Assembly (NCBI GenBank): GCA_963590665.1
Contig: CAVAPR010000004.1
Span: 10,492 to 74,491 of the forward strand
DNA: 64,000 nt
Source of the DNA: Candidatus Methanomethylophilaceae archaeon
GTDB lineage: Bacteria > Cyanobacteriota > Vampirovibrionia > Gastranaerophilales > Gastranaerophilaceae
Reading direction: 5' to 3'
In this document: positions 1 to 64,000 of the stretch, one piece after another
Numbering within the stretch: position 1 is the first letter of the stretch
Layout: each line of letters begins with the position of its first letter
Notes under the pieces: generated by a model
Databases searched by the model: none
Seen by the model: the letters and a program-made list of their open reading frames with translations, nothing else
What the model was told of the DNA's origin: nothing
Position numbers and translations under genes: made by a program

Positions 1-502
1 TGGCTGTTTTATGAGGAGTTTGAGCAACCCGTTTTGGTTTAACTTGAGCAGGTTTTGCGGGTGCAGGTTTTGGAGTTGTTTTTGTAGGAGAAGGTTTATC
101 TGCTGTTGATTGGGTCTTATTCGTAGATTGAGGTTTGTTAGCAGATTTGCCAAGTCCATTTATGATATAAAACTTTTCACCTTTCTTCGGATTATATTCT
201 CTATATGGAGCTGGAATTTTATTAAGCTTACAAAATTCCGTGAAATCCATATTATATTTTTGTGCAAGAGCCATAATTCCTCTATGCGCTGGAACTTCAT
301 CCGTTTTGAATTTCAAAACAGTACCAGTTTTCAAGGTTTTGACACCAGTCAACGCTTGAAACTGTTCAACAGTTAAACCCATATTTCTTGCAAGATTAGA
401 TATAGTATCACCTTGTTTTACTTTATACTCTTCTACTTTCTTAGGCTGTGCCATCGGTTTCGGAGTTTGGATATTTGCGGAATTATTAACTTTTGGAGTC
501 AT
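1..502 (-). CDS. LysM-domain protein, N-terminal part (C-terminus runs off the left edge)
   Basis: Minus-strand frame is open from ATG at 502-500 (AGGAG about 5 nt upstream) to position 1. It is absent from the ORF track because no stop lies in the window. My translation is MTPKVNNSANIQTPKPMAQPKKVEEYKVKQGDTISNLARNMGLTVEQFQALTGVKTLKTGTVLKF..., i.e. a LysM repeat, then a second LysM-like repeat, then a P/T/K-rich linker. Confidence 0.6.
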   Translation of the reverse strand, partial: MTPKVNNSANIQTPKPMAQPKKVEEYKVKQGDTISNLARNMGLTVEQFQALTGVKTLKTGTVLKFKTDEVPAHRGIMALAQKYNMDFTEFCKLNKIPAPYREYNPKKGEKFYIINGLGKSANKPQSTNKTQSTADKPSPTKTTPKPAPAKPAQVKPKRVAQTPHKTA

Positions 503-606
503 AGGCTCTCCTATTGATTACACACACGTATAATAAGTAACGGCATATTTTAACTTTTTCTTTAAAACATGCCGTTAGTTGTGTTAAAAAAATTTACAAT
601 TCCCAA

Positions 607-1257
607 TTAAGTATTGAAAATTCTATCACCTGCATCACCCATGCCTGGGACAATATAACCCTTTTCGTTCAAATGGTCATCTACTGCAGCCGTAATAATT
701 TCAATATCTGGATAATGACTTTGAATATTTTCAATTCCTTGCGGTGCAGCAATAATACACAAGCATTTTATGTTTTTGATTGGAATACCTTTTCCTGCGT
801 ACAAATCAATTGCTGCAAGTAAAGAATTACCAGTAGCAAGCATTGGGTCTGTAATATATACATAAAAATTTTCTGGATTTGGAGTATCCATAGGAACTTT
901 GTTGTAATACCAAACAGGTTTCAATGTCTTCTCATCTCTATACATTCCAATATGTCGAATTGTTGCCTGTGGAAGAATATCAATCGCTTCATCTGTAAAA
1001 ATTAAACCCGCTCTTAAAATTGGAGAAATAACTATGTTAATATTTGGATCAACAGTTTTTGCCTTGAAAGTAGTCAAAGGAGTAGTTACTTCTTTTTCAA
1101 CAAGCGGAAGATTTTTAGCAGCTTCATACAAAAGACATCTTGTAATCTTTCTTGTCGCAATTCTAACACCTTGACTATCAGTATCCTTGTCACGCATTGT
1201 ACACAAATTCAAAAGTACAACAGGATTATTTATTACTCTTACTTTCTCCAGATTCAT
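607..1257 (-). CDS. upp: uracil phosphoribosyltransferase
   Basis: ORF 607..1305. PRPP loop YITDPMLATGNS and C-terminal GMGDAGDRIFNT are typical of Upp. Start moved to ATG 1257 (MNLEKV...), which is preceded by AGGGGTGA. Confidence 0.9.
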   Translation of the reverse strand: MNLEKVRVINNPVVLLNLCTMRDKDTDSQGVRIATRKITRCLLYEAAKNLPLVEKEVTTPLTTFKAKTVDPNINIVISPILRAGLIFTDEAIDILPQATIRHIGMYRDEKTLKPVWYYNKVPMDTPNPENFYVYITDPMLATGNSLLAAIDLYAGKGIPIKNIKCLCIIAAPQGIENIQSHYPDIEIITAAVDDHLNEKGYIVPGMGDAGDRIFNT

Positions 1258-1882
1258 CTTTTTCACCCCTATTAAATTTTTCCTTAAAACTTCTTTCAGC
1301 GTCAATTACAGCATCAATATTTTTCTCAAACTTAATTAGACCTTCTTTTGCATCCGCTGGAGTTACAACATTCTTTTTAATATCTTGTTCAAAATCAATT
1401 TGTCTGCCAGCATAATCCAAAGTAGAGAAAATACCATTCAACTCTCTAAATATATCATCAAACAAGCTCATAACTTTGCCAAGTCTTGTTGGGTCTTTTG
1501 TTGCAACAATTTTATCCACTGGTTGCCCTTCTATTGGCGGATAAATTTCAAGAGCTTTTGAACCTCCAAGTCCAGAAGCTTCAACAGTCGCAATTGCCCC
1601 AACTGGCAAAACTAGACCTTTTTGAGTTATTACGAATTTTATATATACAGATGAAGAAACTATTTGAATTTTTTTAACATAACCAATTTGAACCCCCAAA
1701 AATTTTACTGGAGAACCGACAATCAGACCGTCAACATCTTCCATAAAAATTTGGTAACTCTTATACTGCTGTTGTGATTTATAGTGATGGTATCTTATCC
1801 CCAAAACCACAATCGCAACGATAATAAGCCATATAACAAATTCAAGCCAAGCATATACACGCATATTATCAAATTTCTTCAT
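1226..1882 (-). CDS. MlaD/Mce-family protein (N-terminal TM helix plus Mce domain)
   Basis: ORF 1226..1960. Start set at ATG 1882 (MKKFDNMRVYAWLEFVIWLIIVAIVVL = TM helix). VGSPVKFLGVQIGYVKKIQI and ...ASGLGGSKALEIYP match the Mce/MlaD pattern. Confidence 0.6.
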   Translation of the reverse strand: MKKFDNMRVYAWLEFVIWLIIVAIVVLGIRYHHYKSQQQYKSYQIFMEDVDGLIVGSPVKFLGVQIGYVKKIQIVSSSVYIKFVITQKGLVLPVGAIATVEASGLGGSKALEIYPPIEGQPVDKIVATKDPTRLGKVMSLFDDIFRELNGIFSTLDYAGRQIDFEQDIKKNVVTPADAKEGLIKFEKNIDAVIDAERSFKEKFNRGEKDESGESKSNK

Positions 1883-2000
1883 AGCAAATATTATATAATA
1901 AAATTCTGACAGTGTAAATTTATAAAGAATAAATATACCCAAGTTCATAATTTTACACACTACAGATTTTAGTGTATAATCTCAACAAGAGAGGGGTTTT

Positions 2001-3299
2001 ATGCTAAAACAGGAAAATAAAACAGATGTCATAGTTGTTGGTGCAGGACCTGCTGGAATTTCTTGTGCAATCACACTCGCAAGAGGAGGAAAAGAAGTTG
2101 TCCTCATTGAGCGTGGAATGTTTGCAGGAAGCAAAAATATGTTCGGCGGCGCAATTTACACTTCTGCGACAAAAGAACTGTTCCCAAACTTTGAACAAGA
2201 AGCCCCGCTTGAAAGAAGAAATATTGAACATAATTATATGATTCTTGGAGAAGATGATTCTACAACAATTTCTTACCGCAAAGATGACAATTCAAGCTAT
2301 TCTATTATCCGAGGGAAATTCGACCGTTGGATGGCAGAAGAAGCTAAAAAAGCAGGAGTTACACTTGTTGAAGAAACAGTTGTTCGAGAACTTATAAAAG
2401 AAAATAAAAAAGTTATTGGTGTAAAAACAGAATTAGAAGAATATTTTGCGGACATTGTAATTCTAGCTGATGGGGTAAACTCACTCCTTGCAAAACAAAT
2501 TGGACTTAGAACAGAAATTGAAACAAAAGATGTAGCTCTAAGTGTTAAAGAAGTTCTAAAATTAGACCCAGAAACAATCAACCAAAGATTTAATTTAAAA
2601 GATGATGAAGGCGCAATTGGAGAATTATTTGGCGGTCCAATGCTTGGCTCTTTAGGGCTTGGATTTATGTACACAAACAAAGATTCTATAACAATTGGTT
2701 TAGGTGTAACCCTAAATGACCTAGTAGAAAAGAATTACAGACCATTTGAACTTCTTGACCAATTAAAAAAACATCCTAAAATTGCTCCCCTCATTGAAGG
2801 AGCAGAATTAAAAGAATATTCTGCACACTTAATTCCAGAAGGCGGATACAAAAAAATTCCAAAACTTTGTGACAATGGAGTTATGATAGTTGGAGATGCA
2901 GGCATGCTTGTTAATAACCTTCATTGGGAAGGAACAAACCTCGCAATGATTAGTGGAAAACTTGCAGGAGAAACCGCACTCGAAGCTCTAAACAATGGCA
3001 ATTTTTCAAAAAAATTCCTTTCTCGATATGAGAAAAAATTAAAAAATTCTTTTGTCTTAAAAGATATGAGAACATATAGAGATTTGATGGATATTTGCCA
3101 CCAAAGACAAAAAGCATTCCTTGACTACTATTTGAGAAAAGTTAATGCGTTTTTTGAAATGTTTACATCTGCTAACGGAATCCCTAAAAGAACCAACTAT
3201 TGGAACTTTATCAAAAGTATTTTTACAGACAGAAAAATTTCTGAACTAATTAAAGATGTTTTTGCAATTATTCGTTTAATATGGAGTATTTTGGTATGA
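2001..3299 (+). CDS. fixC: FAD-dependent oxidoreductase FixC (ETF-quinone oxidoreductase family)
   Basis: 432 aa with N-terminal dinucleotide fold DVIVVGAGPAGISCA. RBS GAGAGGGG upstream. Directly coupled to a FixX-type ferredoxin gene. Confidence 0.8.
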   Translation: MLKQENKTDVIVVGAGPAGISCAITLARGGKEVVLIERGMFAGSKNMFGGAIYTSATKELFPNFEQEAPLERRNIEHNYMILGEDDSTTISYRKDDNSSYSIIRGKFDRWMAEEAKKAGVTLVEETVVRELIKENKKVIGVKTELEEYFADIVILADGVNSLLAKQIGLRTEIETKDVALSVKEVLKLDPETINQRFNLKDDEGAIGELFGGPMLGSLGLGFMYTNKDSITIGLGVTLNDLVEKNYRPFELLDQLKKHPKIAPLIEGAELKEYSAHLIPEGGYKKIPKLCDNGVMIVGDAGMLVNNLHWEGTNLAMISGKLAGETALEALNNGNFSKKFLSRYEKKLKNSFVLKDMRTYRDLMDICHQRQKAFLDYYLRKVNAFFEMFTSANGIPKRTNYWNFIKSIFTDRKISELIKDVFAIIRLIWSILV

Positions 3300-3571
3300 A
3301 CATAGATAAAAAATTATATACACTAAAATATTCACCAGATACAGAATCGCACCTCAAGCCCGACAAAGAAAAATGCAAGACTTGCAAAACACGCAATTGC
3401 ACTTACATTTGTCCCGCAAAAGTTTATGAATGGAATGACGAAACTCAAGAATTGATTATAAATTACGAAAATTGTTTGGAATGCGGTGCATGCCGCATAG
3501 CATGCGAAAAGAAGGCTATCGATTGGCAGTATCCAAAAGGTACTAAGGGTGTAACCTTCAAACAAGGATAA
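3296..3571 (+). CDS. fixX: ferredoxin-like protein FixX
   Basis: ORF 3281..3571. ATG 3296 overlaps the fixC stop (ATGA) with GGAG 11 nt upstream. Cys clusters CKTCKTRNCTYICP and CLECGACRIAC. Confidence 0.8.
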   Translation: MNIDKKLYTLKYSPDTESHLKPDKEKCKTCKTRNCTYICPAKVYEWNDETQELIINYENCLECGACRIACEKKAIDWQYPKGTKGVTFKQG

Positions 3572-3612
3572 ATTTTTATTATTATTTCAGTATATAAAGG
3601 AGAAAAAGGAAG

Positions 3613-3984
3613 ATGAAAGAAGAATACTCTCAACAACACAGACGTTGGTATGACAAAGACCCAGTATTATCAGAAGCTGTAAGAACATTAGAAGAAACAG
3701 ATGACCAAACTCAAATTAGAGTGGCTTTAAACCTAATCAAAATTATCATCGAACACAACATTGAAGATGAAAAATTTGAAGCAGTTGATGACATCATTAA
3801 CGCTGTTGGTTCAGGACTAGATGATAACAGACGTGGTCGTTGGTACGATATTGATACAACTCTTAGAACAGCTATGAATATGCTTCAAAATTGTCCAGAA
3901 GATACTCAAAAAGTTATCGCAAAAGAAATGGCTAAAATGGTTGTTGATAAAATCAAAAAAGACGACGATGAAGACGAAGAATAA
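3613..3984 (+). CDS. small acidic hypothetical protein with duplicated RWYD motif
   Basis: 123-aa ORF after AAGGAG. Contains RRWYDKDP and GRWYDIDT repeats and an acidic tail DDDEDEE. No family recognised. Confidence 0.55.
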   Translation: MKEEYSQQHRRWYDKDPVLSEAVRTLEETDDQTQIRVALNLIKIIIEHNIEDEKFEAVDDIINAVGSGLDDNRRGRWYDIDTTLRTAMNMLQNCPEDTQKVIAKEMAKMVVDKIKKDDDEDEE

Positions 3985-4071
3985 TTTTACAATTTCCACA
4001 ATTTGGACTATTGAACTTTTAACTCATGTGTAGTTTAATTGTTCTGTAGTCGGGCAATTAGGAATAGTAAA

Positions 4072-5025
4072 ATGTTAGAGATTTCAAAAACCCAAGATGA
4101 TGGATCACTAAAAATCTTGAACTTGAATGAAGCCGTTTCAGGTTCTTGGTTCAATTTGATAAATCCGACAAGAGAAGAAATTCAACAAGTGTCTTTAGTT
4201 TTAGGACTTGATGAGAGTTTTTTAAACAACTCATTAGACGCTGACGAGTTATCACGTATGGATTTTGAAGACGGAAATCTCTTAATCATTACTAACGTGC
4301 CTGTTATGGATGAGGAAGGTAATTTTGACACTTTGCCATTAGGTTTAATTTTTACCCCAGAAAGTGTTATTACCGTTTGTTCTCACGAAAACAAGATTAT
4401 TAATTCATTCAATACAGATACAGCAAAGTTTTTTGACACTCGTCATAAAGCGAATTTTATGCTTAGCATTTTGTTTAGAGCTGCAAAGTTCTATTTGAGA
4501 TACCTAAATATTATCAACAAACAAACTGAAAGTATTGAAGATTCTCTAAGAAAAACAACAAATAACAAAGCCCTATTCCAATTGATGGAAATTCAGAAAT
4601 CTTTGGTATATTTTACAACTGCATTGAAAGATAACCAACTTGTACTTCAAAAACTTTTGAGAATGGTGCATACCGCAAACTTACAGAGAATTTTGAAGTT
4701 TACAGAAGATGATATTGATATGCTTGAAGACGTTATCATTGAAAACAAACAGGCATCTGAGATGGTTGAAATGCACAGAACAATTCTAGAAAGTATGATG
4801 GACTGTATGGCTTCAATCATCAACAACAATCTTAACTTGGTAATGAAATTCTTAGCAGCAATTACAATCATCATGTCTATTCCGACAATGATAGGTAGTT
4901 TCTGGGGAATGAATGTACCAATGCCGTTTGGACAAAATCATTTTGGATTTTTGATTGTTATTACAATTTCAATTGTTGCAACATTTATTGCCGCAGTATT
5001 CTTCAACCGTAAAGGTATGATGTAA
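4072..5025 (+). CDS. corA: magnesium/cobalt transporter CorA
   Basis: GMN signature (SFWGMNVPMPF) between two C-terminal TM helices. Start set at ATG 4072 after AGGAA (the ORF track starts at an upstream TTG, 4039). Confidence 0.9.
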   Translation: MLEISKTQDDGSLKILNLNEAVSGSWFNLINPTREEIQQVSLVLGLDESFLNNSLDADELSRMDFEDGNLLIITNVPVMDEEGNFDTLPLGLIFTPESVITVCSHENKIINSFNTDTAKFFDTRHKANFMLSILFRAAKFYLRYLNIINKQTESIEDSLRKTTNNKALFQLMEIQKSLVYFTTALKDNQLVLQKLLRMVHTANLQRILKFTEDDIDMLEDVIIENKQASEMVEMHRTILESMMDCMASIINNNLNLVMKFLAAITIIMSIPTMIGSFWGMNVPMPFGQNHFGFLIVITISIVATFIAAVFFNRKGMM

Positions 5026-5032
5026 TTCAAAA

Positions 5033-5140
5033 GTGTATAAGTTGATAAGTCTATAAGTCTATAAGTCTATAAGTTGGTTTCAAGGAAATAGGGGAATAAG
5101 TTCGTTACAAAAGGCTTTAAGACACTGAGTTCTTTATGTA
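5033..5140 (+). repeat. left terminal inverted repeat of the 5033-7385 unit
   Basis: GTGTATAAGTTGATAAGT (5033-5050) plus TTCGTTACAAAAGGCTTTAAGACACTGAGTTCTTTATGTA (about 5101-5140). Both recur inverted at 7329-7385. Confidence 0.8.
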
Positions 5141-5426
5141 TTTAATGTTATTCTGAAGGATAAACTGTTGAATAGGTAAAATAACATTGCAAATTTGCTT
5201 GAAGAATCTCAAACCAAGCGCACCAGCTTGAGATACTTCGCTTCGCTCAGTATGACGTAACCCGTGTAGTCATTCCGAAATGCGGATTTTGGCAAGAGCG
5301 AAGCTCGTCATGGGGAGGGTTGCGTTGAGCCAGCCGACCCGCCAATAATCCAAGACGGTTTCGGAATCTCTATCCAAATGCACTAGTTAGAGATGCTGAA
5401 ATAAATTCAGCATGACATATTGGAAT

Positions 5427-5536
5427 AGGGGTTCGGGGGCAAAGCTCCTGATGACTCGAACCATTCAATCATTCGTGTTTTTCTTTTTCGGTTCTACTTT
5501 TTCTTTTTTCATCGAAATAAAAAAGAAAAAGTGAAC
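5427..5536 (+). repeat. F module copy 1 (110-nt interspersed element)
   Basis: AGGGGTTCGGGGGCAAAGC.CCTGATGACTCGA.CCATT..ATCATTCGTGTTTTTCTTTTTCGGTTCTACTTTTTCTTTTTTCATCGAAATAAAAAAGAAAAAGTGAAC. Near-identical to 6787-6896, 24826-24935 and 52880-52991. Confidence 0.9.
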
Positions 5537-5700
5537 ATTATAATAATCAACCCCTCTCCCTAGCCCTTAACCTCTCACAAAACAATTCACTGGATTGTTT
5601 TGCTCGGCAGAGTCCTTGGAGAGGGAATGATATTTCTACATTTTACAAGTTGCTTTGTTTATCTGTCAGCTTAGTAAAGCCGACATTTTATTTTCAATAC

Positions 5701-6414
5701 TTACTTCTTTCTTTTCCAAACTCTATCATCAATTTTCCAATTATTACTTTTTACGTATGCCAAACACCAATACCCATCACCACTCAAGCAGTTATTTTCA
5801 ATTTCTTCTTTCGATTTGTCATAACCCGCAGGAAGTAATGCTTCTCTATTTGGGTCATAAACCATAATATAAATATCTTTTCCTATAATATTTGGCTTTT
5901 TGTCCCCATTAGCATCAAAATAAAATTCTAGTGTAGTTTGAGTTGTTTTGACTCCAAAGATACTCCAAGCCTTACTTGCACTATAACCATCAAGACTATA
6001 ATATGCACCTTTTGCGGTTTTAAATGTAAATTCATATCCCATACCATACTTACTTTGCCAATAAGGAGTACCACCATTTAAAGTTTTCACAATCCCGCTA
6101 TTGTGCCAACATCCAGCTTGTTGAAAACAAACTTGTTCAACCTTCATATATGGGGCAATATAAATATCATACCAATCTTTCATTCCTTGAGTTGTCTGAA
6201 TTATGGGAATAATTTCTACATCATCATTTTGAGCCATTCTCATTGTTTGAGCAATATTAGTGTAATTTTCTTTTAATTGGGATTCAATTTGCGCTTTCTG
6301 AACTTTTGTTATCAATGTTGGAATTGTCATAGCTGCAACAACTCCAATAATCCCAAGTGTAATAAGAACCTCTGCGAGAGTAAACCCTAAATTACGTGAA
6401 TTGTAATCAAACAT
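5701..6414 (-). CDS. prepilin-type N-terminal cleavage/methylation domain protein (type IV pilin-like)
   Basis: N-terminus MFDYNSRNLG|FTLAEVLITLGIIGVVAAMTIPTL fits the class III signal peptide (G-F-T-L-x-E plus hydrophobic helix). Shares the paralog motif FDANGDKKPNIIGKDIYIMVY. Confidence 0.85.
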   Translation of the reverse strand: MFDYNSRNLGFTLAEVLITLGIIGVVAAMTIPTLITKVQKAQIESQLKENYTNIAQTMRMAQNDDVEIIPIIQTTQGMKDWYDIYIAPYMKVEQVCFQQAGCWHNSGIVKTLNGGTPYWQSKYGMGYEFTFKTAKGAYYSLDGYSASKAWSIFGVKTTQTTLEFYFDANGDKKPNIIGKDIYIMVYDPNREALLPAGYDKSKEEIENNCLSGDGYWCLAYVKSNNWKIDDRVWKRKK

Positions 6415-6428
6415 ATTTGCCCCATTTC

Positions 6429-6447
6429 TACTGGATATTATCCAGTA
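6429..6447. promoter_or_regulatory. 19-bp perfect palindrome, candidate XRE operator
   Basis: TACTGGATA-T-TATCCAGTA lies between the divergent pilin-like (ATG 6414) and XRE (ATG 6481) genes. An extra half-site TTCCAGTA sits at 6463-6470. Confidence 0.55.
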
Positions 6448-6480
6448 AGATTATGTTATCATTTCCAGTAAAATTGTCAA

Positions 6481-6696
6481 ATGAATGAAGCAGAATTTTA
6501 CCAAAAATTAGGACGACAAATAAAAACCTTGAGAGAAAATGCACATTTAACCCAAGAAAAACTTGCCGAAAAATCTGGCATAAGTCTTGATTATTTAGGA
6601 AAAATTGAAGTTAACATAAATAAACCAGGATTAAAAACACTTTTAAAAATTGCAAACGCACTAAATTTACCCATTAAAAAACTTTTTGATTTTTAA
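6481..6696 (+). CDS. XRE-family helix-turn-helix transcriptional regulator
   Basis: 71 aa. LRENAHLTQEKLAEKSGISLDYLGKIE is a classic Cro/C1-type HTH. Confidence 0.85.
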   Translation: MNEAEFYQKLGRQIKTLRENAHLTQEKLAEKSGISLDYLGKIEVNINKPGLKTLLKIANALNLPIKKLFDF

Positions 6697-6786
6697 TATT
6701 TTTTATTGACAGGCATGACCATTCTAGTATGGTCTTTGCGAACGTGTAGAGATACTTCGCTTCGCTCAGTATGACAAAATTTGATA

Positions 6787-6896
6787 AGGGGTTCGGGGGC
6801 AAAGCCCCTGATGACTCGAGCCATTTAGTCATTCGTGTTTTTCTTTTTCGGTTCTACTTTTTCTTTTTTCGTCGAAATAAAAAAGAAAAAGTGAAC
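6787..6896 (+). repeat. F module copy 2
   Basis: Near-identical to 5427-5536. Confidence 0.9.
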
Positions 6897-7328
6897 AGTT
6901 ATTTTTTTGTCGGATTAGTAAATCCGATCTACATTACTAATCTGACATTAAAAAATAAGCTGGATTGCTTCGCATTCGCTCGCAATGACTGGATTTGAGA
7001 AGAATTTTTCATATTCATCATACTGAGCGGAGCGAAGTATCTCAAAGTTAACAAATATGTCACCCTGAATTTAGTTCAGGGTCTCTAACTGGTGCGTTCT
7101 GATAGAGATGCTGAAACAAGTTCAGCATGATGTATTTATATGGCTCTCTCCAAGGGAGAGAGTGAAATTGTCTTTGAGCTTTAGCGAAAAAGTACAATTT
7201 CGAGAGAGGGTTTTTCTTTTTTCTAATCAACCCCTCTCCTAACCTCAGCCATACGGCACGCAGTTTCACACAACTCAACTTCGTTTCGTTGGTTCAGCTA
7301 GTGTCCCTAGGAGAGGACATAATTTTAT

Positions 7329-7385
7329 TACATAAAGAACTCAGTGCCTTAGAGCCTTTTGTAACAAACTTATCAACTTATACAC
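7329..7385 (-). repeat. right terminal inverted repeat of the 5033-7385 unit
   Basis: The reverse complement reads GTGTATAAGTTGATAAGTTTGTTACAAAAGGCTCTAAGGCACTGAGTTCTTTATGTA. Its first 18 nt are identical to 5033-5050. Confidence 0.8.
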
Positions 7386-7397
7386 TTATTGACTTTA

Positions 7398-8237
7398 TTA
7401 AGGCAATGACATTTTGATACGTTCAATATCATTAAAATCAGAAGGTTTTGATTTCTTTTCACTATTACCCAACATTACAACTGCATCAACTTTCGCAGTT
7501 ATCCTTCTTGAATTTGCAGGGAAAATTGTTATATCTTGGTACTCGTTACTTCTAATTAGATTTTCTACCCTCTGTTTATCTATAGTGCTCAAATACGGAG
7601 AACGTACCGTTATATCCCTTATCGCACCATCAGAAGTTACGATAAATGAATAATAAAACCAAGTTCCAACACCATAATCATCTAGGGATGTTATAGACAT
7701 ACTCTCGTCTAAAATTTTATTGATAAATTCACTCTTCCAAGTGTTCCAGTCAATATTTTTGATTACATAGCTACCAGAAGTTCTTTGATTATTGGTTCTT
7801 GTTGAAGCATTGTTAAGTTGGGTTCTTGCGTTTTCCAAACGTTGTTTACGATTTTTGAAATCATCAAAGTTTTTGTAATAATTGCTTTGACCATTACCAG
7901 AAGTATTTTGATTACTATAACTTGTATCTTGGTTATCAAATGGTTCAAAATCAATATCCGTTCTCTCAGATTGTACCCTTGAACCATTTACCTTCATGCC
8001 TGTATCTTGAAGATTAACTCCTGTATTATTAGCTGAAAGATTTTTATTAGAGAATTTTGAATTAGTTGAATTTACATTTGCGCCCTTGTTTTCAATATTT
8101 GCATTCTCGTTATTCAACGACAAACTCTGATTTGTAAATGAAACCTTTTTGCGTTGAGAAACATCCATTGACATCGCAATAATAGTCAACAAAACAAACA
8201 AAACTATTCCAACTATTACAAAATTCTTTTTATTCAT
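7398..8237 (-). CDS. membrane-anchored N/S/Q-rich protein with possible TonB_C-like C-terminal domain
   Basis: N-terminal TM helix (FVIVGIVLFVLLTIIAMSM), a long low-complexity Asn-rich linker, then a ~90-aa C-terminal globular region (YYSFIVTSDGAIRDITVRSPYLSTIDKQRVENLI...FPAN). Domain call is tentative. Confidence 0.45.
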   Translation of the reverse strand: MNKKNFVIVGIVLFVLLTIIAMSMDVSQRKKVSFTNQSLSLNNENANIENKGANVNSTNSKFSNKNLSANNTGVNLQDTGMKVNGSRVQSERTDIDFEPFDNQDTSYSNQNTSGNGQSNYYKNFDDFKNRKQRLENARTQLNNASTRTNNQRTSGSYVIKNIDWNTWKSEFINKILDESMSITSLDDYGVGTWFYYSFIVTSDGAIRDITVRSPYLSTIDKQRVENLIRSNEYQDITIFPANSRRITAKVDAVVMLGNSEKKSKPSDFNDIERIKMSLP

Positions 8238-8245
8238 AATTTGTA

Positions 8246-9853
8246 CTAATCTAACATTGCTAACAATTCATTATAATTACTGATTTTGCACATTGTAGAA
8301 CTCAAAAGGTGAGTTTCTGCAATCAACAAAGCTGTAGGAACAAGTGCTGTAACAAAACTCAAGAACATACCTTGAATATCACCACCAATTTCAGTAATGA
8401 AATATGATACGTTCATTGTAAATTCAATCAAAATAATGAAACAAGCAATGAACATTACAGTATTTTTTTCTTTGCCTAAGCTGTGCATAGAATCTAGACC
8501 GTAAACAGTAACACCATGGCTATTATAATCATGGAAACCATCAAATTTAATAATTTCAGATCCTTTGATTTGTTTTGAAATTGTGAATGCTCTTACGAAA
8601 GAGAAAAATGCGAAAATAATCAAAAATGTTGCAAGTACTAAGAATATCGGGCTAAATCTTAAGCCAGAAATTCTAACCCAGCTTGCAGCTTCTGGGAAAC
8701 AACTTGCCAAAGTGTTAGAAACACCATAAGCTAGGAATGGAGCTGTTAACAAACCAATAAATACTTCAACAATCATTTTTAATTGATTATTCAAAAGGCT
8801 TCCTCTTACAGTAGCAATTCTATTTTGACTTAATTGGTTAACAAAAGTGTTAATCATTGAGCGATAACGTTTCATAACATTTTCAAAATCTTCTCTATAT
8901 TCACAATTTGTCAATTGTTGATTGTAATTTTTCAACTGGAATTTGAAATAACCACTCGCAACACAAACTGTAGCTAAAGCTCCAGCAAACAATAATGAAA
9001 TAAAGAATGATGCCCCGAAAAATCCAGGGATTTCTTTATAATAAAATAAGTTGATTATATAAATAATGAACATAAATATTGCAGAAACAGCAGTAATAAA
9101 TTTTTGTGCAATATCTGTATCACCATATTTTTTCGAACTGTTGAAATCTAACAATGAATAAACACCGTGCTTCATAATCAAAGAAACAGCAAGAACGATT
9201 GCAGAAATTGCAACCAAAAATCCTGCGTTAGTAGTCAAATTCAAAACAGAACTAGAGTTATCTATCTTCAAACCTAACAAAAAGTTAGTTACGCCAAATG
9301 AACACACAACAGACAAGATAAAAATTGATGCGTTCAAAAGTAGATTTGTAATATTCGCAGACCAAATAGCCCCTTTTAATTCTGTTATTTTATAACCAAT
9401 TTCTTTAATAATTGCAATTCTATTTTTTTCAACATCGTTATTAAAAATATCATTCGCATTTGACGTTGTAGTTTTTATCATTGTAGAAGCTCCTCCAGCT
9501 TTATTTTGTTCAATAGTTTCGGATTGTTGACTTTTCTTTTCCTCAGAATGATGAATTTGTTCTGTATCAACTTCAACAGTAATTTTCCCATTCAAACCCT
9601 TCACTTCTAAAAAGAAATGAGCTGGAGTCAAAACTTTAGAAAAATTTCTGTTATTGACTAAAACATCACTTGAACCAGAAGAATTTATCAACACATAGTT
9701 TTTAAATTTTTCATTATAAATAAACTTAATCTCAACACCTTCAGCAAGATTATTTATTACAAAATCGGAAGACTCATCTCTCCCGATTGTAATATTATGC
9801 TTATCTTCAAAAACTTTGGATTCATCCAAATATTTTATAATAGCTCTCATCAT
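8246..9853 (-). CDS. FHA-like N-terminal domain fused to a multi-pass membrane domain
   Basis: N-terminus ITIGRDESSDFVINNL...YVLINSSGSSDVLVNNRNF resembles an FHA fold, though the S-x-x-H signature is not evident. At least 8 hydrophobic helices follow. 8-nt and 15-nt gaps to its neighbours suggest an operon. Confidence 0.5.
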   Translation of the reverse strand: MMRAIIKYLDESKVFEDKHNITIGRDESSDFVINNLAEGVEIKFIYNEKFKNYVLINSSGSSDVLVNNRNFSKVLTPAHFFLEVKGLNGKITVEVDTEQIHHSEEKKSQQSETIEQNKAGGASTMIKTTTSNANDIFNNDVEKNRIAIIKEIGYKITELKGAIWSANITNLLLNASIFILSVVCSFGVTNFLLGLKIDNSSSVLNLTTNAGFLVAISAIVLAVSLIMKHGVYSLLDFNSSKKYGDTDIAQKFITAVSAIFMFIIYIINLFYYKEIPGFFGASFFISLLFAGALATVCVASGYFKFQLKNYNQQLTNCEYREDFENVMKRYRSMINTFVNQLSQNRIATVRGSLLNNQLKMIVEVFIGLLTAPFLAYGVSNTLASCFPEAASWVRISGLRFSPIFLVLATFLIIFAFFSFVRAFTISKQIKGSEIIKFDGFHDYNSHGVTVYGLDSMHSLGKEKNTVMFIACFIILIEFTMNVSYFITEIGGDIQGMFLSFVTALVPTALLIAETHLLSSTMCKISNYNELLAMLD

Positions 9854-9868
9854 ATCTCCAGTATAAAC

Positions 9869-10534
9869 TTATCTACCTATTGAAGTCAAAAAGTTTCTCA
9901 ATGCTTTATTTGAATTTGCTTCAGTACCGATAACTAGGTCTTTCTCCCCTAAAACTGGAGTTAATTTTTCTTTAACAACATCCAATTTTTCTGGAGCTGC
10001 AAACAAGAACATCATTGAGAAGTTACCAGTTTGTTTTTTAACTTGTGCAACTTCATTAGGAAGAGTGTTCCAGTTGATTTGTTTTGAAACATCACCTTCA
10101 TTTTCAAGGTCACCAATAACTACAACTGATGGGATATAACCTTCCTTGTGCATATTTATAGCGTGATTAAAAGCTTTTTTCAAAGACAAACCATAAGCAG
10201 TACCGTATTCTTTTGAATTAAACTGGGTAAATTTTTCCATTGATTTTCGAACTTCAGCACTTGATTGTGGAGAACCTTCGTAAATAATATAGGCATCTTG
10301 AGATACACGAAGAATTTTAATTTGATCTTCGGGATCAAGCATAGAACACAATTGTCTAATTGCCTTTTTCTGTTCTGGTAATTGCTTCTGGTTAGAAGCA
10401 GATGAATCAACCACAAAAATAACCGCAGCCTTATGAAAATCATCAACCTTGACCTTTGACAAGCCAAATACTGCTGCACATAACAAACCTAATGCAAATA
10501 TTGCAAATAATATAATTTTTAACGTATTACTCAT
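9869..10534 (-). CDS. membrane-anchored von Willebrand factor A (vWA) domain protein
   Basis: Start set at ATG 10534 (MSNTLKIILFAIFALGLLCAAVFGL = TM helix). MIDAS-type DxSxS motif in VIFVVDSSASNQ. ORF track extends to 10615. Confidence 0.7.
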   Translation of the reverse strand: MSNTLKIILFAIFALGLLCAAVFGLSKVKVDDFHKAAVIFVVDSSASNQKQLPEQKKAIRQLCSMLDPEDQIKILRVSQDAYIIYEGSPQSSAEVRKSMEKFTQFNSKEYGTAYGLSLKKAFNHAINMHKEGYIPSVVVIGDLENEGDVSKQINWNTLPNEVAQVKKQTGNFSMMFLFAAPEKLDVVKEKLTPVLGEKDLVIGTEANSNKALRNFLTSIGR

Positions 10535-10584
10535 AATAAAAAAATACCATAAAAATTTAATATTAGTAATCGTATAAATGATTG

Positions 10585-10620
10585 AATAAAAAAGGTTGAA
10601 GATTAATTTCTTCAACCTTT
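10585..10620 (-). terminator. intrinsic terminator after the hydrogenase gene
   Basis: 11-bp stem AAAGGTTGAAG/CTTCAACCTTT (10591-10601 / 10610-10620), followed on the minus strand by TTTTTTATT. Confidence 0.7.
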
Positions 10621-10644
10621 AAAACATTTTATTATTATCAAAAA

Positions 10645-12111
10645 TTAGTCTTTGATAACATCTTTGATTTCAGGACTTTCTTTAACATAATTAGTCAACT
10701 GTTTCAAAGCTGGTTTGTAAGCGTTGATTGTGCTTGAACCACCCAAACAACCACCAGTACAAGCCATGATTTCAATTAAGTTGCCTAAATCACATTTTCC
10801 ATTTTTAGCATACTTTTTCAAATCACGAACAGCTTGTTTATCAAGTCCATCAATTACAACTGGAGTAGCTTTTTCTCCTTCATCAAGTAATGCATTAACT
10901 GCACCTGCAACCCCACCTGTAACAGCAAAGTTTCTTGCTTCTGCTGAAGATTCAACTTTAAATTCAGATTCTTCGCAATCAGAAAGTTGAACATTCATTG
11001 CAATAAACCATGCGCCAAGTTCTTCATAATTCAATACATAATCCATGTTTGGATTTTGTAATGCTTCACGTTTTTTAGCTACGCAAGGGCTAAAGAATAC
11101 AGTAATTGCATCTGGATTTTCCTTTTTAACAAGTTCTGCTGTATAGTAAGCAGGAGTTTTTGTATCAGAACGGAATGGTTTCAATTCTGGGATATGCTTA
11201 TCAACAAGCTCGTTGTAACCAGCACAGCAAGAAGTTGTCATAAACGCATCGCCTTTTTCCATTCTTTCTTTAAATTCAGCTGCTTCATTTTTAGTTGTAA
11301 TATCTGCACCTTGAGCAACTTCTACAACATCAGCAAAACCTAAAGATTGAATTGCTTGTTTCAATTGTTTTGGAGTACAAGGAAGTTGACCAAATAATGC
11401 TGGAGCAACCATTGCAACTAATTTTTTACCTTCTTTAATTTGTTTTAAAATATCAATGATTTGGCTCTTTTCATGAACAGCGCCAAATGGACATGCTGCA
11501 ACACATCTACCGCAAGAAATACATTTATCAAAATCAATTCTTGCATGACCATCATCATCTTTCGCAATAGCTCCAACAGGACAAGCATTTTCACAAGGAA
11601 CAATAATTCTTTGGATAGCTTGGTAAGGACAAACTTGAGCACACATACCGCAATTTTTACATTTTTCTGGGTCAATGTGTGATTTTCCATCATGAACAGA
11701 AATTGCTTTCAATCTACAAGCGCTTTCACAAGGTCTAGCAACACAACCTTGGCAAAGGTCAGTTACGAAAATTCTTGAAGGAACACAACCTTTACAAGCT
11801 GTAGTAAGAACTGTCAAAGGATGTTCTTCTGGTTGAACTCTTTCTTCTGCTTTTTTAGCAATATCAGATAATAATATGCTATCATCAGTTTCTTCAATTG
11901 ATGTTCCTAAACCTGCAATTGCTCTATCTCTAAGAACTGCACGTTCTTTATAAATACAACAACGGTATGGAACTTCGCTACCTTTTGGACGCATATCATA
12001 AGGGATTAATCTTGTATTTTCTTCAAAATTGTCGCTCAAATATGCTTTGATTAATCTAACTAAAATTTCACGTTTCAAATGTGAAGTTTGTCTTGGAGTA
12101 TTTACTGCCAT
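10645..12111 (-). CDS. [FeFe]-hydrogenase catalytic subunit (two [4Fe-4S] ferredoxin motifs plus H-cluster domain)
   Basis: CKNCGMCAQVCP and CISCGRCVAACP ferredoxin motifs. H-cluster signatures are present but deviant: TTSCCAGY, SPCVAKKRE, EIMACTGGCLGGSS. Confidence 0.85.
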   Translation of the reverse strand: MAVNTPRQTSHLKREILVRLIKAYLSDNFEENTRLIPYDMRPKGSEVPYRCCIYKERAVLRDRAIAGLGTSIEETDDSILLSDIAKKAEERVQPEEHPLTVLTTACKGCVPSRIFVTDLCQGCVARPCESACRLKAISVHDGKSHIDPEKCKNCGMCAQVCPYQAIQRIIVPCENACPVGAIAKDDDGHARIDFDKCISCGRCVAACPFGAVHEKSQIIDILKQIKEGKKLVAMVAPALFGQLPCTPKQLKQAIQSLGFADVVEVAQGADITTKNEAAEFKERMEKGDAFMTTSCCAGYNELVDKHIPELKPFRSDTKTPAYYTAELVKKENPDAITVFFSPCVAKKREALQNPNMDYVLNYEELGAWFIAMNVQLSDCEESEFKVESSAEARNFAVTGGVAGAVNALLDEGEKATPVVIDGLDKQAVRDLKKYAKNGKCDLGNLIEIMACTGGCLGGSSTINAYKPALKQLTNYVKESPEIKDVIKD

Positions 12112-12128
12112 TTTTCTATTCCTTTTCC

Positions 12129-12392
12129 TTAATTATTACTTTCTAATTTTGCGTTAATTGCTATTAAAACTTTTTCTACAGTAGCTTCTTTGATAATTTC
12201 ATCTCCAACTTTTACATAAGGAGCATTTGAAAATTCCCAATCCGCAGAGCATAAGCCAAGACAAGGAACTCCAGAAACATCAACCTTATCTCCGTATCTT
12301 TCAGGAACAATGTCCATTAATTCCTGCAAATTTGCAGAACCCATGATAAAGCACGTCGTTCCTAAACATACTTTCACGCTGATTTTTTCCAT
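12129..12392 (-). CDS. thioredoxin-like [2Fe-2S] ferredoxin (NuoE/HydC-like)
   Basis: 87 aa with Cys pattern CLGTTC ... CLGLC. Lies immediately upstream of the hydrogenase gene. Confidence 0.7.
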   Translation of the reverse strand: MEKISVKVCLGTTCFIMGSANLQELMDIVPERYGDKVDVSGVPCLGLCSADWEFSNAPYVKVGDEIIKEATVEKVLIAINAKLESNN

Positions 12393-12413
12393 TTTTACCT
12401 TCCTATTATGCTA

Positions 12414-12908
12414 TTAGATATACTGTACATTAACTTTTTTTGAATATTTATCTTGCAAAATCAAAGACATTTCATCAATAATTTCTTTCCTTGATTTTAG
12501 CTTTAAAACATTGATTTTATTCATATTCAACCCTGTACCCACAACAAAGCTGATATAATCATTGTCTATTAAAAATTCTACCAACTTTCCAGCTGGGTTG
12601 TCAATACCTGTAACTCTGTTAGTTTTTAAATATTCTAAAGCCTTTGATAAAGTTAAAACTCCCTCTGTAACAAGATTTACTCCATTCATAACAAAACTTG
12701 GAGGTAAACCTTCAACACTCATTATATTATTAGACATTTTTATTGGAATGTCTAATTCCCTAGAAATTAGATTTGCAGTAGAACCTCCACAAATGATTTT
12801 TTCACCTTCAAAATTTTTAAAAAATTTCGCATACTCAAAATCTTCCGAACTAACACTTGGAGTCCCAGAAAAAATCAATAAATTTTTAATTTTACCGTCT
12901 GTATTCAT
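12414..12908 (-). CDS. hypothetical protein, first gene of the hydrogenase operon
   Basis: 164-aa ORF, 21-nt gap to the next gene. No family recognised with confidence. Confidence 0.55.
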   Translation of the reverse strand: MNTDGKIKNLLIFSGTPSVSSEDFEYAKFFKNFEGEKIICGGSTANLISRELDIPIKMSNNIMSVEGLPPSFVMNGVNLVTEGVLTLSKALEYLKTNRVTGIDNPAGKLVEFLIDNDYISFVVGTGLNMNKINVLKLKSRKEIIDEMSLILQDKYSKKVNVQYI

Positions 12909-13026
12909 AAAAGACCATCCAAAATTATTTTATAGCATATACATATATGTATCAAGTCATTAGTAGATTGTAAACAATTTGTTAACCTAGTTACTTTTGT
13001 GCTATACTATAACTATATTTGAGTAG

Positions 13027-15594
<2,568 letters not shown>

Positions 15595-15615
15595 TATTTT
15601 ATAAATATATTAGAT

Positions 15616-15649
15616 AAAGTGCGGAATTTGTAAACAAATTCCGCACTTT
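15616..15649. terminator. bidirectional terminator between gyrB and the convergent gene
   Basis: 15-bp perfect stem AAAGTGCGGAATTTG/CAAATTCCGCACTTT with loop TAAA, flanked by A/T runs. Confidence 0.8.
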
Positions 15650-15651
15650 GT

Positions 15652-16218
15652 TTATAAAATTTCACCCTCAACAAAATCAAACCTATTTTCTTTGATAGCT
15701 TGAATTGCATCTTTGGCATGAATAGTTTTGATGTCATTTGCAACATCATACCCCATGACTTCTGCCAAATGCCTACGACCTTCAACAAATCTATCTATCA
15801 TAAAATCACAAAAACTACTTATCCCTTCAAATTGCGCCCTAAAATATTCACTCAATTTTGCGACCTGCTTTTGTTCTAAAGCATTTGTGTACTCATAAAT
15901 ATCTTTATACTTTTCAGAAGATTTTTCTTCATTTTCAAATTTTTTACGTCGATAAGCCCGCACAATATCTGCATCATCATTTGTGGCATGCAAACTTTCA
16001 GCATAATCTTGGTTGGGAGAAAATTTAGGGATTAAAACTTCTTCTTCCCATCCCCAAAACTTGTCGGGATTTTTCAAATTTACAAACCCGTATGAATCAT
16101 CAATATGATTAGCATGTATAAGTTTGCTAAATTTTTCAATTGATTTTATATCACCTTTTACTATATATCGACCGTTAAAATTTATTGAATTATTATTATT
16201 TATTTGCATTATTTTCAC
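15652..16218 (-). CDS. hypothetical protein
   Basis: 188-aa ORF with a terminator downstream. No recognisable family. Confidence 0.5.
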   Translation of the reverse strand: MKIMQINNNNSINFNGRYIVKGDIKSIEKFSKLIHANHIDDSYGFVNLKNPDKFWGWEEEVLIPKFSPNQDYAESLHATNDDADIVRAYRRKKFENEEKSSEKYKDIYEYTNALEQKQVAKLSEYFRAQFEGISSFCDFMIDRFVEGRRHLAEVMGYDVANDIKTIHAKDAIQAIKENRFDFVEGEIL

Positions 16219-16271
16219 TTTAAAATTTCTTCCATCTATACAAAATCCCTAAATAAAATTTTTTGCACAAA

Positions 16272-16297
16272 AAAGAGGAGAATAAATCTCCTCTTTC
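16272..16297 (-). terminator. terminator after hpf
   Basis: Stem AAAGAGGAG/CTCCTCTTT, followed on the minus strand by TTTTTTGTG. Confidence 0.7.
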
Positions 16298-16323
16298 TTA
16301 TTAAATATCTTTTGAAGTAGAAA

Positions 16324-16704
16324 TTAGTCTTCCATAGCCTTTACTTCAACTGTTTCTTCTTCATCTTTTTCGTTTTGAACATCAGTACGGATTGAAGCTT
16401 TATCAGAACCGATATTTTTATCTTTGAATTTTGTAATTTGTCTAGCTAATTTGTCAGCTAACAAATCGATACTAGCATACATTGATTCAGCAGCTTCTTC
16501 ACATCTGATAGTACCAGTTGACATTTTGCATGTAACTTCTGCAATATGCTTTCCTTCAGCAGCAGGATTTTTAATTACAGACAAAACTACGTCAATACCT
16601 TGAATTTGGTCATAACGAGTTGCAACTTTACCAATTTTTTCTTTAACGTAAGCTTTAATAGCTTCTGTAATTTCAATGTTTCTTCCGTTTACATGAATGT
16701 GCAT
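16324..16704 (-). CDS. hpf: ribosome hibernation promoting factor (short HPF/RaiA family)
   Basis: MHIHVNGRNIEITEAIKAYVKEKIGKVATRY... is the typical sigma-54 modulation/S30AE family N-terminus. Confidence 0.85.
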   Translation of the reverse strand: MHIHVNGRNIEITEAIKAYVKEKIGKVATRYDQIQGIDVVLSVIKNPAAEGKHIAEVTCKMSTGTIRCEEAAESMYASIDLLADKLARQITKFKDKNIGSDKASIRTDVQNEKDEEETVEVKAMED

Positions 16705-16777
16705 TTAAAACCTCCAATTTTTCAATACTGCTTTGTCAGTATAGCACAGATTTAATAATTTTTAAAGGGTATATTAT

Positions 16778-16999
16778 CTATTCATCTGCTAAAAATTGTG
16801 GTAATTCAACATCTGGAGTACCAATAACTCTAACAAGTTCCAAAACAGATGCCTTCATTTGACATTTTTGCGAAGAACCACTAAAGAAATCTCTATAGAA
16901 ACAACCTTCGCAGTTGCATCCTCTTTTATAACATTCTAACGCTGTTGTAGTCCATCTTCTTACTGCAACGGCTCTTCCCATATCCCTACTTCTAAACAA
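16778..16999 (-). CDS. small Cys-rich hypothetical protein
   Basis: 73-aa ORF with a TTG start (GGAG 11 nt upstream), or ATG at 16981. Motif CYKRGCNCEGC ... C. Confidence 0.45.
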   Translation of the reverse strand: MFRSRDMGRAVAVRRWTTTALECYKRGCNCEGCFYRDFFSGSSQKCQMKASVLELVRVIGTPDVELPQFLADE

Positions 17000-17213
17000 T
17001 TTTATATAATCTCCACTTTTCTATCTTATCAATCAATATCCCAAGAAATATACTCTTATATCTCCCCTAAAGCCATAATATCAAGGCTTCCGACTTCATA
17101 TAATAATTATAAAAAATAAGAGTTTTTTTTCAAGGTGGAAACATGTAGTTATGAAGTTTTGTAACATGAGGTTAAATTTAAGGAATAGCAAGGGTTTTAA
17201 GAAGTCAATATCC

Positions 17214-17287
17214 CTAAAAACCATGATATGACATGCTCTTTAGATTTTTACCCATGGAAAACCATGATATGACATGCTTTTCCATGG
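17214..17287. promoter_or_regulatory. twin stem-loops displaying an identical 21-nt sequence
   Basis: AAAACCATGATATGACATGCT at 17217-17237 and at 17258-17278. The first copy is closed by CTAAA/TTTAG. The second is closed by a perfect 10-bp stem CCATGGAAAA/TTTTCCATGG. Confidence 0.5.
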
Positions 17288-17359
17288 TTTTGAGTGGTAT
17301 TAAGAATTGTAAAAAATTTTTATAAATAGCCTAACTGGGCATGCCAGCACTATGTAAAT

Positions 17360-17587
17360 CTAAATGCTAATATGTTCACTAACCAATTCTTGTAATTCTA
17401 CTTCTAAAATTTGAGCCAAATTTCTAAGATATATTATTGTCGGATTTGTTAATCCACGCTCAACTTTACTATAATAACTTTTATCAATATTTAATTTACT
17501 TGCAATATCATCCTGCGAAAGTTTCTTTATATTTCGTAGAATTTTAAGTTTTATTCCTAATCGTTGTAAATATTCTTCATTAGTCAT
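17360..17587 (-). CDS. XRE-family helix-turn-helix transcriptional regulator
   Basis: 75 aa. LRNIKKLSQDDIASKLNIDKSYYSKVERG is an HTH motif. Homologous to the regulator at 6481..6696. Confidence 0.85.
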   Translation of the reverse strand: MTNEEYLQRLGIKLKILRNIKKLSQDDIASKLNIDKSYYSKVERGLTNPTIIYLRNLAQILEVELQELVSEHISI

Positions 17588-17620
17588 CTTATAATTTTAA
17601 AAAGTTGACTAATCTAATAC

Positions 17621-17669
17621 AATAGTTTATATTAACAATATGATGGTTTATAAACTATTATATTGTTAA
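17621..17669. promoter_or_regulatory. interleaved dyad symmetries in the XRE/pilin divergent promoter region
   Basis: AATAGTTTAT (17621-30) pairs with ATAAACTATT (17650-59). TTAACAATAT (17632-41) pairs with ATATTGTTAA (17660-69). Confidence 0.45.
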
Positions 17670-17725
17670 TAAAGTAATATTTTTTATGAAAGTAAACTAA
17701 TATAAAAAATCTTGAAAGGTTTAAA

Positions 17726-18418
17726 ATGAAAAATATATTTCCTTATCCTTCTAAGAACAGGTGCGCATTTACACTTGCAGAAGTTCTTATCACCATTGGA
17801 GTAATAGGTATAGTTGCAGCAATGACAATACCGACACTAATGCACAAATACTATGAAAAACAAACAGTTAGCCGATTAAAAGAAACATATTCAATACTTG
17901 CACAAGCCATCAAACTTTGTGGAGAAGAAAATGGGTATCCAGAAGATTGGGGCTTAACAGGAAGAAATGCAGAAAGTACAGCGATTGTTGCAGAACAAAT
18001 TATTCCTTATTTAAAAATCAACATTGACTGTGGAATGGGAATGGAGAAAAGTGACAAATGTTTTCCAAATGCAATACAAAGCTTAAATGGGGTAAGGAAA
18101 GCCAATTTAATGAACTCAAGTCAATACTATGTATCATTGTTAAATGGTTCATCTATTGCAATAGAAAGTGCCGAAGTTGAGGCTGATATGTATTTATATT
18201 TTTTAATTGACACAAATGGCACAGCCAAACCAAATACGTGGGGCAAAGATATTTTTGAATTCACATATAGAGGTAGTTTAGGACTTGTCCCATCAGGACA
18301 CCCCGATACACCATCCAATTCCTATAAAACAACATGCCATAGCTCTGAAGATTATGGTTGGGGATGTGCATATTACGTAATGAACTATAATAATATGGAA
18401 TACTTACGCAGAAAATAG
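17726..18418 (+). CDS. prepilin-type N-terminal cleavage/methylation domain protein (type IV pilin-like)
   Basis: KNRCA|FTLAEVLITIGVIGIVAAMTIPTL, with Ala instead of Gly at position -1. Paralog motif IDTNGTAKPNTWGKDIFEFTY. Confidence 0.85.
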   Translation: MKNIFPYPSKNRCAFTLAEVLITIGVIGIVAAMTIPTLMHKYYEKQTVSRLKETYSILAQAIKLCGEENGYPEDWGLTGRNAESTAIVAEQIIPYLKINIDCGMGMEKSDKCFPNAIQSLNGVRKANLMNSSQYYVSLLNGSSIAIESAEVEADMYLYFLIDTNGTAKPNTWGKDIFEFTYRGSLGLVPSGHPDTPSNSYKTTCHSSEDYGWGCAYYVMNYNNMEYLRRK

Positions 18419-18479
18419 TATTAAAAAAGAGCGGTTTTAGATTCCGCCCTTTTTATAATTTTATCAAACTTTTTACTTA

Positions 18480-19337
18480 TTAAAAAGTTCCTGCTGGTTT
18501 CTTTTGAGGAGTTGCACCAGGGATTGATTGCCAATTTGCAGCCATGATTTTTTTGAATGATTTCAAAGCTGTATCTTCTAATTCGCCTAATTCTTCAGCT
18601 TCCATAATCAATTCTCTCAATGGCATCAAAGCTCTTGGGTCTCTCAAAACGCCTAATGCAGCAGCTGCACCAGCTCTAACTAATTCATTTTCTGAACGGT
18701 TTTTCATAACGTCAATCAATGCAGGAACAGCTTTTGTATCGTTCAATTTACCTAATGAAGTAACTGCATAAATTCTTACGTTAACCCATTCGTCGTATAA
18801 CATATTGATAATTTTATCAACAGCTTTTTTGTTACCGATTTCACCTAAAGCTCTTGTTGCATCACATCTTACGTTAACTTTTTCATGATCCAAAGATTCA
18901 ATCAAAGCGTCAGTTGCAACATCACCAATTTCGATTAAAGCATCAGTTGCAGTGATACAAACTTGAGGGTTTTCATCGTTCAATGCTTCAACAAGTGGTT
19001 CAACAACGATTGCACCGCCTAAACGACCTAATGCACGTGCTGCACGAACTCTAACGTCAACGTTTCTGTCTTCACGTAAAGATTCAATCAAGTGAGTTGT
19101 TGCAGCTGAATCACCTAATTCACCTAAAGCTCTTGCTGCATACAATCTTACAGAACCGTTTTTGTCGTGTTTCAAAACATCAATTAAAGGTTCAACAGCT
19201 TTTGAATCGCCCATTTCACCTAAAACACGAGCTGCATTGTATCTAACTTTTTCAGAATTGCTTGTTCTTAAGTCATTCAATAACTCGTCAAATGTTTTTT
19301 TCACTTGTTTTTTCTTACTGTTCACACTAATTGTCAT
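18480..19337 (-). CDS. HEAT-repeat protein (PBS-lyase HEAT-like repeats)
   Basis: About eight tandem ~31-aa repeats of the form VR..AA.ALG.(L/I)GD..A(V/T)..LI..L.D. Confidence 0.8.
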   Translation of the reverse strand: MTISVNSKKKQVKKTFDELLNDLRTSNSEKVRYNAARVLGEMGDSKAVEPLIDVLKHDKNGSVRLYAARALGELGDSAATTHLIESLREDRNVDVRVRAARALGRLGGAIVVEPLVEALNDENPQVCITATDALIEIGDVATDALIESLDHEKVNVRCDATRALGEIGNKKAVDKIINMLYDEWVNVRIYAVTSLGKLNDTKAVPALIDVMKNRSENELVRAGAAAALGVLRDPRALMPLRELIMEAEELGELEDTALKSFKKIMAANWQSIPGATPQKKPAGTF

Positions 19338-19670
19338 TATTTTCCTCCGACACTACAATAAATATTCACACCTTACTTTTATATAAAAAATTTTCTGCGA
19401 ATATAATTGCCTTTTTTATAATATATTTGTTAATTTTGTTTACAATTCATAAATTATGTTTTTATTTTCCTACTACTTGTAAGTTATAGTCAGAAATTTT
19501 ATTAAGGGTAATACTGACACTTAATTAACTTGTACTACTATAATAACACATTTTTCATATCTTTTCCTCAATTAGATAAATTATTTTAAAAATTTTTATA
19601 AATGTTTTTCTAAAAATAATCATAATTGAGTAATAATTAAAACCCTCATGTTACATTTCGTAACAATTTA

Positions 19671-21347
19671 TTACTCACCCTTGATAGTAATAATAAATTC
19701 TGTTCCAACACCAACTTCACTATTTACTTGGATTTTGCCGTGATGTTTGTCAATTATCTTTTGACTTATTGCAAGCCCCAAACCAGTGCCAACCCCTACA
19801 CCTTTTGTAGTATAGCCAACCGTAAAAATTTTATTCAAATTCTCTTTAGGTATGCCCTGACCGTTGTCCTGAATTTTTACAATCAAGTTTCCATCTTTAT
19901 AATCGGTCGTAATTACAATTTTACCCACCTCGGCAATTGCCTGACAAGCATTCACCAAAATATTTGTAAAAACTTGATTAAGCATATTTGGATAACATTT
20001 TATTGGTGGAATATCGCCATAATGTTTTTCAATTTCAATTCTATTTTTTGTTTCATGGCTAATTAAATCTAGAGTCAAATCAATTTCTTTATTAATATTA
20101 GCTTCTTGGAGTTCAGCTTCATCTAGTCTAACGAACTTTTTAAGAGAAACTACAATATTACTAATTCTAGCAATCGCTTCTTTATCAATAGAATTAATTT
20201 GACTAAACATTTCTTTCAAATCTTCTTGTTCAATCTGCGGTATGAGTTTAGAAATTATAGAATTATTTGACTTGATAGAAGCAACAGGAGTATTAATTTC
20301 GTGCGCAACTCCAGCTACTAATTGACCTAATGATGCCATTTTTTCAGAGTTTATCAATTGTAATTGAGTTTCTTTCAACTCATTCAATGCAGCCTTCAAA
20401 TCTTTAACGTTCTTTGCGTTCTTTTGATAAAGTTCCGCCCTAATAATTGCATTACCCAACTGAGATGAAACGGCATCAAGAATTTCGATTTCTTCGTTCA
20501 ATTCACGTTTTTGGTAGCTTAGTAAAACCAAAACTCCAATCATTTTATTCAAATGATATACAGGAACAATAATTCTCAAAACAGACTGTTTAAAAGGTTC
20601 AGCCCCAACATATTCTAATAGGGAATAACTAATAGAAATATTTCCAGAATTTAATTTTTTCATCACATGTTCATCAAATGAAATTTTTAAATCTTTTTCA
20701 TAGCGATTTTCGCCATAAACTTCTTTTATAGAAAATCCATCATCACAAGCAGAAGCATAATAAGCTCTAAAACAGCCAAACATTATCGCCAATTCTTTCA
20801 ATGCAGAATTTAAAATCATAGAAATATCCATTGATGCTCTTATAATATTTGATACTTTATTAATTAATGCAATTCTAAAAGCTTGAGATTGAGCCTTTTG
20901 ACGAATTTTCTGTAATTCATCGTTCTCTTCTTGTAATTTTTGAAGTTTATCTTTGTACAATTCGCTTTCTTTTTGGTTATCTTTAAGCAAAACATCTGAA
21001 CTCACATCAACCAAAAAGATAATTGTATAAAGTCCACGTTTCACAGCGGTCATATCATAATACGAAGTTCTACCCAATGCAGAAGTATATGAAACTCTAG
21101 CGAAAAAATTCTGTTTAGAAACTATTGCTTGAAAGATTGGAGAATACAAATCAACATTTTCACTATCCATAGGGCAGAAATCAAAATTCATCTTATGCGC
21201 AAATTTTCTTATATCTCCAAATTGAGTGAAAACACGACAAAAAGTGTTGTTTTTGAAAACAACCTCCTCATAATCCCTAATCACAATAACTGGATCTCTA
21301 TACTGATTAAAAAAGTCGAACTTTTTCATAACAAAATTATAGGTCAA
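19671..21347 (-). CDS. sensor histidine kinase with GAF-like domain and coiled coil
   Basis: H-box VAGVAHEINTPV. N, G1 and G2 boxes NILVNACQA, DNGQGIP, GVGVGTGLGLAIS. No response regulator gene is adjacent. Confidence 0.85.
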   Translation of the reverse strand: MTYNFVMKKFDFFNQYRDPVIVIRDYEEVVFKNNTFCRVFTQFGDIRKFAHKMNFDFCPMDSENVDLYSPIFQAIVSKQNFFARVSYTSALGRTSYYDMTAVKRGLYTIIFLVDVSSDVLLKDNQKESELYKDKLQKLQEENDELQKIRQKAQSQAFRIALINKVSNIIRASMDISMILNSALKELAIMFGCFRAYYASACDDGFSIKEVYGENRYEKDLKISFDEHVMKKLNSGNISISYSLLEYVGAEPFKQSVLRIIVPVYHLNKMIGVLVLLSYQKRELNEEIEILDAVSSQLGNAIIRAELYQKNAKNVKDLKAALNELKETQLQLINSEKMASLGQLVAGVAHEINTPVASIKSNNSIISKLIPQIEQEDLKEMFSQINSIDKEAIARISNIVVSLKKFVRLDEAELQEANINKEIDLTLDLISHETKNRIEIEKHYGDIPPIKCYPNMLNQVFTNILVNACQAIAEVGKIVITTDYKDGNLIVKIQDNGQGIPKENLNKIFTVGYTTKGVGVGTGLGLAISQKIIDKHHGKIQVNSEVGVGTEFIITIKGE

Positions 21348-21519
21348 GCTCCAGATTTAAGCAATTTGTTACAAGAAAGAATAGACTTTTCACCCAAATT
21401 TCAAAAAAATTTTTACTAAATTGCTTGTATAGTTTTAAAATTTATAGTAGAATGATTACAATAAATGGTTTTAGCGTATTCTGTACACTTTATATTTGGT
21501 AGTAGAAAGGGAGTAAATT

Positions 21520-23169
21520 ATGACTACAAAAGAATTTTTTACCAATTCAGAAGAATTGAAACAAATGATGTCTGCAGCACGTGCGACTATTACAGCTCCA
21601 TTCTTTGGCAACAATGTTGAAGAAATCAAAACTGTATCAGAAGCATACAAATTAGCAAGAACATCTCCAGGAACAGTTGAATTGACTGGAATGCCTGTAT
21701 ATAAACCAGAAAAATTAGGTTTGCCACAAGGTGCTAACCAATTGTTATTCAACGATGGTGCTGTTGTTGGACGTTGCGCCGCAGCTAGAAAAATCGTTGG
21801 CGAACCAAATTGTGATTTAAAATACTTATTACCAATCATCCGTGAAGCTATCTACAAAACACGTGATAAATTGATGTATAAAACAGAAGTTGTTGTAGGT
21901 TTGGATAAAGATTACATGGTAAAAGCTCACTTGTTAATTCCAGAAGGCTTTGAAAATATTATGTACTCTTGGATGTTAAACTTCCAATACATCAACGAAG
22001 CTTACGCAAATATGTATGCAGATTCTAAACCATACGCAGAAGGAGATATTTTCGTATTTTCTGACCCAGATTGGTCACACCCAGATTTCCCATACGGTTT
22101 GACATTCTTCGATCCAGAACATAACTGCGCATGCATTTTGGGTATGAAATACTTTGGAGAACACAAAAAAGGTACATTAACTCTTGCTTGGGGTTGTGCG
22201 GCTCGTAACGGTTTTGCTTCTTGCCACGGTGGTATGAAACGTTACAATCTTGCAGATGGAAAATCTTTCCAAGTTGCAGTATTTGGTCTATCTGGTTCAG
22301 GTAAATCAACAATTACTCACGCAAAACACAACAACAAATACAATATTACAGTACTTCACGATGACGCATTTGTTATCAATATGAAAGACAAATACACAAT
22401 TGCTCTTGAACCAGCATACTTTGATAAAACAGCAGATTACCCAATCGGCTGCGAAGATAACAAATTTATCTTAACTCAACAAAATGCTGGCGCAATCGCT
22501 CTTGCTGATGGAAAAGTTGTTTCTGTAACAGAAGATATTAGAAACGGTAACGGTCGTGCTGTTAAATCAAGATTATGGTCTCCAAACAGAGTTGATAGAA
22601 TTAACGAACCAATCAACGCTATTTTCTGGTTGATGAAAGACCCTACAATTCCACCTGTATTGAAATTGTCAGGAGCTTCATTAGGTTCTGCAATGGGTGC
22701 AACTCTTGCAACAAAACGTTCTTCAGCAGAAAGACTTGCAGCTGGTGTTGACCCTAACGCATTAGTTGTTGAACCTTATGCTAACCCATTCAGAGTTTAC
22801 CCACTTGCAATGGATTACGAAAGATTCAAAGAATTGATTGCAGAAGGTGTTGATTGTTATATCTTGAATACTGGTGAATTTATGGGTACTAAAGTTCAAC
22901 CAAAACACACTTTAGGCATCATTGAATCAATCGTTGAAGGTACAGCTAACTTCCACAAATGGGAAAAATTCTCTGACATCGAAATTATGGATGTTGAAGG
23001 ATTTGATGCTTCATTTGCTAACAAAGAATACGCAGAACAATTTATCGCTCGCATGAACGATAGAATCAACTTCGTAAAATCAAGAGATACAGAAAAAGCA
23101 GGTTTAGACAAACTTCCTGCTGATGCTCTTGAAGCTCTAGAAGCTGTAATCAAAGAAGCACAAGCTTAA
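21520..23169 (+). CDS. pckA: phosphoenolpyruvate carboxykinase (ATP), divergent
   Basis: Kinase-1a loop VFGLSGSGKST. Colinear with the PckA layout (LHDDAF..., ...YILNTGEF...) but several signatures diverge. Confidence 0.75.
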   Translation: MTTKEFFTNSEELKQMMSAARATITAPFFGNNVEEIKTVSEAYKLARTSPGTVELTGMPVYKPEKLGLPQGANQLLFNDGAVVGRCAAARKIVGEPNCDLKYLLPIIREAIYKTRDKLMYKTEVVVGLDKDYMVKAHLLIPEGFENIMYSWMLNFQYINEAYANMYADSKPYAEGDIFVFSDPDWSHPDFPYGLTFFDPEHNCACILGMKYFGEHKKGTLTLAWGCAARNGFASCHGGMKRYNLADGKSFQVAVFGLSGSGKSTITHAKHNNKYNITVLHDDAFVINMKDKYTIALEPAYFDKTADYPIGCEDNKFILTQQNAGAIALADGKVVSVTEDIRNGNGRAVKSRLWSPNRVDRINEPINAIFWLMKDPTIPPVLKLSGASLGSAMGATLATKRSSAERLAAGVDPNALVVEPYANPFRVYPLAMDYERFKELIAEGVDCYILNTGEFMGTKVQPKHTLGIIESIVEGTANFHKWEKFSDIEIMDVEGFDASFANKEYAEQFIARMNDRINFVKSRDTEKAGLDKLPADALEALEAVIKEAQA

Positions 23170-23200
23170 TATTTGGACTACCTCCAAATTAACTACTACA

Positions 23201-23231
23201 AACAAGGATGGACAAATTGTTCATCCTTGTT
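23201..23231 (+). terminator. terminator after pckA
   Basis: 10-bp stem AACAAGGATG/CATCCTTGTT with an 11-nt loop, followed by a T-rich tract. Confidence 0.6.
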
Positions 23232-23329
23232 TCCTATTTATAAAAGAAATCGCCCACTTGAAAACAGGGGTAAAAAGTTGTATAATTGATTTATAAGTTT
23301 ACAGCTAGAAACAGGATATTTATAAGAGT

Positions 23330-23989
23330 ATGAGAAAAGGTCTTACTATTAGTGAATTGCTTGTCGCAATGGCGATTATTGGAGTTATTGCAGTACTTGT
23401 TATTCCAGGATTTTTGAAAGATTATCATAAAAAGTTATATACAACACAGCTTAAAAAAACGTACGGAATGATATACAGCGCAATTGAACAAGCTTGTGGC
23501 GATTATAATGTAACTGCTTTTAGCCAAACACCTTATTATACAGCAAATGCAAGCACTGAAAAACAAGGCGAATTTTTGAATAAATATTTTAAAGTCGTTA
23601 AGCCAGCAAATGATTCAATAACAGGAAAATTCAATGCAAAATATAGATCCCTTACTGACACTGATACAGAAAAAGATATTTCCATTGAAAGTTCTGCAGC
23701 AAAAGCTACATTAAAAAGTGGGGAATCTATTGGATTATATTGTTTTTCAACTGATGTTGCACCAAAACATAGATGTCATGTAACACTCGATATTAACGCA
23801 ACCGATGGACCAAATATTGGTGGACGTGACATGTTTAGATTTACTATTGATACAGATACAAATGAACTGTATGGTGCAACAGGTTGGACACAATGTCAAC
23901 CAGATAATGATAAAAATCCAACTGGTGATCAAGGCGGGCATGGTTGCTTGGCACGTATTATGAAAGACAATTGGGTAATGGAATACTAA
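23330..23989 (+). CDS. prepilin-type N-terminal cleavage/methylation domain protein (type IV pilin-like)
   Basis: MRKG|LTISELLVAMAIIGVIAVLVIPG, with Leu at +1. Paralog motif LDINATDGPNIGGRDMFRFTI. C-terminal DNWVMEY. Confidence 0.85.
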   Translation: MRKGLTISELLVAMAIIGVIAVLVIPGFLKDYHKKLYTTQLKKTYGMIYSAIEQACGDYNVTAFSQTPYYTANASTEKQGEFLNKYFKVVKPANDSITGKFNAKYRSLTDTDTEKDISIESSAAKATLKSGESIGLYCFSTDVAPKHRCHVTLDINATDGPNIGGRDMFRFTIDTDTNELYGATGWTQCQPDNDKNPTGDQGGHGCLARIMKDNWVMEY

Positions 23990-24005
23990 TTTGAAAGGAT
24001 ATATA

Positions 24006-24707
24006 ATGAAAAAAGGTTTTACACTATCAGAAGTTTTAATTACATTAGGAATTGTTGGAGTTGTTGCAGTTTTGACAGTCCCTGGAGTTATGAAAAACTA
24101 TAAAAATAGATTATATACAGCGCAACTTCAAAAAGCTTATGCCCAAATTGCCGACAGCGTTCAAGCAATGATGAATGACCAACATGTAGATAATTTATAT
24201 GAATCAACAATTGCCAACCCAAATTCTTGTACTAATGCCAATAATGGGATTTGCGAAAAAGGTGTTGGGGTATTTTTGAACAACTATTTCAAGGTTTCAA
24301 AAAGAAATTGTAAATCTGACGATAAAACAAAAAGATGTATTGCTGGTACAGGGCAAGGAAGTTACACAACAATCAATTCCAATGCAGCTAGTGCAATTGA
24401 TACGGAATATTGTATTCAAAATACAAATGGCGCAGCAATTTGCGGACAATGGGATGCAACAAATAAAATGGTACACTTGCTAGTTGATGTAAATGGAACA
24501 GCTTCACCAAACATGGTTGGAAGAGATTTGTTTGCAATTGATATTAAATCAGATGGTTCATTAAGTGATTATGGTTCAAATAGCCCAGATCCAACGGTTA
24601 CAGCCAATAAAACCACATGTGATGATTCTTCTTCTGGGTCACTTAACTCTTTAGCATCAGGCTGTTTAAATACAATCATCAACGCTGGTTGGAAAATGGA
24701 ATATTAA
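24006..24707 (+). CDS. prepilin-type N-terminal cleavage/methylation domain protein (type IV pilin-like)
   Basis: MKKG|FTLSEVLITLGIVGVVAVLTVPG. Start set at ATG 24006 after AAGGA. VDVNGTASPNMVGRDLFAIDI. C-terminal AGWKMEY. Confidence 0.88.
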   Translation: MKKGFTLSEVLITLGIVGVVAVLTVPGVMKNYKNRLYTAQLQKAYAQIADSVQAMMNDQHVDNLYESTIANPNSCTNANNGICEKGVGVFLNNYFKVSKRNCKSDDKTKRCIAGTGQGSYTTINSNAASAIDTEYCIQNTNGAAICGQWDATNKMVHLLVDVNGTASPNMVGRDLFAIDIKSDGSLSDYGSNSPDPTVTANKTTCDDSSSGSLNSLASGCLNTIINAGWKMEY

Positions 24708-24719
24708 TACAATTTCATT

Positions 24720-25368
24720 TGGTAGCTGCAGGTAAGTCCCATCTTGCTATGTTCTTACTAGGAATTTCAACTAATGCGTATGGATAGAAATTCCGAAACG
24801 GTCTTGAATTATTGGCGTACTCAATAGGGGTTCGGGGGCAAAGCCCCTGATAACTCGAGCCATTTTATCATTCGTGTTTTTCTTTTTCGATTCTACTTTT
24901 TCTTTTTTCATCGAAATAAAAAAGAAAAAGTGAATATTAGAACAATCAACCCCTCTCCATGGAATATAGAACTACGTCACCTTGAACTTGTTTCAGGGTC
25001 TCTAGCTGGTGCGTTCGGGTAGAGATTCCGAAACTAGTTCGGAATGACAGTACGAGTTTGTGTCATACTGAGCGGAGCGAAGTATCTCTATCTAAACTTG
25101 TTAGGTTTACCCCTCACCTCAATCCTCTCCCCAAGGAGAGGAAGATTTTTTATAGATTCTTTGCATTCGCTCAGAATGACTGAATTTGCTATAGCTAAGC
25201 CCCTTATTCTGTTAAAAACATAAAGAACTCAGTGCCTTAGTGCCTTAAAGCCTTTTGTAACGAACTTATAGACTTATCCACTTATAGACTTTTATTCAAT
25301 CAACCCCTCACCCTATCCCTCTCCCTCGGAGAGGGAAAATGTTATGTAACCAACTTATAGACTTTTGA
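24720..25368. repeat. mosaic palindromic repeat block 3
   Basis: Contains F module copy 3, GTCACCTTGAACTTGTTTCAGGGTCTCT and GTCATACTGAGCGGAGCGAAGTATCTC modules, the ACATAAAGAACTCAGTGCCTTAG...GTAACGAACTTATAGACTTATCCACTTATAGAC right-edge module, and CCCTCTCC hairpins. Confidence 0.9.
24826..24935 (+). repeat. F module copy 3
   Basis: Near-identical to 5427-5536. Confidence 0.9.
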
Positions 25369-25421
25369 ATATTTTTCATGCTAAAATCAAGGCATAGTAA
25401 TATTTACAAAGGGATATATAG

Positions 25422-26798
25422 ATGTTTGACAGCTTAAGTGAAAAATTACAAAATATAATTGCAAAAACACATTCTCAAGAGTTAACTCAAGACAATATGC
25501 AAGATGCGTTGCGTGAAATTAGACGTGCATTACTAGAAGCAGACGTCAATCTTAGAGTTGTGAAATCTTTTATTTCTTCAATAAAAGACAAAGCTGAAGG
25601 TGAAAATGTTTTACAAGGGGTAAATCCATCTCAACAACTTGTAAAAATTGTTCATGATGAATTAGTTGAAATATTAGGACACGAATCAAAACCACTTGAT
25701 TTGTCTGGGCACCCAAGTTTAATTATGATGCTTGGTTTGCAAGGTTCTGGTAAAACTACATCATCAGCTAAACTTGCTGTTAAATTAAAAAAAGAAGGTA
25801 AAAACCCATTATTAGTAGCTTGTGACGTTTATAGACCTGCCGCAATTTCACAACTCCAAACACTGGGACAAGAAATAGGCTGTGAAGTATTTACAATCCC
25901 TGATTCACAAGATGTTCAAAACATTGTACAAAAAGCTATTGAGTACTCAAAAGAAAAAGGTTTTAATGTCCTAATCCTTGATACTGCAGGGCGTTTACAA
26001 ATTGATACTGACATGATGGCAGAATTGTTGATTATTGATAGGGTTTTCAATCCTCAAGAAAAACTTCTTGTCATTGATGCTATGACAGGTCAAGAAGCAG
26101 TTCACGTTGCAGAAAATTTTGATGCTCAAATTGGATTGACAGGTTTAGTTTTAACAAAATTGGATGGTGATTCTCGAGGAGGTTCAGCACTTTCTGTAGT
26201 TCATTGCACAGGAAAGCCTATCAAATTAACAGGTACAGGCGAAAAATTGAACGCTTTGGAAGATTTTTATCCAGAACGTATGGCAACAAGAATCCTCGGA
26301 ATGGGCGATATTGTTTCACTTGTAGAACGTGCTCAAGAAGTCTTTGATGAAAAAGAAGCCCTAAAAATGCAAGAAAAAATGAGTAAGGCTGAATTTTCTT
26401 TCAACGACTTTTTAAATATGCAAAAACAAATGAAAATGTTTGGTTCAATGGATCAAATATTAGGAATGCTTCCAGGGGTTAATTTGAAACAATCTGATAG
26501 AGAAAAAATTTCTCACGCAAGCGAAACAGAATTTAAAAAGATTGAAGTATTTATTCAAAGTATGACACCAGAAGAACGTGACAATCCTCAACTAATGAAT
26601 ACAAGTAGAAAAAAACGTATCGCAAAAGGTTGCGGAATGGATATGCATACAATTAACCAATACGTAAAACAGTTTGAACAAATGCGCCAAATGATGGGTG
26701 GAATGAACAAAATGAAAAAAATGTTTGGCGGCTTTGGTAAAAAGAACGAGAAAAAAGCAATGGTTCAAGCTATGAAAATGATGAGAAAATTCAAATAA
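25422..26798 (+). CDS. ffh: signal recognition particle protein Ffh
   Basis: GTPase motifs GLQGSGKTT, DTAGR, TKLDGD, and a Met-rich M domain at the C-terminus. Confidence 0.97.
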   Translation: MFDSLSEKLQNIIAKTHSQELTQDNMQDALREIRRALLEADVNLRVVKSFISSIKDKAEGENVLQGVNPSQQLVKIVHDELVEILGHESKPLDLSGHPSLIMMLGLQGSGKTTSSAKLAVKLKKEGKNPLLVACDVYRPAAISQLQTLGQEIGCEVFTIPDSQDVQNIVQKAIEYSKEKGFNVLILDTAGRLQIDTDMMAELLIIDRVFNPQEKLLVIDAMTGQEAVHVAENFDAQIGLTGLVLTKLDGDSRGGSALSVVHCTGKPIKLTGTGEKLNALEDFYPERMATRILGMGDIVSLVERAQEVFDEKEALKMQEKMSKAEFSFNDFLNMQKQMKMFGSMDQILGMLPGVNLKQSDREKISHASETEFKKIEVFIQSMTPEERDNPQLMNTSRKKRIAKGCGMDMHTINQYVKQFEQMRQMMGGMNKMKKMFGGFGKKNEKKAMVQAMKMMRKFK

Positions 26799-26824
26799 GA
26801 AATATATTTTGAGATTATATAAAA

Positions 26825-26853
26825 AGCGGTGATTAGAAAATCTAATCACCGCT
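26825..26853. terminator. terminator hairpin between convergent ffh and the ferredoxin gene
   Basis: 12-bp perfect stem AGCGGTGATTAG/CTAATCACCGCT. The T-run is on the minus-strand side. Confidence 0.7.
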
Positions 26854-26879
26854 TCTAGTATTTTAATCTATCGCTTTAA

Positions 26880-27056
26880 TTATTCAACTTCGATAGCAGC
26901 AACTGGGCATGAATCAGCAGCTTCTTTAACTGCATCCATGTTATCAGCTACAGCAGCTTCGTTAACAACTGCTTTATCATCAATTGAGAATACAGCATCA
27001 CAAATTGATTCACAAGCGCCGCAAGCGATACAACTATCATTAACTTTAACTGTCAT
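26880..27056 (-). CDS. small 4Fe-4S ferredoxin (58 aa, below the ORF-track size cutoff)
   Basis: My translation is MTVKVNDSCIACGACESICDAVFSIDDKAVVNEAAVADNMDAVKEAADSCPVAAIEVE. CxxCxxCxxxC...CP pattern. AAGGAG 8 nt upstream of ATG 27056. Terminator downstream. Confidence 0.8.
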   Translation of the reverse strand: MTVKVNDSCIACGACESICDAVFSIDDKAVVNEAAVADNMDAVKEAADSCPVAAIEVE

Positions 27057-27145
27057 TTTGTTTTCTCCTTATTATTTACAACCCGTAGGCATTAAAACCT
27101 ACAACAAAATTATATAACAAACAATTTAAAAATTCTACAACAAAA

Positions 27146-28333
27146 TTAAATCCAATCACGAATAAAACTTGCAATAGAATCAAATCCTTCAATTTCACCC
27201 AAGTTTCCTTGTGATGGAAGAGATTTTGAATACATCAAGAATGGAACTTTTTCTCTTGTGTGGTCAGTTCCAGCAACAGTCGGATCGCAACCATGGTCAG
27301 CTGTAATTATAAGTAAATCGTATTCTTCCATTGCATCAATAATTGGTTTTAAGTATGTATCAATTTCTTCAATTGCCTTTCCATAACCTTTTGCATCGTT
27401 TCTATGTCCGTATAACATATCTGTATCAACAAGGTTTGTGAAAATTATTTCTTGGTTATTATATTTTTTTCCTTTAACATAAGCAATATCTTCTAGAGGA
27501 AGCTCATGCTTAACAGCTTTTAGAGTCAATTCTAAACCTTCTTTATTAGAACCCGTGTGAATAGCATGGGTGATACCAGATTTTGAGAAAATATCTTCAA
27601 TCTTACCAATACCAATAACTTTACCACCGTTATCTTTAACTTCGTTTAACAAAGTTGGAGCAATTGGTTCAATTGAATAATCTCTTCTATCTTTTGAAAT
27701 TCTTGTGGGCTTGCCATCAATAATTTTATATGGTCTTGCAATTACTCTTGACACATAATAATTATCTTCTGTCAAAATTCGTCTTGCAATTCTGCACCAT
27801 TCATACAATGTTTCTAAAGGAATTAAATCAGTATCAACTGCAATTTGGAAAACACTGTCAGCAGAAGTGTAAACAATTGGGAATTTTGTAGCATGATGTT
27901 CATCATTAAGTTCTGCAATAATAGCAGTACCACTTGCGGGATGATTTGCCAAAACTCCACCACATTTTGTTTCTTTTATAAATTTATCAATAAATTCTTG
28001 CGGAAAACCATTTGGAAAAGTTGCAAATGCTCTATCCAAAGTAATACCTGCAATTTCCCAATGACCTGTTGTTGTATCTTTTCCTTTAGATTTTTCAACA
28101 AGGGTTGCATAAGTTGCAGTTGGATTTTCAACTTTTTTAATACCCATAAAGTCTTGTAAATTACCAAGTCCCATTTTTTCTAAATTTGGCACATACAAAC
28201 CATGATTAAATTCGCAAACATGTTTTAATGTATTGCAATCTGGAGTATCTCCAAAGTCTTTACAATCTGGCATTGCACCAATTCCCATAGAATCAATAAC
28301 CATTATGATAGCTCTAACACTAATATCTGACAT
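27146..28333 (-). CDS. deoB: phosphopentomutase
   Basis: Start at ATG 28333 (MSDISVRAIIMVIDSMGIGAMPD). Metal-binding TADHGCDPT near the C-terminus. ORF track extends to 28414. Confidence 0.9.
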   Translation of the reverse strand: MSDISVRAIIMVIDSMGIGAMPDCKDFGDTPDCNTLKHVCEFNHGLYVPNLEKMGLGNLQDFMGIKKVENPTATYATLVEKSKGKDTTTGHWEIAGITLDRAFATFPNGFPQEFIDKFIKETKCGGVLANHPASGTAIIAELNDEHHATKFPIVYTSADSVFQIAVDTDLIPLETLYEWCRIARRILTEDNYYVSRVIARPYKIIDGKPTRISKDRRDYSIEPIAPTLLNEVKDNGGKVIGIGKIEDIFSKSGITHAIHTGSNKEGLELTLKAVKHELPLEDIAYVKGKKYNNQEIIFTNLVDTDMLYGHRNDAKGYGKAIEEIDTYLKPIIDAMEEYDLLIITADHGCDPTVAGTDHTREKVPFLMYSKSLPSQGNLGEIEGFDSIASFIRDWI

Positions 28334-28591
28334 AATAATCTCCTTTTTCTTGTATTCTAGCATAAAATGCCCAAAATCAAATACTTTAAAATTCCTATAA
28401 AAAGAGGATACCAAACCACGAAAATTATTTTATCATTATAAAACGGTTAGGATTAAATAATGAAAAAGTTACTAATAATACTTGGAATTTTGGTTTGCAT
28501 AAATTTGCTGATAATGACAATCAGCAAAGTATTCGCTGCAACTTTGATGTAAGTTAGACTCCAATTTATTTTTATTTTTTAGGATTAGTAA

Positions 28592-30070
28592 CTATATTTC
28601 ACCAAGGCTATCAATTTTGAATGTACAGCCAATTTCTTCTTGTGCAAGTACTGTAATATCATTGATATACATAGATAACAATGTAAAGAATATTTGTCTG
28701 TAATCCATTGGAACAATCAATTTTGGAGAATAAATATTTAATTTTTTAGCTTTCTTTTGGATTTTTAATGCCAATTTTTCAGCAACTTCTCCATCAATTT
28801 TAATCAATGAATCTTCAGTTTCATCACAGCCTAGAACAATATCAGAATATGTTTTTTCTGAAAGTTCAAATGCGCTAATAGTTTCACCATCTTCGTTTGT
28901 ATATTTTCTACAAATTTGTCTTGATAAAGATAACCTAATTTTGTTCAGTATGTCTGCCTTGCTGCCTTCTTCTGCAAAATCATTAATTTTTTCAAAAATG
29001 TAGGTGATATTTTTAATTGAAACTTTTTCTTTTATCAAACTTGTCATAATATATTTCAAATCTGAATATGTTAGCAAATCTGGAATAATATTTTCAATCA
29101 AGAAATCATTTTCCTTTTCAACAACTTCTAAATATTTATCAATATCATCATAATCAAGCAAATCATCAACATACTTTATAGCAACATACTCTAAAGCTTT
29201 TGAAATATATTCAGATGAAGTTATACCTTTTTGCCAAAAATCTTTGGTTTTGTCTTTTTCTACCCAAGTAACCTTTCTTCCTGTAATTTCATCAACAGCA
29301 GAAATTGAGTTCTTAATCTTATGTTCTGTATGAAGTTCATCAGCATAAAACATCAAATATCCTGGGCAAACACCAGCTCTAAAAACTTCCATTCCACGAA
29401 TGCGAATACTAAATTCACAAGAGTTTAGATTTTCATCATCTTTAAATACAACTTTTGGAATAATATAACCAACTTCTTCTGTCAATTTCAATCTAGATTT
29501 AACAGTTTCAGCAATAAGTTCTTCGCCAGAATTATCTCTTTCAGAATCAACAAATCCCAAAAGTTCTTCACTTAAATAAATAGTAAGTTTTTCTTCATGA
29601 AGTTTTGAATACATCAAATCTGGTGAAGTTGCTTTGTTCAAATGAGCTTTCAAATCATCTAATTCTTTCAAACCTGCAGAAATTTTATCGTTCAATTTGT
29701 TTCTTGAAACAGTTGCAGGAGCTTCGTTATCCAATTCAGCTTTGATTTTATTTATCTTATTTTTCTGAGAACGAATTTGAGATTGAATTTCAAGACATTT
29801 TTCATATTCGGTCAATTTTGGAGAAAGCATTTTTTCCATTTGACTTTTAAAATCAGAAATATTGATTATGTCACTATCAGAATTGTTTTCAGGTTTAGAT
29901 GGTCGCATAAAAATACAATTCATCTGAGGATTTTCTTCATCTCCAGATTCGTGCATACTATATAATTCCCAACCATTCATTGACATTTCGTTGAGTAAAT
30001 TTTGTAAATCCTGAGCATTTTCTGTTGAACATGTTTTAATCACATATTCCATTCTATTTTTACCGAACAT
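28592..30070 (-). CDS. soluble protein with FlhA C-terminal (FHIPEP cytoplasmic) domain, N-terminal DUF4177-like domain and coiled coil
   Basis: Residues ~160-490 are colinear with FlhA_C. VGYIIPKVVFKDDENLNSCEFSIRIRGMEVFRAGVCPGYL matches the FlhA pattern G(F/I)V.P.VRIRDN..L.P.EY.IKIKG.EVA.GE. LIKEKVSIKNITYIFEKINDFAEEG matches Bacillus-type LLKEKVSIRNLVTIFETLADYG (recalled from memory). No TM segments. Confidence 0.75.
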   Translation of the reverse strand: MFGKNRMEYVIKTCSTENAQDLQNLLNEMSMNGWELYSMHESGDEENPQMNCIFMRPSKPENNSDSDIINISDFKSQMEKMLSPKLTEYEKCLEIQSQIRSQKNKINKIKAELDNEAPATVSRNKLNDKISAGLKELDDLKAHLNKATSPDLMYSKLHEEKLTIYLSEELLGFVDSERDNSGEELIAETVKSRLKLTEEVGYIIPKVVFKDDENLNSCEFSIRIRGMEVFRAGVCPGYLMFYADELHTEHKIKNSISAVDEITGRKVTWVEKDKTKDFWQKGITSSEYISKALEYVAIKYVDDLLDYDDIDKYLEVVEKENDFLIENIIPDLLTYSDLKYIMTSLIKEKVSIKNITYIFEKINDFAEEGSKADILNKIRLSLSRQICRKYTNEDGETISAFELSEKTYSDIVLGCDETEDSLIKIDGEVAEKLALKIQKKAKKLNIYSPKLIVPMDYRQIFFTLLSMYINDITVLAQEEIGCTFKIDSLGEI

Positions 30071-30075
30071 AAAAT

Positions 30076-30837
30076 CTATCCTTTTATTAATATTTTAATC
30101 GCTTCAATAGCTGTTTTAATCGCTTTTTCCGTATCGTGAACAACGGGATTTTCAAGTCCTTGTTTTTCTCTTTCTTGGTTTGCAACAACCAAAAATACAG
30201 AACCGACTTTAACTTTCAAAAAACTTGCAACAACAAATAATGCCGCAGATTCCATCTCAGAAGCCAAGCAACCTAAACGTTTCCAAGCTTCCCATTTGTT
30301 TTGCAATTCATAAGATACTGGCATTATTTCTGGATTATGTTGACCATAAAAAGCATCCTTGCACTGAACAACCCCTGTATGACAAGGATAACCCAGATTT
30401 TTAGAAGCTTGAACCAAAGCATTTGTTACATCCAAATTTGCAACAGCTGGAAATTCAATTGGAGCATACTCTTTAGAAGTTCCTTCCATTCTAATTGCAC
30501 CAGTTGCAATAACAATATCACCACCCTTGATGTCAACTTGCATTCCACCACAAGTTCCAACACGAATAAATGTTTTAGCTCCGCATTTTACAAGTTCTTC
30601 CATTGCAATTGAAGCAGAAGGACCACCAATACCAGTAGAAGTTACACTAACCTTCACACCATCTAAATAACCAGTATATGTGACAAATTCTCTTCTATCT
30701 GCCACAAGTTGAGGATTATCAAAATACTGTGCAATCTTTTGACATCTTTTGGGGTCACCTGGCAAAATTACATATTCACCAACATCACCAGCTTTAATAC
30801 CAACATGATACTGTGTTCCATCTTCTGAGTATTTCAT
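30076..30837 (-). CDS. udp: uridine phosphorylase
   Basis: 253 aa. [22 protein letters not shown] and EMESAAL blocks match the Udp/PNP-UDP_1 family and are closest to the Udp pattern. Confidence 0.85.
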
Positions 30838-30857
30838 ATTTCTCCTTTATAAGTTAA

Positions 30858-30912
30858 AAAGCGGATAAGTCAAAATAAATTTTATCTAAAAATCTATAAA
30901 CTTATCCACTTT
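30858..30912. repeat. minimal repeat unit (two inverted 8-mer ends only)
   Basis: GCGGATAAGTC ... AACTTATCCAC: inverted GGATAAGT/ACTTATCC ends about 35 nt apart, related to the edges of the large blocks. Confidence 0.5.
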
Positions 30913-30920
30913 AACAAATA

Positions 30921-31364
30921 CTATTTTAATTGTTGAATAATCAAATCAGTTACATCAACACCACCAACAAAAATTACTTGGTCAGATAAGATTGCATCCA
31001 ATCTTTGTGAAACCATAACTGATTTTGCAGCAGCTTGAACTTGGTTTAAAATTTGAGTTTCTTTGTCGCTTCTCAATTTATATAAAGCATCTTGTTTTGC
31101 TTTAAATTCATTAGCTGTTTGAGTTTCAAAATTTTGTTTCTTTAATGGAGTATCCAAAGTTTTGTATTGTTTTTCTTTTTCAAGCATATATTGTTGAAGT
31201 TCAAGACCTTTTGCATCAATATCTTTTACAGCTTGTTGAGCAGCAGGATAATTGTCTAAAACTTTTTGGTAATCTAAATAACCAACTTCAGCGTTAGCAC
31301 TTGTACCAATTGAGAAAGTTAAACCTACAGCTGCTAATAGAGCCATCAATTTTATTTTTTTCAT
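30921..31364 (-). CDS. OmpH/Skp-family periplasmic chaperone
   Basis: 147 aa with a signal peptide (ALLAAVGLTFSIGTSANA) and coiled-coil-rich body. Lies immediately downstream of bamA, the canonical arrangement. Confidence 0.7.
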   Translation of the reverse strand: MKKIKLMALLAAVGLTFSIGTSANAEVGYLDYQKVLDNYPAAQQAVKDIDAKGLELQQYMLEKEKQYKTLDTPLKKQNFETQTANEFKAKQDALYKLRSDKETQILNQVQAAAKSVMVSQRLDAILSDQVIFVGGVDVTDLIIQQLK

Positions 31365-31389
31365 AGTTCCTCCTATTTATTTTTTATAA

Positions 31390-33399
31390 TTAATATAATA
31401 AATCACCTACACCAAATGTAAAGTATCCATTTTTAGAACCGTTATTACCAGGGTTAGTAAGTGGAATACCATAATCAATTGATAATGGTCCCATTCCAGG
31501 GATAAATACCTTCAACCCAACACCAGCAGATACTGCGTACATTGGTCTATCATATAGCTTGTTGGTAATTGTACCATCAAATACTTTACCAGCATCAGCC
31601 CAAACTGTGAATCTCAAATTGTTTAAGAACGCAATTCTTGTTCTATCCAAGAAAGGAATTGGTGTTGCAAATTCAGCAGAACCCATTACAAAAGCGTTAC
31701 CTGTACCAACACCGCTCATCTTGAAACCTCTAACAGTATAAGGTCCACCTAAACGATATGCCATAACTTCTGGAATATCACCATGAATTGCACCGCCGCC
31801 CTTAACTGTGAAAGATAAAGATGACTTCTTCGCAACTGGAACATACTGTTTAATCATACCAGTAAGTTTACCGTTAGTTTTGTCAAATCCATTTAGCCCA
31901 ATATTTTCATCAAATCTCAAACTTGCCATTGTACCGTGTCTTGTTACTGTAGCAGAATCACGTGTATCATATAACAATGCTGGGCTCAAAGATAAGAACA
32001 ATCCGCCTTCCAATTGTTTTGCACGGTCAGAAATTGGAATATTATATCTTCTATATAATGCAGAAATACCATTGAAATCGCCTTCTTTAACATCAATATT
32101 TTCTGCACCTAAACTGAATGTTGCAGTTGCGTGTCTGTTAAATTTAAGCTTGTGAGCCAAAGTAACTTCACCGCCATATCTTCTTTCAACCGCCAACGGA
32201 ACTTGGTACGAACCAAAATCTCTGAAGAAAATTCTAGTGTTTAAAGAAGTATCAGCATTATAAAAATATGGTTTGAAATAACTCAATTCAGCTTGAATAT
32301 TCATGTGGTCTTTAACAGATGAATCGTTAAGAATTACACCAGTACCAACTAAACCAGTTAATGAAAGTCTTTCACATCTGCCACGGAAATTGTTTTCTGT
32401 AATCCCCATAGAACCGAACAAACCAGTAACTGTATCCAAACCACCACCAACAGAAATACTTGCAGTTCTTTGTTCTTGAATTTTGATAGTAATATCATAC
32501 GCATCTGGAATATCTTCACTCGGTTCAATTTCTCTTGTTACATCTTTGAACGCTTGAGTTGCATATAATCTTACCAAATCTTCTTTAATAAGATTTTCGT
32601 TATAAATCATTCCTGGTTCTGTCAAAATGTTTCTAGCAACGATATAATCCTTAGTTTTTTCGTTACCTTCAATCATAATTTTGTCGATGATACCTTCTTT
32701 GATACTAATATTGATTGTACCATCTGGGTCATCTGTAACAGAATCAATTCTTGCAAGAATATAACCTTTCTCTTGGTATAAATCTTGAATTTTGGAGATT
32801 GCAATGTTTAGTTGAGTAATATTTTGAGGTTTTCCTTTCATGCCAGTCAAAGTAGCTAAAATATCTTCAGTAGGAATTACGGAATTACCCTCAATAGTAA
32901 AATCTTTTACAGGAATGTTTTCTTCCACAACAATTTTTACAGAAACTGTTCCGTCTGGATTAGTTGTCGGAATAGCTTTCATCTTTTCGGTAAAATATCC
33001 TGTTTCGTAAATAGTTTTCAAATCTGTTTGCATTTTTTCACGAGTATATTCTTCACCCGCTTTCATTTGCATTTTATCTGTAATTTCAGATTGTGGAACA
33101 GAATTTAATCCATAGAATTCAATACTCTTAATAGTTTTGTTTTCTTTACTTACAGAAGAGGTTGTTGTTTGAGTAGATAAATTTGTTGGATATTGTTTTG
33201 TTGAAATATCTGGAGTTTGATTATTTGATGGAGTTGTATATTTTTCAAACACTGTATTAGCGTAATCATTGTTATACTGCACAGAATCGTCAGAAAGACC
33301 CATTCCTCCCCAAACATCATCCACAGCAAAACTTGAATTTTGAGATAAAAATACCAAAATAGCCGCAAATACTAACTTTTTTGTAACATTAAAGTTCAA
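31390..33399 (-). CDS. bamA: outer membrane protein assembly factor BamA
   Basis: Signal peptide, POTRA-like repeats (IKSIEFYGLNSV..., VKDFTIEGNSV..., IDKIMIEGNEKT), and a C-terminal beta-barrel ending in aromatic ...FGVGDLLY. Confidence 0.9.
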   Translation of the reverse strand: MNFNVTKKLVFAAILVFLSQNSSFAVDDVWGGMGLSDDSVQYNNDYANTVFEKYTTPSNNQTPDISTKQYPTNLSTQTTTSSVSKENKTIKSIEFYGLNSVPQSEITDKMQMKAGEEYTREKMQTDLKTIYETGYFTEKMKAIPTTNPDGTVSVKIVVEENIPVKDFTIEGNSVIPTEDILATLTGMKGKPQNITQLNIAISKIQDLYQEKGYILARIDSVTDDPDGTINISIKEGIIDKIMIEGNEKTKDYIVARNILTEPGMIYNENLIKEDLVRLYATQAFKDVTREIEPSEDIPDAYDITIKIQEQRTASISVGGGLDTVTGLFGSMGITENNFRGRCERLSLTGLVGTGVILNDSSVKDHMNIQAELSYFKPYFYNADTSLNTRIFFRDFGSYQVPLAVERRYGGEVTLAHKLKFNRHATATFSLGAENIDVKEGDFNGISALYRRYNIPISDRAKQLEGGLFLSLSPALLYDTRDSATVTRHGTMASLRFDENIGLNGFDKTNGKLTGMIKQYVPVAKKSSLSFTVKGGGAIHGDIPEVMAYRLGGPYTVRGFKMSGVGTGNAFVMGSAEFATPIPFLDRTRIAFLNNLRFTVWADAGKVFDGTITNKLYDRPMYAVSAGVGLKVFIPGMGPLSIDYGIPLTNPGNNGSKNGYFTFGVGDLLY

Positions 33400-33480
33400 A
33401 ATTTATTCCTTAACAAACTCTCACTACTCTCCAATAAAAAGTTTAGCATAAATTCATGAAAAAGTACAAAAAATTTACAT

Positions 33481-34293
33481 CTATTTACCTATTGCAAGTT
33501 TGTATATTTTATTTTTGTTAAAACCGTATAATTCAGACAAAATTATAGAAATATCTTTAGCACTGAAACCTTTGTCCTGCAATAGTTTTATCCTAATTTC
33601 AATTTCATTTTCTTCGGAATTTTTTTCACTTCGGAAAATCATTACAACAAATTCCCCTTTTGAAATATTTTCCTCAAAATATTTTATAACATTTTCGATT
33701 TTATCAATAACAACTTCTTCAAAAACTTTAGTTAATTCTCTACCAACGGCAACTTTTGCATCTGGTCGAACATTCTGAATAATTTTAAGTGTATTTATAA
33801 TTCTATTAGGTGATTCATAAAAAACAAAATCGTTATTTATATAATCTTTTGCAATATTTTCAATTTGAATTTGAGTTTTCGGTAAAAATCCTACAAACGA
33901 AAATTTTTCATCAACTCTTGAAACTCTTGAAAGAAAAGTAACAACAGCATTTGCCCCAGGGAGAGATGTTATAGAAAAACCTCTTTCCGTCAATTCTTTC
34001 ACAATTACAGACCCAGGGTCACAAATCAAAGGAGTTCCAGCATCAGAAACAAGCGCCATTTTTCCACCACCTTCTAAAAACTCAACAATTTGTGAAATGC
34101 GTTCTTTTTCATTGTATTTGTGATAAGAAACGCACTTAGTTTTGATATTAAAGTGGTTAAGAAGTTTTTGAGTAACCCTGCTATCCTCGCAAGCAATCAA
34201 ATCAACTGACTTCAAAACTTCAATTGCACGCAACGTAATATCTTCCAAATTGCCGATAGGTGTCGGAACTATATAAAAATCAAATTCTTTCAT
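33481..34293 (-). CDS. rsmI: 16S rRNA (cytidine1402-2'-O)-methyltransferase
   Basis: FYIVPTPIGNLEDITLRAIEVLKSVDLIACEDSR is the tetrapyrrole-methylase-fold RsmI N-terminus. Confidence 0.9.
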   Translation of the reverse strand: MKEFDFYIVPTPIGNLEDITLRAIEVLKSVDLIACEDSRVTQKLLNHFNIKTKCVSYHKYNEKERISQIVEFLEGGGKMALVSDAGTPLICDPGSVIVKELTERGFSITSLPGANAVVTFLSRVSRVDEKFSFVGFLPKTQIQIENIAKDYINNDFVFYESPNRIINTLKIIQNVRPDAKVAVGRELTKVFEEVVIDKIENVIKYFEENISKGEFVVMIFRSEKNSEENEIEIRIKLLQDKGFSAKDISIILSELYGFNKNKIYKLAIGK

Positions 34294-34362
34294 AAGTTGA
34301 TTATAGGATAAAAGGAAACAAGGGACAAGGGAAGAAGGTCAATAAAAGACTATAAGTTAAAA
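34294..34362. repeat. left-edge-type repeat segment
   Basis: AAGTTGATTATAGGATAAAAGGAAACAAGGGACAAGGGAAGAAGG...GACTATAAGT. Related in inverted orientation to the right edge at 35320-35440. Confidence 0.5.
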
Positions 34363-34416
34363 AACAGGTCAGAACATTTGTCCTAACCTGCTTTATTTAA
34401 AATTATCTTATAATTC

Positions 34417-34878
34417 CTAATGAACATCTATATCTTCTGGGTCTTGATTTTTACAATAAATATAAGCAACTAACGCACCCAAAGAACCTAAACCTGGGAT
34501 AACAGCAGGTAAAGTTGCAAGAGTTTGGTCACGTTTAATCTGTTTGATTAACTTTTTATCTTCTTTTAAATCCAAATCAAATTTTTCAGCAATTGTTTTA
34601 TCTGAACGTAAGGCATAATACAAAGTACTAAACCCTTCACCAAAAATTGACCATCCCGCAGCTTTAGCTCTTGCTTTTTGAACAATTGCTTGTTTATCAG
34701 CTTTTGTCAATTCTCTTTTGCCTTCTTTGTGTTGAATTTCAAAAGAATCTTCTGGCATTTCGGCATTCAAAGCAGCTTTTTCATCTACACTATTTGCCTT
34801 TTCTACATTTTCTGTTTTACCTTTAAAATTCACATAATTAACAGGACTATAATTCGAAACCCCAGAAATTTGAGTCAT
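34417..34878 (-). CDS. hypothetical tail-anchored membrane protein
   Basis: 153-aa ORF with a C-terminal hydrophobic helix LPAVIPGLGSLGALVAYIY. Confidence 0.5.
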   Translation of the reverse strand: MTQISGVSNYSPVNYVNFKGKTENVEKANSVDEKAALNAEMPEDSFEIQHKEGKRELTKADKQAIVQKARAKAAGWSIFGEGFSTLYYALRSDKTIAEKFDLDLKEDKKLIKQIKRDQTLATLPAVIPGLGSLGALVAYIYCKNQDPEDIDVH

Positions 34879-35062
34879 ATCAAAACCTTTCTATTTTCAC
34901 ACTACACACTATGATAAAAACAGGTCTTTTTAATTTTTTGCATGAGAATAGATAAATTTCACCCAACCTCATCGTATCATATAGAGCATTATAACTAGAT
35001 TTGCGACTCTTTAAAACTTGTATTTACATTCTGTTACAATTAAAGAAAAACTTAACGCAATC

Positions 35063-35440
35063 GTCATCCTGAGCAGAGCGAAGGATCTCTAACATAGGCG
35101 TTCTGATAGAGATTCCGAACTAAATTCGGAATGACTGTTGCGCACAACTCTCTCCAAGGGAGACACTAGCCGAACAGGTGAAGCGAAGCTGAACCTTGTG
35201 AGACTGCGTACCTTTAGGTTGAGTGAAATTGTCTTTAAGCTGTTGCGAAAAGATACAATTTCGAGAGAGGGTTTTTCTTTTATAATCAACCCCTCTCCCT
35301 ACCCTCTCCCTCGGAGAGGGTGACTTATCCACTTATGGACTTATCAACTCTTTATGTAATGAACTTATTCCCTTATTTCCTTCTTCCTTTTCCCTTGTAA
35401 CGAACTTATCCACTTATCAACTTATAGACCTATAGACTTT
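35063..35440. repeat. mosaic palindromic repeat block 4
   Basis: Contains a GTCATCCTGAGCAGAGCGAAGGATCTCT module, an AGAGATTCCGAACTAAATTCGGAATGAC hairpin, a CTCTCCAAGGGAGA hairpin split by a 57-nt insert (35164-35220), CCCTCTCC hairpins, and an ACTTAT 8-mer array at the right edge. Confidence 0.9.
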
Positions 35441-35444
35441 TTAA

Positions 35445-35924
35445 TTAGTTCATAGACTCCAACAACACAACCGCATTAGCTTCTATCGCAAGTTTTTGAC
35501 CAACCGCATCTAGCTTTTCTTTTGTTTTTGCTTTGATAGAAAAATCATCTGGATTAGTACTTAAAATTTTGCACAAAACTTCTTTCATCTTAGGAATATA
35601 AGGCATCATCTTTGGTGCTTGAGCAATAATATTACTGTCTATATTTACAATCTTATACCCCTTTGACTGAACAAGTTCGTAAACATGTTTAAGCAAAATT
35701 GTACTATCAATATCTTTATATTTTGGGTCTGTATCTGGAAAAAGAGTTCCAATATCATCTAATGCTAAAGCTCCTAGAAGTCCATCTATTATTGCATGGA
35801 TTAACACATCAGCATCAGAATGACCAAGAAGCCCTTTTTCGTGAGTAATTTTCACACCGCCAAGTATCAAATCTCTTCCTTCAACAAGTTTGTGAATATC
35901 ATATCCAATGCCGATTCTATACAT
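35445..35924 (-). CDS. ispF: 2-C-methyl-D-erythritol 2,4-cyclodiphosphate synthase
   Basis: [13 protein letters not shown]...[14 protein letters not shown]...DIG..FP motifs. Confidence 0.95.
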
Positions 35925-36005
35925 TTTTGAACTCTCCTTTTTATTAAAAAATTATAGCACGGATTGAGTAAATATGTTATAATTAGAAAAGAATAGAGGA
36001 TTAAA

Positions 36006-36356
36006 ATGGATTTCCAAGCTCCACCAAGTTCAGTTGTCGTATCAAGACCCGCTGCGCAAGAAACATCTACAGGATGTGCAGTTTGTGATGGCGATTATGA
36101 ATACGATTATGATTTACCATTTTATTATTCACCATCTGGAGTTTTCACCGTATTTGGTTATCTTCTTCTTTTTCTTGTTGGGCTTTTCATTATTTCACAA
36201 GCCATAATATTATCTCTCATTGGCATTATTGCATTCTTTAGAAAAAATATTATCAAATGTCCAAAATGTAAAAAAGTTTTCAAAAAAGAGAACAAAAATC
36301 TTACACATTGTCCATTCTGCGGAACAGAGTTATACCCACAAAAACATCCAAACTAA
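36006..36356 (+). CDS. small membrane protein with C-terminal zinc ribbon
   Basis: 116 aa. TM region FGYLLLFLVGLFIISQAIILSLIGIIAFF, then CPKC...CPFC. Confidence 0.5.
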   Translation: MDFQAPPSSVVVSRPAAQETSTGCAVCDGDYEYDYDLPFYYSPSGVFTVFGYLLLFLVGLFIISQAIILSLIGIIAFFRKNIIKCPKCKKVFKKENKNLTHCPFCGTELYPQKHPN

Positions 36357-36364
36357 ATATAAAA

Positions 36365-37165
36365 TTAGTCCAATGGTTGAATTACAAATTTATTTATAGC
36401 TTTTACAAATCCGTCATTTTCAACAGTGTCAGTAATAAAGTCTGCGCATTCTTTTAATTCTGGAGTGGCATTCCCCATTGCAACACCAATTCCACCGCAT
36501 TGCACAAGATCAATATCATTATTTTGATCACCAATTGTTAAAACATCTTCGGGCTTAATTCCCCACATGTGACACAAAAAATGAACTCCGTTTGATTTTT
36601 TTGCATCTTTACTGCCAATTTCGCAGAAGTATGGAGTTGACTTAACAATATACAAATCTGGGTATTTTTCTCTCAACAAATTTACCCAACCAGTAACTTT
36701 TTCTGGGTCGTTTAAATCAATTGCAAGAATTTTATTTACATTTTTAATCTCTAAATCATCAAATGAACAAACCGTATAATCAATAAATTTTCCATCTGTA
36801 TAACTTTTCACAATTTCGTTATCATGTTCAACATACAATTTGTCATCCAAGTACAAATTGATATGAATATCATTTTCTCTAGCCCATTGAATAATTTCTT
36901 TTGCGTAATCTTCATTCAATGTTTCTTGAAAAAGAGTTTCGCCATCTATAGTTCTAATAAGTCCGCCTTGATATGAAATAATCGGAGTATCTAACCCAAG
37001 TTCTTTTGCAACAGGTAAAGTTGCGCAGTGCATTCTTCCTGTGACAAGAACCATTTTGATTTTCGCATCCTTCAATCTTTTCACACAATTTTTCATTGCA
37101 GAAGAAAAATCCAATCCCCATTTGAGAATTGTTCCGTCAATATCTGTTGCAATCATTTTTATCAT
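36365..37165 (-). CDS. Cof-type HAD-IIB family hydrolase
   Basis: IATDIDGTIL (DxD nucleophile motif), VLVTGR, and GDQNNDIDL. Confidence 0.85.
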   Translation of the reverse strand: MIKMIATDIDGTILKWGLDFSSAMKNCVKRLKDAKIKMVLVTGRMHCATLPVAKELGLDTPIISYQGGLIRTIDGETLFQETLNEDYAKEIIQWARENDIHINLYLDDKLYVEHDNEIVKSYTDGKFIDYTVCSFDDLEIKNVNKILAIDLNDPEKVTGWVNLLREKYPDLYIVKSTPYFCEIGSKDAKKSNGVHFLCHMWGIKPEDVLTIGDQNNDIDLVQCGGIGVAMGNATPELKECADFITDTVENDGFVKAINKFVIQPLD

Positions 37166-37178
37166 ACCAAACCTCTTA

Positions 37179-37712
37179 TTAATCTTTTAGCATATCTGCT
37201 CTTGCAATTGTACAGATTGTTTTTGCATCATTAATCTTTCCACTCTTAATCATATTTTTTACTTCAACAAGTGGAAATTCAAAACATTTAATAATTTCAC
37301 CCTCGTCAGGATGTTCACCAACAAACTCTAAACCTGTAGCAAGATACAAGTACAATTTTTCAGTACAAATCCCAGGAGTTGTATTGATATAACCTAAAGA
37401 AGTCCAATTACGTGCTTGATAACCAGTTTCTTCTTCTAATTCTCTTTTGCAAGCATCGTCTGGATTTTCACCAACTTCTAATTTCCCAGCTGGGAGTTCA
37501 TAAACAGTTTCTTTCAATGGATAACGATATTGTTTAACAAGAAGAATTGTATCTTCATCCTTCTTTGCCAAAATTACAACACCGCCAGAATGTAAAATCA
37601 CTTCTCTAAAAGATTTGTGACCATCTGCAACTTCAACGTCATCTTTTATTACAGTAATAACTTTTCCATCATAAACAACTTTGGAATTTAATGTTTTCTC
37701 TTCAAAATTCAT
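37179..37712 (-). CDS. NUDIX hydrolase (ADP-ribose pyrophosphatase-like)
   Basis: Nudix box GKLEVGENPDDACKRELEEETGY. Confidence 0.85.
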   Translation of the reverse strand: MNFEEKTLNSKVVYDGKVITVIKDDVEVADGHKSFREVILHSGGVVILAKKDEDTILLVKQYRYPLKETVYELPAGKLEVGENPDDACKRELEEETGYQARNWTSLGYINTTPGICTEKLYLYLATGLEFVGEHPDEGEIIKCFEFPLVEVKNMIKSGKINDAKTICTIARADMLKD

Positions 37713-37764
37713 AGAAAGATAATAACATAAATCCCTATAATGAGAAAAGTATTTTTACAAAAAA

Positions 37765-38586
37765 TTACACCTCAGAAACATCTGGTAAATCAATACTTTT
37801 TAATCTTTGCTCAATACGACGATACCATTTTAGATGTTGTTTAAACAAAATCTTGTAGTCATCCATATTACCTTGAGAAATATTTTTAAATTGCTCATCA
37901 GAAGTTTGAGTTAATGCAGCTTCTAAGAATTTTGTATATTCGTGTCTATTGATATTTTCATCAGTTAATTCAATACGTTTACCAAAATCAACAATTACTT
38001 CTGGTCTATTATCACGCAAGAAGCAATAATCAATTGAAACAGGAATTAAATTAACTTTACCATATCTTTTCACTGCATTGTGAGCAATATAAGCTAAACC
38101 TGTTTGGAATTTGTATGGTCTGAAGTGAGGTGGTCTAATAATACCTTGAGGGAAAATACATAAAACATTTCTCAAATCCCCAAGAACATCTACTGAATAT
38201 TGCAAAGCTTTCATTGCAGATTGAGCAGATTTTTTGTTAACAGAATAAGCACCACCACGTCTAAGAAGTGGAAATCTATTCAACTCTTCAACCATCAAAC
38301 GAATTTCTTTATGGCAAATTCTGTGAGTAATATTGTACATAACAATACCATCCCACCAGTTACAATGAGGCGCAAAAAGAATTGTTGGGGTATTTTTATC
38401 TCTTTCAGTATAATTTTCTTCCCCTGTATATCTAAATGCGTAAAATCTATTTTGAAGCATATTAAAGAAGAACAAACTCGCAATAGTAAGCCAAAAGCGA
38501 TTTGTCTTTGCTGGTTTGAATTTCTCCTCTTTATTCCTTAATTTTGTAGGCGGAATATCTGAATATAATTTTTCCTCTGTTGCCAT
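37765..38586 (-). CDS. lysophospholipid acyltransferase (PlsC family)
   Basis: HxxxxD motif HCNWWD and FPQG(I)IRPP block. Confidence 0.75.
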   Translation of the reverse strand: MATEEKLYSDIPPTKLRNKEEKFKPAKTNRFWLTIASLFFFNMLQNRFYAFRYTGEENYTERDKNTPTILFAPHCNWWDGIVMYNITHRICHKEIRLMVEELNRFPLLRRGGAYSVNKKSAQSAMKALQYSVDVLGDLRNVLCIFPQGIIRPPHFRPYKFQTGLAYIAHNAVKRYGKVNLIPVSIDYCFLRDNRPEVIVDFGKRIELTDENINRHEYTKFLEAALTQTSDEQFKNISQGNMDDYKILFKQHLKWYRRIEQRLKSIDLPDVSEV

Positions 38587-38701
38587 AAATCTATTGTACC
38601 CTAACTAAATAAAAAATAAAATATTCACTTAAGAAAACTTAACCCTTATATCATACGCTTATGGCACAAAAAATGCAAGCTGTCCAAAAGGATTAATTAA
38701 A

Positions 38702-38738
38702 AAAAGGTGAATAGATTTAGCAAAATCATCCACCTTTT
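38702..38738 (-). terminator. terminator after speE
   Basis: Stem AAAAGGTG/CACCTTTT, followed on the minus strand by a T-run. Confidence 0.6.
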
Positions 38739-38756
38739 AAAATTATTTTCTCAAAA

Positions 38757-39608
38757 TTATAATAATTCTTTCAAATAATTTGGCAATGCGAAACGAGCAT
38801 TGTGATATTCTTTGTTGTAAATCTTACAAGTTGGAATAATTTCATTTGCTCTTTCATCATTAAAATATTCCAAAGGTTTTACATCAACTGAGCAGAATGC
38901 CCAAGCCCAATATCCACCAGGGTATGTTGGAATATTTGAAGTGTAGGTTGAAACTGTTGGAAATACTTTTTTCAACAAGTCATACATTTTTTTGATTTCT
39001 TCTTTATTTGTAAAAGGTGATTCTGATTGAGCAACCATAATACCACCTTTTTTAAGAGCATTTTTAACATTAGTGTAAAACTCTTCGGTGAATAAACCTT
39101 CCCCAGGACCCATTGGGTCAGTTGAATCAATCAAGATAATATCAAATTCATCTTTTTTATCTTTAATATACTCAATTGCATCTTGAACCAAAATTTCAAC
39201 TTTCGGATTGTCTAATTCGCAAGCAATAGTTGGAAGATATTTTTTACAAGCTTCAATAACCATACCGTCGATTTCGCATAGAACAGCTTTTTCAACAGTC
39301 TTGTGTTTCAAAACTTCTCTGATTGTACCGCCATCGCCACCGCCAATTACAAGAACTGATTTTGGACAAGGATGTTGCATCATAGGAATATGCGCAATCA
39401 TTTCGTGGTAATGATATTCATCACCTTCAGTTGTCATCATCAAATCATCAAGAGTTAAAACTCTGCCTAATTTTGAATCAGTTTCAAAAACTTCTACCTT
39501 TTGGAATGGAGATTGTTCAGAAAACAAAACTTTTCCAGCTTTGATAGCAATTCCGTATCCTCCAGGGGTAATTTCATGATAATAACCATTTTCTATACCA
39601 TTTTTCAT
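38757..39608 (-). CDS. speE: spermidine synthase
   Basis: VLVIGGGDGGTIREVLKH, DIILIDSTDPMGPGEGLF. Confidence 0.92.
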   Translation of the reverse strand: MKNGIENGYYHEITPGGYGIAIKAGKVLFSEQSPFQKVEVFETDSKLGRVLTLDDLMMTTEGDEYHYHEMIAHIPMMQHPCPKSVLVIGGGDGGTIREVLKHKTVEKAVLCEIDGMVIEACKKYLPTIACELDNPKVEILVQDAIEYIKDKKDEFDIILIDSTDPMGPGEGLFTEEFYTNVKNALKKGGIMVAQSESPFTNKEEIKKMYDLLKKVFPTVSTYTSNIPTYPGGYWAWAFCSVDVKPLEYFNDERANEIIPTCKIYNKEYHNARFALPNYLKELL

Positions 39609-39645
39609 TATTAATTTCCCTTTCTTAGTTTGTATTTATATTTTA

Positions 39646-39963
39646 TTATTCGGCTTTTCCCATAACGTGAATATGCAAGTGCATAACTTCTTGTCCAGCT
39701 TCTTTGCCAGTATTTATTTGAACTTTATATGCTTTTAGCCCAGCTTTTTTAGCAGAATCTTTGACAGCTTGCATAAGTTCAGCCATCAAATTTTTATCAT
39801 CTAATTCAATTAAAGATTGAATATGTTTTTTAGGACACACAAGCAAATGAACTGGAGCTTTAGGATTTATGTCTTTAAAAACAACAGTATTTTCTGTTTC
39901 ATAAACAAACTCTGTTCCAAAATCCCCGTTAATAATCTTACAAAAAATACAATCTTCACTCAT
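39646..39963 (-). CDS. histidine triad (HIT) family protein
   Basis: CIFCKI N-terminus and HLHIHVMG triad. Confidence 0.9.
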   Translation of the reverse strand: MSEDCIFCKIINGDFGTEFVYETENTVVFKDINPKAPVHLLVCPKKHIQSLIELDDKNLMAELMQAVKDSAKKAGLKAYKVQINTGKEAGQEVMHLHIHVMGKAE

Positions 39964-40363
39964 CTTGATTTCTCCTAACTAAAATTAAATAACCAATACG
40001 AAAAACCCGTATATTGATAAATATAACATAAATAAAGTCTATAAGTCTATAAGTTGATAAGTGAATAAGTCTATAAGTTCGTTACGTAAATTTTCCCTCC
40101 CCAAGGGTGGAGGGATTAAGGGAGAGGGGTTGATGTATAAGGAAAAAGGGACAAGGGAAATAGGGAAATAAGTTCGTTACATAACATTTTCCCTCTCCAA
40201 GAGACACTAGCGGAACCAATAGTTTTACCCTCTCCTTGAGGAGAGGGCTAGGGTGAGGTGGTAAACAGAACAAGCCGAACCTATGAAACTGAGTGCCGTA
40301 TAACTAAGGGCAGGGAGAGGGGTTAACTCAATGCATAGGATATAAAATACTACCCAGAATGAA

Positions 40364-40541
40364 GATACAGCTGTTTCCCCTCCACTTTGAGGGAGGGGAA
40401 GAATTTCAATACGAACTATGTGAGTATTAGAAATTCAGGGGAGGGGGATATTTAATTTCAAACCCCTCCTCGAAATCAAAGATTTCGGTCCTCCCACAAT
40501 CTGGGGAGGACATTATTCTTGGAGTATCAATTGTATGGTCT
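40364..40541 (-). repeat. K element copy 1 (148-nt multi-hairpin core at 40364-40511)
   Basis: Its reverse complement differs from copies 2 and 3 at one position of the 148-nt core (CTCAAAGTGG versus CTCAGAGTGG). Confidence 0.9.
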
Positions 40542-40830
40542 TAATCTGTTTTCTTCTTTGAGAGAGAAGATTTATCTAAACGCATAGGATAGAGATTCTT
40601 CGGGTAAATTTGTAATATTGTTTTTTACATTCAATTATTTACCCCTCAGAATGACTGAACTCTATTTTCCCTCCCCAAGGGTGGAGGGATTAAGGGAGAG
40701 GGTTCTTTTTTTCTAATAAACCCCTCTCCTAACCTCTCCCTCGGAGAGGAATTATGTTCAATATCTTAACAAGCCCGTCATACTGAGCGGAGCGAAGTAT
40801 CTCAAGCTGAACGAGTTCAGATTAACCCCT
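40364..40830 (-). repeat. left arm of the long inverted repeat flanking the pilin-like gene
   Basis: Its reverse complement aligns with 42097-42546 from AGGGGTTAATCTGAAC... to ...GGGGAAACAGCTGTATC. The alignment is interrupted only by module-sized indels. Confidence 0.85.
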
Positions 40831-41794
40831 ATCTATAGTTAATATAATCAGTCCAGTAGTTGTTATGACGAGTTACAGTCTTACCTTTTGCAGAAGTACC
40901 TGTATCTTTTTTATTTCCTAATCTATCAGCCCAGTCCATAGCGGCAATATTTTCTACAGGTTCATTAAAATAGCAATAATCAACCGCAGACCCAGAACCT
41001 TTTCTGTATCCAGTTTGACTTGGCATTTTATTCCCCCAACTATCACTAGAGATTTTATTTATATCACAAAGAACAAATTGACCAGAATAATTGCCAACAT
41101 GCGGGTCATCTGGGTTTTCATTATTTATATATATAGCTATTTCTTTAGCTGTCATTGGTTTAAAAATAAATGTATCTATATTCATTCTATTTGGCGCAGC
41201 TGTTCCATTTATATCAACACAAACGAACTGATTTTCACCATTGAAAGTCCATATACGACCTTTTGAATCAGTCCAAATTCCACCGTTATCACAAACAATT
41301 CCTGGAGATCCTGTTTTATCTTCAGTTTCAGTATTATGAAACCATTTTGGTCCTTGCGGAGCACCAGCATCTTTATATATTTGTTTTAACCTCCCACTTA
41401 TACCATTACTTGAATTAGCATTCTTATCAAAAGGTGCACCTCCTGCTAAATATGACATAAATTCACTTGCCCAACGTCTTGTATCACCATAGACATTTTT
41501 ACCTGCAGCAGTTTGAGTACCACATCTAAAGTTTGGGGCTTTTGACATATCAGTATATACACATTTATAAGCGAACTCACCAACATCGCCATTTTCATAG
41601 TTCATTCTAGCGCCAATTTCTTTGACTTCGCTATATGTTGAGCGGAACTGTTGTTCCAAAACTTTTCCACGGTAATTGTATGCCAAAGTTGGGATTGTCA
41701 ACGCTGCAACAGACCCCAAAAGCCCAATCGCTATCAACAATTCCGCCAATGTAAAACCAGATTTTTTATGCCAAAAACTCACGATTATAACCAA
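40829..41794 (-). CDS. prepilin-type N-terminal cleavage/methylation domain protein (type IV pilin-like, long form)
   Basis: HKKSG|FTLAELLIAIGLLGSVAALTIPTL. Paralog motif VDINGTAAPNRMNIDTFIFKP. 321 aa. Confidence 0.85.
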   Translation of the reverse strand: MVIIVSFWHKKSGFTLAELLIAIGLLGSVAALTIPTLAYNYRGKVLEQQFRSTYSEVKEIGARMNYENGDVGEFAYKCVYTDMSKAPNFRCGTQTAAGKNVYGDTRRWASEFMSYLAGGAPFDKNANSSNGISGRLKQIYKDAGAPQGPKWFHNTETEDKTGSPGIVCDNGGIWTDSKGRIWTFNGENQFVCVDINGTAAPNRMNIDTFIFKPMTAKEIAIYINNENPDDPHVGNYSGQFVLCDINKISSDSWGNKMPSQTGYRKGSGSAVDYCYFNEPVENIAAMDWADRLGNKKDTGTSAKGKTVTRHNNYWTDYINYR

Positions 41795-42096
41795 TCCTCA
41801 TAAACTTCCAATAACATGTTTATTATAACGTATTTTTTGCCTAAAGTCTAGAGGAGGGTGAGAAATGTTGTGAGGAACTTGTTTTAGAATTTCTGGCTAA
41901 ATGCACCAGTTAGAGATGCTGAAACAGCTAATGGCTTCGTCAACGCATACAGACTCACACGTTTCGCCTACAGCTCAACGGTTCGCTTTGTAAAGTTCAA
42001 CATGACAAGTGTGTTCGGTTTACCTCCTCACCCTAACCCTCTCCTCAAGGAGAGGGAAATTCTGTGTTCCTTCTCCCTTGGGAGAAGGTTAGGATG

Positions 42097-42546
42097 AGGG
42101 GTTAATCTGAACTTGTTCAGCTTGAGATACTTCGCTCCGCTCAGTATGACAAACTTGTTAAGATATTGAACATAATTCCTCTCCGAGGGACACTAGCTGA
42201 ACCAACGAAACGAAGTTGAGTTGTGTGAAACTGCGTGCCGTATGGCTGAGGTTAGGAGAAGGGTTGATTAGAAAAAAGAAAAATCCTCTCCCTTAGTCCC
42301 TCCACCCTTGGGGAGGGAAAATAGTGCTATTATTCTGAGGGACAAGTAATTGAATGTAAAAAACAGGCTAAGACTATACAATTGATACTCCAAGAATTGT
42401 CCTCCCCAGATTGTGGGAGGACCGAAATCTTTGATTTCGAGGAGGGGTTTGAAATTAAATATCCCCCTCCCCTGAATTTCTAATACTCACATAGTTCGTA
42501 TTGAAATTCTTCCCCTCCCTCAGAGTGGAGGGGAAACAGCTGTATC
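42097..42546 (+). repeat. right arm of the long inverted repeat flanking the pilin-like gene
   Basis: See the left arm. Contains a 59-nt insert (42191-42249) that is absent from the left arm. Confidence 0.85.
42371..42546 (+). repeat. K element copy 2 (core 42399-42546)
   Basis: The 148-nt core is identical to copy 3. Confidence 0.9.
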
Positions 42547-42591
42547 CTCATTCTGAATAGTATGAAAATGTTATGTAACCAACTTGTAGAC

Positions 42592-43164
42592 TTATCTTAT
42601 CCTTTTACCCAAAGACAAGCCTGCAGGAAGTGGTAAAACTACATTTTCGAAATCAGGGTCTGCATCAATTGCATCTAAAAATGTCTGTACTTTTGCTGCG
42701 TGAGAAATTACATTATCACAAGCAATATAACCACCTACGTTTAAATGTGGTTTTATAAATTCGAAAAACTTAATATATTGCGATTTATTCGCATCAATAA
42801 ATGCGAAATCTATCCTAAAATCCTCTGGCAAATATTCCAAAATCGTTGCGGCATCGCCTTTTCTGGTTTCAATAATATCCCCAACTCCGCATTTTTCAAA
42901 ATTTTCTTTTGCGACATCTAATCTCTTATCGTAAAACTCAATTGTAGTCAACTTACCACCAGTTTTTTTAAGAGCTTTGCCTAACCAAATTCCAGAATAA
43001 CCGTTAGAAGTTCCAACTTCTACAACACTTTTTGCTTTGGAATCAACAATCAAATTGTACAAAAATTCCGCAGTTGGTCGTGAAATATTCCAAAATTGTT
43101 TTTGGGTTTTTTCTAATTCTTTCAAGACTTCTTGAGTCGTGTTATCAAATGTTTCTATAATCAT
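42592..43164 (-). CDS. class I SAM-dependent O-methyltransferase (family 3, caffeoyl-CoA OMT-like)
   Basis: VVEVGTSNGYSGIWLG SAM motif, and IDANKSQY. Confidence 0.8.
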   Translation of the reverse strand: MIIETFDNTTQEVLKELEKTQKQFWNISRPTAEFLYNLIVDSKAKSVVEVGTSNGYSGIWLGKALKKTGGKLTTIEFYDKRLDVAKENFEKCGVGDIIETRKGDAATILEYLPEDFRIDFAFIDANKSQYIKFFEFIKPHLNVGGYIACDNVISHAAKVQTFLDAIDADPDFENVVLPLPAGLSLGKRIR

Positions 43165-44576
43165 TTTATTGTTTTAACCTTATCAACAACAACAATTGAA
43201 CGAACTGGAACATCAAGCGGACTTGTTTTCACAATTTCTTTTGTTGCTGTATCTATAACTGAATACAAACCAGAACGAGCATTTGTAACCATAATCATAT
43301 CAGTATTTTCAATAGGTGTAATATTTGTTGCAAATGCGTTTGTGTTTAAAAATAATTTATCTGTAATTACATCTTCTTTAGTATCAAGAACTTCAACTAA
43401 ATTTTCCGCAGCCCCCAAAATATACAATTCATCGTTTTTAGCATACAAATCAACAGGTTTTTCACAAACCTCTAATTCTGCTTGCAATTCCAATGTATCA
43501 TAATCCACAATTGCAAGTCTATTTTGAGTTCTACTTATTATATAAATTTTTCCATTTACGTAAGCAATTTTTGAAATATTTGGGAAGCTACCAATATTTT
43601 TCAACATGTAATTATTATCCAATTCCATTGCCCAAATATTATTAGTATTTCTATCTACGTAAAAGATTTTTGAACCATCTTCAGACAAAGTCAACTTTTC
43701 GCACATTCCATTAACTTTCAACTGTCTTTTTAATGTCATCGTTTCTAGGCTAAATACATAAATACTAGAATTTGAACCAGATGAAATATATGCAAGTTTA
43801 TGATTATTATCAATCAAAATTTGCTCTGGACAAACATCAAAAGGTATTTGTTTGATAACTTTTTCATCCATCAAAGAAATAATATTCATTGTTTTTGAAT
43901 CAAAATATGTTACCAACAAAAATTCTCCATTATAAGATTTAATATCATTGATAATTGCATCTTGCGCTAGAGAATATTCAGCAACTTTTGAATTTGATTG
44001 AATTACTTGAATATTTTTATTTATACCTGTTGCGATATAAAAAGTTTTGTTATTCAACTCTTGAACTGGAGAAACTGTTTTTTTACCTTTAGTTCTAGTA
44101 TTGTTAATTTTTAATCCAGTATCTTTTGTAACATTTACATCAACATCACCGATAATACCCTTCAAAGTTTCTGGAATAACCAAACCTTTTGGAAGCATAA
44201 TATCTTGTGGCAAAACACCAGATTGAAGTTCATCTGGCGGATTCATCAAGTTAATAACAGTCTTTTTACCGTTTGTATTTATTACCTTCAAAAGTACATA
44301 TCTATTATTCAAAATTACCATATCTGGTTTTTGTTTAAGTGATTGATTTAGAGGGTAAGTACTTTTGATGCCAACTTTTTCAACTTCTTCAACTTTCGCA
44401 GGGAAAACTGGTAAATACATTGTGTTATCTGGCAAAACAATTACCCCATCAAAACGGAAATTTGTTTGAGGGAAAGTTTGATTTACAAAATCTTGAATAT
44501 CTTGTGAAACTTGGGTAGCATAAGCATTTCCAGATATTGCAAAACATAAAATTAAAGATAACAACAATTTACGCAT
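43161..44576 (-). CDS. secreted beta-propeller repeat protein (YVTN-like)
   Basis: Signal peptide MRKLLLSLILCFAISGNAYA and repeated ~40-aa blades (...IYVFS..., ...IFYVD..., ...IYIIS..., ...LYILG...). Overlaps the OMT gene by 4 nt. Confidence 0.6.
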   Translation of the reverse strand: MRKLLLSLILCFAISGNAYATQVSQDIQDFVNQTFPQTNFRFDGVIVLPDNTMYLPVFPAKVEEVEKVGIKSTYPLNQSLKQKPDMVILNNRYVLLKVINTNGKKTVINLMNPPDELQSGVLPQDIMLPKGLVIPETLKGIIGDVDVNVTKDTGLKINNTRTKGKKTVSPVQELNNKTFYIATGINKNIQVIQSNSKVAEYSLAQDAIINDIKSYNGEFLLVTYFDSKTMNIISLMDEKVIKQIPFDVCPEQILIDNNHKLAYISSGSNSSIYVFSLETMTLKRQLKVNGMCEKLTLSEDGSKIFYVDRNTNNIWAMELDNNYMLKNIGSFPNISKIAYVNGKIYIISRTQNRLAIVDYDTLELQAELEVCEKPVDLYAKNDELYILGAAENLVEVLDTKEDVITDKLFLNTNAFATNITPIENTDMIMVTNARSGLYSVIDTATKEIVKTSPLDVPVRSIVVVDKVKTIK

Positions 44577-44578
44577 GG

Positions 44579-45703
44579 TTATTTAAAAACTCCCTTAACT
44601 TTGGACATAATAGATTTTTGTGGTTTCTTACCTGTTTGAATTTCATACAATTTTTGGTAAAGTGCTTTTTCTTCTTCATTCAAACGAGTAGGAACTTTCA
44701 CTTTTAATACTACAATATGATCGCCTCTTTGTGAAGGTCTTGTAAGAATTGGAACACCAGCACCTTTAATTTTCACAATATTACCGTGCTGAGCACCAGC
44801 TGGAACTTGAATAGTCTTTTCACCGTCTAGAGTTTTGATTGTAACATTGTCACCAACAACAGCTTGAGCTGGAGAAATTTCAAGTTCAGTAAATACATTT
44901 ATACCATCACGTTTGTAATAATCAGATGATTCAACACGAACAACTACGAACAAATCTCCGTTTGGTCCGCCATTTGTACCGCAATCACCACCGCCAGAAA
45001 CACGAATTTTAGACATATTGTCAACACCAGCAGGTATTTTTATTTCAATTTTCTTTTCTTTGTTTAATTGACCATGACCGTTACAAGTTTTACAAGGCTT
45101 GTCAATAACTTGTCCAGAACCGTGGCAGTGCGGACATATCGTAACTTGTGCAAAATTACCTAGTGGAGTTCTCGTAACTGTTTTCACTTGACCAGAACCA
45201 TTACATTGAGGACAAGTTTTTTTAGCACTACCTTTTTCAGCACCAGTACCGTTACAATCTGGACAAAGTTCAAGGTGGTCAAATTTAATTTCTTTATTGC
45301 ATCCAAAGACAGCTTCTTCAAATTTCAATTTGATGTCATATCTTAAATCATCACCACGTTGAGGAGCATTTGGGTCAACACCTCCGCCAAATCCGAAACC
45401 ACCAAATCCGCCAAAGAAAGATTCAAAAATATCATTTATATCACCAAATCCACCAGCGAAAGGTCCATTTGTATCAAAACCTGCATTTTTCAAACCATCT
45501 TCGCCATATTGGTCATAAGTTGCACGTTTGTTTTCATCAGATAAAGTTTCGTAGGCTTTACCTAATTCTTTAAATTTTTCTTCTGCATCTGGAGCTTTGT
45601 TAACGTCTGGGTGTAATTCTCTAGCTTTTCTACGAAAAGCCACTTTTATTTCTTCTTTGGTCGCCTCTTTAGTGACCCCTAATATATCATAATAATCTGC
45701 CAT
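44579..45703 (-). CDS. dnaJ: molecular chaperone DnaJ
   Basis: J domain with HPD (ELHPDVNK), G/F region, and four CxxCxGxG zinc-finger repeats. Confidence 0.97.
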   Translation of the reverse strand: MADYYDILGVTKEATKEEIKVAFRRKARELHPDVNKAPDAEEKFKELGKAYETLSDENKRATYDQYGEDGLKNAGFDTNGPFAGGFGDINDIFESFFGGFGGFGFGGGVDPNAPQRGDDLRYDIKLKFEEAVFGCNKEIKFDHLELCPDCNGTGAEKGSAKKTCPQCNGSGQVKTVTRTPLGNFAQVTICPHCHGSGQVIDKPCKTCNGHGQLNKEKKIEIKIPAGVDNMSKIRVSGGGDCGTNGGPNGDLFVVVRVESSDYYKRDGINVFTELEISPAQAVVGDNVTIKTLDGEKTIQVPAGAQHGNIVKIKGAGVPILTRPSQRGDHIVVLKVKVPTRLNEEEKALYQKLYEIQTGKKPQKSIMSKVKGVFK

Positions 45704-45748
45704 TGTTCTTTTTTAATACTTCCTTCTAGTCCTCAAATCTGTAAAATT

Positions 45749-46324
45749 CTAACCTTGAGTTGCAACGTTAACTAGCGTTGGACGCAAGATTTTATCCCCT
45801 ACCTTGTAACCTTTTTGTAATTCGTTGATTACAGTGTGTTCTGGGTGTTCAGTTGTTGGGGTTTGCATTACAGCTTCGTGGAAATTAGGATCAAATTCTT
45901 CACCAACAGCTTTGATTTCTTCTAGACCTAATTTTGACAAAGTATCCCATACTTGTTTGTGAACAAGTTGAAAACATTCTTTAACTTTTGCACTATCTTC
46001 AACACCTTCAAGCGCCTTTTGTCCACGTTCAAAGTTATCCAAAACTTCAAGCATTTTTTTAAGGGCAGTTTCTGTTCCGTATTTTACAAGACTTTCACGT
46101 TCTTGTTCTTGACGTTTTCTATAATTGTCAAAATCTGCAGCAAGTCTTATGTACTGTTGATTTAATTTGTCATAAGCTTCTTGCAATTTTTTATTGTCTT
46201 CTGATTTTGTTTCTTCTTTTTTAGATTCATCTTCTACAGGAGTTTCTGTTTCTTTAGATTCTGTAGTATTTTCATCTTTAACTATATCTTCGTTTTTGAA
46301 CGGATTAGAACTTTTATCTGTCAT
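45749..46324 (-). CDS. grpE: nucleotide exchange factor GrpE
   Basis: YIRLAADFDNYRKR and C-terminal GYKVGDKILRPTLV. Confidence 0.95.
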   Translation of the reverse strand: MTDKSSNPFKNEDIVKDENTTESKETETPVEDESKKEETKSEDNKKLQEAYDKLNQQYIRLAADFDNYRKRQEQERESLVKYGTETALKKMLEVLDNFERGQKALEGVEDSAKVKECFQLVHKQVWDTLSKLGLEEIKAVGEEFDPNFHEAVMQTPTTEHPEHTVINELQKGYKVGDKILRPTLVNVATQG

Positions 46325-46356
46325 AGCTTTTCCCCTTCATAATATTATATACATAT

Positions 46357-46384
46357 ATTATAGAGTATCAATGTGATTTCACAA
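46357..46384 (-). promoter_or_regulatory. candidate sigma-70 promoter of grpE
   Basis: On the minus strand TTGTGA (46384-46379), 16-nt spacer, TATAAT (46362-46357), about 33 nt upstream of the grpE ATG. Confidence 0.4.
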
Positions 46385-46418
46385 GGGAAATTTATTTTTT
46401 TTTAATAATTCAAAATAG

Positions 46419-46575
46419 AAGGGACAGGTTTCCAAATAGTCACCAGTCCCTTTTTTATCGGTTGTTATCCTGACAGTCCATGCAAACCTGCCAGACAACC
46501 GTCTTTATCCTGCCGCATTTTTGCATGCCCGCTTCGAGTCGCGGGGTGACTCGGCTATCGGATAGAAAATTGTTT
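46419..46575 (-). ncRNA. candidate structured small RNA of unknown class, ending in a terminator hairpin
   Basis: GC-rich island (55 G+C in 46461-46560 by hand count, in AT-rich surroundings). Multiple mutually exclusive helices are possible. Terminator-like hairpin AAGGGAC...GTCCCTT at 46419-46452 has U-runs on both strands. Strand assignment is tentative. Confidence 0.4.
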
Positions 46576-46701
46576 TCTTTCTTATAAAATATCGATTTTT
46601 GCGAGATTTTTCATTACCTAAAATGCCTATTTATTCTTAAACTTTTAGACAATAGAATTTCCTCTTTTATTTTGAATAATTAGTTAAAAAAGGAGAAAAA
46701 T

Positions 46702-47724
46702 ATGGCTTGCAAAATGCTCATTTTTGACTTGAGAGAAGCAGAAAAGAATTTTTTTAACGAAAATAAATTTGAAAATTTTGAGATTAAATTTTTCACAGAT
46801 AGTTTAAATGAAAAAACAGTTGAAAATATCCCCGAAGAAGATTTAGAAAATGCAATGATTATCAGCGTATTTACAACATCAGAAATCACAGAAAAAGTTA
46901 TAGAAAAATTTAAAAATCTACGAATTGTTTCTACACGCTCAACAGGTTGTGAGCATATTGATTTCAAACCTTGTATTAGTAAAAATATTGCGGTAATTAA
47001 TGTTGAAAAATACGGAAATAATTCAGTTGCGCAATTCACTTTTACACTAATTTTGGCACTCGTTAGACAACTATTCCCTGCAATTTTAGCCGTCAAAAAT
47101 TCAACTTGCCTAAAAAATAATTTTACTGGTAGAAATTTATCAAACTTAACTCTAGGAATTGTCGGAACTGGTGCAATTGGAGCAAGTGTATGTAAAATCG
47201 CACACACTTTTGATATGAATATTTTAGCCTGTGACATAAACCCAAAAGAAGAATTAAAAGAAAAATACTGCGTAAAATATGTAGAAAGGGATGAACTTTT
47301 AAGAAATTCAGATATTGTATCCCTTCACCTTCCATACAACAAAGATACTTATCACATAATATCTGGAAATGAATTAAAAAAAATGAAAAATAATTCATAC
47401 TTTATCAATGTTTCAAGAGGAGAACTCGTTGACCTTGATGCACTTCTTAAATATGTAAAAAATGGCAAGCTTCAAGGAGTCGGACTAGATGTCGTTGCGT
47501 GCGTAGATTCTAATTGTCTTGAAGATGTCAAAAAAATTGAACGCACATCCCTACAATGTTTGGAAGAATCAAAAGTTGTTATGGAATTAAATTCATATTC
47601 AAATGTTTTAATTACTCCGCACATGTCTTTCGAAACTCAAGAATCCGTTGACTTTATTCTAGAAAAAACTTTTGATGGGTTGAAAGATTTCGTAAGCGGA
47701 GGTCATAAATATAGAATAATCTAG
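46702..47724 (+). CDS. D-isomer-specific 2-hydroxyacid dehydrogenase family protein
   Basis: NAD-binding GIVGTGAIGASV. Catalytic region ...NVSRGELVD... and ...TPHMSF.... Confidence 0.8.
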   Translation: MACKMLIFDLREAEKNFFNENKFENFEIKFFTDSLNEKTVENIPEEDLENAMIISVFTTSEITEKVIEKFKNLRIVSTRSTGCEHIDFKPCISKNIAVINVEKYGNNSVAQFTFTLILALVRQLFPAILAVKNSTCLKNNFTGRNLSNLTLGIVGTGAIGASVCKIAHTFDMNILACDINPKEELKEKYCVKYVERDELLRNSDIVSLHLPYNKDTYHIISGNELKKMKNNSYFINVSRGELVDLDALLKYVKNGKLQGVGLDVVACVDSNCLEDVKKIERTSLQCLEESKVVMELNSYSNVLITPHMSFETQESVDFILEKTFDGLKDFVSGGHKYRII

Positions 47725-48407
47725 CGACGTTTTTCCATAATTTGCATTGAAATTACACCAAACAAATAATCACATCTGGCAACATATTTAAACCCAGCAT
47801 CTTCAAACTCCCTAATCAAATTATCGGGTTCTGGAAATTCATTTTTTGAATTTATTAGATATTTGTAATGATTTTCATTTGCCCCAGTAATTTTTGCAAA
47901 CAATGGAACAATAAAATCAAAAATTCGACTTATAAAATTGTGTTTACCAAAATCTAATTGCAAAAATTGCCCGCCATTATCCAAAACTCGATAAATTTCA
48001 GCAAGAGTTTTCTTTCTGTCTTGAATATTGCGTAAACCAAAACCCATTGTTACATAATCAAATTCTGCATCTTCAAACGGCAAATTTGTACAATCACCTT
48101 TCATAAAAACACCGATAGGATTTTTAGCTTTTGCAAGTTTCAACATTTCTTCTGAAATATCTAAACCTATAACCCTAACTCTTGGATAAAACTTTGAAAT
48201 AATTTGGGTAAAATCACCTGTTCCACAACACAAATCCAAAATCATTGAACGAGGTTTTAAGTTTAATTTCCTTATTGCCAAAAATTTTATAATATAATGA
48301 CAACCCAAAGATATTATATTGTTCATCTTGTCATAATATTTTGAAATTTCATCGAACATTTTTTGAATACGTTCTACATTTTTATCACAAGTCATTATTT
48401 TCTCCAT
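47721..48407 (-). CDS. ubiE: demethylmenaquinone/ubiquinone C-methyltransferase (UbiE/MenG family)
   Basis: QKMFDEISKYYDKMNNIISLG and SAM motif ILDLCCGTGD. Confidence 0.85.
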   Translation of the reverse strand: MEKIMTCDKNVERIQKMFDEISKYYDKMNNIISLGCHYIIKFLAIRKLNLKPRSMILDLCCGTGDFTQIISKFYPRVRVIGLDISEEMLKLAKAKNPIGVFMKGDCTNLPFEDAEFDYVTMGFGLRNIQDRKKTLAEIYRVLDNGGQFLQLDFGKHNFISRIFDFIVPLFAKITGANENHYKYLINSKNEFPEPDNLIREFEDAGFKYVARCDYLFGVISMQIMEKRR

Positions 48408-48441
48408 TTACACATCATATATTTTAGCATACAATTAAAAT

Positions 48442-49785
48442 ATGAAACTTGCATTTGTACCAATTGACAATAGACCAGTTTGCTACACACTTCCAAAGTT
48501 GTTAGCAGAAATTGATGAGAGCATAGAATTTTATATTCCAGATAGAAAATATCTTGGCGGATTAAAAAAAGAAGCAGAAATTGACCACCTTTTTGAATGG
48601 TTAATTTCTTTACCTAAACTAGATGCTATAATTTTATCACTTGATACACTTGCATACGGAGGGCTAATTCCATCAAGAAGATGCCCAGAAACTTTTGAAC
48701 AAATAAAAGAAAGAATTGACACACTCAAAGAAATTTTGGAAGGTAAAGAAGCAAAAATTTACGCATTTTCTAGTATTATGCGAATTTCGAATAATAATTA
48801 CAACGAAGAAGAAAAAGAATACTGGTCAAAATGGGGCAAAAAGATTTTTGCATATTCATATCACACCCACGAAGGTAATCGTGAAAGCTGTATAACAAAT
48901 TTAATTCCTTCTGAAATTTTGGATGATTATATTGAAACTCGTAGAAGAAATTTTGAAATAAACAAAGTTTACCTCAAATGGCAAAAAGAAGGACTATTTG
49001 ACACCCTAATTTTTTCAAAAGACGATTGTGCCGAATATGGATTTAATGTTCAAGAAGCACAAGTACTAGAAAAAATGGGCGCTTACACAAAAACAGGCGC
49101 AGATGAAATTCCATTGAGTTTACTTTCTCGTGCAATTCAAGGGGAAATCAAAATTTGTCCAAAATTTTTAGAACCAGAATATAAAGATTTAATCTCAAAC
49201 TACGAAGATGTTTCAATTGAAAAAAGTGTTCTTGGACAAATTGAACTTGCTGGCTGTAAAGCAACAGATGAAGAAAATGCAGACATAATTTTATACATCA
49301 ATAATTTCAAAAACAATCAAGGTGAAATTGTTATGAAAGTGGGAACAGAAAGTTTTTCAAAAACTTTCCAAACACCAGACCGCCCATATATGATTGCAGA
49401 TGTAAGATTTGCCAATGGAGCAGATAACAATTTTGTAAAAGAATTATTTAAAAATAAAATTGATTATAAAAATTTCTATGGGTATTCAGCTTGGAACACT
49501 TCTGCAAACTCACTCGGCAGTTTGATTTGTGGAGCAAAAATGAAATTCTTTGCAAAAAAATATAATGAAAAAGCATTCAAAAAACTACAAATAACAAGAT
49601 TTTTAGATGATTGGGCATACCAAGCAAATACTCGTCAAAAACTAGAAAAACCAGATATTGAAAAAACAACAGAACTTATGAAAGATTTTGAAAAAACTTT
49701 AGAACAAGTTTTGAATACCGAAATCTCTGTAAATTATAAATTCCCTTGGGAAAGATTGTTTGAGGTAGAAGTTGACTTTAATTGA
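48442..49785 (+). CDS. DUF4127-family protein
   Basis: N-terminus MKLAFVPIDNRPVCY and the size resemble DUF4127 as I recall it. No experimental function is known. Confidence 0.55.
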   Translation: MKLAFVPIDNRPVCYTLPKLLAEIDESIEFYIPDRKYLGGLKKEAEIDHLFEWLISLPKLDAIILSLDTLAYGGLIPSRRCPETFEQIKERIDTLKEILEGKEAKIYAFSSIMRISNNNYNEEEKEYWSKWGKKIFAYSYHTHEGNRESCITNLIPSEILDDYIETRRRNFEINKVYLKWQKEGLFDTLIFSKDDCAEYGFNVQEAQVLEKMGAYTKTGADEIPLSLLSRAIQGEIKICPKFLEPEYKDLISNYEDVSIEKSVLGQIELAGCKATDEENADIILYINNFKNNQGEIVMKVGTESFSKTFQTPDRPYMIADVRFANGADNNFVKELFKNKIDYKNFYGYSAWNTSANSLGSLICGAKMKFFAKKYNEKAFKKLQITRFLDDWAYQANTRQKLEKPDIEKTTELMKDFEKTLEQVLNTEISVNYKFPWERLFEVEVDFN

Positions 49786-50311
49786 TATAATCTTGCTTGC
49801 AATTGCCTTAGGAATTGATTGTTTTATCGTTTCTTTTTCACAAGGTTTAATTTTCAAAAACAATAGACTAAAAAATTCTCTTAATTTAGCACTAACAATG
49901 GGATTTTTTCAAGGATTCATGCCCGCAATCGGTTATGTTGGAACAAATTCTCTTTACAAATTAATTGTCCCATTCAGCAAATGGATTGTTTTTGGAATCT
50001 TTTTAATTTTAGGGTTAAAATTTATTGTTGATTCTTTTGCGCCAAAAGAAGAAGAGGTTCAATGTATCGGCTGGAAATGTTTGTGCGGATTAGGAATTGC
50101 AACAAGCATTGATGCACTTGTTTCTGGTGCAACAATAAGACTAACTGGAACAAGTTTAATTCTTTCAGTCAGTTTGATTGGTTTAGCATCATTTTTGATG
50201 TCAATTTGTGGTTTTTGGAGCGGGAATTTTATCAAAAATATTCCATCAAAATACTTGGAAATTACAGGCGGTGTAATTCTAATTTTACTTGCGAGCAAAT
50301 CCTTATTCTAG
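49772..50311 (+). CDS. mntP: manganese efflux pump MntP
   Basis: Six TM helices with duplicated motifs LGIDCFIVSFSQG and ATSIDALVSGA. TTG start overlaps the upstream gene. Confidence 0.8.
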   Translation: MTLIDIILLAIALGIDCFIVSFSQGLIFKNNRLKNSLNLALTMGFFQGFMPAIGYVGTNSLYKLIVPFSKWIVFGIFLILGLKFIVDSFAPKEEEVQCIGWKCLCGLGIATSIDALVSGATIRLTGTSLILSVSLIGLASFLMSICGFWSGNFIKNIPSKYLEITGGVILILLASKSLF

Positions 50312-50313
50312 AA

Positions 50314-51021
50314 TTAATAATTCATTCTCCAGCCAGCTTGCATAATTTTATTCAAACAACCAGCAGACCATTCGTGCCAAGCAGTACTAATATTCTTTCC
50401 ACAATTTTCGGGAGGAACACCACCACGACCATAATCTGCAACTGTGCCATCTGTCATTAAGTCAACAGTAAAGAAATCACGACCCGCCATATTTGGTTCA
50501 GCTGGACCATTTGTATCAATAACATACGATGGAATACCATTAGCTTGATTATAACCACCACAAATAGTAGCCCCATTTGTTGTTTGGATACAATAACCAA
50601 AACTTGTTACAACACCAGCCTCACCAGTAGTATCAGAAGCATTAATTTTTGTTTTATGAGCGCCATCCATAGTTTGATAATAATCACCCAAACAAACATT
50701 GTTAGGAGAATATGCTTTTGTTCCACAACCTTTTTTAGTTGTTTTAAAATATTTTGGAAGGAAATAACAAGCGCCTTGAGCCTTATCAGTTCCACAATAT
50801 GCATCATTGGTAGCTAAACGAGTTTTGTACAAACTATCAGCCATTTCATCTGCCATAATAGCTTTTGTCGCATCAGATAGTTGAGAATAAGTTTTCTCAA
50901 TAGATGCAGCCATAACTTTATTTTTATAATCTTTCATAATTGCAGGTATAGTTAATGCTGAAATCAATCCAACAATACCCATAGTTACCAAAACTTCTGA
51001 TAGTGTAAAACCTTTTTTCAT
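50314..51021 (-). CDS. prepilin-type N-terminal cleavage/methylation domain protein (type IV pilin-like)
   Basis: Start at ATG 51021: MKKG|FTLSEVLVTMGIVGLISALTIPAI. IDTNGPAEPNMAGRDFFTVDL. C-terminal AGWRMNY. Closest paralog of 24006..24707. Confidence 0.88.
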   Translation of the reverse strand: MKKGFTLSEVLVTMGIVGLISALTIPAIMKDYKNKVMAASIEKTYSQLSDATKAIMADEMADSLYKTRLATNDAYCGTDKAQGACYFLPKYFKTTKKGCGTKAYSPNNVCLGDYYQTMDGAHKTKINASDTTGEAGVVTSFGYCIQTTNGATICGGYNQANGIPSYVIDTNGPAEPNMAGRDFFTVDLMTDGTVADYGRGGVPPENCGKNISTAWHEWSAGCLNKIMQAGWRMNY

Positions 51022-51089
51022 ATTCCAATCGCCCCGTGAATAAACCATATAAACAATTATACTATTTTTTTTGAATATTTTCAAGTGGG

Positions 51090-51700
51090 AAGTTTTTGTT
51101 AAGGTTGATAGGTCTATAAGTTAGTTACAAGGGGATAGGGAAATAAGTTCGTTACATTGCATTTTTACCCTCTCCTTGGGGAGAAGAAACTTAATATTCC
51201 CCTTCTCCTTGAGGACACTAGCTGAACCAACAACTTTTCCCTCTCCGAGGGAGAGGGACTAAGGGAGAGGGGTTGATTAAGAAAATAAAGACGTCATTCT
51301 GAGGGATTTACATTAGAATAGCAAGATAACATTGCAAATTTACCCGAAGAATCTCAATCCTATGCGTTTAGATAAACCTTCTCTCTCAAAGAAGAAAACA
51401 GACTAAGACCATACAATTGATACTCCAAGAATAATGTCCTCCCCAGATTGTGGGAGGACCGAAATCTTTGATTTCGAGGAGGGGTTTGAAATTAAATATC
51501 CCCCTCCCCTGAATTTCTAATACTCACATAGTTCGTATTGAAATTCTTCCCCTCCCTCAGAGTGGAGGGGAAACAGCTGTATCTTCATCCTGGGTAGTAT
51601 TTATATCCTATGTGTTTAGTTTAACCCCTCTCCCTGTCCTAACCCTCGGAGAGGATAACCAACTTATAGACTTATCCACTCATTGACTTATAAACCTAAA
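51090..51700. repeat. mosaic palindromic repeat block 7 (no gene inside)
   Basis: Bounded by inverted 8-mer edges (GGTCTATAAGTTAGTTAC... and ...AACTTATAGACTTATCCACTCATTGACTTATAA). The interior is largely the reverse complement of block 5 and includes K core copy 3. Confidence 0.9.
51406..51583 (+). repeat. K element copy 3 (core 51436-51583)
   Basis: Core identical to copy 2. Flanks match the reverse complement of 40320-40660. Confidence 0.9.
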
Positions 51701-51753
51701 AAAATAACCGACGTAAAAACATCGGTTATTTTCATCAATTCAAAAAACTTTTA

Positions 51754-52413
51754 TTAGTCGTTGATAACTTTCAAAAGTCTTTCCCATACTTCATCAATTG
51801 AACCTTCTGCATTGATTGTTTTCAACAAGTTTTTATTTTTGTAATAATCAAACAATGGTGCAGTTTCTTTGAAATATGTATCAAAACGAGCTTTTGCTGT
51901 TTCTTCGTTGTCGTCTTTTCTTTGAGTCAATTCAGCGCCACATTTGTCACAAATACCTTCAACTTTTGTAGGTTTGAATTTCAAGTTGTAGATTTCTCCA
52001 CATTTTGGACAAGAACGACGGTTCACAATTCTTGAAATCAAAATTTCAGTATCTAAATCAAAATAAATTGCTCTAAAATCAGCTTCAATATCGCCATCGA
52101 TTTCTTTGTTAATTTCTTCTAACAAGTCAGCTTGTTCAACACTTCTTGGGTAACCATCCAAGATATAACCGTTTTTGCAATCTTCTTGAGATAGTCTATC
52201 TTTGATGATAGAAGCAACTAAAGAAACTGGAACTAATTCACCTTTGTCGATGAAAGATTTAGCGATTTTACCATTTTCAGTTCCGTTTTTGATTTCAGCT
52301 CTTAATAATGAACCAGTATCAACATGTGGAAAACCTAAAGATTCAGCAAGTCTTGAAGTTTGAGTACCTTTACCACAAGCTGGAGGTCCTAAAAAAATAA
52401 GTTCTTTTTTCAT
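51754..52413 (-). CDS. adk: adenylate kinase
   Basis: Start at ATG 52413: MKKELIFLGPPACGKGTQ P-loop, and a zinc-lid CPKCG...CDKCG. Confidence 0.97.
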   Translation of the reverse strand: MKKELIFLGPPACGKGTQTSRLAESLGFPHVDTGSLLRAEIKNGTENGKIAKSFIDKGELVPVSLVASIIKDRLSQEDCKNGYILDGYPRSVEQADLLEEINKEIDGDIEADFRAIYFDLDTEILISRIVNRRSCPKCGEIYNLKFKPTKVEGICDKCGAELTQRKDDNEETAKARFDTYFKETAPLFDYYKNKNLLKTINAEGSIDEVWERLLKVIND

Positions 52414-52504
52414 AATCATTTCACTCTTTCTATTTTTTATACCAAATATTTTAATCTCGTTAAAACCAACAGAACAATTGTACATCAAGGATTTTTATTA
52501 TTCA

Positions 52505-53165
52505 AGAAGGTTTTAATAAAGTGGATAAGTCAATAAGTCTATAAGTGGATAGGGTGGTTAAAAGGGATAAGGAAGAAGGGAATAGGGGAATAAGTTCTTT
52601 ACATTGCAATTTACCCTCTCCTTGAGGAGAGGGCTAGGGTGAGGTGGTAAACAAAACGCATTGGTCACCCCGAACTCGTTTCAGCATCTCAATCCTATGT
52701 GTTCAGTTTAACCCCTCACCTCAATCCTCTCCCCAAGGAGAGGAAGATATTTTATTGAGATACTTCGCTTCGCTCAGTATGACTAACACCGAACAGTCAT
52801 TCCGAATTTAGTTCGGAATCTCTATCCAAACGCACTAGTTAGAGATGCTGAAACAAGTTCAGCATGACATATTTGAATAAGGGGGGTTCGGGGGCTATGC
52901 CCCTGATGACTCGAGCCATTTAATCATTCGTGTTTTTCTTTTTCGGTTCTGCTTTTTCTTTTTTCATCGAAATAAAAAAGAAAAAGTGAACAATTATTTT
53001 ATATCGGATTTAATAAACCGACAAACATTTCTTTATTAAATCAACCCCTCTCCCTTACCCTCTTCCCTTGGAGAGGGTATAAAATTGACGGTTCTGAACT
53101 TATTTCCCTATTCCCCTGTTCCTTCTCCCTTTTAACCAACTTATTGACCTATAGACTTTTAGTGA
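52505..53165. repeat. mosaic palindromic repeat block 8 (no gene inside)
   Basis: Inverted edges at 52520-52600 and 53095-53160. Interior holds the same modules as block 1, including F module copy 4. Confidence 0.9.
52880..52991 (+). repeat. F module copy 4
   Basis: Near-identical to 5427-5536. Confidence 0.9.
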
Positions 53166-53245
53166 ATATTCCCTTTAAATATTCCTTTTTTGTAGTAAAA
53201 TGTTCCATGTAATACGGTATGTACAAAAGGAAAGGACTTAAATAC

Positions 53246-54928
53246 ATGACAAAACTTTCACCATTACAAATTGAAAGACTTAAGTATCAACCAAAACTTC
53301 CTCAAAGCCTACAAAACGGTGTTAATGGACTAAGAATGGTTGAAGGATCTGCTACTCAATCTGTTAGAGATCAAGAGCAAATCAATGCTTTATTCCCAAA
53401 TACTTACGGAAAACCAACTGTAACTTTTGAAGCTTCAACTGTTTCAAAAGAATCTGAAATCAGAAACGTTGGTGTTATCCTTTCAGGTGGTCAAGCTCCT
53501 GGTGGACACAACGTTATCGCTGGTTTATATGACGCTTTAAAAAATGCTAATTCAGCTAACAAATTATACGGTTTCTTAGGTGGACCTTCTGGTATCATCG
53601 ATGGAAAATATGTAGAATTTGATGATGAATTTATCAATGCTTACAGAAACACTGGTGGTTTTGATATTATCGGTTCTGGTAGAACTAAATTAGAAACAGA
53701 AGAACAATTTGAAAAATCATTAGCTGTATGTAAAAAATTAAACATCTCTGCTGTAGTAATTATCGGTGGTGATGATTCTAATACAAACGCTGCAATGCTT
53801 GCTGAATGGTTTGTAAAACACAATGCTGGTATCCAAGTTATCGGTTGTCCTAAAACAATTGATGGTGACTTGAAAAACGAACAAATCGAAATTTCTTTCG
53901 GTTTCGATACTGCAACAAAAACTTATGCTGAACTTATCGGAAACATTGAAAGAGATGCTAATTCCGCTAAGAAATATTGGCACTTTGTAAAAATCATGGG
54001 TAGAAGTGCTTCTCACGTAGCATTAGAAGCTGCATTACAAACTCAACCAAACATCACATTAATTTCTGAAGAAGTTCAAGAAAAGAAAATGTCATTGTCT
54101 TCAATCATTGATTACATGACAGACATTATTGTTAAACGTGCTGATGCTGGTAAAAACTTCGGTATTGCAGTAATCCCTGAAGGTTTGATTGAATTTATTC
54201 CAGAAATGGGTTCAATGATTTCTAACTTAAACGATATTATGGCAACTCTTGAAAATGACCCAGATTTCGTTAACGCTACAACAATCAGAGATAAATTCGA
54301 CATCGTTGAAAATAGATTAGAAGATGAAAACGCTAAGGTTTATAAATCATTACCTGCTTTGATTAAAGGTCAATTACTAGCTGACCGTGACCCACACGGT
54401 AACGTTCAAGTTTCTAAAATTGAAACAGAAAAATTGTTAATCGAAATGATTTCAACAAGATTGGCTGAATTGAAAGAAGAAGGTTCATTCATTGGTAAAT
54501 TCTCAGCACAATCACACTTCTTCGGATATGAAGGACGTTGCGCATTCCCATCTAACTTTGATGCTGATTATTGTTATTCTTTAGGCTATAACGCATTTGC
54601 ATTGATTAGCTTCGGAATGACTGGTTACTTATCATCAGTTAGAAACTTAACTGAAAGCGCTGACAAATGGATTGCTGGTGGTGTTCCACTTACAATGATG
54701 ATGAACATGGAAAAACGTCATGGTGAAATGAAACCTGTTATTCAAAAAGCTCTAGTTAGACTTGATGGTCCTGTATTCAAACAATTGCAAGACAACAGAG
54801 AAGACTGGGCTATGAACGACAGATACTTGTTCCCAGGAGCTATCCAATACTTCGGACCAAGCTCTGTTTGTGACATCACAACAGTTACACTTCAATTAGA
54901 AAGAAGCAAAGAACTAGCTTCTGTATAA
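53246..54928 (+). CDS. pfp: pyrophosphate--fructose-6-phosphate 1-phosphotransferase (long-form PPi-PFK)
   Basis: GGDDSNTNA and PKTIDGD. The Asp and Lys variants are those associated with PPi rather than ATP specificity. About 560 aa. Start at ATG 53246 after AAAGGAAAGGA. Confidence 0.9.
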
Positions 54929-54954
54929 TTTGAAAAATAATTCAAAAAATGAAG

Positions 54955-54991
54955 ACGGCTTTTTCGATGAAACGAAAAAGCCGTTTTTTTA
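54955..54991 (+). terminator. intrinsic terminator after pfp
   Basis: 12-bp perfect stem ACGGCTTTTTCG/CGAAAAAGCCGT followed by TTTTTTT. Confidence 0.85.
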
Positions 54992-54997
54992 TATATT

Positions 54998-55378
54998 TTA
55001 AAACAAATGATAATATTTCATATAGTTTGCCATAATTTCAGAACTAACTCCATTTGCAACATTGGCTTTTACAACTTGTTCTTTATCTTGATTAGTTTTA
55101 TCATCAATCTTAGAAGACTCTTCATTTTGGGTTTGAGATTGCTCTTGTTGCTGTATTTCTTGAAGTTGTTCTGCAACTTGCTCAACTTGTTTCATCAAAT
55201 CTTCATGAAGTTTTACATCGCCAGAAAATGAGCCCGTAGATTGAATACCAACGGTATCTAAATCCTCAAGGATTTGTTCCCATTGAGAATAGTTTGTGAT
55301 ACTCGTACCTTGTGCTTGTGCAGCAGCTTGCGCTTTCCGCAGTTCTTCAACTGATTTAATCTCTTCTACATTATCCAT
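54998..55378 (-). CDS. acidic Q/E-rich hypothetical protein
   Basis: 126-aa ORF. No family recognised. Confidence 0.5.
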   Translation of the reverse strand: MDNVEEIKSVEELRKAQAAAQAQGTSITNYSQWEQILEDLDTVGIQSTGSFSGDVKLHEDLMKQVEQVAEQLQEIQQQEQSQTQNEESSKIDDKTNQDKEQVVKANVANGVSSEIMANYMKYYHLF

Positions 55379-55505
55379 AATGCGCCTCTTCTTTTTAGCT
55401 TTATATATTAATTAAGTAGAAAAAATTTTCCCAATTTCAAATATAAAATTTTTTGTAACAAATGTTTATATTCGTGAAAGATATTTACAATACTTAGGTA
55501 AAAGT

Positions 55506-55534
55506 TTGACATGAATTTTTGCTTAATTTACTAT
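55506..55534 (+). promoter_or_regulatory. candidate sigma-70 promoter of the 55685-58382 operon
   Basis: TTGACA (55506-55511), 17-nt spacer, TACTAT (55529-55534). Confidence 0.55.
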
Positions 55535-55540
55535 CAAAAT

Positions 55541-55684
55541 AAGAGGAAATGAAGTGAATATCTTCAACTGAAGCCGCAGCCGTAAAAGTCGGAACGCTCG
55601 AAAAAAGAACCAATCCTACGTGCAATTTGGGATTGGGAGATACTTCTTTTTTATAGCGTCCTCTAAAATTTAGAGGATTTTTTA
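55541..55684 (+). promoter_or_regulatory. structured 5' leader with terminator/anti-terminator and RBS sequestration
   Basis: Hairpin TCCTCTA/TAGAGGA (55659-55665 / 55671-55677) followed by TTTTTT, ending 1 nt before ATG 55685. The only SD (AGAGGA, 55672-77) is the 3' half of that stem. An upstream AAGAGGA (55541-47) can pair with the 5' half instead. An internal perfect 7-bp hairpin CCAATCC/GGATTGG lies at 55610-55635. Confidence 0.5.
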
Positions 55685-56398
55685 ATGTCATTAGGTGCAA
55701 CCGCAGTACATACTCATACAGCCAAAACTGGTTCATGCCCGCATGGCTTGCCACAAGGAGCATGCCCAATTTGTAATGGGTTAGCTGGCGGAAACTCCAC
55801 AACAAAAAGAGATATACCAAGAAATGTTGGAGAAATGACATACAACCAATGCGCAGCAATTGGTGCAATGCTCAGAGCGCAAAAACATGCCAGACAACAA
55901 GCTCAATTAGCTCAACAAAATCATTTGCAGGCAATAGCCGAGTTTCAAAAATCGATTGCTACAGCTTACCAAAGAATTATGGATTTAGCTTCTAGTATTT
56001 CTAAAAGTACACCAGCCATAATCGCAAAACCATTAAATTTTGTTTTAACAAATATCATTGGGCGAACTTTAAATATTATTCAAAATATTCCAAATGTTAT
56101 TTCTAATATAACAAGCGCAATTATTCAAAAATTTGCAGACATATCAGATAAATTAACAGCAGTATATGGAGAATTAAAAGCGGCAATCAAAGAAAAAATC
56201 TCTAAATTTACAAATAACTTTAAAAAGAAATTAAAATCTCTCTTCTTTGTTTTCGGAACAGAAGAAACTGATGACGAGGACAAAAAAATTGAAGAAGCTA
56301 AAAGAGCATTTGAATTAAAAACATTTATTCACAAGCTTTTTGGCAAAACTAAAAACCTAAACGAAAAGGAAACAAAAAAGGATGATACCTCCGATTAA
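55685..56398 (+). CDS. hypothetical protein with N-terminal CPHG...CPIC zinc-ribbon-like motif and amphipathic/coiled-coil body
   Basis: 237-aa ORF containing GSCPHGLPQGACPICNG and a K/E/D-rich C-terminus. Confidence 0.6.
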   Translation: MSLGATAVHTHTAKTGSCPHGLPQGACPICNGLAGGNSTTKRDIPRNVGEMTYNQCAAIGAMLRAQKHARQQAQLAQQNHLQAIAEFQKSIATAYQRIMDLASSISKSTPAIIAKPLNFVLTNIIGRTLNIIQNIPNVISNITSAIIQKFADISDKLTAVYGELKAAIKEKISKFTNNFKKKLKSLFFVFGTEETDDEDKKIEEAKRAFELKTFIHKLFGKTKNLNEKETKKDDTSD

Positions 56399-57875
56399 TG
56401 ATGTTGAAATTAAACGGCAGCAACGAAACTTAACTAATTCACAAAAAAAGAATATTACAACTACCAAAGAAGGTGTGTTAGTAAATTCTCTTATCAAAGA
56501 TAAGGAACAAGACGTAAATCTTTCTTCTTCAAAAGATACTTACTTGATTTCGGATAAAATTTCAATGCCCCAAGAACTTTATCAAGATAATAAAATCGTA
56601 GATAAAAAACTACTGCCACTCAGTGGAATTGCATTAGGAGTAATGTCTTCTGTTGCGATAATTACTGGATTTGTAAACCGTAGCGCTAAAGTTGCTCAAA
56701 ATCTCGCAAAAGAAAAATGGCTTCCAGCAGTAACAAGAAACGTAAACCTAAGCAAAGAAACATCCCAAGTTATCTATCAAATGATTCAAAGCCCAAATAA
56801 AAAAACTTTTATTGCTGGAACTGGAGTTTTAGCACTTTCCGTTATGGCATTTATGGGTAAAACATTTTTTGATGGATATAAAGATGTTTGGGTAAAACGT
56901 AAAGAAGCCAATATTCAAAAAAATCTGCAAGAAAATTTGATTGCAGTTGAAACAGAATCATTTGCAGGGAAAATGCAAATCATTAGAAGTATGCTTTCAA
57001 AATACACTCTCGATTTTGAAAAATATATTCAACCCAAAAATGAAAGTGTTCTTCAAAATTTTGGCAAAAACAAATTCTTAACAATGCCTTTTACGTCTAA
57101 TAATGAAAAACAAAATGAAAAAACTTCCAATATTGGAAATATTATGTTAGGAGGTTTAACTTTTGCGGGAATTATTGGTTTAGGCTATTTGTCTTTGAGA
57201 AATTTAACTAAAAGTAAACTACATTTGCAAGAAGGTTTGAAACAAGCACAAAATGCAATTGAAAAGATTGTAGAATCTTCATCTGAAAACTCAAAAAATA
57301 TGGATAAAAATAATCTAGAGCATTTATTTATTTCAATTGAAGGTTCAGAAGATTTTATTCGTGAAAATGTTAACAAATTAAATTGGAACAGTGATAAAGA
57401 AAAAAGAGAATTTATCAAAAGAATTGTAAGCAAAATCAAAACATCTGCTGCAAAAGTTAATCCAAATATTGGTGGTGATGGAACTCCGAAACCAGCATTC
57501 AACTCATTTGTAGATGATTATCGAGCTTTTTTCTATAATTGGTTATTAGATACTTCTAATCCACAATTCCAACAACTTTTCCTTGGCGTAACAGGAGTTA
57601 CAGCTATTGGTTATGGTGGAAAATTAGCAGGTGATGCAATTAAAGAAGTCCAAGTAAAAAAAATAAATGCAGAAACTGAACTAGAACTCCAAAAACGCTT
57701 AGTTTCTACAGAGTTACGCAACTTTAAATCTAAGAAAGATGCCGCAATTCTTCCATTAGTTGAGGAATTTTACAAGCAAGTTGATAGTGGAAAACGTACA
57801 AAAGAAGAATTGAAAACAATGGCTGAAAATGTTTTGTTCGAAATTAAAAATGGACCACCATTTGTTTATTCTTAA
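56382..57875 (+). CDS. hypothetical membrane protein (about 4 TM helices)
   Basis: 497-aa ORF overlapping the upstream gene by 17 nt. Hydrophobic helices include LLPLSGIALGVMSSVAIITGFV, FIAGTGVLALSVMAFMG, IMLGGLTFAGIIGLGYLSL and LFLGVTGVTAIGYGG. Confidence 0.6.
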   Translation: MIPPINDVEIKRQQRNLTNSQKKNITTTKEGVLVNSLIKDKEQDVNLSSSKDTYLISDKISMPQELYQDNKIVDKKLLPLSGIALGVMSSVAIITGFVNRSAKVAQNLAKEKWLPAVTRNVNLSKETSQVIYQMIQSPNKKTFIAGTGVLALSVMAFMGKTFFDGYKDVWVKRKEANIQKNLQENLIAVETESFAGKMQIIRSMLSKYTLDFEKYIQPKNESVLQNFGKNKFLTMPFTSNNEKQNEKTSNIGNIMLGGLTFAGIIGLGYLSLRNLTKSKLHLQEGLKQAQNAIEKIVESSSENSKNMDKNNLEHLFISIEGSEDFIRENVNKLNWNSDKEKREFIKRIVSKIKTSAAKVNPNIGGDGTPKPAFNSFVDDYRAFFYNWLLDTSNPQFQQLFLGVTGVTAIGYGGKLAGDAIKEVQVKKINAETELELQKRLVSTELRNFKSKKDAAILPLVEEFYKQVDSGKRTKEELKTMAENVLFEIKNGPPFVYS

Positions 57876-57890
57876 TATGAGGAATTATTT

Positions 57891-58382
57891 ATGAATGTTC
57901 AACAAATTCAAATGACAAATATTCACCCAATGCCTCAACCAAGGCAATACATTTGCGATTCTTGTATTTTGCCACAGGGAAATAGAAATTATTGCCTAGT
58001 TGATAAAAATGAAGTGGATTATTTTGTTAACCAAAAAGAGAAATCTCTTCCATATTTAGCTGATATTCTCCAACATTCACAAAACGAAGCTCAAGTGACA
58101 GAAACACTTCTTATCATTGATAGAATGATAGATAATGGCACAAAAGGAATTGATAAATTATATCCAGTATTTGCGAAGTTCAATGATACAAAATCTCCAA
58201 ACGTTCAAACTTATTTAGCTGGAATTTATAGAAAAATTCAAGTGCCAGATGCATTTGGACCACTTGTCAAAATGCTTATTCAAAACTCACTTCAACCAGC
58301 GGATAAAAATGCACCATTTGACCCCAATGAAGAAATTGGTGGGGCTATTTTGAGTTATTTGTCAGATAGATTTAGACATTAA
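57891..58382 (+). CDS. hypothetical protein (possibly helical-repeat)
   Basis: 163-aa ORF 15 nt after the previous gene, with AGGAA upstream. Confidence 0.55.
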   Translation: MNVQQIQMTNIHPMPQPRQYICDSCILPQGNRNYCLVDKNEVDYFVNQKEKSLPYLADILQHSQNEAQVTETLLIIDRMIDNGTKGIDKLYPVFAKFNDTKSPNVQTYLAGIYRKIQVPDAFGPLVKMLIQNSLQPADKNAPFDPNEEIGGAILSYLSDRFRH

Positions 58383-59337
58383 TATTGCTATTCAAAAAAC
58401 AGGCAGATTTGTGGACAGGTGTGATATGTTGCAATACTGGAATTTCTTTTGTACAAATATCCATACAATAATTACATCTTGGATGGAATTTACAACCATC
58501 AATTTTCTGAGATAATGATGGTGGTTGTCCTTGAATTGTTTCTAACTTATTCCCACGATTTGAAGGAAGGGATTTTAATAGGGCTTTTGAATATGGGTGT
58601 TGAGGATTGTTAAAAAATTCAGCATTTGGAGCATTTTCAACAATTCGCCCAGAATACATTACAGCAATCTCGTCTGCATTTTCACTCACCAAAGCCAAAT
58701 CATGAGTAATCAGAAGAATAGATGTACCATTATTTAATTTAATATCATTCAAAAGCTTCATAATCTGAGCTTGAATTGTTACATCTAACGCTGTTGTAGG
58801 CTCATCTGCAATCAATATTTCTGCCTTACAAGCTAAAGCCATAGCAATAATTGCTCTCTGTTTCATACCGCCAGAAAATTCATGAGGATAGTTTTTTAAC
58901 CTTGATTTTGCATCAGGAATTTGTACCGCTTCAAAAGCTTCAATCGCCTTTTCTTCTGCTTGAGCCCCGTGTAAATTTTGATGAATTTTGATAATTTCTA
59001 AAAGCTGGTCACCAACTGTATAGAGTGGATTTAATGACGTCATTGGGTCTTGTGGAATAAGTGCGATTTTCCCACCTCGAATTTTTTGCATTTGGCTATT
59101 ATTTTTTAGAAGCAAATTTTCATTATTATACAAAATTTCACCAGAAGTAATCCTTGCAGTTTTTGGAATAAGCCCAAGAATACTCATTGCACTCATTGTC
59201 TTTCCACAACCAGATTCCCCAACAAGTGAAAGCATTTTACCCTTGTGCAACTCAAAACTAACATCATAAAGCGCCTGTCTAAAAATGTCCTCACATTGAA
59301 AACCCAAATTCAAATTTTTAACTTCTAAAATTGCCAT
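58372..59337 (-). CDS. oppD: oligopeptide/dipeptide ABC transporter ATP-binding protein
   Basis: Walker A GESGCGKT, signature FSGGMKQR, Walker B ILIADEPTTALD, and a C-terminal oligopeptide-type Cys motif CKFHPRCNYCMDIC. No partner permease or binding-protein genes are adjacent. Confidence 0.85.
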   Translation of the reverse strand: MAILEVKNLNLGFQCEDIFRQALYDVSFELHKGKMLSLVGESGCGKTMSAMSILGLIPKTARITSGEILYNNENLLLKNNSQMQKIRGGKIALIPQDPMTSLNPLYTVGDQLLEIIKIHQNLHGAQAEEKAIEAFEAVQIPDAKSRLKNYPHEFSGGMKQRAIIAMALACKAEILIADEPTTALDVTIQAQIMKLLNDIKLNNGTSILLITHDLALVSENADEIAVMYSGRIVENAPNAEFFNNPQHPYSKALLKSLPSNRGNKLETIQGQPPSLSQKIDGCKFHPRCNYCMDICTKEIPVLQHITPVHKSACFLNSNINV

Positions 59338-59530
59338 CAAAAATAATTATATATTTCTTTAGAGGATAAGTAAATAGTAAACTAGGCAGACTTGAAAAAT
59401 TTTAGAAATCATTTAAAATAAAAATAGAGGCGGGAATCACTACCCCACCCTAAAATCGGTTAGAGTTTCTTTAAAGAGATGATTGATAAGTAGGATTGTT
59501 ATCATCTCTTTTAGTATTTTTACTTATTAC

Positions 59531-59667
59531 TTGAAAAATATTAAAAATAGTTTATAATATAAACATAGGAAAGAGTGATTAAACTCTCGAACAGTCTAAT
59601 CACCCTGTCGCATCTATAAGAACAGATAAGTTAATAAAAAATCTCTAGTTAAAACTAGAGATTTTTT
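59531..59667 (+). ncRNA. candidate ~100-nt small RNA (promoter, hairpin, terminator) between oppD and metG
   Basis: TTGAAA (59531-36), 16-nt spacer, TATAAT (59553-58). Hairpin GTGATTA/TAATCAC at 59575-59603, extendable to about 59572-59606. Terminator AAAAATCTCTAG...CTAGAGATTTTT at 59636-59667, which is symmetric and can also terminate metG. Confidence 0.4.
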
Positions 59668-59684
59668 ATATGAATTTTAATATT

Positions 59685-61256
59685 CTATTTCTTAGATTTG
59701 TCAGCGAGTTCGCTATCAACTCTCAAAAATACTGGGTGAATTTCTTCTTTTGAAATAAGTTTTCCAACTTTTAGATTTGTTGTTGTAACATCATCCAATT
59801 TTTTAGATATATCATAAGACAATTGTTTTGCCATATCAGAAGCAATATTTGGACAGTATGGATAAATCAATGATGAAATTACACACATAACTTCTAATAC
59901 TGTTGAAAGAACTTGACCACATTCTGTCATTTTTTCTTCTTTTGCAAGTGTCCAAGGCGCATTGTCTGTTACAAATTTGTTTGTAGCATCGACAATTGAA
60001 ATGATGGCTTGCGCTGCTTCTTGAATTTCAAAGTGGTTGAAATGATTTTCAACAATTTTAACTGTTCCTAATGCAGTTCTCAAAAGGCTTTCAGCTTCTT
60101 TTGAACGATTAGTTAAAAATTCTTCTTTAATTTCACCATCAAAATATTTTACAAGCATTGAAAGACTTCTATTTAACAAGTTGCCCATGCTATTTGCAAG
60201 GTGAGCATTAACTTTTTCTTTAAAATCTAAATCAGAATAGTTTCCATCACGACCACAAGGAGCGGATGTTGCCATATAATATCTAAATGCGTCAGGATGT
60301 TCTAAGTTGTAGTGTTCAAGAACAGATGTTGGAGAAACAACGTTACCCAATGATTTTGACATTTTAGTTTCATCTATTGTAATCCAGCCGTGAGCAAAAA
60401 TATGTTTTGGCAATGGTAAATCTAAAGCCATCAAAATTCCAATCCAATAAATACTGTGGAATTTCAAAATATCTTTACCAATTACGTGAACATCAACTGG
60501 CCATAATTTTTTAAATTGTTCAGATGGATTTTCTGTATCGTAACCAATAGCTGTAATGTAATTTGAAAGTGCATCAATCCAAACATAGATTGATTGTTCT
60601 GGGTCATCAAGAACATCAATACCCCAGCCTACATTTGCTTTATTTCTAGAAACAGAAATATCTTGAATATCTTCTAACTGGTTTAGAACTTCATTTGCTC
60701 TAAAACTTGGAACGATAAAATCTGGATGAGATTTGATATGTTCCATAATTGCATTTTTATAAGATGACAATTTAAAGAAATAATTTTCTTCTTTAACAAC
60801 TTCTGGTTTCTTCAAGTGGTCTGGACATAATCCATCTTCTGTCAAATCTTTTGGATTTAGAAAACATTCACAACCAGAACAATATAAACCTTCGTATTCG
60901 TGTTTGTAAATATCACCTTTTTCAACAAGTTTTTTAAAGATTTTTTGAACAACTTTTTCGTGATCTTCATCTGTTGTACGGATAAATCTATTGTAATTAA
61001 TATCTAACGCTTTCCACGCATCTTTGAATTTTTGCGCATTTTCATCACATAATTGTTTTGGAGTTTTGCCTTGAGCTGCAGAGGTTTTTTGGATTTTAAT
61101 TCCGTGTTCATCTGTACCAGTCAAGAAAAACAAATTATCTGTTCTTTGAGAAAAATGTCTTGCGATAATATCTGACAAGATTTTTTCATAAGCGTGACCA
61201 ATGTGTGGAGCACCATTAACATAATCAATTGCGGTAGTTAAATAAAATTTATCCAT
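59685..61256 (-). CDS. metG: methionine--tRNA ligase (short form)
   Basis: HIGHAY and KMSKS motifs and zinc-knuckle CSGCECF...CPDH. 523 aa, without the C-terminal tRNA-binding extension. Confidence 0.97.
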   Translation of the reverse strand: MDKFYLTTAIDYVNGAPHIGHAYEKILSDIIARHFSQRTDNLFFLTGTDEHGIKIQKTSAAQGKTPKQLCDENAQKFKDAWKALDINYNRFIRTTDEDHEKVVQKIFKKLVEKGDIYKHEYEGLYCSGCECFLNPKDLTEDGLCPDHLKKPEVVKEENYFFKLSSYKNAIMEHIKSHPDFIVPSFRANEVLNQLEDIQDISVSRNKANVGWGIDVLDDPEQSIYVWIDALSNYITAIGYDTENPSEQFKKLWPVDVHVIGKDILKFHSIYWIGILMALDLPLPKHIFAHGWITIDETKMSKSLGNVVSPTSVLEHYNLEHPDAFRYYMATSAPCGRDGNYSDLDFKEKVNAHLANSMGNLLNRSLSMLVKYFDGEIKEEFLTNRSKEAESLLRTALGTVKIVENHFNHFEIQEAAQAIISIVDATNKFVTDNAPWTLAKEEKMTECGQVLSTVLEVMCVISSLIYPYCPNIASDMAKQLSYDISKKLDDVTTTNLKVGKLISKEEIHPVFLRVDSELADKSKK

Positions 61257-61374
61257 TTATCATTTTCCTTTATATTACTTAGTGAATTATATCTAAATCT
61301 TAGCACAAACAAGGGTTTTGAGTTGACAAACAAGTGAAAAATGATATATTAAACAATAAGCATAGGAGCTTTTT

Positions 61375-61800
61375 ATGAAGAAAAATTTTATAATAACATT
61401 ACTCGCAATTTTAGCAACAAGTTCAATTGCATTGGCAGATTTTAGTAATTTTAGTCCACTAGCAAAATTGAAAGTTGGGCGATATGTATGTAAATACCAA
61501 GCTCAAAACAGATACTCTAGATCTCTTTCTGACAAATGTATTATAAGTATTGACAAATGGGGTGGAATTAGTCAAGAAAATTGTCCTACTGATTCAACAG
61601 AAACAATGAAACTTGTTCAAGATGGCAAATGTACATATTCGCCAGACCGAAACCAATATTTTACTTGTAAATATCCTCAAGGGACTTGCAAAGTATTAAT
61701 TGCCCCTGAATCTGGCTCATATACAGGATGTTCTGGCACAATTACTGATTTTGATAGAGTCGAAGCTGATGCTAAAGCTGGAAAATGTTCTAAAGAATAA
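61375..61800 (+). CDS. secreted Cys-rich hypothetical protein
   Basis: Signal peptide MKKNFIITLLAILATSSIALA and multiple Cys. Candidate promoter TTGACA (61323-28) / TATATT upstream. Confidence 0.55.
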   Translation: MKKNFIITLLAILATSSIALADFSNFSPLAKLKVGRYVCKYQAQNRYSRSLSDKCIISIDKWGGISQENCPTDSTETMKLVQDGKCTYSPDRNQYFTCKYPQGTCKVLIAPESGSYTGCSGTITDFDRVEADAKAGKCSKE

Positions 61801-61871
61801 AAATTTTTAGGCAATTTTTTTAGACAAAAATACTTTATATATATGTAGGTAAAATATAAAGGAATAGTATT

Positions 61872-62315
61872 ATGTCTGAAAATTGGGTTACAGCCTTAGA
61901 TGGTTTAGCTGCTGGCGGTGTTATTGATTTTGATGCTCCAGCTTATTTACTAAATCAACCTTCAAGATACGTTGGTCATCCGCAATTAGCAGAACTTCCA
62001 ATGACAAATATCGCTCTACTTCCAGAAGGAACAAAGATTAAACCTTTGCCTAAAGAAGACGAGTTTCAACATTCTGACGACACCCTTGTTAAAAATCCTA
62101 AATGGAAAAAAGTTTTGACAAGTTTGCTTGTAGCAGGCGGTGTTGCAGCTAGCGTAGTTGGAATTTTGGCTCATCGTGGCAAAATTGATTTATCTAAAAT
62201 TAAATCAAAAATTAAAATGCCTAAAATGTCTGGTGTAAAAAATGCTGGCAAAACAGTATTAAATTACATCAAAAAGCCATTCCAATTTATCGCAGGTAAA
62301 TTTAAAAAGCCGTAG
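61872..62315 (+). CDS. hypothetical tail-anchored, Lys-rich protein
   Basis: 147-aa ORF with TM helix VLTSLLVAGGVAASVVGILA, followed by a K-rich tail. Confidence 0.5.
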   Translation: MSENWVTALDGLAAGGVIDFDAPAYLLNQPSRYVGHPQLAELPMTNIALLPEGTKIKPLPKEDEFQHSDDTLVKNPKWKKVLTSLLVAGGVAASVVGILAHRGKIDLSKIKSKIKMPKMSGVKNAGKTVLNYIKKPFQFIAGKFKKP

Positions 62316-62322
62316 GTCTTAA

Positions 62323-63669
62323 TTAAATATCTACTCCTTGCATCATATCAACGAGTTGTTTGATTGTACCTTCCATAGTTACGCTTTCAGATGTTCTTTG
62401 CTGAAGAAAAGCGTTAACTTTTGGCATCATTTGGATTGCAATATCCAGTTTAGGATTAGAGCCTGGTTGGTACATACCTACATCAATTAAATCCTTATTC
62501 TCTCTGTACATTGATAATATAGTTCTCAATTTTCCAGCAGCAGCCTTGTGTTCAGGTGTTGCAATTGCACTCATCAAACGGGAAATACTACCCAAAACAT
62601 CAATTGCTGGATAGTGGTTTGATTCCGCAACCTTTCTTGATAAGAAAATATGACCGTCAACAATACCACGCACAATATCTACGATTGGGTCAGAAATATC
62701 ATCACCTTCCATAAGTACGGTATATAGTGCCGTAATTGAACCCTTTGGGCTGTTTCCTGCTCGTTCAAGAACTTTTTGTAGCCATGAGAAAATTGAAGGT
62801 GGATAACCCTTCATTGTTGGAGGTTCACCTAGTGACAAACCTACTTCACGCCCCGCCATAGCACAACGTGTAACGGTATCAGTCATCAAGAAAACTTTTT
62901 TACCTTGATCTCTAAAGTATTCACATACAGCAGTCGCCGTAAGAAGTGCTTTTTGACGAATTAGTGGCGGTTGGTCACCTGTTGAACAAACAAGAACAGA
63001 TTTTGCCATACCAACTTCGCCCAAAGAATCCTCAACAAATTCTTTAACTTCTCTTCCACGTTCGCCAATTAGTGCAACAACGTTAACATCAGCATCAGAA
63101 TTTCTGGCAATCATACCCAATAAAGTACTTTTACCAACCCCAGAACCTGCAAATAATCCCAAACGCTGTCCACAACCCATAGTCATACAACCATCAATAG
63201 CTCGAACACCTGTTGAAAACTGTTCTGTAATAATTGGTCTTTCAAAAGGTCCTGGTGGAGGTCCTTCGATTGGTCGCCAAAGTGCGTTTGTTGTATCAAG
63301 AGGTTTTCCATCAATCGGATTTCCAAGCGGGTCAATCAATCGCCCTAACAAAAAATCCCCAACAGGAACAGTAATTGGGCGTCTTGTTGAAGTTACCAAA
63401 CTTCCTTGACCAATTCCGCTACCATCTAATAAAAGTGATAACTGGGCAACTTCACCTTTGAAAGCTTGAACTTCTGCGGGTTTTAGTTTGCCATCATAAG
63501 TTTCGATATAACACAAATCGCCAATTTTCAGCCCTGGGAGTTTAACCTCAACAGTCAACCCCAAAAGTTTGGAAACTGTTCCTTTATAAGAATACAACTC
63601 TGTTTGAGCTAATTTTTCTTTGACTTTGTGTTTTAACTCTTCTAAATCACTTTTATCAATATCTTCCAT
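62323..63669 (-). CDS. fliI: flagellum-specific (type III secretion) ATPase FliI
   Basis: Walker A GSGVGKSTLLGMI, Walker B VFLMTDTVTR. Overall F1-beta-like layout with an N-terminal beta-barrel. Confidence 0.9.
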   Translation of the reverse strand: MEDIDKSDLEELKHKVKEKLAQTELYSYKGTVSKLLGLTVEVKLPGLKIGDLCYIETYDGKLKPAEVQAFKGEVAQLSLLLDGSGIGQGSLVTSTRRPITVPVGDFLLGRLIDPLGNPIDGKPLDTTNALWRPIEGPPPGPFERPIITEQFSTGVRAIDGCMTMGCGQRLGLFAGSGVGKSTLLGMIARNSDADVNVVALIGERGREVKEFVEDSLGEVGMAKSVLVCSTGDQPPLIRQKALLTATAVCEYFRDQGKKVFLMTDTVTRCAMAGREVGLSLGEPPTMKGYPPSIFSWLQKVLERAGNSPKGSITALYTVLMEGDDISDPIVDIVRGIVDGHIFLSRKVAESNHYPAIDVLGSISRLMSAIATPEHKAAAGKLRTILSMYRENKDLIDVGMYQPGSNPKLDIAIQMMPKVNAFLQQRTSESVTMEGTIKQLVDMMQGVDI

Positions 63670-63719
63670 ATCAATAATTATAACAAAATTTTTGACGTAA
63701 TCAATTTATTAACTCAGTA

Positions 63720-64000
63720 TTAAAAGCGACAGCCCATAACAAGCTCTTTACCATTATCACGAGCTTCTTGCAACGCTGCATCCATAGTTAATTCTTCCAA
63801 ACCGTTTTCGCCCATAACACCACGAATTTGGCAATTTACGTTGTTACCAGCTTTTTGAAGATTCATTTCTTCAAATCTTTTGTTTAATTCATTTACTTTT
63901 ATATATAACTCTTCAAGTTGGGCATTATCAACAGAAATATTGTCGCCATTGTTATTTTCACGATTTTCCATTTGTTCAGCTTTTTGCTTTTCTTTTTTCA
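63720..64000 (-). CDS. hypothetical protein upstream of fliI, possibly longer than the window shows
   Basis: ORF 63720..63971, but the frame stays open (..KKEKQKAEQ-MENREN..) to the right edge. FliH would be expected here by position, but I see no convincing similarity. Confidence 0.4.
   Translation of the reverse strand, partial: KKEKQKAEQMENRENNNGDNISVDNAQLEELYIKVNELNKRFEEMNLQKAGNNVNCQIRGVMGENGLEELTMDAALQEARDNGKELVMGCRF

Follow-up and report, generated by a model that had tools for sequence, protein, structure and literature searches.

In the 64-kb stretch of DNA analysed here (the window), the segment between corA and its right-hand neighbour is probably a resident pilin slot, hypervariable among strains, that lies between two separate repeat islands and is changed by recombination, and not one mobile element. 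The original prediction had read this segment as a non-autonomous mobile or recombining cassette that delivers genes, and had taken its architecture to be undescribed. The word "recombining" was partly right, because closely related strains differ in whether they have the segment; delivery of the genes by the inverted repeats was not supported, MITE-flanked cargo has already been reviewed (PMC10969869), and the notion of a new class of cargo-carrying element does not hold. The host is Candidatus Gastranaerophilales bacterium (gut Melainabacteria), a query with CorA having returned 80 loci, many of them labelled as Gastranaerophilales or Melainabacteria MAGs. The Gastranaerophilales are uncultured, non-photosynthetic relatives of the cyanobacteria, common in human and animal guts; to our knowledge, little is known of the variation among their genomes.

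The slot is bounded on the left by corA, identified as such in the original prediction and by its match to PF01544, and on the right by a conserved gene at 7398–8237, for which the earlier label "TonB_C-like" is unconfirmed because its protein has no Pfam match. In distant species (L011, L013, L017 and L077) this right-hand gene keeps its synteny with corA. When read from the ATG at 4072, the CorA protein is identical in 10 contigs of other samples (the version starting at TTG matched no exact record), and strain variants of the slots were read from the contigs that share this identical CorA (L089–L098, with L003 grouped with L098). The comparison covers about 21 kb per sister strain and the single 64-kb window. 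Exact-protein look-ups at other units (with the HIT protein at 39646–39963, ispF, the methyltransferase at 42592–43164 and the 7398–8237 protein) returned only short Logan contigs from the same sample, broken at repeats. The features of the slot are as follows.

4039–5025 (+): corA, the left anchor gene (Pfam PF01544, E = 2.4e-49)
5027–5074 (+): left outer terminus, (ATAAGTNN)x5–6, beginning AAAAGT 1 nt past the corA stop codon
5029–5700 (unstranded): left mosaic island, with modules OCT, B40, G, C28, X1, D64, E120, F fragment and H
5096–5145 (+): module B40 (ATAAGTTCGTTACA...), which forms the left arm of an inverted repeat of 50 nt
5280–5357 (+): X1, GC-rich, 78 nt, inserted into a TTCCGAA/TTCGGAA hairpin at its loop
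5424–5541 (+): E120 direct repeat, copy 1, with two hairpins (DNA fold z = −4.4)
5701–6414 (−): gene for a pilin or pseudopilin of 237 aa with a prepilin-type N-terminus (class III signal peptide) and the G/FTLAE motif
6429–6447 (unstranded): candidate XRE operator, a perfect palindrome, TACTGGA-TATTA-TCCAGTA (7-5-7)
6453–6480 (−): sigma-70-like pilin promoter (TTGACA, 16 nt, TG-TAACAT), a consensus match only, upstream of the operator
6481–6696 (+): gene for a 71-aa HTH regulator of the XRE family (Pfam HTH_3), transcribed divergently from the pilin gene
6697–7399 (unstranded): right mosaic island, with modules C28, E120, I, C28', D64', D64, F, B40' and OCT'
6787–6902 (+): E120 direct repeat, copy 2, 91–95% identical to copy 1
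7329–7373 (−): module B40', right arm of the long inverted repeat
7368–7399 (−): right outer terminus, an inverted octamer array ending at the stop codon of the 7398–8237 gene
7398–8237 (−): right anchor gene, 279 aa, conserved, no Pfam match

Two mosaic repeat blocks of about 650 nt (5029–5559 and 6747–7399) are present as predicted, and the only credible genes between them are, again as predicted, the prepilin and XRE genes; further open reading frames there fall inside repeats. The prepilin N-terminus reads MFDYNSRNLG/FTLAEVLITLGIIGVVAAMTIP, with G at −1, F at +1 and E at +5 followed by a hydrophobic helix, as in class III signal peptides, and the protein matches N_methyl (PF07963) with 25.9 bits (cut-off 21.2). 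N_methyl/DUF6613 proteins are among the members of the very large family to which it belongs, its homologues carrying PF07963 and/or PF20318 and being named "type II secretion system protein" or "pseudopilin PulG" in their sources. No pilus assembly genes (prepilin peptidase, ATPase or platform) were noticed in the list of open reading frames of the window. Metagenome matches to the pilin were considered as strain variants and rejected, being only 57–66% orthologues of another species.

The XRE protein matches HTH_3 (PF01381) with E = 1.4e-15 and 57.5 bits (cut-off 23). The operator palindrome occurs once in the window, and the palindrome with an extra half-site is kept in the window and in L003, L042, L094 and L095 beside differing pilins. 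In line with the original prediction, the pilin and XRE genes form a self-contained module; it has a conserved palindromic candidate operator. Judging from the position and conservation of the operator, the XRE protein probably represses the pilin promoter via TACTGGA-N5-TCCAGTA. As in other systems of an XRE repressor and a divergent target, an HTH_3 protein (71 aa) is found together with a divergent promoter region and a candidate operator that is a perfect palindrome; unlike in the usual pairs of this kind, the predicted target here is a prepilin gene. A second pilin and XRE pair is present in the window at 17360–18418 without any islands, and island-free orthologues of the pair are found in another species (L083–L088).

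The inverted repeats themselves are as originally described: GTGTATAAGTTGATAAGT occurs at 5033–5050 (+) and 7368–7385 (−), within a perfect match that extends to 20 nt (5031–5050 and 7368–7387), and the 40-mer at 5101–5140 recurs inverted at 7329–7368 with 3 mismatches. The long inverted repeat at the unit ends measures 45–50 nt and matches at 90–93% (90% complementary when taken as 50 nt). The "18-mer" is no unique signature, as it falls within a tandem (ATAAGTNN)n array of octamers that ends in ATAAGTTCGTTACA; with up to 3 mismatches it has 14 matches in the window against 0.13 expected, and ATAAGTNNATAAGT has 19 exact matches there against 0.01 expected. The octamer repeats are far above chance, but an inverted pair among them is not special. 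Abundance of the motifs, named in the original prediction as an outcome that would count against it, was thus largely found for the 18-mer and not for the 40-mer, which has 3 sites only.

Octamer arrays (7–11 per 64 kb, in both orientations) make up the outer termini of the eight repeat islands that the window contains, and are located there solely at the outer edges of islands. The terminus consensus is AAAGT-(octamers)-ATAAGTTCGTTACA, the commonest octamer unit is GTCTATAA, and the copy number ranges from 1 to 7 among orthologous termini of strains. The junction at the right terminus was confirmed at 100% identity by an independent Logan contig (L099). Special pairing of the unit's two termini was considered and rejected: the right terminus, at 7399, is closest to the one at 25297, which belongs to the island at 24823–25295. 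A scan of viral contigs for the terminus motif found no arrays and 8 chance matches inside one phage ORF.

All eight islands in the 64 kb are intergenic, with varying module order and orientation, and the two that flank the pilin module are unlike each other in both the content and the order of their modules. Like MITE and REP families they are multi-copy, non-coding and hairpin-forming, and they show insertion polymorphism: the window carries X1, which L089 lacks, the TTCCGAA/TTCGGAA hairpin being uninterrupted there, and L095, L098, L096 and the window differ in which islands they have. The internal modules E120 (z = −4.4) and F (z = −4.3) fold strongly, and the terminus does not. The ends of the unit are members of a multi-copy, transposase-less, MITE-like repeat family, which agrees with the original reading. 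Islands lie at 6/10 pilin-module boundaries versus 2/48 intergenic regions (Fisher p = 1.3e-4), and Logan contigs end at the edges of islands or modules. Against Rfam, the region gave nothing at gathering score; sub-threshold matches (whalefall-1 and plant-miRNA-like) fall on CCTCTCC/GGAGAGG hairpins. The literature search found nothing specific on Melainabacteria repeats or MITEs, on small dispersed repeats or on a module sequence. Further members of the family in the window include the following.

24823–25295 (unstranded): island downstream of the pilin pair 23330–24707, with its octamer terminus toward ffh
35082–35443 (unstranded): island with its octamer terminus at the ispF stop codon and no adjoining pilin gene
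40031–42597 (unstranded): second two-ended unit with inverted termini, enclosing the pilin gene 40829–41794 (−)
51098–51698 (unstranded): gene-less two-ended unit, 601 nt, between the pilin gene 50314–51084 and adk
52515–53162 (unstranded): gene-less two-ended unit, 648 nt, between adk and pfp

At a further slot, between tmk and pheT, most of the terminus sequence is kept in 6/6 strains and the left octamer array was detected in 4/6, and the content is, by strain, empty, pilin241 or a pilin and XRE pair. Two-ended units enclosing a pilin gene occur there in L090 (15008–16454), L093 and L098, and gene-less two-ended units like those at 51098–51698 and 52515–53162 in L094 and L096. The consistent outward polarity of the arrays and the recurrence of two-ended pilin units amount to more order than independent random insertion predicts and weigh against the reading favoured below.

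Considered as a MITE, the 5027–7399 unit has terminal inverted repeats; it is not small and non-coding (2.37 kb, with two intact conserved genes), and it has neither a target-site duplication nor breakpoints at its termini. Its flanks read TAATTC/AAAAGT... and ...GACTTTA/TTAAGG, with no direct repeat, and inspection by eye of four two-ended units revealed no target-site duplication beyond ambiguous A/T runs. Nor does it resemble a composite transposon flanked by MITEs, as the flanks are unlike, the unit is found at no other site and the cargo occurs in the same slot without them. No transposase or recombinase domain was seen in the window, as had been stated (Pfam on 20 ORFs, the other ORFs being judged housekeeping by N-terminal sequence only). 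Within ±10 kb of the 10 sister loci no transposase was seen either, and the sequence covered (window and sister flanks) showed no RAYT/TnpA-like gene. The empty site that the original prediction had proposed to look for was not found among the 10 sister contigs, where no strain has corA cleanly abutting the 7398–8237 neighbour. Apparent empty sites in distant species (L011, L013, L017 and L077) were rejected; these sites are uninformative on excision because a DMT-type transporter gene occupies them.

The breakpoints in the 10 sister contigs all lie within the unit or involve islands only. In L095 and L097, which are two independent samples, corA is followed by 8 nt, pilin241, the operator, the XRE gene, 26 nt and the same right neighbour, with the repeats absent, and in L089 and L092 the slot holds an island that keeps both inverted termini and no genes; the earlier supposition that the inverted repeats delimit a gene-carrying unit is therefore not supported. 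The pair is present without islands in L098/L003 and L094, and with the left island only and an altered module order in L096, its right neighbour being a different one in L094, L098 and L096; the pilin gene is inverted in L091 and reduced to an N-terminal remnant in L090 and L093. Upstream of E120, the L089 island agrees with the left copy at 14/14 diagnostic sites; within E120 it is mixed, and downstream most informative sites agree with the right copy. This pattern points to crossing over of the two E120 direct repeats, and not of the termini, as the source of the gene loss in L089 and L092. A deletion is the more parsimonious direction because the pilin and XRE pair is syntenic in L095 and L097; the event could also have run in reverse, with a window-like state arising from an L089-like one by Campbell-type insertion. 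Compared with L095, the window has an amino-acid identity of 93% for XRE and only 30% for the pilin, and the pilin of L095 shares 82% identity with the one that occupies the tmk-pheT slot of L090. By these identities, the pilin body has evidently been swapped for an allele of another repeat-bounded slot, with the XRE gene and operator conserved.

In the favoured reading, a resident slot changed by recombination, the locus has three layers. The first is a functional module of two genes, a prepilin-type gene and a divergent XRE regulator; the second, two separately evolving mosaic islands in the spacers on either side of it. Their building blocks are short MITE/REP-like modules rich in hairpins (C28, D64, E120, F and others), and the outward end of each island is an octamer array (ATAAGTNN)n-ATAAGTTCGTTACA that abuts a housekeeping gene. 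The two islands face each other, and "terminal inverted repeats" therefore arise automatically. The third layer, read from the strain comparison, is homologous recombination as the source of change: direct E120 copies cross over and delete the pilin and XRE genes, inverted repeat copies accompany inversion of the pilin gene, pilin bodies are exchanged between slots while XRE, operator and pilin N-terminus remain, modules insert into each other and array copy number slips. The original spread of the modules may have involved a transposase acting in trans or gene conversion. The islands most likely serve as substrates for recombination around pilin slots that are hypervariable. On this reading, alleles of surface pilins are replaced from strain to strain in fixed slots, and a lineage-specific burst of mosaic repeats drives deletions and rearrangements there, which bears on interaction with phage or host, antigenic diversity and the fragmentation of MAGs at such sites in the Gastranaerophilales.

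It is unlikely that 5027–7399 is instead a single TIR-bounded non-autonomous element (or a composite of two MITEs) that captured the pilin and XRE genes and is mobilised by a transposase elsewhere. Such an element would account for the clear consensus shared by the termini and their position at gene boundaries, for the gene-less two-ended units of about 600–650 nt (51098–51698, 52515–53162 and similar units in the tmk-pheT slot of L094 and L096) and for other two-ended units that enclose pilin genes (40031–42597; L090, 15008–16454), and mobilisation of cargo by flanking MITEs is known (PMC10969869). However, the pair occupies the same slot without termini in L095 and L097 and lies beside corA with no island or one in L094, L098 and L096, and the gene loss in L089 and L092 spares both termini and maps to internal direct repeats. 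The lack of an empty site in 10 sister contigs (distant species carry the DMT transporter gene there), of a visible target-site duplication and of a transposase in the window or within ±10 kb of 10 sister loci also argues against a single element, as does the finding that the two termini are not each other's closest relatives. Coincidence, with abundant repeats inverted by chance around two unrelated ordinary genes, is quite improbable: 7–11 arrays in both orientations within 64 kb, and islands also away from pilin genes (35082–35443, 52515–53162), would make it conceivable, but the strong enrichment of islands at the boundaries of pilin modules (Fisher p = 1.3e-4) and their part in the observed deletions and rearrangements of pilin genes speak against it.

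Least credible of these readings, and very unlikely, is that the octamer arrays are sites of a site-specific system, either att-like sites of an integron- or shufflon-like slot or DnaA-box-like binding arrays. The tmk-pheT termini are indeed mostly kept in six strains while the content changes, array copy number varies as it would in a binding-site array or VNTR, and the GTGGATAA and GTGTATAA units are the complement of TTATNCAC, which we take to be the DnaA-box core. Yet no recombinase gene was seen in the window or sister flanks, the breakpoints observed are in internal modules and not in the arrays, the corA slot is equally variable in array-free strains (L095 vs L098), and the commonest unit, GTCTATAA, deviates from the DnaA-box core. 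More speculatively, and held here only as a tentative idea, composite repeat units of the Gastranaerophilales with octamer-array termini, undescribed so far, may mark and maintain hypervariable pilin slots, their shared internal modules serving as portable homology and their termini as functional boundaries, not as accidents of insertion. If true, this would be a repeat-scaffolded diversification of surface pilins, in which the pilin gene (with or without XRE) is deleted, inverted and exchanged between slots and strains.

In their make-up the islands recall the BIMEs and REP clusters of E. coli, which are mosaic intergenic repeat clusters. Elhai and co-workers reportedly described nested small dispersed repeats and MITEs of cyanobacteria (2008, in Genome Res). 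In common with both, the islands are intergenic and multi-copy, consist of short palindromic modules in variable order and orientation, have no transposase of their own and show mutual insertion (X1 in its hairpin loop); unlike both, they reach 600–800 nt, carry an octamer-array outer terminus and are enriched beside pilins. As background for the module itself, the pilA groups of Pseudomonas aeruginosa have accessory genes and a fixed chromosomal site, and Neisseria pilE/pilS recombine with the help of flanking repeats. The corA slot shares with these a fixed position, a conserved pilin N-terminus, a C-terminal body that appears to be exchanged by homologous recombination and nearby repeats as substrates. 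It differs in that the partner gene is an XRE regulator and not a glycosylation or accessory gene and that the host is an uncultured melainabacterium; unlike at pilE/pilS-type loci, there is no sign here of programmed antigenic variation or silent cassettes.

MITE-flanked cargo is exemplified by Acinetobacter class 1 integrons with identical MITEs and by mcr-5 mobilised with the IR148 MITE (PMC10969869). Those systems likewise have non-autonomous inverted repeats on both sides of genes with no transposase between. Their flanking copies, however, are identical and discrete, with target-site duplications and with the whole unit at different sites, whereas the flanks here are non-identical and mosaic, without a target-site duplication, around a unit seen nowhere else and genes that also occur without flanks. 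Elements derived from IS200/IS605 have subterminal hairpins, neither TIR nor target-site duplication, oriented insertion 3' of a short target (for example TTAC) and a TnpA(Y1) in the genome. Unlike these, the termini here are inverted repeats and no TnpA was seen in the available sequence; that they end ...GTTAC-A, with fixed polarity and no target-site duplication, is a lead only. The fixed outward polarity of the octamer-array termini is an unexplained regularity of interest for mobile-element biology.

The left neighbour of the predicted unit was confirmed as corA, and the pilin-like gene and divergent XRE regulator proposed to lie to its right are both present, between two repeat blocks (5029-5559 and 6747-7399) that are each mosaic by self-BLAST of the window. 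The inverted repeat of the original prediction was recovered as a perfect match of 20 nt (5031-5050/7368-7387), and the second, longer one as 45-50 nt with 90-93% complementarity (5096-5145/7324-7373). The 'TonB_C-like' label for the right-hand operon was not reproduced, its genes 7398-8237 and 8246-9853 lacking a Pfam match at E ≤ 0.01, and the claimed absence of a transposase held for the 20 window ORFs run against Pfam, none of which contained such a domain (window ORFs outside this set were judged housekeeping from N-terminal sequence only).

Genes and direct repeats of the corA slot, and the second divergent gene pair
5230-5256 and 6749-6775, direct repeat C28 flanking pilin and XRE, 100% identical
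5424-5541 and 6787-6902, direct repeat E120 flanking pilin and XRE, 91-95% identical
5701-6414 (-), prepilin-type gene, 237 aa; N_methyl 25.9 bits against a cut-off of 21.2, G|FTLAE motif
6481-6696, XRE/HTH_3 gene, 71 aa, divergent from the pilin
7398-8237 (-) and 8246-9853 (-), genes of the conserved right-hand operon
17360-17587 (-) and 17726-18418 (+), XRE and prepilin genes with a different, palindrome-rich intergenic region and without islands

Self-BLAST identified eight mosaic islands in the window, all built from common modules (OCT, the octamer array, and B40, G, C28, X1, D64, E120, F, H and I) that differ in order and orientation between islands. Four units have two inward-facing termini. 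In Logan assembly SRR13434656, which is independent and apparently of the same strain, contigs break exactly at repeat edges, and the right terminus-to-gene junction is recovered at 100% identity.

Mosaic islands and two-ended units in the window
5029-5559, island
6747-7399, island
24823-25364, island with a single recognisable terminus, ending at 25295
35082-35444, island with a single recognisable terminus, ending at 35443
40031-40833, island
41881-42593, island
50912-51698, island
52513-53158, island
5027-7399, two-ended unit containing pilin and XRE
40031-42597, two-ended unit containing a pilin (40829-41794)
51098-51698, two-ended unit, gene-less
52515-53162, two-ended unit, gene-less

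The 18-mer reported originally belongs to a tandem octamer array, (ATAAGTNN)n; it has 14 matches in the window at up to three mismatches (0.13 expected), ATAAGTNNATAAGT has 19 exact ones (0.01 expected), and the conserved motif ATAAGTTCGTTACA, into which the arrays run, has 11. Arrays invariably form an outer edge of an island, start with AAAGT and often directly abut gene boundaries: the distance to the stop codon is 0 nt for 7398-8237 and ispF and 1 nt for corA, and at 42592 the array overlaps the methyltransferase stop codon. Copy number at orthologous termini varies from 1 to 7 across strains. Fold z-scores indicate that the octamer terminus is unstructured, unlike the internal modules, which form strong hairpins (E120, z = -4.4; F, z = -4.3). 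Read on the opposite strand, the array units GTGGATAA and GTGTATAA give the DnaA-box core TTATNCAC; such units lie at 5033-5040, 25274-25281, 35325-35332, 35406-35413 and 52521-52528, among others. The 78-nt, GC-rich module X1 (5280-5357) occupies precisely the loop of a TTCCGAA/TTCGGAA hairpin; sister strain L089 (11150-11165) has this hairpin without interruption, which makes X1 a clean example of module-in-module insertion. Modules with a CCTCTCC...GGAGAGG hairpin gave repeated sub-threshold matches to Rfam whalefall-1 (21-28 bits, gathering score 37) at 7142-7211, 40226-40260, 40374-40446, 42024-42058, 42283-42321 and 42464-42536, and this orphan motif from metagenomes may itself be a repeat hairpin of related type.

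A CorA query returned 80 loci, many labelled as Candidatus Gastranaerophilales or Melainabacteria gut MAGs, and the decisive comparison came from an exact-protein look-up, which returned ten contigs (L089-L098) from other samples that share the identical CorA and whose left flank is conserved; genes and modules were mapped onto them.

Content of the slot 3' of corA, in order
Window: island, pilin237, operator, XRE, island, 7398-gene (7398-8237)
L095/L097 (two samples): 8 nt, pilin241, operator, XRE, 26 nt, 7398-gene; no repeats
L094: pilin241, operator, XRE, map (methionine aminopeptidase); no islands
L098/L003: 53 nt (one octamer and a terminator hairpin), pilin237, operator, XRE, map; no islands
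L096: left island (other module order, no octamer array), pilin237, operator, XRE, map
L091: island, inverted pilin, map
L090/L093: island, 78-nt pilin N-terminal remnant only, inverted (L090 11459-11536; L093 11451-11528), map
L089/L092 (two samples): 600-nt gene-less island with both inverted termini, 7398-gene

The pilin and XRE pair thus occurs in the slot without islands, with one or with two, the termini are also present where the genes are missing, and no clean empty site was found among the contigs compared. In more distant species, corA and the 7398-gene homologue are separated by a DMT-type transporter gene. To the right of the slot, L089-L098 carry one of two chromosomal blocks, the 7398-gene or map-tmk-pheT, so a large rearrangement breakpoint coincides with the slot.

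A second slot, between tmk and pheT, behaves in the same way. Most inward-facing terminus sequence is kept in 6/6 map-type strains and the left octamer array was detected in 4/6; the slot is empty (about 690-720 nt) in L094 and L096, and holds pilin241 in L090 and L093, pilin241 with a truncated XRE remnant (3' part, 16000-16100) in L091, and pilin248 with XRE in L098. The decayed genes, the truncated XRE of L091 and the pilin fragment of L090/L093, are scars of earlier slot occupants. At about 15430-15455 in L090, and at equivalent positions in L093 and L091, a (GATAT)n tract follows a TATAAT-like box and precedes the tmk-pheT pilin start codon; its copy number differs between strains, from about 4 to 6, and it may constitute a phase-variable 5' region.

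The best-supported reading is a resident hypervariable pilin slot flanked by two islands that evolve separately and belong to a MITE/REP-like repeat family specific to the lineage, with recombination between shared modules as the source of deletions, inversions and allele swaps; 'terminal inverted repeats' appear because the array end of each island faces the neighbouring housekeeping gene. That 5027-7399 is instead one mobile unit retains some probability, as the outward polarity of the arrays is regular and islands cluster at pilin slots (6/10 intergenic regions bordering a pilin module in the window, against 2/48 others; Fisher p = 1.3e-4). However, it fails the tests of empty site and target-site duplication and that of terminus pairing: the right terminus is most similar to the terminus at 25297, ahead of its own partner (local alignment scores, 49 vs 41), and the two ends have no special pairing. 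Polarity and clustering might be explained by relaxed selection near accessory genes, by between-strain recombination that transfers islands along with pilin alleles, or by a true boundary function of the arrays.

Gene loss is illustrated by the L089 island, aligned with both window repeat copies: it has the left-copy state at 14/14 diagnostic sites upstream of E120, mixed states inside it, and the right-copy state at most informative sites downstream, the signature of a crossover between direct E120 copies. Because the more distant L095/L097 lineage shares the synteny of XRE and pilin, parsimony makes this a deletion; on sequence alone, the event may also have run the other way, as Campbell-type integration of a circle with a single E120 copy.

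Between the window and L095, the XRE proteins are 93% identical and the pilins 30%, with pilin similarity confined to the N-terminal ~45 residues; nucleotide homology covers XRE, the intergenic region and the 5' end of the pilin gene, where it stops. The L095 pilin is closer (82% identical) to that of the L090 tmk-pheT slot, implying that pilin bodies have moved between slots. The intergenic region has a good promoter-like site for the pilin and, downstream of it, a perfect palindrome, TACTGGATATTATCCAGTA (6429-6447), that is unique in the window, is accompanied by an extra TCCAGTA half-site and is conserved beside different pilin alleles in the window, L003, L042, L094 and L095. We infer repression of the pilin by XRE through this candidate operator, perhaps with autorepression. 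Divergent pairs are common in the clade and also exist without any islands, at 17360-18418 and in L083-L088 (another species). The window has six prepilin-type genes; the pilin of the corA slot is from a very large family (>7,000 matches, N_methyl and/or DUF6613) whose members are named T2SS protein or pseudopilin in the sources.

Cyanobacteria carry nested small repeats, and the window islands work alike; they also resemble BIME/REP mosaics in the way they work, and the corA slot behaves like variable pilin allele loci of other bacteria. MITE-flanked cargo is a known architecture (PMC10969869), but its defining features are lacking at 5027-7399. To the extent of the literature search, novelty lies in the octamer-array terminus, in the host lineage and in the enrichment of islands at pilin slots.

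Elsewhere in the window, an AdoCbl-II (cobalamin) riboswitch aptamer (55530-55605 (+), 40 bits; gathering score 36.5) precedes ORFs without Pfam matches (55685-57875), and a 492-aa ORF (28592-30070 (-)) aligns with FHIPEP/FlhA in the C-terminal cytoplasmic part alone (profile positions 314-653 of 657), and its N-terminus weakly matches DUF4177.

Follow-up and report, generated by a model that had tools for sequence, protein, structure and literature searches.

The 64,000-nucleotide stretch of DNA analyzed here (the window) encodes, on the reverse strand at positions 28592 to 30070 (stop codon at 28592 to 28594), a soluble 492-aa paralog of FlhA-C, the cytoplasmic domain of the export gate protein FlhA. 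This protein, termed SHORT below, is real and conserved; it represents an architectural variant of the FlhA family that has not been described, and its gene belongs to the core set of Candidatus Gastranaerophilales, nonphotosynthetic cyanobacteria of the gut. It joins an FlhA-C fold to a new N-terminal module, traces to the clade of the lineage's own FlhA1, is retained across the order, persists after loss of the flagellum, and carries its own pattern of kept and changed residues. In every type III secretion machine, substrates are sorted at a central ring formed by FlhA-C or SctV-C, and we know of no characterized free-standing copy of FlhA-C. The reading first made from the sequence alone (the sequence-only reading) was aware of none either, and a search of the literature on stand-alone FlhA-C, FlhA paralogs, and DUF4177 found no description of a SHORT-like protein. 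SHORT is part of the core genome of a gut lineage that is widespread, and it outlasts flagellum loss together with a filament-less export apparatus; it thereby offers a way into the function of the "partial flagellar gene sets" found in gut Melainabacteria.

Architecture and key residues of SHORT

The reading frame is intact, an AGGA sequence lies about 9 nt 5' of the start codon, and the N-terminus MF.K..xEY is common to the homologs. The 492 residues hold no hydrophobic segment, as originally read: the Kyte-Doolittle 19-residue mean peaks at 1.12, and no transmembrane (TM) segment is called. The FlhA-C-like region of ~330 aa that had been recognized by eye was recovered by profile searches. 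Pfam FHIPEP (PF00771) matches residues 143 to 481 along profile positions 314 to 653 of 657 (E value of 8.6e-48; 163.7 bits versus a cutoff of 29.1), covering the cytoplasmic half of the profile only, and by this coverage and by hydropathy the FHIPEP-loop polytopic membrane gate domain is absent from SHORT. The score against the NCBIfam FlhA equivalog (TIGR01398) is 150.7 bits, far under its cutoff of 772.1, and the best PDB relative by sequence is Bacillus subtilis FlhA-C (3mix; E value of 2.9e-25). An AlphaFold model, a single-chain prediction built on 19 family members (pLDDT of 80.7), shows a β-α-β-β module at residues 7 to 57, disorder at residues 61 to 84, a helical hairpin at residues 88 to 148, and then the four subdomains (D1 to D4) of FlhA-C. 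The structure search suggested by the sequence-only reading gave the same answer: with this model, Foldseek returned only FlhA-C/SctV-C chains, including Salmonella FlhA-C, MxiA, YscV, and CdsV (E values of about 1e-22 to 3e-22; target TM-scores of 0.78 to 0.86).

SHORT resembles known FlhA-C/FlhA-L structures (Salmonella 3A5I and 6CH1-3, B. subtilis 3MIX, and Vibrio 7AMY) in its four-subdomain fold (TM-score of ~0.8), in its linker motif, and in keeping R391 and equivalents of the acceptor residues F400, L401, E508, and L512. It differs from them in having the new N-terminal module (N-module) and helical hairpin instead of the FHIPEP membrane gate, in the sequence S-[ED]-E-L-x for GYXLI, in the replacement of F459 and T490, in a relaxed D4, and in its greater divergence. 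The cytoplasmic domain of SctV (MxiA 4A5P, YscV 7ALW/7QIJ, and CdsV 6WA6) shares the fold with comparable Foldseek scores, but SHORT is phylogenetically flagellar-type and scores only 95.6 bits against the NCBIfam SctV model compared to 150.7 for FlhA. No injectisome genes were seen.

The N-module (residues 7 to 57; 29900 to 30052, reverse strand, as for all parts of the gene) shows the highest conservation within the family. The sequence-only reading had called it DUF4177-like; a distinct β-α-β-β module is indeed present in the model, but its likeness to DUF4177 (PF13783) is weak, at 20 to 22 bits, under the gathering threshold of 25, and the NCBIfam Sp36_fam score is likewise subthreshold (26.8 versus a cutoff of 50). 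No significant fold relative of the N-terminal 150 residues was found in the PDB (best E value of 3.5e-3; TM-score of 0.25). A DUF4177 search of 8 genomes gave only SHORT itself or fragments of the same family, no paralog of the module was found among the window genome's own open reading frames (ORFs), and a search of 5.8 billion proteins gave nothing beyond the SHORT family and its fragments. The module is followed by an acidic, poorly conserved linker (residues 58 to 87; 29810 to 29899) that is predicted to be disordered (pLDDT of <50 at residues 61 to 84; conservation of 0.44) and by the helical hairpin (29627 to 29809), whose second helix aligns with the FlhA1 segment directly after the last TM helix, so that the duplicated piece includes this segment.

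Residues were numbered on Escherichia coli FlhA, which has the same numbering as Salmonella FlhA at every key residue checked, and were counted over 24 SHORT sequences with 17 canonical FlhAs as the comparison. In Salmonella, linker, D1, and D3 residues serve linker-to-neighbor contacts, ring formation, and FliJ binding (PMC5916509), and the function of the C-terminal linker motif has been studied there (PMC5916509 and PMC10965912). SHORT carries this motif, the E351/W354/D356 region of FlhA-L, as SPDLMYSKL (residues 149 to 160; 29591 to 29626), with P150 and M153 at the positions of E. coli E351 and W354; the P is found in 19/24 sequences and the M in 18/24, matching the motif of the lineage's FlhA1. 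The acceptor site is conserved, with R391 in 24/24, Y400 in 23/24, V or I401 in 24/24, D508 in 21/24, and Y or F512 in 24/24 sequences, and these interface residues resemble those of FlhA1. In the window's protein they correspond to R193, Y202 (F400), and I203 (L401), conserved in the first part of D1 (residues 161 to 236; 29363 to 29590), and to D309 and Y313 in D3 (residues 305 to 383; 28922 to 29158). D3, with its motif VSIKxIxYIFEKINDFA, is the best conserved FlhA-C subdomain and ranks with the N-module, while D4 (residues 384 to 492; 28595 to 28921) is the least conserved part.

Two other functional sites are changed. The GYXLI motif (368 to 372) is replaced by S-[ED]-E-L-x (S167-E168-E169-L170-L171 in the window's protein), with G368 being S in 22/24 SHORT sequences versus G in 17/17 canonical FlhAs and position 370 being E in 24/24. 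The chaperone dimple is remodeled: D456 is kept in 22/24 sequences (D260 in D2, residues 237 to 284; 29219 to 29362), but F459 becomes T, S, or N (T263 here) and T490 becomes R, K, S, or E (K291 in the second part of D1, residues 285 to 304; 29159 to 29218), whereas G368, D456, Y/F459, and T490 are all retained in FlhA1 from the same genomes. Judged by these alignments, SHORT retains the linker motif and acceptor site of an FlhA-C and has given up the GYXLI switch and the canonical chaperone dimple. It may be seen as a natural dissection of FlhA-C, in which the surfaces for ring formation and ATPase coupling are kept and those for chaperone docking and switching are changed.

Origin, distribution, and gene neighborhood

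A full-length flhA, whose presence elsewhere in the genome the sequence-only reading had left to be checked, was found on contig 3 of the 2.0-Mb genome in a fliE-fliF-x-fliH-flhA operon, where a 698-aa FlhA follows FliE, FliF, a 334-aa protein, and FliH. This rules out that SHORT is a remnant left by a frameshift or by assembly. That it is a pseudogene or an artifact of flhA is refuted, with no point in its favor and a vanishingly small probability, by this flhA on a different contig and only 27% identity to it, by an intact frame in 398/401 genomes, and by a dN/dS of ~0.04. Fold, solubility, and the separate full-length flhA agree that the stand-alone soluble FlhA-C paralog is genuine.

Among 401 Candidatus Gastranaerophilales genomes with completeness of at least 90%, full-length matches (residues 1 to 492, identity down to 34%) occur in 398, spread over 61 genera and nearly always accompanied by an FlhA of ~700 aa in the same genome. 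An FlhA-type match without SHORT is seen in G344 (1.5 Mb, 98% complete, also lacking flagellin), G462, and G470. In the sister order of the same class, none of 12 genomes (9 genera) has SHORT, each having one FlhA, and the other FlhA-bearing members of our phylum sample gave FlhA-type matches only. Among 1.8 billion representative proteins, ~18 clusters show the full SHORT architecture with identity down to 32%, and beyond them comes a gap and then other FlhA-type proteins. SHORT is under strong purifying selection, with a within-genus dN/dS of 0.035 to 0.06 that is alike in the N-module, the linker plus hairpin, and FlhA-C. Between families, the FlhA-C part of SHORT (SHORT-C) shows 33 to 42% identity, versus 74 to 85% for FlhA1-C in the same genome pairs.

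In an IQ-TREE phylogeny of 73 FlhA-C domains, SHORT is monophyletic (SH-aLRT of 100) on a long stem and is nested with Gastranaerophilales FlhA1 and its derivatives (clade support of 99); this clade excludes both the sister-order FlhA and FlhA2, a second FlhA of Gastranaerophilales. By this nesting, SHORT is an in-lineage duplicate of the flagellar-type FlhA1 that arose inside the FlhA1 clade.

The genes on either side of SHORT were described correctly by the sequence-only reading: a PNP_UDP_1 nucleoside phosphorylase gene (30076 to 30837, reverse strand) ends 5 nt upstream of the SHORT start codon, and a deoB-type gene (phosphopentomutase-type Metalloenzyme) lies downstream. Skp and BamA genes are found farther upstream. 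A weak terminator-like hairpin (28522 to 28538, reverse strand; a consensus match only, in AT-rich DNA) lies between SHORT and the phosphopentomutase gene. The nucleoside-salvage context is thus present here, but it is local to part of one family and not order-wide: deoB adjoins SHORT only in the window's genus, and bamA-skp-(udp)-SHORT is found in several genera of the family. A link to nucleoside salvage was rejected as local, the context of SHORT not being conserved across the order, and the PNP_UDP_1 gene is a neighbor of SHORT and not its functional partner. Flagellar neighbors occur elsewhere. In G044, the order is rplT-SHORT-fliJ (FliJ Pfam E value of 1.4e-17), and the hook-cluster genes that come next lack an orthologue in the window's genome. 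In G049, SHORT and fliI of the FlhA1 system are divergently oriented, and in G058, 11 kb separate SHORT from a flagellar operon. These three cases lend weak support to a link with type III secretion.

The filament-less apparatus and possible roles of SHORT

What machine could a soluble FlhA-C serve in this genome? The order carries two FlhA-bearing systems. Among 71 family genomes with completeness of at least 95%, flagellin is found in 34, and FlhA2-C orthologues occur in exactly the same 34 genomes and in 0/37 flagellin-less ones, indicating that FlhA2 is the gate of the real flagellum. SHORT is kept in 36/37 of the flagellin-less genomes. FlhA1 belongs to a separate filament-less apparatus, which outlasts flagellum loss together with SHORT, and a complete flagellum with FlhA2 coexists with this FlhA1 system in half of the genera. 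In G044, the filament-less apparatus forms one operon of 11 genes (two flgF/G-like genes, flgB, flgC, a gene for a 205-aa protein, fliE, fliF, x, fliH, flhA1, and fliI), and the sister order has a similar filament-less set without SHORT.

In the window's genome, flagellin (PF00669) and FliS are absent by Pfam search with tblastn agreeing, and FlhA2 is absent as well. As E. coli flagellar proteins are insensitive tblastn queries for FliG, FliK, FliJ, and chaperones, absences by tblastn were counted only where Pfam agreed (flagellin and FliS). The axial proteins are limited to FlgB, FlgC, and three of the FlgE/F/G type. The genome keeps the gene row fliE-fliF-x334-fliH-flhA1, a gene for a FliMN_C protein with fliO-fliP-fliQ-fliR after it, flhB with a sigma factor gene beside it, and FliJ-like, FliK-like, and FlgE/F/G-like genes in one row (C3:23138-29042, C45:3193-5458, C5:80640-84576, C7:10160-11938, and C1:139504-141727). 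The FliJ-like gene of this row is at C1:139504-140010. The T3SS ATPase gene fliI was confirmed within the window at 62323 to 63669 (reverse strand). Three gene models in this set deserve mention. The ORF holding FliQ (C5:83301-83789) is 162 aa as called versus 89 aa in E. coli, with the FliQ match near its N-terminus and thus an apparent soluble C-terminal extension; a 226-aa sigma-70 region-4 protein is encoded directly after flhB (C7:11258-11938); and the FliO-like ORF (C5:81950-82609) contains a short run of unknown bases, giving X in the translation, so that its gene model is uncertain.

Hence, the sole candidate partner machine for SHORT in this genome is a filament-less flagellum-derived apparatus. 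The sequence-only reading had considered a decoy, regulator, or adaptor of flagellar export or an unrelated role; a regulator or decoy of filament export is excluded here by the lack of flagellin, FliS, and FlhA2. Most Gastranaerophilales keep only a subset of flagellar genes (PMC4040986), for which a 2026 preprint postulates a secretory role (bioRxiv 10.64898/2026.04.24.720558); neither source mentions a soluble FlhA-C paralog. The apparatus described here resembles these partial sets, as well as the filament-less flagellar basal bodies that endosymbionts such as Buchnera have, in that genes for the export gate, ATPase, MS ring, and rod are kept and flagellin is missing. It differs in being a second system, separate from the flagellum and equipped with an FlhA1 of its own.

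Our favored reading, held tentatively and with somewhat less than even confidence, is that SHORT serves the filament-less FlhA1 export apparatus as an accessory ring or adaptor in the cytoplasm. SHORT is a duplicated, membrane-free cytoplasmic part of FlhA1 (linker plus D1 to D4) capped by a lineage-specific N-module. It would act as an accessory cytoplasmic component of a flagellum-derived type III apparatus, system 1, which comprises FliE, FliF, a reduced FliG-position protein, FliH, FlhA1, FliI, a FliJ-like protein, FliOPQR, FlhB, a FliMN-type protein, and rod proteins and is a candidate partner machine. Because SHORT keeps the interface between the linker and D1/D3, through which Salmonella FlhA forms its nonamer ring and binds FliJ, it probably assembles with itself into a ring like that of FlhA-C, or binds to the FlhA1-C ring or to the ATPase complex of FliH, FliI, and FliJ. 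Because both the GYXLI switch and the pocket for chaperones between D1 and D2 are altered, its client would be other than FliS/FlgN/FliT-type chaperones, and the N-module may supply a further contact. The oligomerization, the binding partners, and any effect on export are inferred.

This role is consistent with the retained fold and linker, the nesting of SHORT with FlhA1, its low dN/dS, its absence from the sister order, the conserved and FlhA1-like interface residues, the presence of SHORT alongside FlhA1 throughout the order and in nearly all flagellin-less family genomes, the presence of system 1 in the window's genome, and the adjacency of fliJ and fliI in G044 and G049. Against it count the missing conserved operon link to a T3SS, with bamA-skp-(udp) preceding SHORT in the window's family, the similar set of the sister order without SHORT, the FlhA of G344 without SHORT, the strong divergence of SHORT-C, and the loss of G368 of GYXLI, F459, and T490. 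Since FlhA1 is present throughout the order, co-occurrence cannot discriminate between readings of SHORT.

The same divergence relative to FlhA1-C and the same losses at the switch and dimple would also fit a neofunctionalized scaffold, in which another process, unrelated to type III export, took over the duplicate as a general platform for binding proteins and nothing but the FlhA-C fold remains, as would an N-module without relatives, a variable and nonflagellar neighborhood, and retention despite flagellum loss. We regard this as unlikely, because what conservation remains falls on the linker, D1, and D3 residues for ring formation and FliJ binding, which are FlhA1-like, all SHORT-bearing genomes but one also have FlhA1, and SHORT adjoins fliJ or fliI in two families.

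Solubility and the kept FliJ-binding and linker-acceptor residues could instead make SHORT a decoy or inhibitor that titrates FliJ, the ATPase complex, or substrates from the FlhA1 gate, throttling or timing export. The lack of GYXLI points the same way, as mutation of this motif in Salmonella blocks ring remodeling (PMC10965912). In Campylobacter jejuni, FlaG competes for FlhA access and antagonizes FliS-flagellin docking on FlhA (PMC11536152), a precedent for a soluble protein modulating what reaches the FlhA-C platform, but FlaG is unrelated in sequence and fold and acts on filament export, and the window's genome has no flagellin or FliS. A decoy role is distinctly improbable in our judgment: a conserved extra N-module, the most conserved part of the protein, is unexpected for a pure decoy, the canonical chaperone pocket is not kept, so that SHORT could not mimic FlhA for FliS/FlgN-type clients, and its neighborhood shows no regulatory linkage.

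A more far-reaching form of the ring or adaptor role, speculative and less probable still, is that the FlhA1 machine is an unrecognized, nonrotating, filament-less T3SS used for secretion in the gut, with lineage-specific parts rebuilding its cytoplasmic face and SHORT as a second soluble ring or cargo shuttle. A SHORT nonamer might then lie in a stack with the FlhA1-C ring on one side and the FliI/FliJ ATPase on the other, or SHORT might be a free shuttle, its remodeled pocket selecting nonflagellar cargo. If true, a stacked ring or cargo shuttle would add an architectural element new to T3SSs.

Other FlhA-C architectures

FlhA-C had been taken to exist only fused to the gate domain, a generalization that fails in this lineage, where several FlhA-C paralog architectures other than the canonical one were found. 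The 334-aa protein encoded between fliF and fliH (C3:25204-26208 of the window's genome), in the position of FliG, lacks a Pfam match to FliG. Over its N-terminal ~165 aa, it is 30 to 49% identical to the N-termini of proteins of 570 to 780 aa that continue with predicted TM segments (1 to 5 called), a full FlhA linker, and FlhA-C (P0157, P0159, P0161, P0165, P0167, P0171, P0176, P0177, P0180, P0183, P0190, P0195, P0204, P0211, and P0234). These fusions of the FliG-position domain, TM segments, and FlhA-C represent a third FlhA-C architecture, and they hint that the FliG-position domain works with FlhA-C. In the IQ-TREE phylogeny, they fall in the FlhA1/SHORT clade, with 12/15 in the subclade that holds SHORT.

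A metagenome contig from ENA encodes a protein of 895 aa (P0150; L135:32-2719) in which FlhA-C occurs twice in tandem, with HEAT-like repeats after each copy; no TM domain is present in the called gene, which starts 31 nt from the contig end, leaving its N-terminus uncertain. Sporadic extra FlhA-C paralogs of the order were also seen in L127 (G040:C60, 471 aa), L129 (G040:C2, 458 aa), and L130 (G033:C10, ~610 aa). One of them is soluble with a different N-terminus, one is tethered by TM helices, and L130 has an internal stop and is apparently disrupted.

What the first reader, a model, noticed from the sequence alone, without database searches (positions are those of the whole stretch)
40364..42546. 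~450-470 bp imperfect inverted repeats bracket a single pilin-like gene
Seen in sequence:
- The reverse complement of 40364-40830 aligns end to end with 42097-42546, from AGGGGTTAATCTGAAC..GTTCAGCTTGAGATACTTCGCTCCGCTCAGTATGAC through the 148-nt K core.
- Differences are mostly module-sized indels: a 59-nt insert at 42191-42249 only in the right arm, and a ~75-nt segment only in the left arm.
- The left arm ends exactly at the stop codon of the 321-aa pilin-like gene (40829-41794). The right arm starts about 300 nt upstream of its start codon.
- The larger unit 40028-42594 is additionally capped by inverted CTATAAGT-type 8-mer arrays.

Inference, three non-exclusive consequences:
- The segment could invert by homologous recombination.
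- The gene could move as a cassette.
- A read-through transcript would fold into a very long dsRNA stem enclosing the ORF, a possible RNase III or antisense control point.

Inversion of a segment carrying its own promoter would not by itself switch expression, so the function is open.
Basis: partly seen in the sequence, partly recalled or inferred. Interest (0 to 1): 0.75.

Follow-up and report, generated by a model that had tools for sequence, protein, structure and literature searches.

The report
Mosaic hairpin-repeat arrays flank pilin gene
The long inverted repeat is real, but it is two copies of a genome-wide mosaic of hairpin repeats (much like the Neisseria intergenic repeat arrays) wrapped around a pilin-like gene that related gut Melainabacteria strains have gained and lost as a block; it does not look like a dedicated inversion switch.

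Summary
The reverse complement of 40347-40830 aligns with 42097-42563 at 95% identity, apart from two module-sized indels. The arms are not a private pair, though. Eight intergenic gaps in the window are filled by the same mosaic of hairpin modules. Each array is punctuated by ~20-bp CCCTCYCC-loop-GGRGAGGG palindromes and capped by inverted (ATAAGTNN)n-GTTACRTAA ends.

The organism is a Candidatus Gastranaerophilales bacterium. In 18 of 18 related contigs the pilin-like gene lies in the same orientation, so there is no sign of inversion. One near relative and all more distant species have the O-methyltransferase and HIT genes directly adjacent.

Arm content changes from strain to strain. Six configurations have long inverted arms made of different modules. 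In the commonest configuration seen among contigs carrying the nuclease gene, both arms carry a 98-aa GIY-YIG nuclease gene in direct orientation, flanked by hairpin doublets that also occur in six of the window's eight arrays.

The closest known system is the Neisseria NIME/dRS3-NTS arrays with the SsnA single-strand nuclease. The published Ssn motif itself is not matched. A long double-stranded RNA stem is thermodynamically possible but not conserved. Verdict: new variant of a known kind, of moderate interest.

The parts
40035..42595 (-). Whole cap-bounded unit (U4): cap, left array, pilin-like gene, promoter segment, right array, cap. It is inserted between the HIT gene (39646-39963) and the O-methyltransferase gene (42592-43164).
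   Evidence: Inward-facing caps at both ends. The whole block is absent in L135 and in all outgroup species.
40041..40089 (+). Left cap: four to five tandem 8-mers (ATAAGTNN) followed by ATAAGTTCGTTACGTAA. A second cap-like copy lies at 40168-40184.
   Evidence: 16 matches against 1.2 expected; 30 against 0.8 expected. It mirrors 42571-42595 (pairs I9, I10 and I14).
40347..40830 (.). Left arm of the inverted repeat: the inner part of array A5 (40031-40830).
   Evidence: The RNA fold z-score is -11.9.
42097..42563 (.). Right arm of the inverted repeat: the outer part of array A6 (41881-42593).
   Evidence: The RNA fold z-score is -8.0.
40347..40552 (-). K composite, left copy. It contains the ~48-nt double hairpin (GTCCTCCC-loop-GGGAGGAC, then CGAAATC-loop-GATTTCG, then AGGAGGGG) that is conserved across Gastranaerophilales species.
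   Evidence: Three window copies are identical over about 125 nt. The central 24-mer is found in at least 119 stretches of many species. The DNA fold z-score is -5.4.
42360..42563 (+). K composite, right copy.
51293..51640 (+). Third copy of the extended K composite, lying in the gene-free unit U5 (51108-51691).
   Evidence: (93% over 350 nt to 40307-40655).
40777..40803 (+). GTCATACTGAGCGGAGCGAAGTATCTC module at the inner end of the left arm. Its mirror copy is at 42124-42150 (-).
   Evidence: Seven copies plus two variants in the window against about 0 expected. It shares only the GTCAT...ATC frame with the Neisseria NTS/NTSvar motifs. It is not a stable hairpin (DNA fold z = -1.0).
40829..41782 (-). 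Pilin-like gene of 317 aa, counted from the probable GTG start (the longest ORF runs to the TTG at 41794). It has a prepilin-type N-terminal methylation motif.
   Evidence: There are 119 homologues, some named type II secretion / GspH-family / prepilin-type proteins of Gastranaerophilales. Orthologues are 83-91% identical where the flanking proteins are 95-98% identical.
41783..41926 (-). Positionally conserved upstream segment. It holds a promoter-like site (TAGACT, 17 nt, TATAAT; 41850-41822), a GAGGA ribosome-binding site, and half of the hairpin doublet that flanks the GIY-YIG genes in L195.
   Evidence: It is 90-94% conserved in position in all relatives while the rest of the spacer is reshuffled. 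It is 90% identical over 147 nt to L195:4430-4576.
42571..42595 (-). Right cap. It overlaps the stop codon of the O-methyltransferase gene; the ancestral ...ATAAGATAAG end of that gene resembles an 8-mer unit.
5029..7389 (-). Sister unit U1. It has the same cap-array-gene-array-cap architecture around a second pilin-like gene (5701-6414).
   Evidence: terminal inverted repeat, 22 of 23 bases.
52525..53152 (.). Gene-free cap-bounded unit U6. Together with U5 it brackets the adenylate kinase gene (51754-52419).

Best explanation
The two arms are two intergenic mosaic repeat arrays of one genome-wide system in a Candidatus Gastranaerophilales (Melainabacteria) genome.

Each array is a string of short modules of 30-200 nt. 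The modules are punctuated by ~20-bp G/C-rich palindromes (CCCTCYCC-loop-GGRGAGGG) and closed at the gene-facing edge by a cap made of tandem ATAAGTNN 8-mers plus GTTACRTAA.

Arrays and the enclosed pilin-like gene were inserted together into an ancestrally tight O-methyltransferase-HIT operon junction, and were lost again in at least one lineage.

Module content turns over quickly between strains. In this strain the same ~470-nt string of modules, including the recently spread K composite, has ended up in both arrays in opposite orientation, probably by ectopic recombination or gene conversion between arrays. Inverted copies persist because they cannot delete the gene, whereas direct copies can.

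Sister strains carry a 98-aa single-domain GIY-YIG nuclease gene inside both arms, wrapped in a hairpin doublet that also occurs in six of the window's eight arrays. I infer that the arrays are the cognate hairpin repeats of an Ssn-like single-strand DNA nuclease. Like the Neisseria NIME/NTS arrays, they would act at the DNA level, as dispersed homology and as nuclease targets in single-stranded DNA that modulate recombinational exchange, gain and loss of the surface-protein gene they enclose.

Shown here: repeat anatomy, dispersal, strain turnover, block gain and loss, constant gene orientation, and the nuclease gene inside the arms of sister strains. Inferred: the nuclease-repeat interaction, the effect on recombination or transformation, and how the inverted copy arose.
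For: - Dispersal. Eight arrays fill whole intergenic gaps. All 20 Y-stem/R-stem palindromes lie in the arrays, which are 7.6% of the window, against 0.07 expected. Caps are enriched 13- to 38-fold and bound four units with inward-facing terminal inverted repeats. The K 24-mer occurs in at least 119 stretches across many Gastranaerophilales species.
- Turnover. Strains with the identical pilin protein have spacers of 322-627 nt and 228 to over 900 nt, built from reshuffled modules. Only the promoter-proximal segments stay in place.
- Block gain and loss. The site is empty in L135 and in every outgroup species. The flank tree is ((occupied group, L135), WIN) with empty outgroups. L135 retains a cap-like remnant.
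- Pilin-like gene indels recur at two other loci.
- Arrays associate with pilin-like genes in the window: 5 of 6 adjacent gaps against 3 of 49 others, p = 9e-5.
- Nuclease. A GIY-YIG ORF lies in L137 between OMT and the pilin gene (Pfam 56 bits). The layout OMT-GIY-pilin-GIY-HIT is seen on 23 contigs. The flanking hairpin doublet has a DNA fold z-score of -5.0 and is present in 6 of 8 window arrays at 82-92% identity.
- Published analogue: NIME arrays (PMC1797815) and NTS/SsnA (PMC11893778).
Against: - The published Ssn-related motif has zero strict hits in the window and no enrichment when relaxed: 9 hits against 12 expected.
- No GIY-YIG gene lies in the 64-kb window. Whether this strain has one elsewhere is unknown.
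- Membership of the nuclease in CDD family cd10448 could not be tested. The PDB gives only weak hits to UPF0213 proteins.
- Across genomes the K module shows no association with pilin-like genes, 3 of 68, so the association may hold only for some module types or some lineages.
- Natural transformation is not demonstrated for this uncultured lineage.
- The empty near-relative site rests on a single 86-kb contig (L135).
- Long, nearly identical inverted arms recur in six strain configurations. That could mean the inverted geometry is itself selected, which this explanation treats as incidental.
Confidence: 0.6

Rival explanations
1. Cap-bounded units are non-autonomous transposable elements (MITE-like, or composite-transposon-like with cargo). 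The caps are terminal inverted repeats with subterminal 8-mer binding sites for a transposase encoded elsewhere, and U4 and U1 are elements that captured a pilin-like gene and transposed as units.
For: - Four units have inward-facing terminal inverted repeats; in U1, 22 of 23 terminal bases mirror each other.
- Two units of about 600 nt have no gene, and two units of 2.4-2.6 kb each carry one pilin-like gene.
- The whole U4 block is absent in L135 and in the outgroups.
- The three K copies are nearly identical, which suggests recent copying.
Against: - No target-site duplication at any of the four units.
- No transposase in the window region or in the orthologous loci.
- Arrays sit at the same positions in related strains while their inner content changes, which is not the pattern of new insertions.
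- The number of 8-mers varies from 1 to 5 between strains, as expected from slippage.
- L135 keeps part of a cap, so it is not a clean empty site.
Confidence: 0.15
2. The inverted arms are a recombinational inversion (phase-variation) device. Homologous or site-specific recombination between the arms flips the pilin-like gene relative to its neighbours and changes its expression or that of HIT.
For: - The arms share a 206-nt tract at 96% identity and a 166-nt tract at 98%, ample for RecA-dependent recombination.
- Long inverted arms at 94-98.5% identity recur in six strain configurations, consistent with continuing exchange between the arms.
- The adenylate kinase gene, bracketed by units U5 and U6, has the opposite orientation relative to MntP compared with a sister lineage.
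Against: - The gene has the same orientation in 18 of 18 readable loci, plus about 28 collapsed similar contigs.
- No invertase or recombinase gene lies nearby.
- The gene carries its own conserved promoter-like site inside the segment, so flipping would not switch it.
- Arm content is not conserved, and the arms are direct repeats in L195/L196.
Confidence: 0.05
3. The arms act at the RNA level. Read-through transcription from the O-methyltransferase gene produces an RNA in which the arms pair into a duplex of about 400 bp enclosing the pilin ORF. This would be an RNase III substrate that controls pilin or HIT expression, or insulates the inserted gene from the operon.
For: - All three genes are on the same strand.
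- The minimum-energy fold of the 2261-nt read-through RNA has 395 arm-to-arm pairs, at -1052 kcal/mol against -662 kcal/mol for local folding only.
- No intrinsic terminator separates the genes.
Against: - Each arm folds strongly on its own (z = -8 and -12), which would compete with long-range pairing during transcription.
- The pilin promoter-like site lies downstream of the 5' arm.
- The inverted geometry and the arm sequence are not conserved among strains that have the same gene.
- Across genomes the modules show no strand preference relative to neighbouring genes: 20 gaps in the same sense as both neighbours, 25 antisense to both, 17 convergent and 6 divergent.
- No Rfam family is reached.
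Confidence: 0.07
4. The arrays are purely selfish or structural REP/BIME-type repeats that accumulate wherever intergenic space tolerates them. The pilin-like gene is an ordinary accessory gene exchanged by recombination in the flanking housekeeping genes, and the arrays have no causal role in its gain or loss.
For: - Arrays also flank a housekeeping gene, adenylate kinase, and fill gaps with no pilin-like gene (A3, A4).
- Across genomes, K modules are not linked to pilin-like genes.
- One pilin-like gene indel in a sister lineage has no caps or arrays, only a 14-nt direct repeat.
Against: - Arrays are significantly associated with pilin-like genes in the window, p = 9e-5.
- The block boundaries coincide with the caps.
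- A nuclease gene with its flanking hairpin doublets lies in both arms in sister strains, and next to another variable pilin-like cassette.
Confidence: 0.13

Closest known systems
Neisserial intergenic mosaic elements (NIME arrays: dRS3 20-bp palindromes flanking RS segments; Parkhill 2000, Bentley 2007, PMC1797815)
   Same: - Long intergenic arrays built from many families of 50-150-nt segments, punctuated by ~20-bp palindromes; here 20 of 20 such palindromes lie in arrays, spaced 65-260 nt.
- Arrays hold syntenic positions while length and content vary strongly between strains.
- They associate with surface-protein genes, including pilin loci (for Neisseria).
- The array-flanked gene diverges faster than its neighbours: 83% against 95-98% protein identity.
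   Different: - The palindrome sequence differs: CCCTCYCC-N3-8-GGRGAGGG here, against ATTCCC-N8-GGGAAT.
- The host differs: an AT-rich (33% GC) non-photosynthetic relative of cyanobacteria.
- There is an extra feature, inverted caps of tandem 8-mers that bound whole units.
- Bentley et al. stated that NIME arrays had not been seen outside Neisseria.
NTS / Ssn-related hairpin motifs with the SsnA GIY-YIG single-strand DNA nuclease (Chenal et al. 2025, PMC11893778)
   Same: - A single-domain GIY-YIG protein of about 95-98 aa.
- Its gene is flanked on both sides by copies of a hairpin repeat, the repeat-gene-repeat layout.
- The same repeat is dispersed in many gene-free copies around other genes.
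- One hairpin reads GTCATTCCGAA...TTCGGAATC, which shares the GTCATTCC...GGAATC frame of the NTS.
- The repeats surround pilin-type genes.
   Different: - The published degenerate motif is not matched or enriched.
- The stems are AT-richer.
- cd10448 membership and single-strand cleavage are untested.
- The window itself has no nuclease gene.
- Most array modules (K, the G-rich palindromes, the caps) have no counterpart in the Ssn description.
Minimal mobile elements of Neisseria (Saunders and Snyder; cited in PMC1797815)
   Same: A slot between two conserved housekeeping genes holds a gene in some strains and is empty in others, with no transposase or integrase and no target-site duplication.
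   Different: - Here the slot content is wrapped in repeat arrays with inverted caps.
- I saw only presence or absence of one gene family at this slot, not alternative genes.
- Exchange by natural transformation is assumed, not shown.
REP/BIME elements of enterobacteria and REPIN-RAYT systems of Pseudomonas (from general knowledge)
   Same: - Extragenic palindromic units combined into mosaics.
- Located mostly between convergent or co-directional genes: 62 of 68 gaps, with only 6 divergent.
- Hairpin doublets in inverted orientation, like REPINs.
- A single-copy trans-acting nuclease gene flanked by its own repeats.
   Different: - The associated protein is a GIY-YIG nuclease, not an IS200/IS605-like tyrosine (HUH) transposase.
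- The arrays are much longer (0.4-0.8 kb) and more heterogeneous.
- Caps of tandem 8-mers are not a REP/BIME feature.
Invertible-DNA switches for pili (fimS/FimBE in E. coli; Piv-mediated pilin inversion in Moraxella) (from general knowledge)
   Same: Inverted repeats bracket a pilus-related DNA segment.
   Different: - Those systems use short inverted repeats (9-30 bp) and an adjacent site-specific recombinase, and both orientations are found in populations.
- Here the arms are about 470 nt and variable, no recombinase is nearby, and only one orientation is seen.

Membership tests
NIME-type intergenic mosaic arrays | Arrays of heterogeneous 50-150-nt repeat segments punctuated by a conserved ~20-bp palindrome | tested here: met
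   20 of 20 palindromes of the form CCCTCYCC-N3-8-GGRGAGGG lie in the eight arrays, against 0.07 expected, with spacing of 65-260 nt. The segments between them belong to multiple dispersed families.
NIME-type intergenic mosaic arrays | The palindrome is dRS3 (ATTCCC-N8-GGGAAT) and the host is Neisseria | tested here: not met
   The palindrome sequence and the host differ. So this is an analogue, not a member of the Neisseria family.
NIME-type intergenic mosaic arrays | Syntenic arrays vary in length and content between strains, and the adjacent genes are more divergent | tested here: met
   Spacers run from 322-627 nt and from 228 to over 900 nt among strains with the identical pilin protein. 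The pilin protein is 83% identical where the flanking proteins are 95-98% identical.
Ssn nuclease / Ssn-related motif system | A small (~94 aa) single-domain GIY-YIG protein | tested here: met
   A 98-aa ORF in L137, L195 and L196 matches Pfam PF01541 at 56.4 bits over residues 5-79 and has no other domain. It lies in sister strains, not in the window.
Ssn nuclease / Ssn-related motif system | The protein belongs to CDD family cd10448 (GIY-YIG_unchar_3) and is homologous to N. meningitidis SsnA | not testable with these tools
   No CDD library and no SsnA sequence were available. The PDB search gives only weak hits to UPF0213 proteins, E = 0.02. At least 7,800 single-domain homologues of about 95 aa exist.
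Ssn nuclease / Ssn-related motif system | The gene is flanked 5' and 3' by its hairpin repeat, and many gene-free copies occur in the genome | tested here: met
   Direct copies of the ~75-90-nt doublet lie on both sides of the gene in L137 and L195. The doublet is present in 6 of 8 window arrays.
Ssn nuclease / Ssn-related motif system | The repeats match the published motif HGTCWYN(0-2)YYVSBRHN(0-5)WNVSBRGN(0-2)RNCYNB and are enriched over shuffles | tested here: not met
   Zero strict hits. With up to 2 substitutions, 9 hits against 12.2 expected.
Ssn nuclease / Ssn-related motif system | Sequence-specific cleavage of single-stranded DNA at the hairpin, and an effect on transformation | not testable with these tools
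   These are biochemical and genetic assays.
MITE / composite transposon | Terminal inverted repeats | tested here: met
   Caps at the ends of U1, U4, U5 and U6.
MITE / composite transposon | Target-site duplication, and insertion polymorphism at non-syntenic sites | tested here: not met
   No duplication at any of the four units. Arrays are syntenic in relatives.
Site-specific invertible switch | An adjacent recombinase gene, and both orientations present among genomes | tested here: not met
   No recombinase within about 8 kb. One orientation in 18 of 18 loci.
Curated RNA families (Rfam 15) | A match at or above the family's gathering score | tested here: not met
   There are only sub-threshold hairpin look-alikes: whalefall-1 at 21-28 bits against a gathering score of 37, and miRNA precursor models.

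The most novel reading that the evidence does not exclude
The cap-bounded mosaic units could be a previously undescribed class of mobile DNA. They would move, or be exchanged, as single-stranded intermediates processed by the small GIY-YIG nuclease acting on their hairpin modules, and they would carry surface-protein (pilin-like) genes as cargo. That would make a GIY-YIG enzyme the engine of a gene-cassette system, and would make the inverted arms (a panhandle in single-stranded DNA) a functional part of it.
Probability: 0.12. Interest if true: 0.85.

Novelty: new variant of a known kind. Interest (0 to 1): 0.55.

Why it matters
NIME arrays were described as specific to Neisseria, and their partner nuclease (SsnA) was identified only in 2025.

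This locus shows the same construction principle in an uncultured gut lineage related to cyanobacteria:
- palindrome-punctuated mosaic arrays around pilin-type surface genes;
- a tiny GIY-YIG nuclease gene wrapped in its own hairpins;
- gain and loss of the enclosed gene as a block.

That suggests convergent, or very widely shared, machinery for diversifying surface structures in host-associated bacteria. It also offers natural allelic series for testing what such arrays do: empty sites, sites with inverted arms, and sites with direct arms that carry the nuclease gene.

On the practical side, these arrays break metagenome assemblies. Several contigs end inside them, and they can be misread as invertible switches.

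Tried and rejected
- Looking up the exact 321-aa pilin protein found nothing. The exact HIT protein occurs only on two contigs of about 1 kb, so the window's own strain is barely represented.
- The promoter/terminator scan shows no enrichment over shuffles, so the modules are not classical intrinsic terminators.
- Rfam at gathering score finds only an unrelated AdoCbl riboswitch. With permissive thresholds it finds only sub-threshold hairpin look-alikes.
- There are no tRNA or tmRNA genes, so a tRNA-targeted island is unlikely.
- Literature searches for repeats or pilins in Melainabacteria gave nothing relevant.
- The published Ssn motif is not matched.
- tblastn finds no GIY-YIG remnant in the window.
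- The roughly 120 K-module loci contain no OMT/HIT region and show no general association with pilin-like genes.
- No target-site duplications were found.
- The supplements of the Ssn paper are not held, so SsnA could not be compared directly.
- I considered that P0012 (69% identical) shows the gene moved between loci. It may simply be a paralogue in another species, so I draw no conclusion from it.
Full report
**1. The observation**

The inverted repeat exists. The repeat finder reports colinear inverted blocks: 40347-40512/42398-42563 (166 nt, 98%), 40737-40830/42097-42190 (94 nt, 96%), and three further blocks of 45-51 nt. A global alignment of the reverse complement of 40347-40830 with 42097-42563 gives 385 matches, 20 mismatches and two large indels: 57 nt only on the right (42191-42247) and about 72 nt only on the left. 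The score is 606, against 3.9 +/- 2.7 for shuffles.

The left arm overlaps the stop codon of the minus-strand ORF 40829-41794. The right arm begins about 300 nt upstream of its start. The ORF carries the prepilin N-terminal methylation motif: Pfam PF07963, leader ...KKSG|FTLAELL. The most likely start is the GTG at 41782, downstream of a GAGGA. The outer inverted 8-mer arrays are also real.

**2. The arms are not a private pair**

A self-comparison of the window shows that the same modules fill eight intergenic gaps: 5029-5559, 6747-7399, 24823-25364, 35082-35444, 40031-40830, 41881-42593, 51108-51698 and 52513-53162. Each ends at the neighbouring genes and is about 40% GC in a 33% GC genome.

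A third copy of the central K composite lies at 51293-51640. The three copies are identical over about 125 nt. The module-sized indels between the arms are themselves dispersed modules.

Three kinds of building block stand out.
- **Palindromes.** About 20-bp palindromes with a pyrimidine 5' stem and a purine 3' stem (CCCTCYCC-loop-GGRGAGGG). All 20 in the window lie inside arrays, against 0.07 expected, and they are spaced 65-260 nt apart.
- **Caps.** Tandem ATAAGTNN 8-mers followed by ATAAGTTSGTTACRTAA, 13- to 38-fold enriched. They sit at array edges next to genes.
- **Variable segments.** These include the K composite and a GTCATACTGAGCGRAGCGAAGTATCTC module with seven copies.

Inward-facing cap pairs bound four units. 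U1 (5029-7389) and U4 (40035-42595) each contain one pilin-like gene. U5 (51108-51691) and U6 (52525-53152) contain no gene and bracket adenylate kinase. None of the four has a target-site duplication.

In the window, arrays are associated with pilin-like genes: 5 of 6 adjacent gaps against 3 of 49 others, Fisher p = 9e-5.

**3. Organism and distribution**

Homologues of the pilin-like protein, where they are named, come from Candidatus Gastranaerophilales and are called type II secretion or prepilin-type proteins. Many genomes hold many copies, and the complete MEL.A1 chromosome is among them.

Across species only a ~48-nt double hairpin is conserved. Copies show no strand preference relative to neighbouring genes and are depleted between divergent genes: 45 co-directional, 17 convergent and 6 divergent gaps. 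That is the pattern of REP-like DNA elements, not of a strand-specific RNA. No curated RNA family is matched.

**4. Comparative test of the three proposed consequences**

*Orientation.* In 18 of 18 related loci that contain the gene it is co-oriented with the O-methyltransferase (OMT) and HIT genes. About 28 more contigs were collapsed by the tool as similar. No recombinase or transposase lies within about 8 kb; all neighbours are housekeeping genes.

*Cassette.* A scan with the OMT protein as bait returned 52 loci. In all species with 75-88% OMT identity where both genes are on the contig, OMT and HIT are 10-106 nt apart. In many of them the HIT ribosome-binding site directly follows the OMT stop codon, so this is an ancestral operon junction.

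Within the window's own clade, L135 (flank proteins 95-98% identical) has only a 115-nt spacer and no pilin gene. A tree of the flanking genes places L135 as sister to the occupied P0003/P0001 group, with the window outside both and the empty species as outgroups. That implies one gain and a secondary loss, and the L135 spacer keeps a cap-like remnant.

In every occupied locus the cap begins directly after the OMT stop, with 1-5 8-mer units.

Pilin-like genes are also present or absent at two other loci. One is downstream of adk in a sister lineage, a 1.17-kb indel with a 14-nt direct repeat. The other is beside a GIY-YIG gene, together with an HTH regulator.

*RNA stem.* A read-through RNA would favour arm-to-arm pairing: 395 pairs, at -1052 kcal/mol against -662 kcal/mol for local folding only. 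But each arm also folds strongly on its own, with z = -8 and -12. The gene's conserved promoter-like site (TAGACT, 17 nt, TATAAT at 41850-41822) lies inside the right arm's inner edge.

**5. Arm content is fluid**

Strains that encode the identical pilin protein have spacers of very different length, built from reshuffled modules. Only about 90 nt upstream of the pilin start and about 70-100 nt upstream of HIT keep their position.

Among 11 distinct complete configurations:
- six have long inverted matches between the spacers (127-344 nt at 94-98.5%), made of different modules;
- three have only short matches (L001 and L003 under 50 nt inverted, L151 79 nt);
- two have long direct matches of 424 nt.

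The K composite on the upstream side is specific to the window's strain. Inverted arms are therefore recurrent but not conserved in sequence. I suggest ectopic exchange between the two arrays creates them, and that survivorship keeps them: direct repeats would delete the gene. I cannot exclude selection for the inverted geometry itself.

**6. A nuclease gene in the arms of sister strains**

A motif search of about 1.5 Mb of related loci found one small GIY-YIG ORF, in L137, between OMT and the pilin gene. Pfam confirms a single GIY-YIG domain: 56 bits, 98 aa.

A 99% identical protein (P0240) was read on 23 contigs, with the layout OMT, GIY-YIG, pilin, GIY-YIG, HIT. The two copies are direct and 87% identical.

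Each gene is flanked by a ~75-nt doublet of two hairpins in inverted orientation, with a DNA fold z-score of -5.0. One of the two reads GTCATTCCGAA...TTCGGAATC, the frame of the Neisseria NTS. This doublet occurs, without the gene, in six of the eight arrays of the window. That includes a half-unit just upstream of the pilin promoter.

**7. Comparison with known systems**

Bentley et al. (PMC1797815) describe NIME arrays as 20-bp dRS3 palindromes flanking more than 100 families of 50-150-bp segments. The arrays are clustered, syntenic but variable between strains, and associated with more divergent surface-protein genes, including the silent pilin loci. The authors proposed that they promote exchange of adjacent genes, and stated that they had not been seen outside Neisseria.

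Chenal et al. (PMC11893778) showed that a longer hairpin containing dRS3 (the NTS) is cut in single-stranded DNA by the 94-aa GIY-YIG protein SsnA. The ssnA gene is typically flanked by its repeats. Transforming DNA with an NTS-gene-NTS configuration integrates less well in SsnA-positive cells. Thousands of homologues exist across phyla.

The locus studied here shares the array architecture, the strain dynamics, the link to surface genes and the repeat-nuclease-repeat layout. It fails the published motif, and I could not test cd10448 membership or biochemistry. So it works like these systems as far as anatomy goes, but it is not a member of the Neisseria families.

**8. Verdict**

The finding is real and far above chance, but its interpretation changes. 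It is not a locus-specific inversion device. It is one instance of a lineage-wide, NIME-like mosaic repeat system that wraps a strain-variable pilin-like gene.

- The inversion idea is not supported.
- The RNA-stem idea is possible but not conserved.
- The link to an Ssn-like nuclease is an inference from architecture in sister strains.

I rate it a new variant of a known kind, with moderate interest (0.55).

Noticed in passing
window 55530-55605 (+): An AdoCbl-II (cobalamin) riboswitch aptamer above Rfam's gathering score (40 bits against 36.5), upstream of the plus-strand ORF 55685-56398.
   Followed up: no
window 5029-7389: A second cap-bounded unit with the same architecture: cap, array, pilin-like gene 5701-6414 (N_methyl motif), array, cap. 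Its terminal inverted repeat matches at 22 of 23 bases. I did not test whether it is also present or absent among strains.
   Followed up: partly
window 50314-53218; loci L187-L194: Adenylate kinase (51754-52419, minus strand) is bracketed by two gene-free cap-bounded units. It has the opposite orientation relative to MntP compared with a sister lineage (adk 87% identical). The right-hand synteny also differs (phosphofructokinase here, PEP carboxykinase there). So rearrangement breakpoints coincide with the arrays.
   Followed up: partly
L188:3766-4960 versus L187:3766-3790: Among strains with the identical adk protein, a 1.17-kb indel carries a 242-aa pilin-like gene, and possibly a small divergent HTH-like ORF. 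It is flanked by a ~14-nt direct repeat (AAAAAKTWGGTCGGCA) and has no caps.
   Followed up: partly
L199-L202:1818-3058 versus L201: A 243-aa pilin-like gene plus a divergent 107-aa HTH_3 regulator is present in some strains and absent in others. It lies immediately beside a second GIY-YIG paralogue (P0243), upstream of a peptidase M29 gene.
   Followed up: partly
L195:6915-7649 (also an extra ~890 nt in L140 between HIT and SpeE): A strain-variable 244-aa protein made of tandem DVATIDGGTLPEVVITAPKPEK repeats is inserted between HIT and spermidine synthase. The window has only 38 nt there.
   Followed up: no
window 40020-40049 (-) and the caps generally: On the minus strand the 8-mer cap reads ...CTTATAGACTTATAGACTT. 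This supplies a TAGACT -35-like hexamer 18 nt upstream of a TG-TATATT -10-like box in front of HIT, the gene that the insertion cut off from its operon. The pilin promoter-like site also uses TAGACT. The number of 8-mers varies from 1 to 5 between strains.
   Followed up: partly
L002, L009, L010, L136-L138, L197; P0120-P0125: Many contigs of related strains end inside these arrays. The window's closest adk relatives exist only on contigs of 1-3 kb. So the arrays systematically fragment short-read metagenome assemblies of this lineage.
   Followed up: partly
L080 (labelled Muribaculaceae), L089 (labelled Clostridium sp.): The K-core 24-mer, otherwise confined to Gastranaerophilales/Melainabacteria bins, also hits contigs of bins labelled as other taxa. 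These are probably mis-binned contigs.
   Followed up: no
window 40226-40260, 40374-40446, 42024-42058, 42283-42321, 42464-42536: Five sub-threshold matches (21-28 bits, gathering score 37) of the G-rich palindromes to the Rfam whalefall-1 hairpin motif. This is most likely a generic hairpin resemblance.
   Followed up: no
L132-L134: A 69% identical homologue of the pilin-like protein (P0012) lies in a different neighbourhood, between 5-formyltetrahydrofolate cyclo-ligase and a ClpP-side gene. Its spacers are about 85-90 nt and carry no arrays. Whether it is a paralogue or a relocated orthologue is undetermined.
   Followed up: partly

What the first reader, a model, noticed from the sequence alone, without database searches (positions are those of the whole stretch)
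42399..42546. 148-nt multi-hairpin core present three times almost identically (K element)
Seen in sequence:
- 42399-42546 and 51436-51583 are identical by my alignment.
- The reverse complement of 40364-40511 differs at one base, which falls in a hairpin loop (CTCARAGT).
- The core folds into five consecutive hairpins: GTCCTCCC/GGGAGGAC; CGAAATC/GATTTCG; GGAGGGG/CCCCTCC; GAATTTC..AATAC/GTATT.GAAATTC; TTCCCCTCC/GGAGGGGAA.
- The flanking sequences of the three copies are much more diverged and carry indels.
- All three copies are next to pilin-like genes. Two of them (42399, 51436) lie upstream of a pilin-like gene in the same relative orientation.

Inference: near-identity of a structured core within decaying flanks argues either for very recent spread or for selection on an RNA or DNA structure (sRNA, protein-binding scaffold, recombination site). 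Several stems sequester SD-like GGAGG and anti-SD-like CCTCC strings.
Basis: partly seen in the sequence, partly recalled or inferred. Interest (0 to 1): 0.6.

Follow-up and report, generated by a model that had tools for sequence, protein, structure and literature searches.

The report
Hairpin repeat: gene-less nuclease-cassette ends
The triplicated 148-base "K element" is most likely a selfish DNA repeat and not a small RNA: it consists of two folded end-modules set back to back, the same kind of module that brackets small DUF559 nuclease genes in this gut bacterium and its relatives, and it was copied recently into repeat islands that the sister species lacks.

Summary
42399-42546 and 51436-51583 are identical. 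The reverse complement of 40364-40511 differs at one loop base. These are the only full copies in the 2.0-Mb Gastranaerophilales genome. They fold into five hairpins and are far better conserved than their flanks.

The core is not one novel RNA. It is an inverted pair of related modules. M1 is hairpin 1, hairpin 2 and a G-tail. M2 is a C-tail, hairpin 4 and hairpin 5. Each module looks like a BoxC/PIT/TMECO-type intrastrand-triplex motif with an extra hairpin in loop 2.

The same kinds of module bracket DUF559 nuclease genes:
- M1-type ends flank the two in-frame cassettes in this genome, in prmA and in an M14 peptidase gene.
- M2-type ends flank a free-standing copy in sister species.

K composites recur in four sequence variants at unrelated loci in other Gastranaerophilales, and all five helices are kept.

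All three copies lie in repeat islands absent from the orthologous sites of the nearest species. Near-identity therefore reflects recent copying or gene conversion.

I found no support for an RNA role: orientation is inconsistent, G·T and A·C mismatches are equal, and there is no Rfam match. RNA-seq could not be consulted.

Verdict: a new variant of a known kind of repeat, of moderate interest.

The parts
42399..42447 (+). K copy B, module M1. It consists of the C-block GTCCTCCCC, loop 1, the G-block GGGAGGAC, hairpin 2 (CGAAATC-TTT-GATTTCG) and the G-tail AGGAGGGG.
   Evidence: Fold. M1 occurs alone in many copies in sister species and in at least 120 Gastranaerophilales loci. It forms the inverted ends of the DUF559 cassette at G000 C5:64240-64665.
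42448..42462 (+). K copy B, A/T-rich linker (TTTGAAATTAAATAT). It forms the loop of hairpin 3.
   Evidence: The linker varies from 12 to 29 nt among K variants.
42463..42535 (+). K copy B, module M2, which is a module of the M1 type in inverted orientation. It consists of the C-tail CCCCCTCCCC, hairpin 4 (GAATTTCTAATAC/GTATTGAAATTC) and hairpin 5 (TTCCCCTCC/GGAGGGGAA).
   Evidence: rc(M2) aligns to M1 with z = 4.3 and 0 of 500 shuffles as good. M2 occurs alone in many copies in G032, G015 and G011. M2-type modules flank a free-standing DUF559 gene in L053 and L054.
51436..51583 (+). K copy C. It is identical to copy B. M1 is 51436-51484, the linker is 51485-51499 and M2 is 51500-51572.
   Evidence: It lies in a repeat island (about 51130-51688) that is absent in G035.
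40364..40511 (-). K copy A. It has one loop substitution. M1 is 40463-40511, the linker is 40448-40462 and M2 is 40375-40447.
42353..42576 (+). The larger three-copy unit around the core, also at 51388-51613 and at about 40334-40559(-). It includes an imperfect inverted repeat, ATACTCCAAGAAT / ATTCTGGGTAGTAT, that brackets the core.
   Evidence: These flanks occur only at the three K sites, and no empty site was found.
40085..42592 (.). A 2.5-kb lineage-specific island. It holds K-A, the pilin-like gene 40829-41794(-) and K-B. It has roughly 470-nt inverted arms and inverted TATAAGT-type edges.
   Evidence: The inverted arms are pairs I2, I3, I6, I8 and I9. The island is absent between the HIT and O-methyltransferase genes in G035 (11 nt between them), G010 (47 nt) and G017 (97 nt).
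40829..41794 (-). Pilin-like gene 1 (321 aa, prepilin N-methylation motif). It is the cargo of the island.
   Evidence: It is only 27% identical to pilin-like gene 2, so the K copies did not spread by duplication of the pilin genes.
50314..51084 (-). Pilin-like gene 2 (256 aa). It is divergent from K copy C. It is conserved in G035.
42006..42115 (.). An inverted pair of plain TMECO-type triplex motifs that forms a roughly 100-nt hairpin. It is the hairpin-less counterpart of the K architecture and lies in the same island.
   Evidence: (D2, I5, I7). The consensus comes from PMC4666352. There are 26 strict matches to it in the genome.

Best explanation
K is a non-coding, DNA-level palindromic repeat of about 137-150 nt, not an RNA gene.

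Anatomy (shown):
- It is an inverted, tail-to-tail pair of two related modules, M1 and M2.
- Each module has a C-rich block, a complementary G-rich block, a short A/T-rich hairpin and a second G-rich block that mirrors the first.
- This is the layout of BoxC/PIT/TMECO intrastrand-triplex motifs, with a hairpin replacing loop 2.
- The facing G-tail and C-tail pair to give hairpin 3.

Relatives (shown):
- The same kinds of module flank small DUF559 (Vsr-like, PD-(D/E)XK-fold) nuclease genes as inverted ends, in this genome and across the genus.
- The composite recurs as a discrete unit at unrelated loci in other Gastranaerophilales.
- The three copies here sit in repeat islands that the nearest sister species lacks at the orthologous junctions.

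Inferred:
- K is an ORF-less, miniature (MITE- or REPIN-like) relative of the DUF559 cassette.
- The three copies are near-identical because they were copied recently, or homogenised by short-tract gene conversion between paralogous repeat arms.
- Long-term selection on a transcript is not the cause.
- The copying agent is unknown. The DUF559 nuclease acting in trans, through a double-strand break repaired from a K-bearing copy (homing-like), is the leading candidate and is not shown.
- The hairpin and triplex-prone structure is probably what is recognised or what provokes breakage.
- That structure also plausibly makes these islands hotspots of rearrangement.
For: 1. Copy number and fold are given.
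2. The modules occur separately. M1 (positions 1-50) and M2 (positions 67-137) are each multi-copy in sister genomes. M1 is in at least 120 Gastranaerophilales loci.
3. M1 and rc(M2) share their architecture and end sequence: z = 4.3, 0 of 500 shuffles.
4. The link to DUF559 rests on several results.
   - In G000 C5:64240-64665, rc-M1, DUF559 and M1 lie in frame inside an M14 peptidase-like gene. In C3:71450-71895, an M1 variant, DUF559 and rc-M1 lie in frame inside prmA.
   - A free-standing DUF559 gene is flanked by inverted M2-type modules in L053 and L054.
   - At least 17 of 67 DUF559 copies in the genus have a K-model hit within about 100 nt. My rough estimate of the chance expectation is below 1.
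   - K-model hits per genome correlate with DUF559 copies per genome. Spearman rho is 0.45 (p = 0.0035), and the presence/absence Fisher test gives p = 0.007.
5. The triplex-motif layout is present.
   - The published TMECO consensus (PMC4666352) matches 26 times strictly in this 33%-GC genome, and a relaxed form matches 61 times. Only the relaxed form was checked against a shuffled genome, where it gave 0 matches.
   - In 38 distinct M1 variants, 4.97 of 7 triplets are canonical purine-motif triplets in register, against 1.7-3.05 in shifted registers.
6. The composite is a discrete family.
   - Four sequence variants keep all five helices. On a model-fitted alignment, 91.7% of cells are paired and 39 of 43 pairs show changes on both sides.
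   - An independent MAFFT and RNAalifold run gives the same five helices, with 11 of 39 pairs compensatory.
   - In L191 against L193 the K unit is 93% identical while the flanks are unrelated.
7. The copies are recent.
   - The island 40085-42592 is absent in G035, G010 and G017.
   - The K-C island is absent in G035.
   - The core is much less diverged than its flanks.
8. The signal is at the DNA level.
   - G·T equals A·C, 10 each.
   - M1 occurs in both orientations relative to its neighbours: 13 '++', 10 '--', 9 convergent and 3 divergent.
   - There is no Rfam family.
Against: - No empty site for K alone was found. The 55-nt and 24-nt immediate flanks exist only at the three K sites, so in this genome the copied unit may be about 225 nt or a whole island arm.
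- No target-site duplication is evident.
- Three genomes have many K-type modules but no DUF559: G064 (99% complete), G030 and G031. The nuclease may therefore be a passenger and not the driver.
- The correlation is not corrected for phylogeny.
- Triplex compatibility is partly a by-product of low-complexity GGNGG blocks. An alternative C1:G2 helix explains the same covariation.
- Holder et al. did not detect stable triplexes in vivo.
- Transcription was not tested.
- With only three copies, selection on the core cannot be told apart from a short conversion tract.
- G035 is a fragmented assembly (270 contigs), so repeats could have been lost from it. The two junctions used are, however, continuous within single contigs.
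Confidence: 0.6

Rival explanations
1. K is a structured RNA. It could be a small RNA, or a cis-acting 3'-UTR or 5'-leader element of pilin-like mRNAs. Possible roles are a barrier to exonucleases or a decoy for SD and anti-SD sequences. In this reading the core is kept identical by selection on the transcript.
For: - The fold is very stable.
- All five helices are kept through compensatory changes.
- Copy A lies 3' of pilin-like gene 1 in the same orientation.
- In G011, related 133-nt units lie 3' of three pilin-like genes in the same orientation, and five units stand in tandem upstream of one of them.
- GGAGG and CCTCC strings are sequestered in the stems.
- In relatives the G-tail of M1 sits at Shine-Dalgarno distance from start codons.
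Against: - Copies B and C are divergent from the pilin-like genes and lie 350-600 nt beyond promoter-like sites close to the genes.
- The G026 copy is next to trmD, not a pilin gene.
- No T-tract terminator follows any hairpin.
- G·T equals A·C among hairpin-1 mismatches.
- M1 occurs in both orientations, and a third of the copies lie inside long ORFs.
- No Rfam family matches.
- Compensatory change is also expected for DNA palindromes.
Confidence: 0.12
2. K has no mobility or function of its own. It is part of a longer repeat arm that was duplicated segmentally. The perfect core results from ordinary short-tract gene conversion between three paralogous arms that lie within 11 kb.
For: - All three copies lie within 11 kb, and homologous modules extend for 225-470 nt around them.
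- No K-alone empty site was found and no target-site duplication is seen.
- Copies A and B belong to the inverted arms of one island.
Against: - The same M1-linker-M2 composite is a bounded unit at unrelated loci in other genomes.
- It occurs as tandem arrays in G011.
- This reading does not explain why conversion tracts should coincide with the composite's ends in all three pairwise comparisons.
Confidence: 0.15
3. K and its arms are functional recombination sites. The roughly 470-nt inverted repeats allow inversion or exchange of the pilin-like cassette, giving surface variation. The structured core acts as the recombination hotspot or as a protein-binding site.
For: - Inverted arms bracket pilin-like gene 1.
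- adk, which lies between two repeat islands, is inverted relative to G035.
- Short repeats are about three times enriched around the 33 pilin-like genes.
- Edge-bounded islands bracket 5 of 33 pilin-like genes against 37 of 1709 genes overall.
- TMECO loci are unusually rearranged in E. coli (PMC4666352).
Against: - Inverting a whole gene together with its proximal promoter-like sites would change nothing in its expression.
- No tyrosine recombinase lies on the window's contig.
- Module 1 in general is not associated with pilin genes (1 of 35).
- No alternative orientation could be looked for, because no reads or other assemblies were available.
Confidence: 0.08
4. K is a REPIN, that is, a pair of REP sequences mobilised by the genome's single REP-associated tyrosine transposase (RAYT).
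For: - The genome encodes one RAYT (NF047646, 134 bits against a cut-off of 80).
- K has the REPIN layout of two inverted palindromic units.
Against: - The RAYT is flanked on both sides by a different REP, GTAG-GTTGGGCATACCTGCCCAAC. That REP has its own 27 copies.
- K modules lack the GTAG head.
- K modules flank DUF559 genes, not the RAYT.
Confidence: 0.03

Closest known systems
BoxC / PIT / TMECO intrastrand-triplex repeats of E. coli and other bacteria (Holder et al. 2015, PMC4666352; Hoyne et al. 2000 as cited there)
   Same: - The layout is a C-block, a loop, a complementary G-block, a loop and a mirror G-block.
- They are interspersed and have no strand bias.
- They often occur as inverted pairs.
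- Copy number differs strongly between close relatives.
- Their loci are prone to rearrangement.
- The published consensus itself matches 26 times in this genome, and plain inverted pairs lie in the same island.
   Different: - In the K modules, loop 2 (3 nt in TMECO) is replaced by a 17-36-nt A/T-rich hairpin.
- The blocks are CCTCCCC-type and not CCCTCNCCC.
- TMECO was reported as always intergenic in E. coli MG1655 and as not associated with mobile elements. Here the modules flank a nuclease gene and occur inside ORFs.
- Triplex formation by the K modules has not been tested.
REPINs and their RAYT transposases
   Same: - Both are pairs of inverted palindromic units about 100-150 nt long.
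- Both are non-coding, with family-level conservation of the stems.
- In both, a single-copy protein gene is flanked by the same units.
   Different: - The flanked gene here is a DUF559 PD-(D/E)XK-fold nuclease and not a Y1 (HUH) transposase.
- The genome's RAYT has its own, different REP.
- K modules have no GTAG head.
MITEs of bacteria (Correia/NEMIS, RUP, the modular BOX elements, Nezha) and Rickettsia palindromic elements (from my own knowledge)
   Same: - They are short, structured and non-autonomous.
- They have a modular make-up.
- They show presence/absence differences between relatives.
- Some copies are read in frame inside genes, like RPEs. M1 is translated as ...PLEGGPKSLISRRG....
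   Different: - No target-site duplication is seen.
- No transposase-type partner is known.
- The ends are self-folding hairpins and not simple terminal inverted repeats.
Homing-endonuclease cassettes (free-standing HEGs, intein-borne HEGs, Vsr-fold I-Bth0305I-type enzymes; from my own knowledge and earlier scan notes)
   Same: - A small nuclease gene sits inside conserved host genes.
- An identical element lies within diverged homologous flanks, which is the pattern that co-conversion leaves.
   Different: - There are no intron or intein splicing motifs, and the cassette is read through in frame.
- K itself carries no nuclease.
- Cleavage activity and a target site have not been demonstrated.

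Membership tests
BoxC/PIT/TMECO intrastrand triplex motif | A C-rich block followed, after a 3-6-nt loop, by a complementary G-rich block. | tested here: met
   M1 has GTCCTCCC(C) / GGGAGGAC. rc(M2) has TTCCCCTCC / GGAGGGGAA. The loop is 7-8 nt in this genome and 4 nt in most relatives.
BoxC/PIT/TMECO intrastrand triplex motif | A second G-rich block that mirrors the first, giving G·G-C, A·A-T and T·A-T triplets in register. | tested here: met
   G1 reversed (CAGGAGGG) matches G2 (GAGGAGGG). In 38 M1 variants, 4.97 of 7 triplets are canonical in register against 1.7-3.05 in shifted registers. This is in-silico compatibility only, and low complexity contributes to it.
BoxC/PIT/TMECO intrastrand triplex motif | A second loop of 3 nt (TTA or CCG), and the consensus CCCTCNCCC...GGGNGAGGG. 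| tested here: not met
   Loop 2 is a 17-nt hairpin in M1 and a 36-nt hairpin in M2. The block sequences also differ from the consensus. The strict consensus is met by other modules of the genome (26 matches) but not by K.
BoxC/PIT/TMECO intrastrand triplex motif | Formation of a stable intrastrand triplex, shown by CD or NMR. | not testable with these tools
   This needs oligonucleotide biophysics.
REPIN/RAYT system | The same REP flanks the RAYT gene. | tested here: not met
   The RAYT at G000 C36 is flanked by GTAGGTTGGGCATACCTGCCCAAC on both sides. K modules are unrelated to that REP.
REPIN/RAYT system | Two inverted palindromic units separated by a short spacer. | tested here: met
   The layout is M1, a 15-nt linker, and inverted M2.
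MITE | A short non-coding unit that has the same ends as an autonomous element encoding a mobilising enzyme. | tested here: inconclusive
   The end modules are shared with DUF559 cassettes. Whether DUF559 mobilises anything is unknown, and three genomes have modules without DUF559.
MITE | A target-site duplication, and filled or empty sites at the element's boundaries. | tested here: not met
   No duplication is seen at five independent copies. No K-alone empty site was found. Only whole-island empty sites exist.
Bacterial small RNA or cis-regulatory RNA | A defined transcript with a promoter and a terminator, and a fixed orientation to its target gene. | tested here: not met
   No promoter or terminator consensus lies in or beside K. 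Orientation differs among the copies.
Bacterial small RNA or cis-regulatory RNA | Strand-specific covariation, with G·U tolerated on one strand only. | tested here: not met
   G·T = 10 and A·C = 10 among 224 hairpin-1 pair positions in 28 distinct variants.
Rfam families | A match at the gathering score. | tested here: not met
   No K copy matches any family. Only sub-threshold chance hits were found, to whalefall-1 (22 bits against 37) and to miRNA hairpins.

The most novel reading that the evidence does not exclude
K-type units would be the non-autonomous partners of a class of bacterial mobile element that I did not find described in the papers searched. The only protein of that element would be a DUF559 (Vsr-like) nuclease. 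Its ends would be self-folding, triplex-prone hairpin modules.

In this reading the nuclease cuts at or near folded modules or their empty targets. Repair then copies either the full cassette, which survives inside genes by being read in frame, or the ORF-less end-pair K.

This would give a source and a spreading mechanism for the long-unexplained BoxC/PIT/TMECO repeats. It would also explain why their loci are unstable.

The three 99-100% identical K copies in islands missing from a sister species of about 90% nucleotide identity would then be a rare sign of recent activity.
Probability: 0.2. Interest if true: 0.75.

Novelty: new variant of a known kind. Interest (0 to 1): 0.45.

Why it matters
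As a single locus this is a selfish repeat and not a new RNA, and that closes the sRNA lead. It matters for three reasons.

- **A named family.** It ties a conspicuous repeat of gut Melainabacteria (Gastranaerophilales) to the BoxC/PIT/TMECO triplex-motif family. The origin and function of that family in E. coli have stayed open since 2000.
- **A link to a nuclease gene.** The same modules form the ends of DUF559 nuclease cassettes, including copies read in frame inside prmA and a peptidase gene. K is a gene-less version of such a cassette. Its near-identical copies sit in sites that are empty in a sister species. Earlier scan notes on such cassettes in other genomes cited old copies (at most 78% alike) as a weakness, so this sign of recent copying is useful.
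- **Genome plasticity.** It documents that these repeat islands go together with insertion of pilin-like cargo genes and with an inversion of adk between close species. That bears on how these uncultured gut bacteria vary their many pilin-like surface proteins.

Tried and rejected
- **Exact-protein look-up.** A look-up of pilin-like gene 1 in other assemblies, to look for inversion or other strains, found nothing on record.
- **Metagenome scans.** An exact 30-mer across the M1-linker-M2 junction gave 0 hits in JGI metagenomes. A gapped pattern then found 5 loci with other K variants.
- **Phage and plasmid collections.** There was no match.
- **Rfam.** It gave nothing at gathering score and only chance sub-threshold hairpin hits.
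- **K-alone empty site.** A query made of the two joined flanks found no hit spanning the junction in 41 genomes.
- **RAYT as the partner.** Rejected, because its cognate REP is a different sequence.
- **Spread by duplication of the pilin genes.** Rejected, because the two pilin-like proteins are 27% identical.
- **General pilin association of module 1.** Rejected: 1 of 35 intergenic copies is next to a pilin-like gene.
- **Local invertase.** None of the nine tyrosine-recombinase matches in the genome is on the window's contig.
- **Flawed analyses.**
  - The third pattern, the generic block pattern, was badly written. I ignore its result.
  - The greedy ORF caller over-extends starts. The figure '33 of 81 inside ORFs' is therefore an upper bound.
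- **Literature.** Searches for 'Gastranaerophilales' with 'repeat' and for 'DUF559' found no description of these elements.
Full report
**Observation**

The three copies are real. 42399-42546 and 51436-51583 are identical. The reverse complement of 40364-40511 differs at one base, in the loop of the last hairpin.

The window is C4:10492-74491 of a 2.0-Mb, 33%-GC assembly in 63 contigs. Titles of related records identify it as a Candidatus Gastranaerophilales (Melainabacteria) genome from a gut or rumen. A whole-genome BLAST finds only these three full copies, plus two partial copies of the first 50 nt on contig C5.

The z-scores run from -5.2 to -6.9, and no shuffle of 200 folds as well.

The core is significantly better conserved than its surroundings. 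For A against C there is 1 substitution in 148 core positions and 14 in 169 flank positions (p = 0.001). The other two comparisons are stronger but include non-homologous flank. The flanks differ by presence or absence of whole short modules.

**What surrounds it**

The intergenic DNA here is a mosaic of short repeat modules, many with more than 30 copies in the genome. About 4-5% of the genome is short-repeat DNA.

The genome encodes at least 33 scattered pilin-like proteins. Short repeats are about three times enriched in their 800-nt flanks. Of the pilin-like genes, 42% have repeat-rich flanks, against 16% of other genes (Fisher p = 3e-4).

The two pilin-like genes beside K are only 27% identical to each other. 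K therefore did not spread by duplication of those genes.

Copies A and B belong to inverted arms of about 470 nt that bracket pilin-like gene 1.

**The core is composite**

In sister species, positions 1-50 (M1: hairpin 1, hairpin 2, G-tail) and positions 67-137 (M2: C-tail, hairpin 4, hairpin 5) occur separately and in many copies. A 21-mer of M1 hits at least 120 loci, nearly all in Gastranaerophilales or Melainabacteria MAGs.

The reverse complement of M2 has the same layout as M1 and aligns to it with z = 4.3. That layout is a C/G hairpin, an A/T hairpin and a G-tail. K is therefore two modules of one type placed tail to tail. The G-tail and C-tail pair to form hairpin 3.

The composite recurs as a unit in four sequence variants:
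- this genome;
- G026/G005 and the metagenome locus L194;
- L063, L191 and L193;
- a 133-nt form in G011.

In those variants hairpins 2 and 4 have different sequences but the same geometry.

A covariance-model alignment gives 91.7% paired cells, and 39 of 43 pairs show changes on both sides. That alignment leans towards the model. An independent MAFFT and RNAalifold run on eight sequences recovers the same five helices, with 11 of 39 pairs compensatory.

L191 and L193 carry the same variant at 93% identity in unrelated flanks. The composite is thus a bounded unit that runs from GTCC... to ...GGGGA(A).

**Link to DUF559 nuclease cassettes**

A DUF559 protein found next to K-type units in G011 led to three DUF559 loci in this genome. 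All three are strong Pfam PF04480 matches:
- The C3 and C5 domains score 131-139 bits in a Pfam scan.
- The C8 copy scores 135 bits in the genus-wide search.

Two of them are bracketed by inverted M1-type modules, and both lie in frame within one long ORF:
- rc-M1, DUF559 and M1 inside an M14-peptidase-like gene (C5:64240-64665);
- an M1 variant, DUF559 and rc-M1 inside prmA (C3:71450-71895).

In G011 and G026, a free-standing DUF559 gene is bracketed by inverted M2-type modules.

Across 41 genomes of the genus there are 67 DUF559 copies. At least 17 have a K-model hit within about 100 nt. This is a lower bound, because only the best 150 hits were listed. My rough expectation by chance is below one.

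K-model hits and DUF559 copies per genome correlate, with rho = 0.45 and p = 0.0035. This is not corrected for phylogeny. Three genomes (G064, G030, G031) have many modules and no DUF559.

K is the gene-less form of this layout.

**Link to triplex motifs**

I had noted that the G-tail mirrors the 3' arm of hairpin 1. Earlier notes of this scan then pointed to BoxC/PIT/TMECO repeats.

Holder et al. 2015 (PMC4666352) give the consensus CCCTCNCCC-N3-6-GGGNGAGGG-N3-GGGNGAGGG. They describe inverted pairs, absence of strand bias, and unstable loci.

That strict consensus matches 26 times in this genome, and a relaxed form matches 61 times. Only the relaxed form was run against a shuffled genome, where it gave none. 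A plain inverted pair lies at 42006-42115 in the same island.

K's modules have the same block order, but a hairpin replaces the 3-nt second loop. In 38 distinct M1 variants, 4.97 of 7 triplets are canonical purine-motif triplets in register, against 1.7-3.05 when the register is shifted.

This shows compatibility only. Low complexity and an alternative helix between the first C-block and the G-tail explain part of it.

**Age of the copies**

G035 is the nearest species, with about 89-93% nucleotide identity in the flanking genes. There the HIT and O-methyltransferase genes are 11 nt apart. The whole 2.5-kb island 40085-42592, with K-A, pilin-like gene 1 and K-B, is absent. G010 and G017 are also empty at this junction.

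The island holding K-C is also absent in G035. In that genome adk is inverted, and its start abuts the start of pilin-like gene 2.

All three copies are therefore in lineage-specific DNA. This favours recent copying or conversion over ancient conservation.

No site empty for K alone was found. In this genome the copied unit could therefore be about 225 nt, which includes a bracketing imperfect palindrome ATACTCCAAGAAT / ATTCTGGGTAGTAT, or it could be a whole island arm.

**RNA or DNA**

Nothing supports a transcript:
- There are no promoter or terminator matches.
- Orientation to the neighbouring genes differs among the copies.
- M1 elsewhere lies in both orientations and often inside ORFs.
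- G·T and A·C mismatches in hairpin 1 are equal, at 10 each.
- No Rfam family matches.

One observation remains unexplained. K-type units lie 3' of pilin-like genes, in the same orientation, at copy A and at three loci in G011.

**Other partners considered**

The genome has one RAYT (134 bits against a cut-off of 80). It is flanked by its own, different GTAG-headed REP, which has 27 copies. No tyrosine recombinase lies on the window's contig. K has no match in the phage or plasmid collections.

**Verdict**

K is a DNA-level, hairpin- and triplex-type inverted module pair, the gene-less relative of DUF559 cassettes. It was copied recently within repeat islands.

It is a new variant of a known kind of repeat.

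The bolder reading is that DUF559 nucleases mobilise such end-pairs and that this explains BoxC/PIT/TMECO repeats. It is not excluded, and I put it at about 20%.

Noticed in passing
G000 contig C3:71450-71895 and C5:64240-64665 (outside the window): Two DUF559 nuclease cassettes with inverted M1-type ends are read through in frame. One lies inside prmA and one inside an M14 carboxypeptidase-like gene. About ten other species of the genus have a DUF559 in an open frame of about 370 aa. That is probably the same peptidase site, but I did not check it.
   Followed up: partly
window 40085-42592: A 2.5-kb island carries a pilin-like gene between inverted arms of about 470 nt and inverted edges of the type GTAAC(G/C)AACTTATAGACTTAT. 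It is absent from the same junction in three sister species. Genome-wide, 5 of 33 pilin-like genes are bracketed by such edges, against 37 of 1709 genes overall.
   Followed up: partly
window 51688-52520: adk lies between two repeat islands and is inverted relative to the nearest species, G035. In G035 the adk stop faces the pfp start.
   Followed up: partly
G000 contig C36:7482-7853 (locus L021:1357-1905): This is a single REP-associated tyrosine transposase. It is flanked on both sides by GTAG-GTTGGGCATACCTGCCCAAC. The pattern GTAGGTTGGG-N2-14-CCCAAC occurs 27 times genome-wide, in several variants.
   Followed up: partly
whole genome G000: The published E. coli TMECO triplex-motif consensus matches 26 times strictly in this 33%-GC melainabacterial genome. 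E. coli MG1655 has 23.
   Followed up: partly
whole genome G000: At least 33 scattered paralogues of a pilin-like protein of about 230 aa share a near-identical N-terminus, GFTLAEVLITLGIIGVVAAMTIPTL.
   Followed up: no
L051:2465-3128 (G011 contig C28): Five 133-nt K-type units stand in tandem between two pilin-like genes, next to a free-standing DUF559 gene. A spurious 83-aa ORF runs through the array.
   Followed up: partly
L080, L109, L128, L141 (other Gastranaerophilales): The G-tail of module 1 (GGAGGGG) sits 1-3 nt before the ATG of an SDR-type gene and of an ABC-2 permease-type gene. There the repeat supplies the Shine-Dalgarno sequence.
   Followed up: no
window 55530-55605 (+): An AdoCbl-II cobalamin riboswitch is the only Rfam match at gathering score in the window (40 bits against 36.5).
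   Followed up: no
window 42024-42058, 40226-40260 and 42283-42321, and inside K at 40374-40446 and 42464-42536: Plain triplex-type hairpin modules give repeated sub-threshold matches to the Rfam family whalefall-1 (21-28 bits against 37). They may be chance matches, or that motif may be a repeat of the same kind.
   Followed up: no
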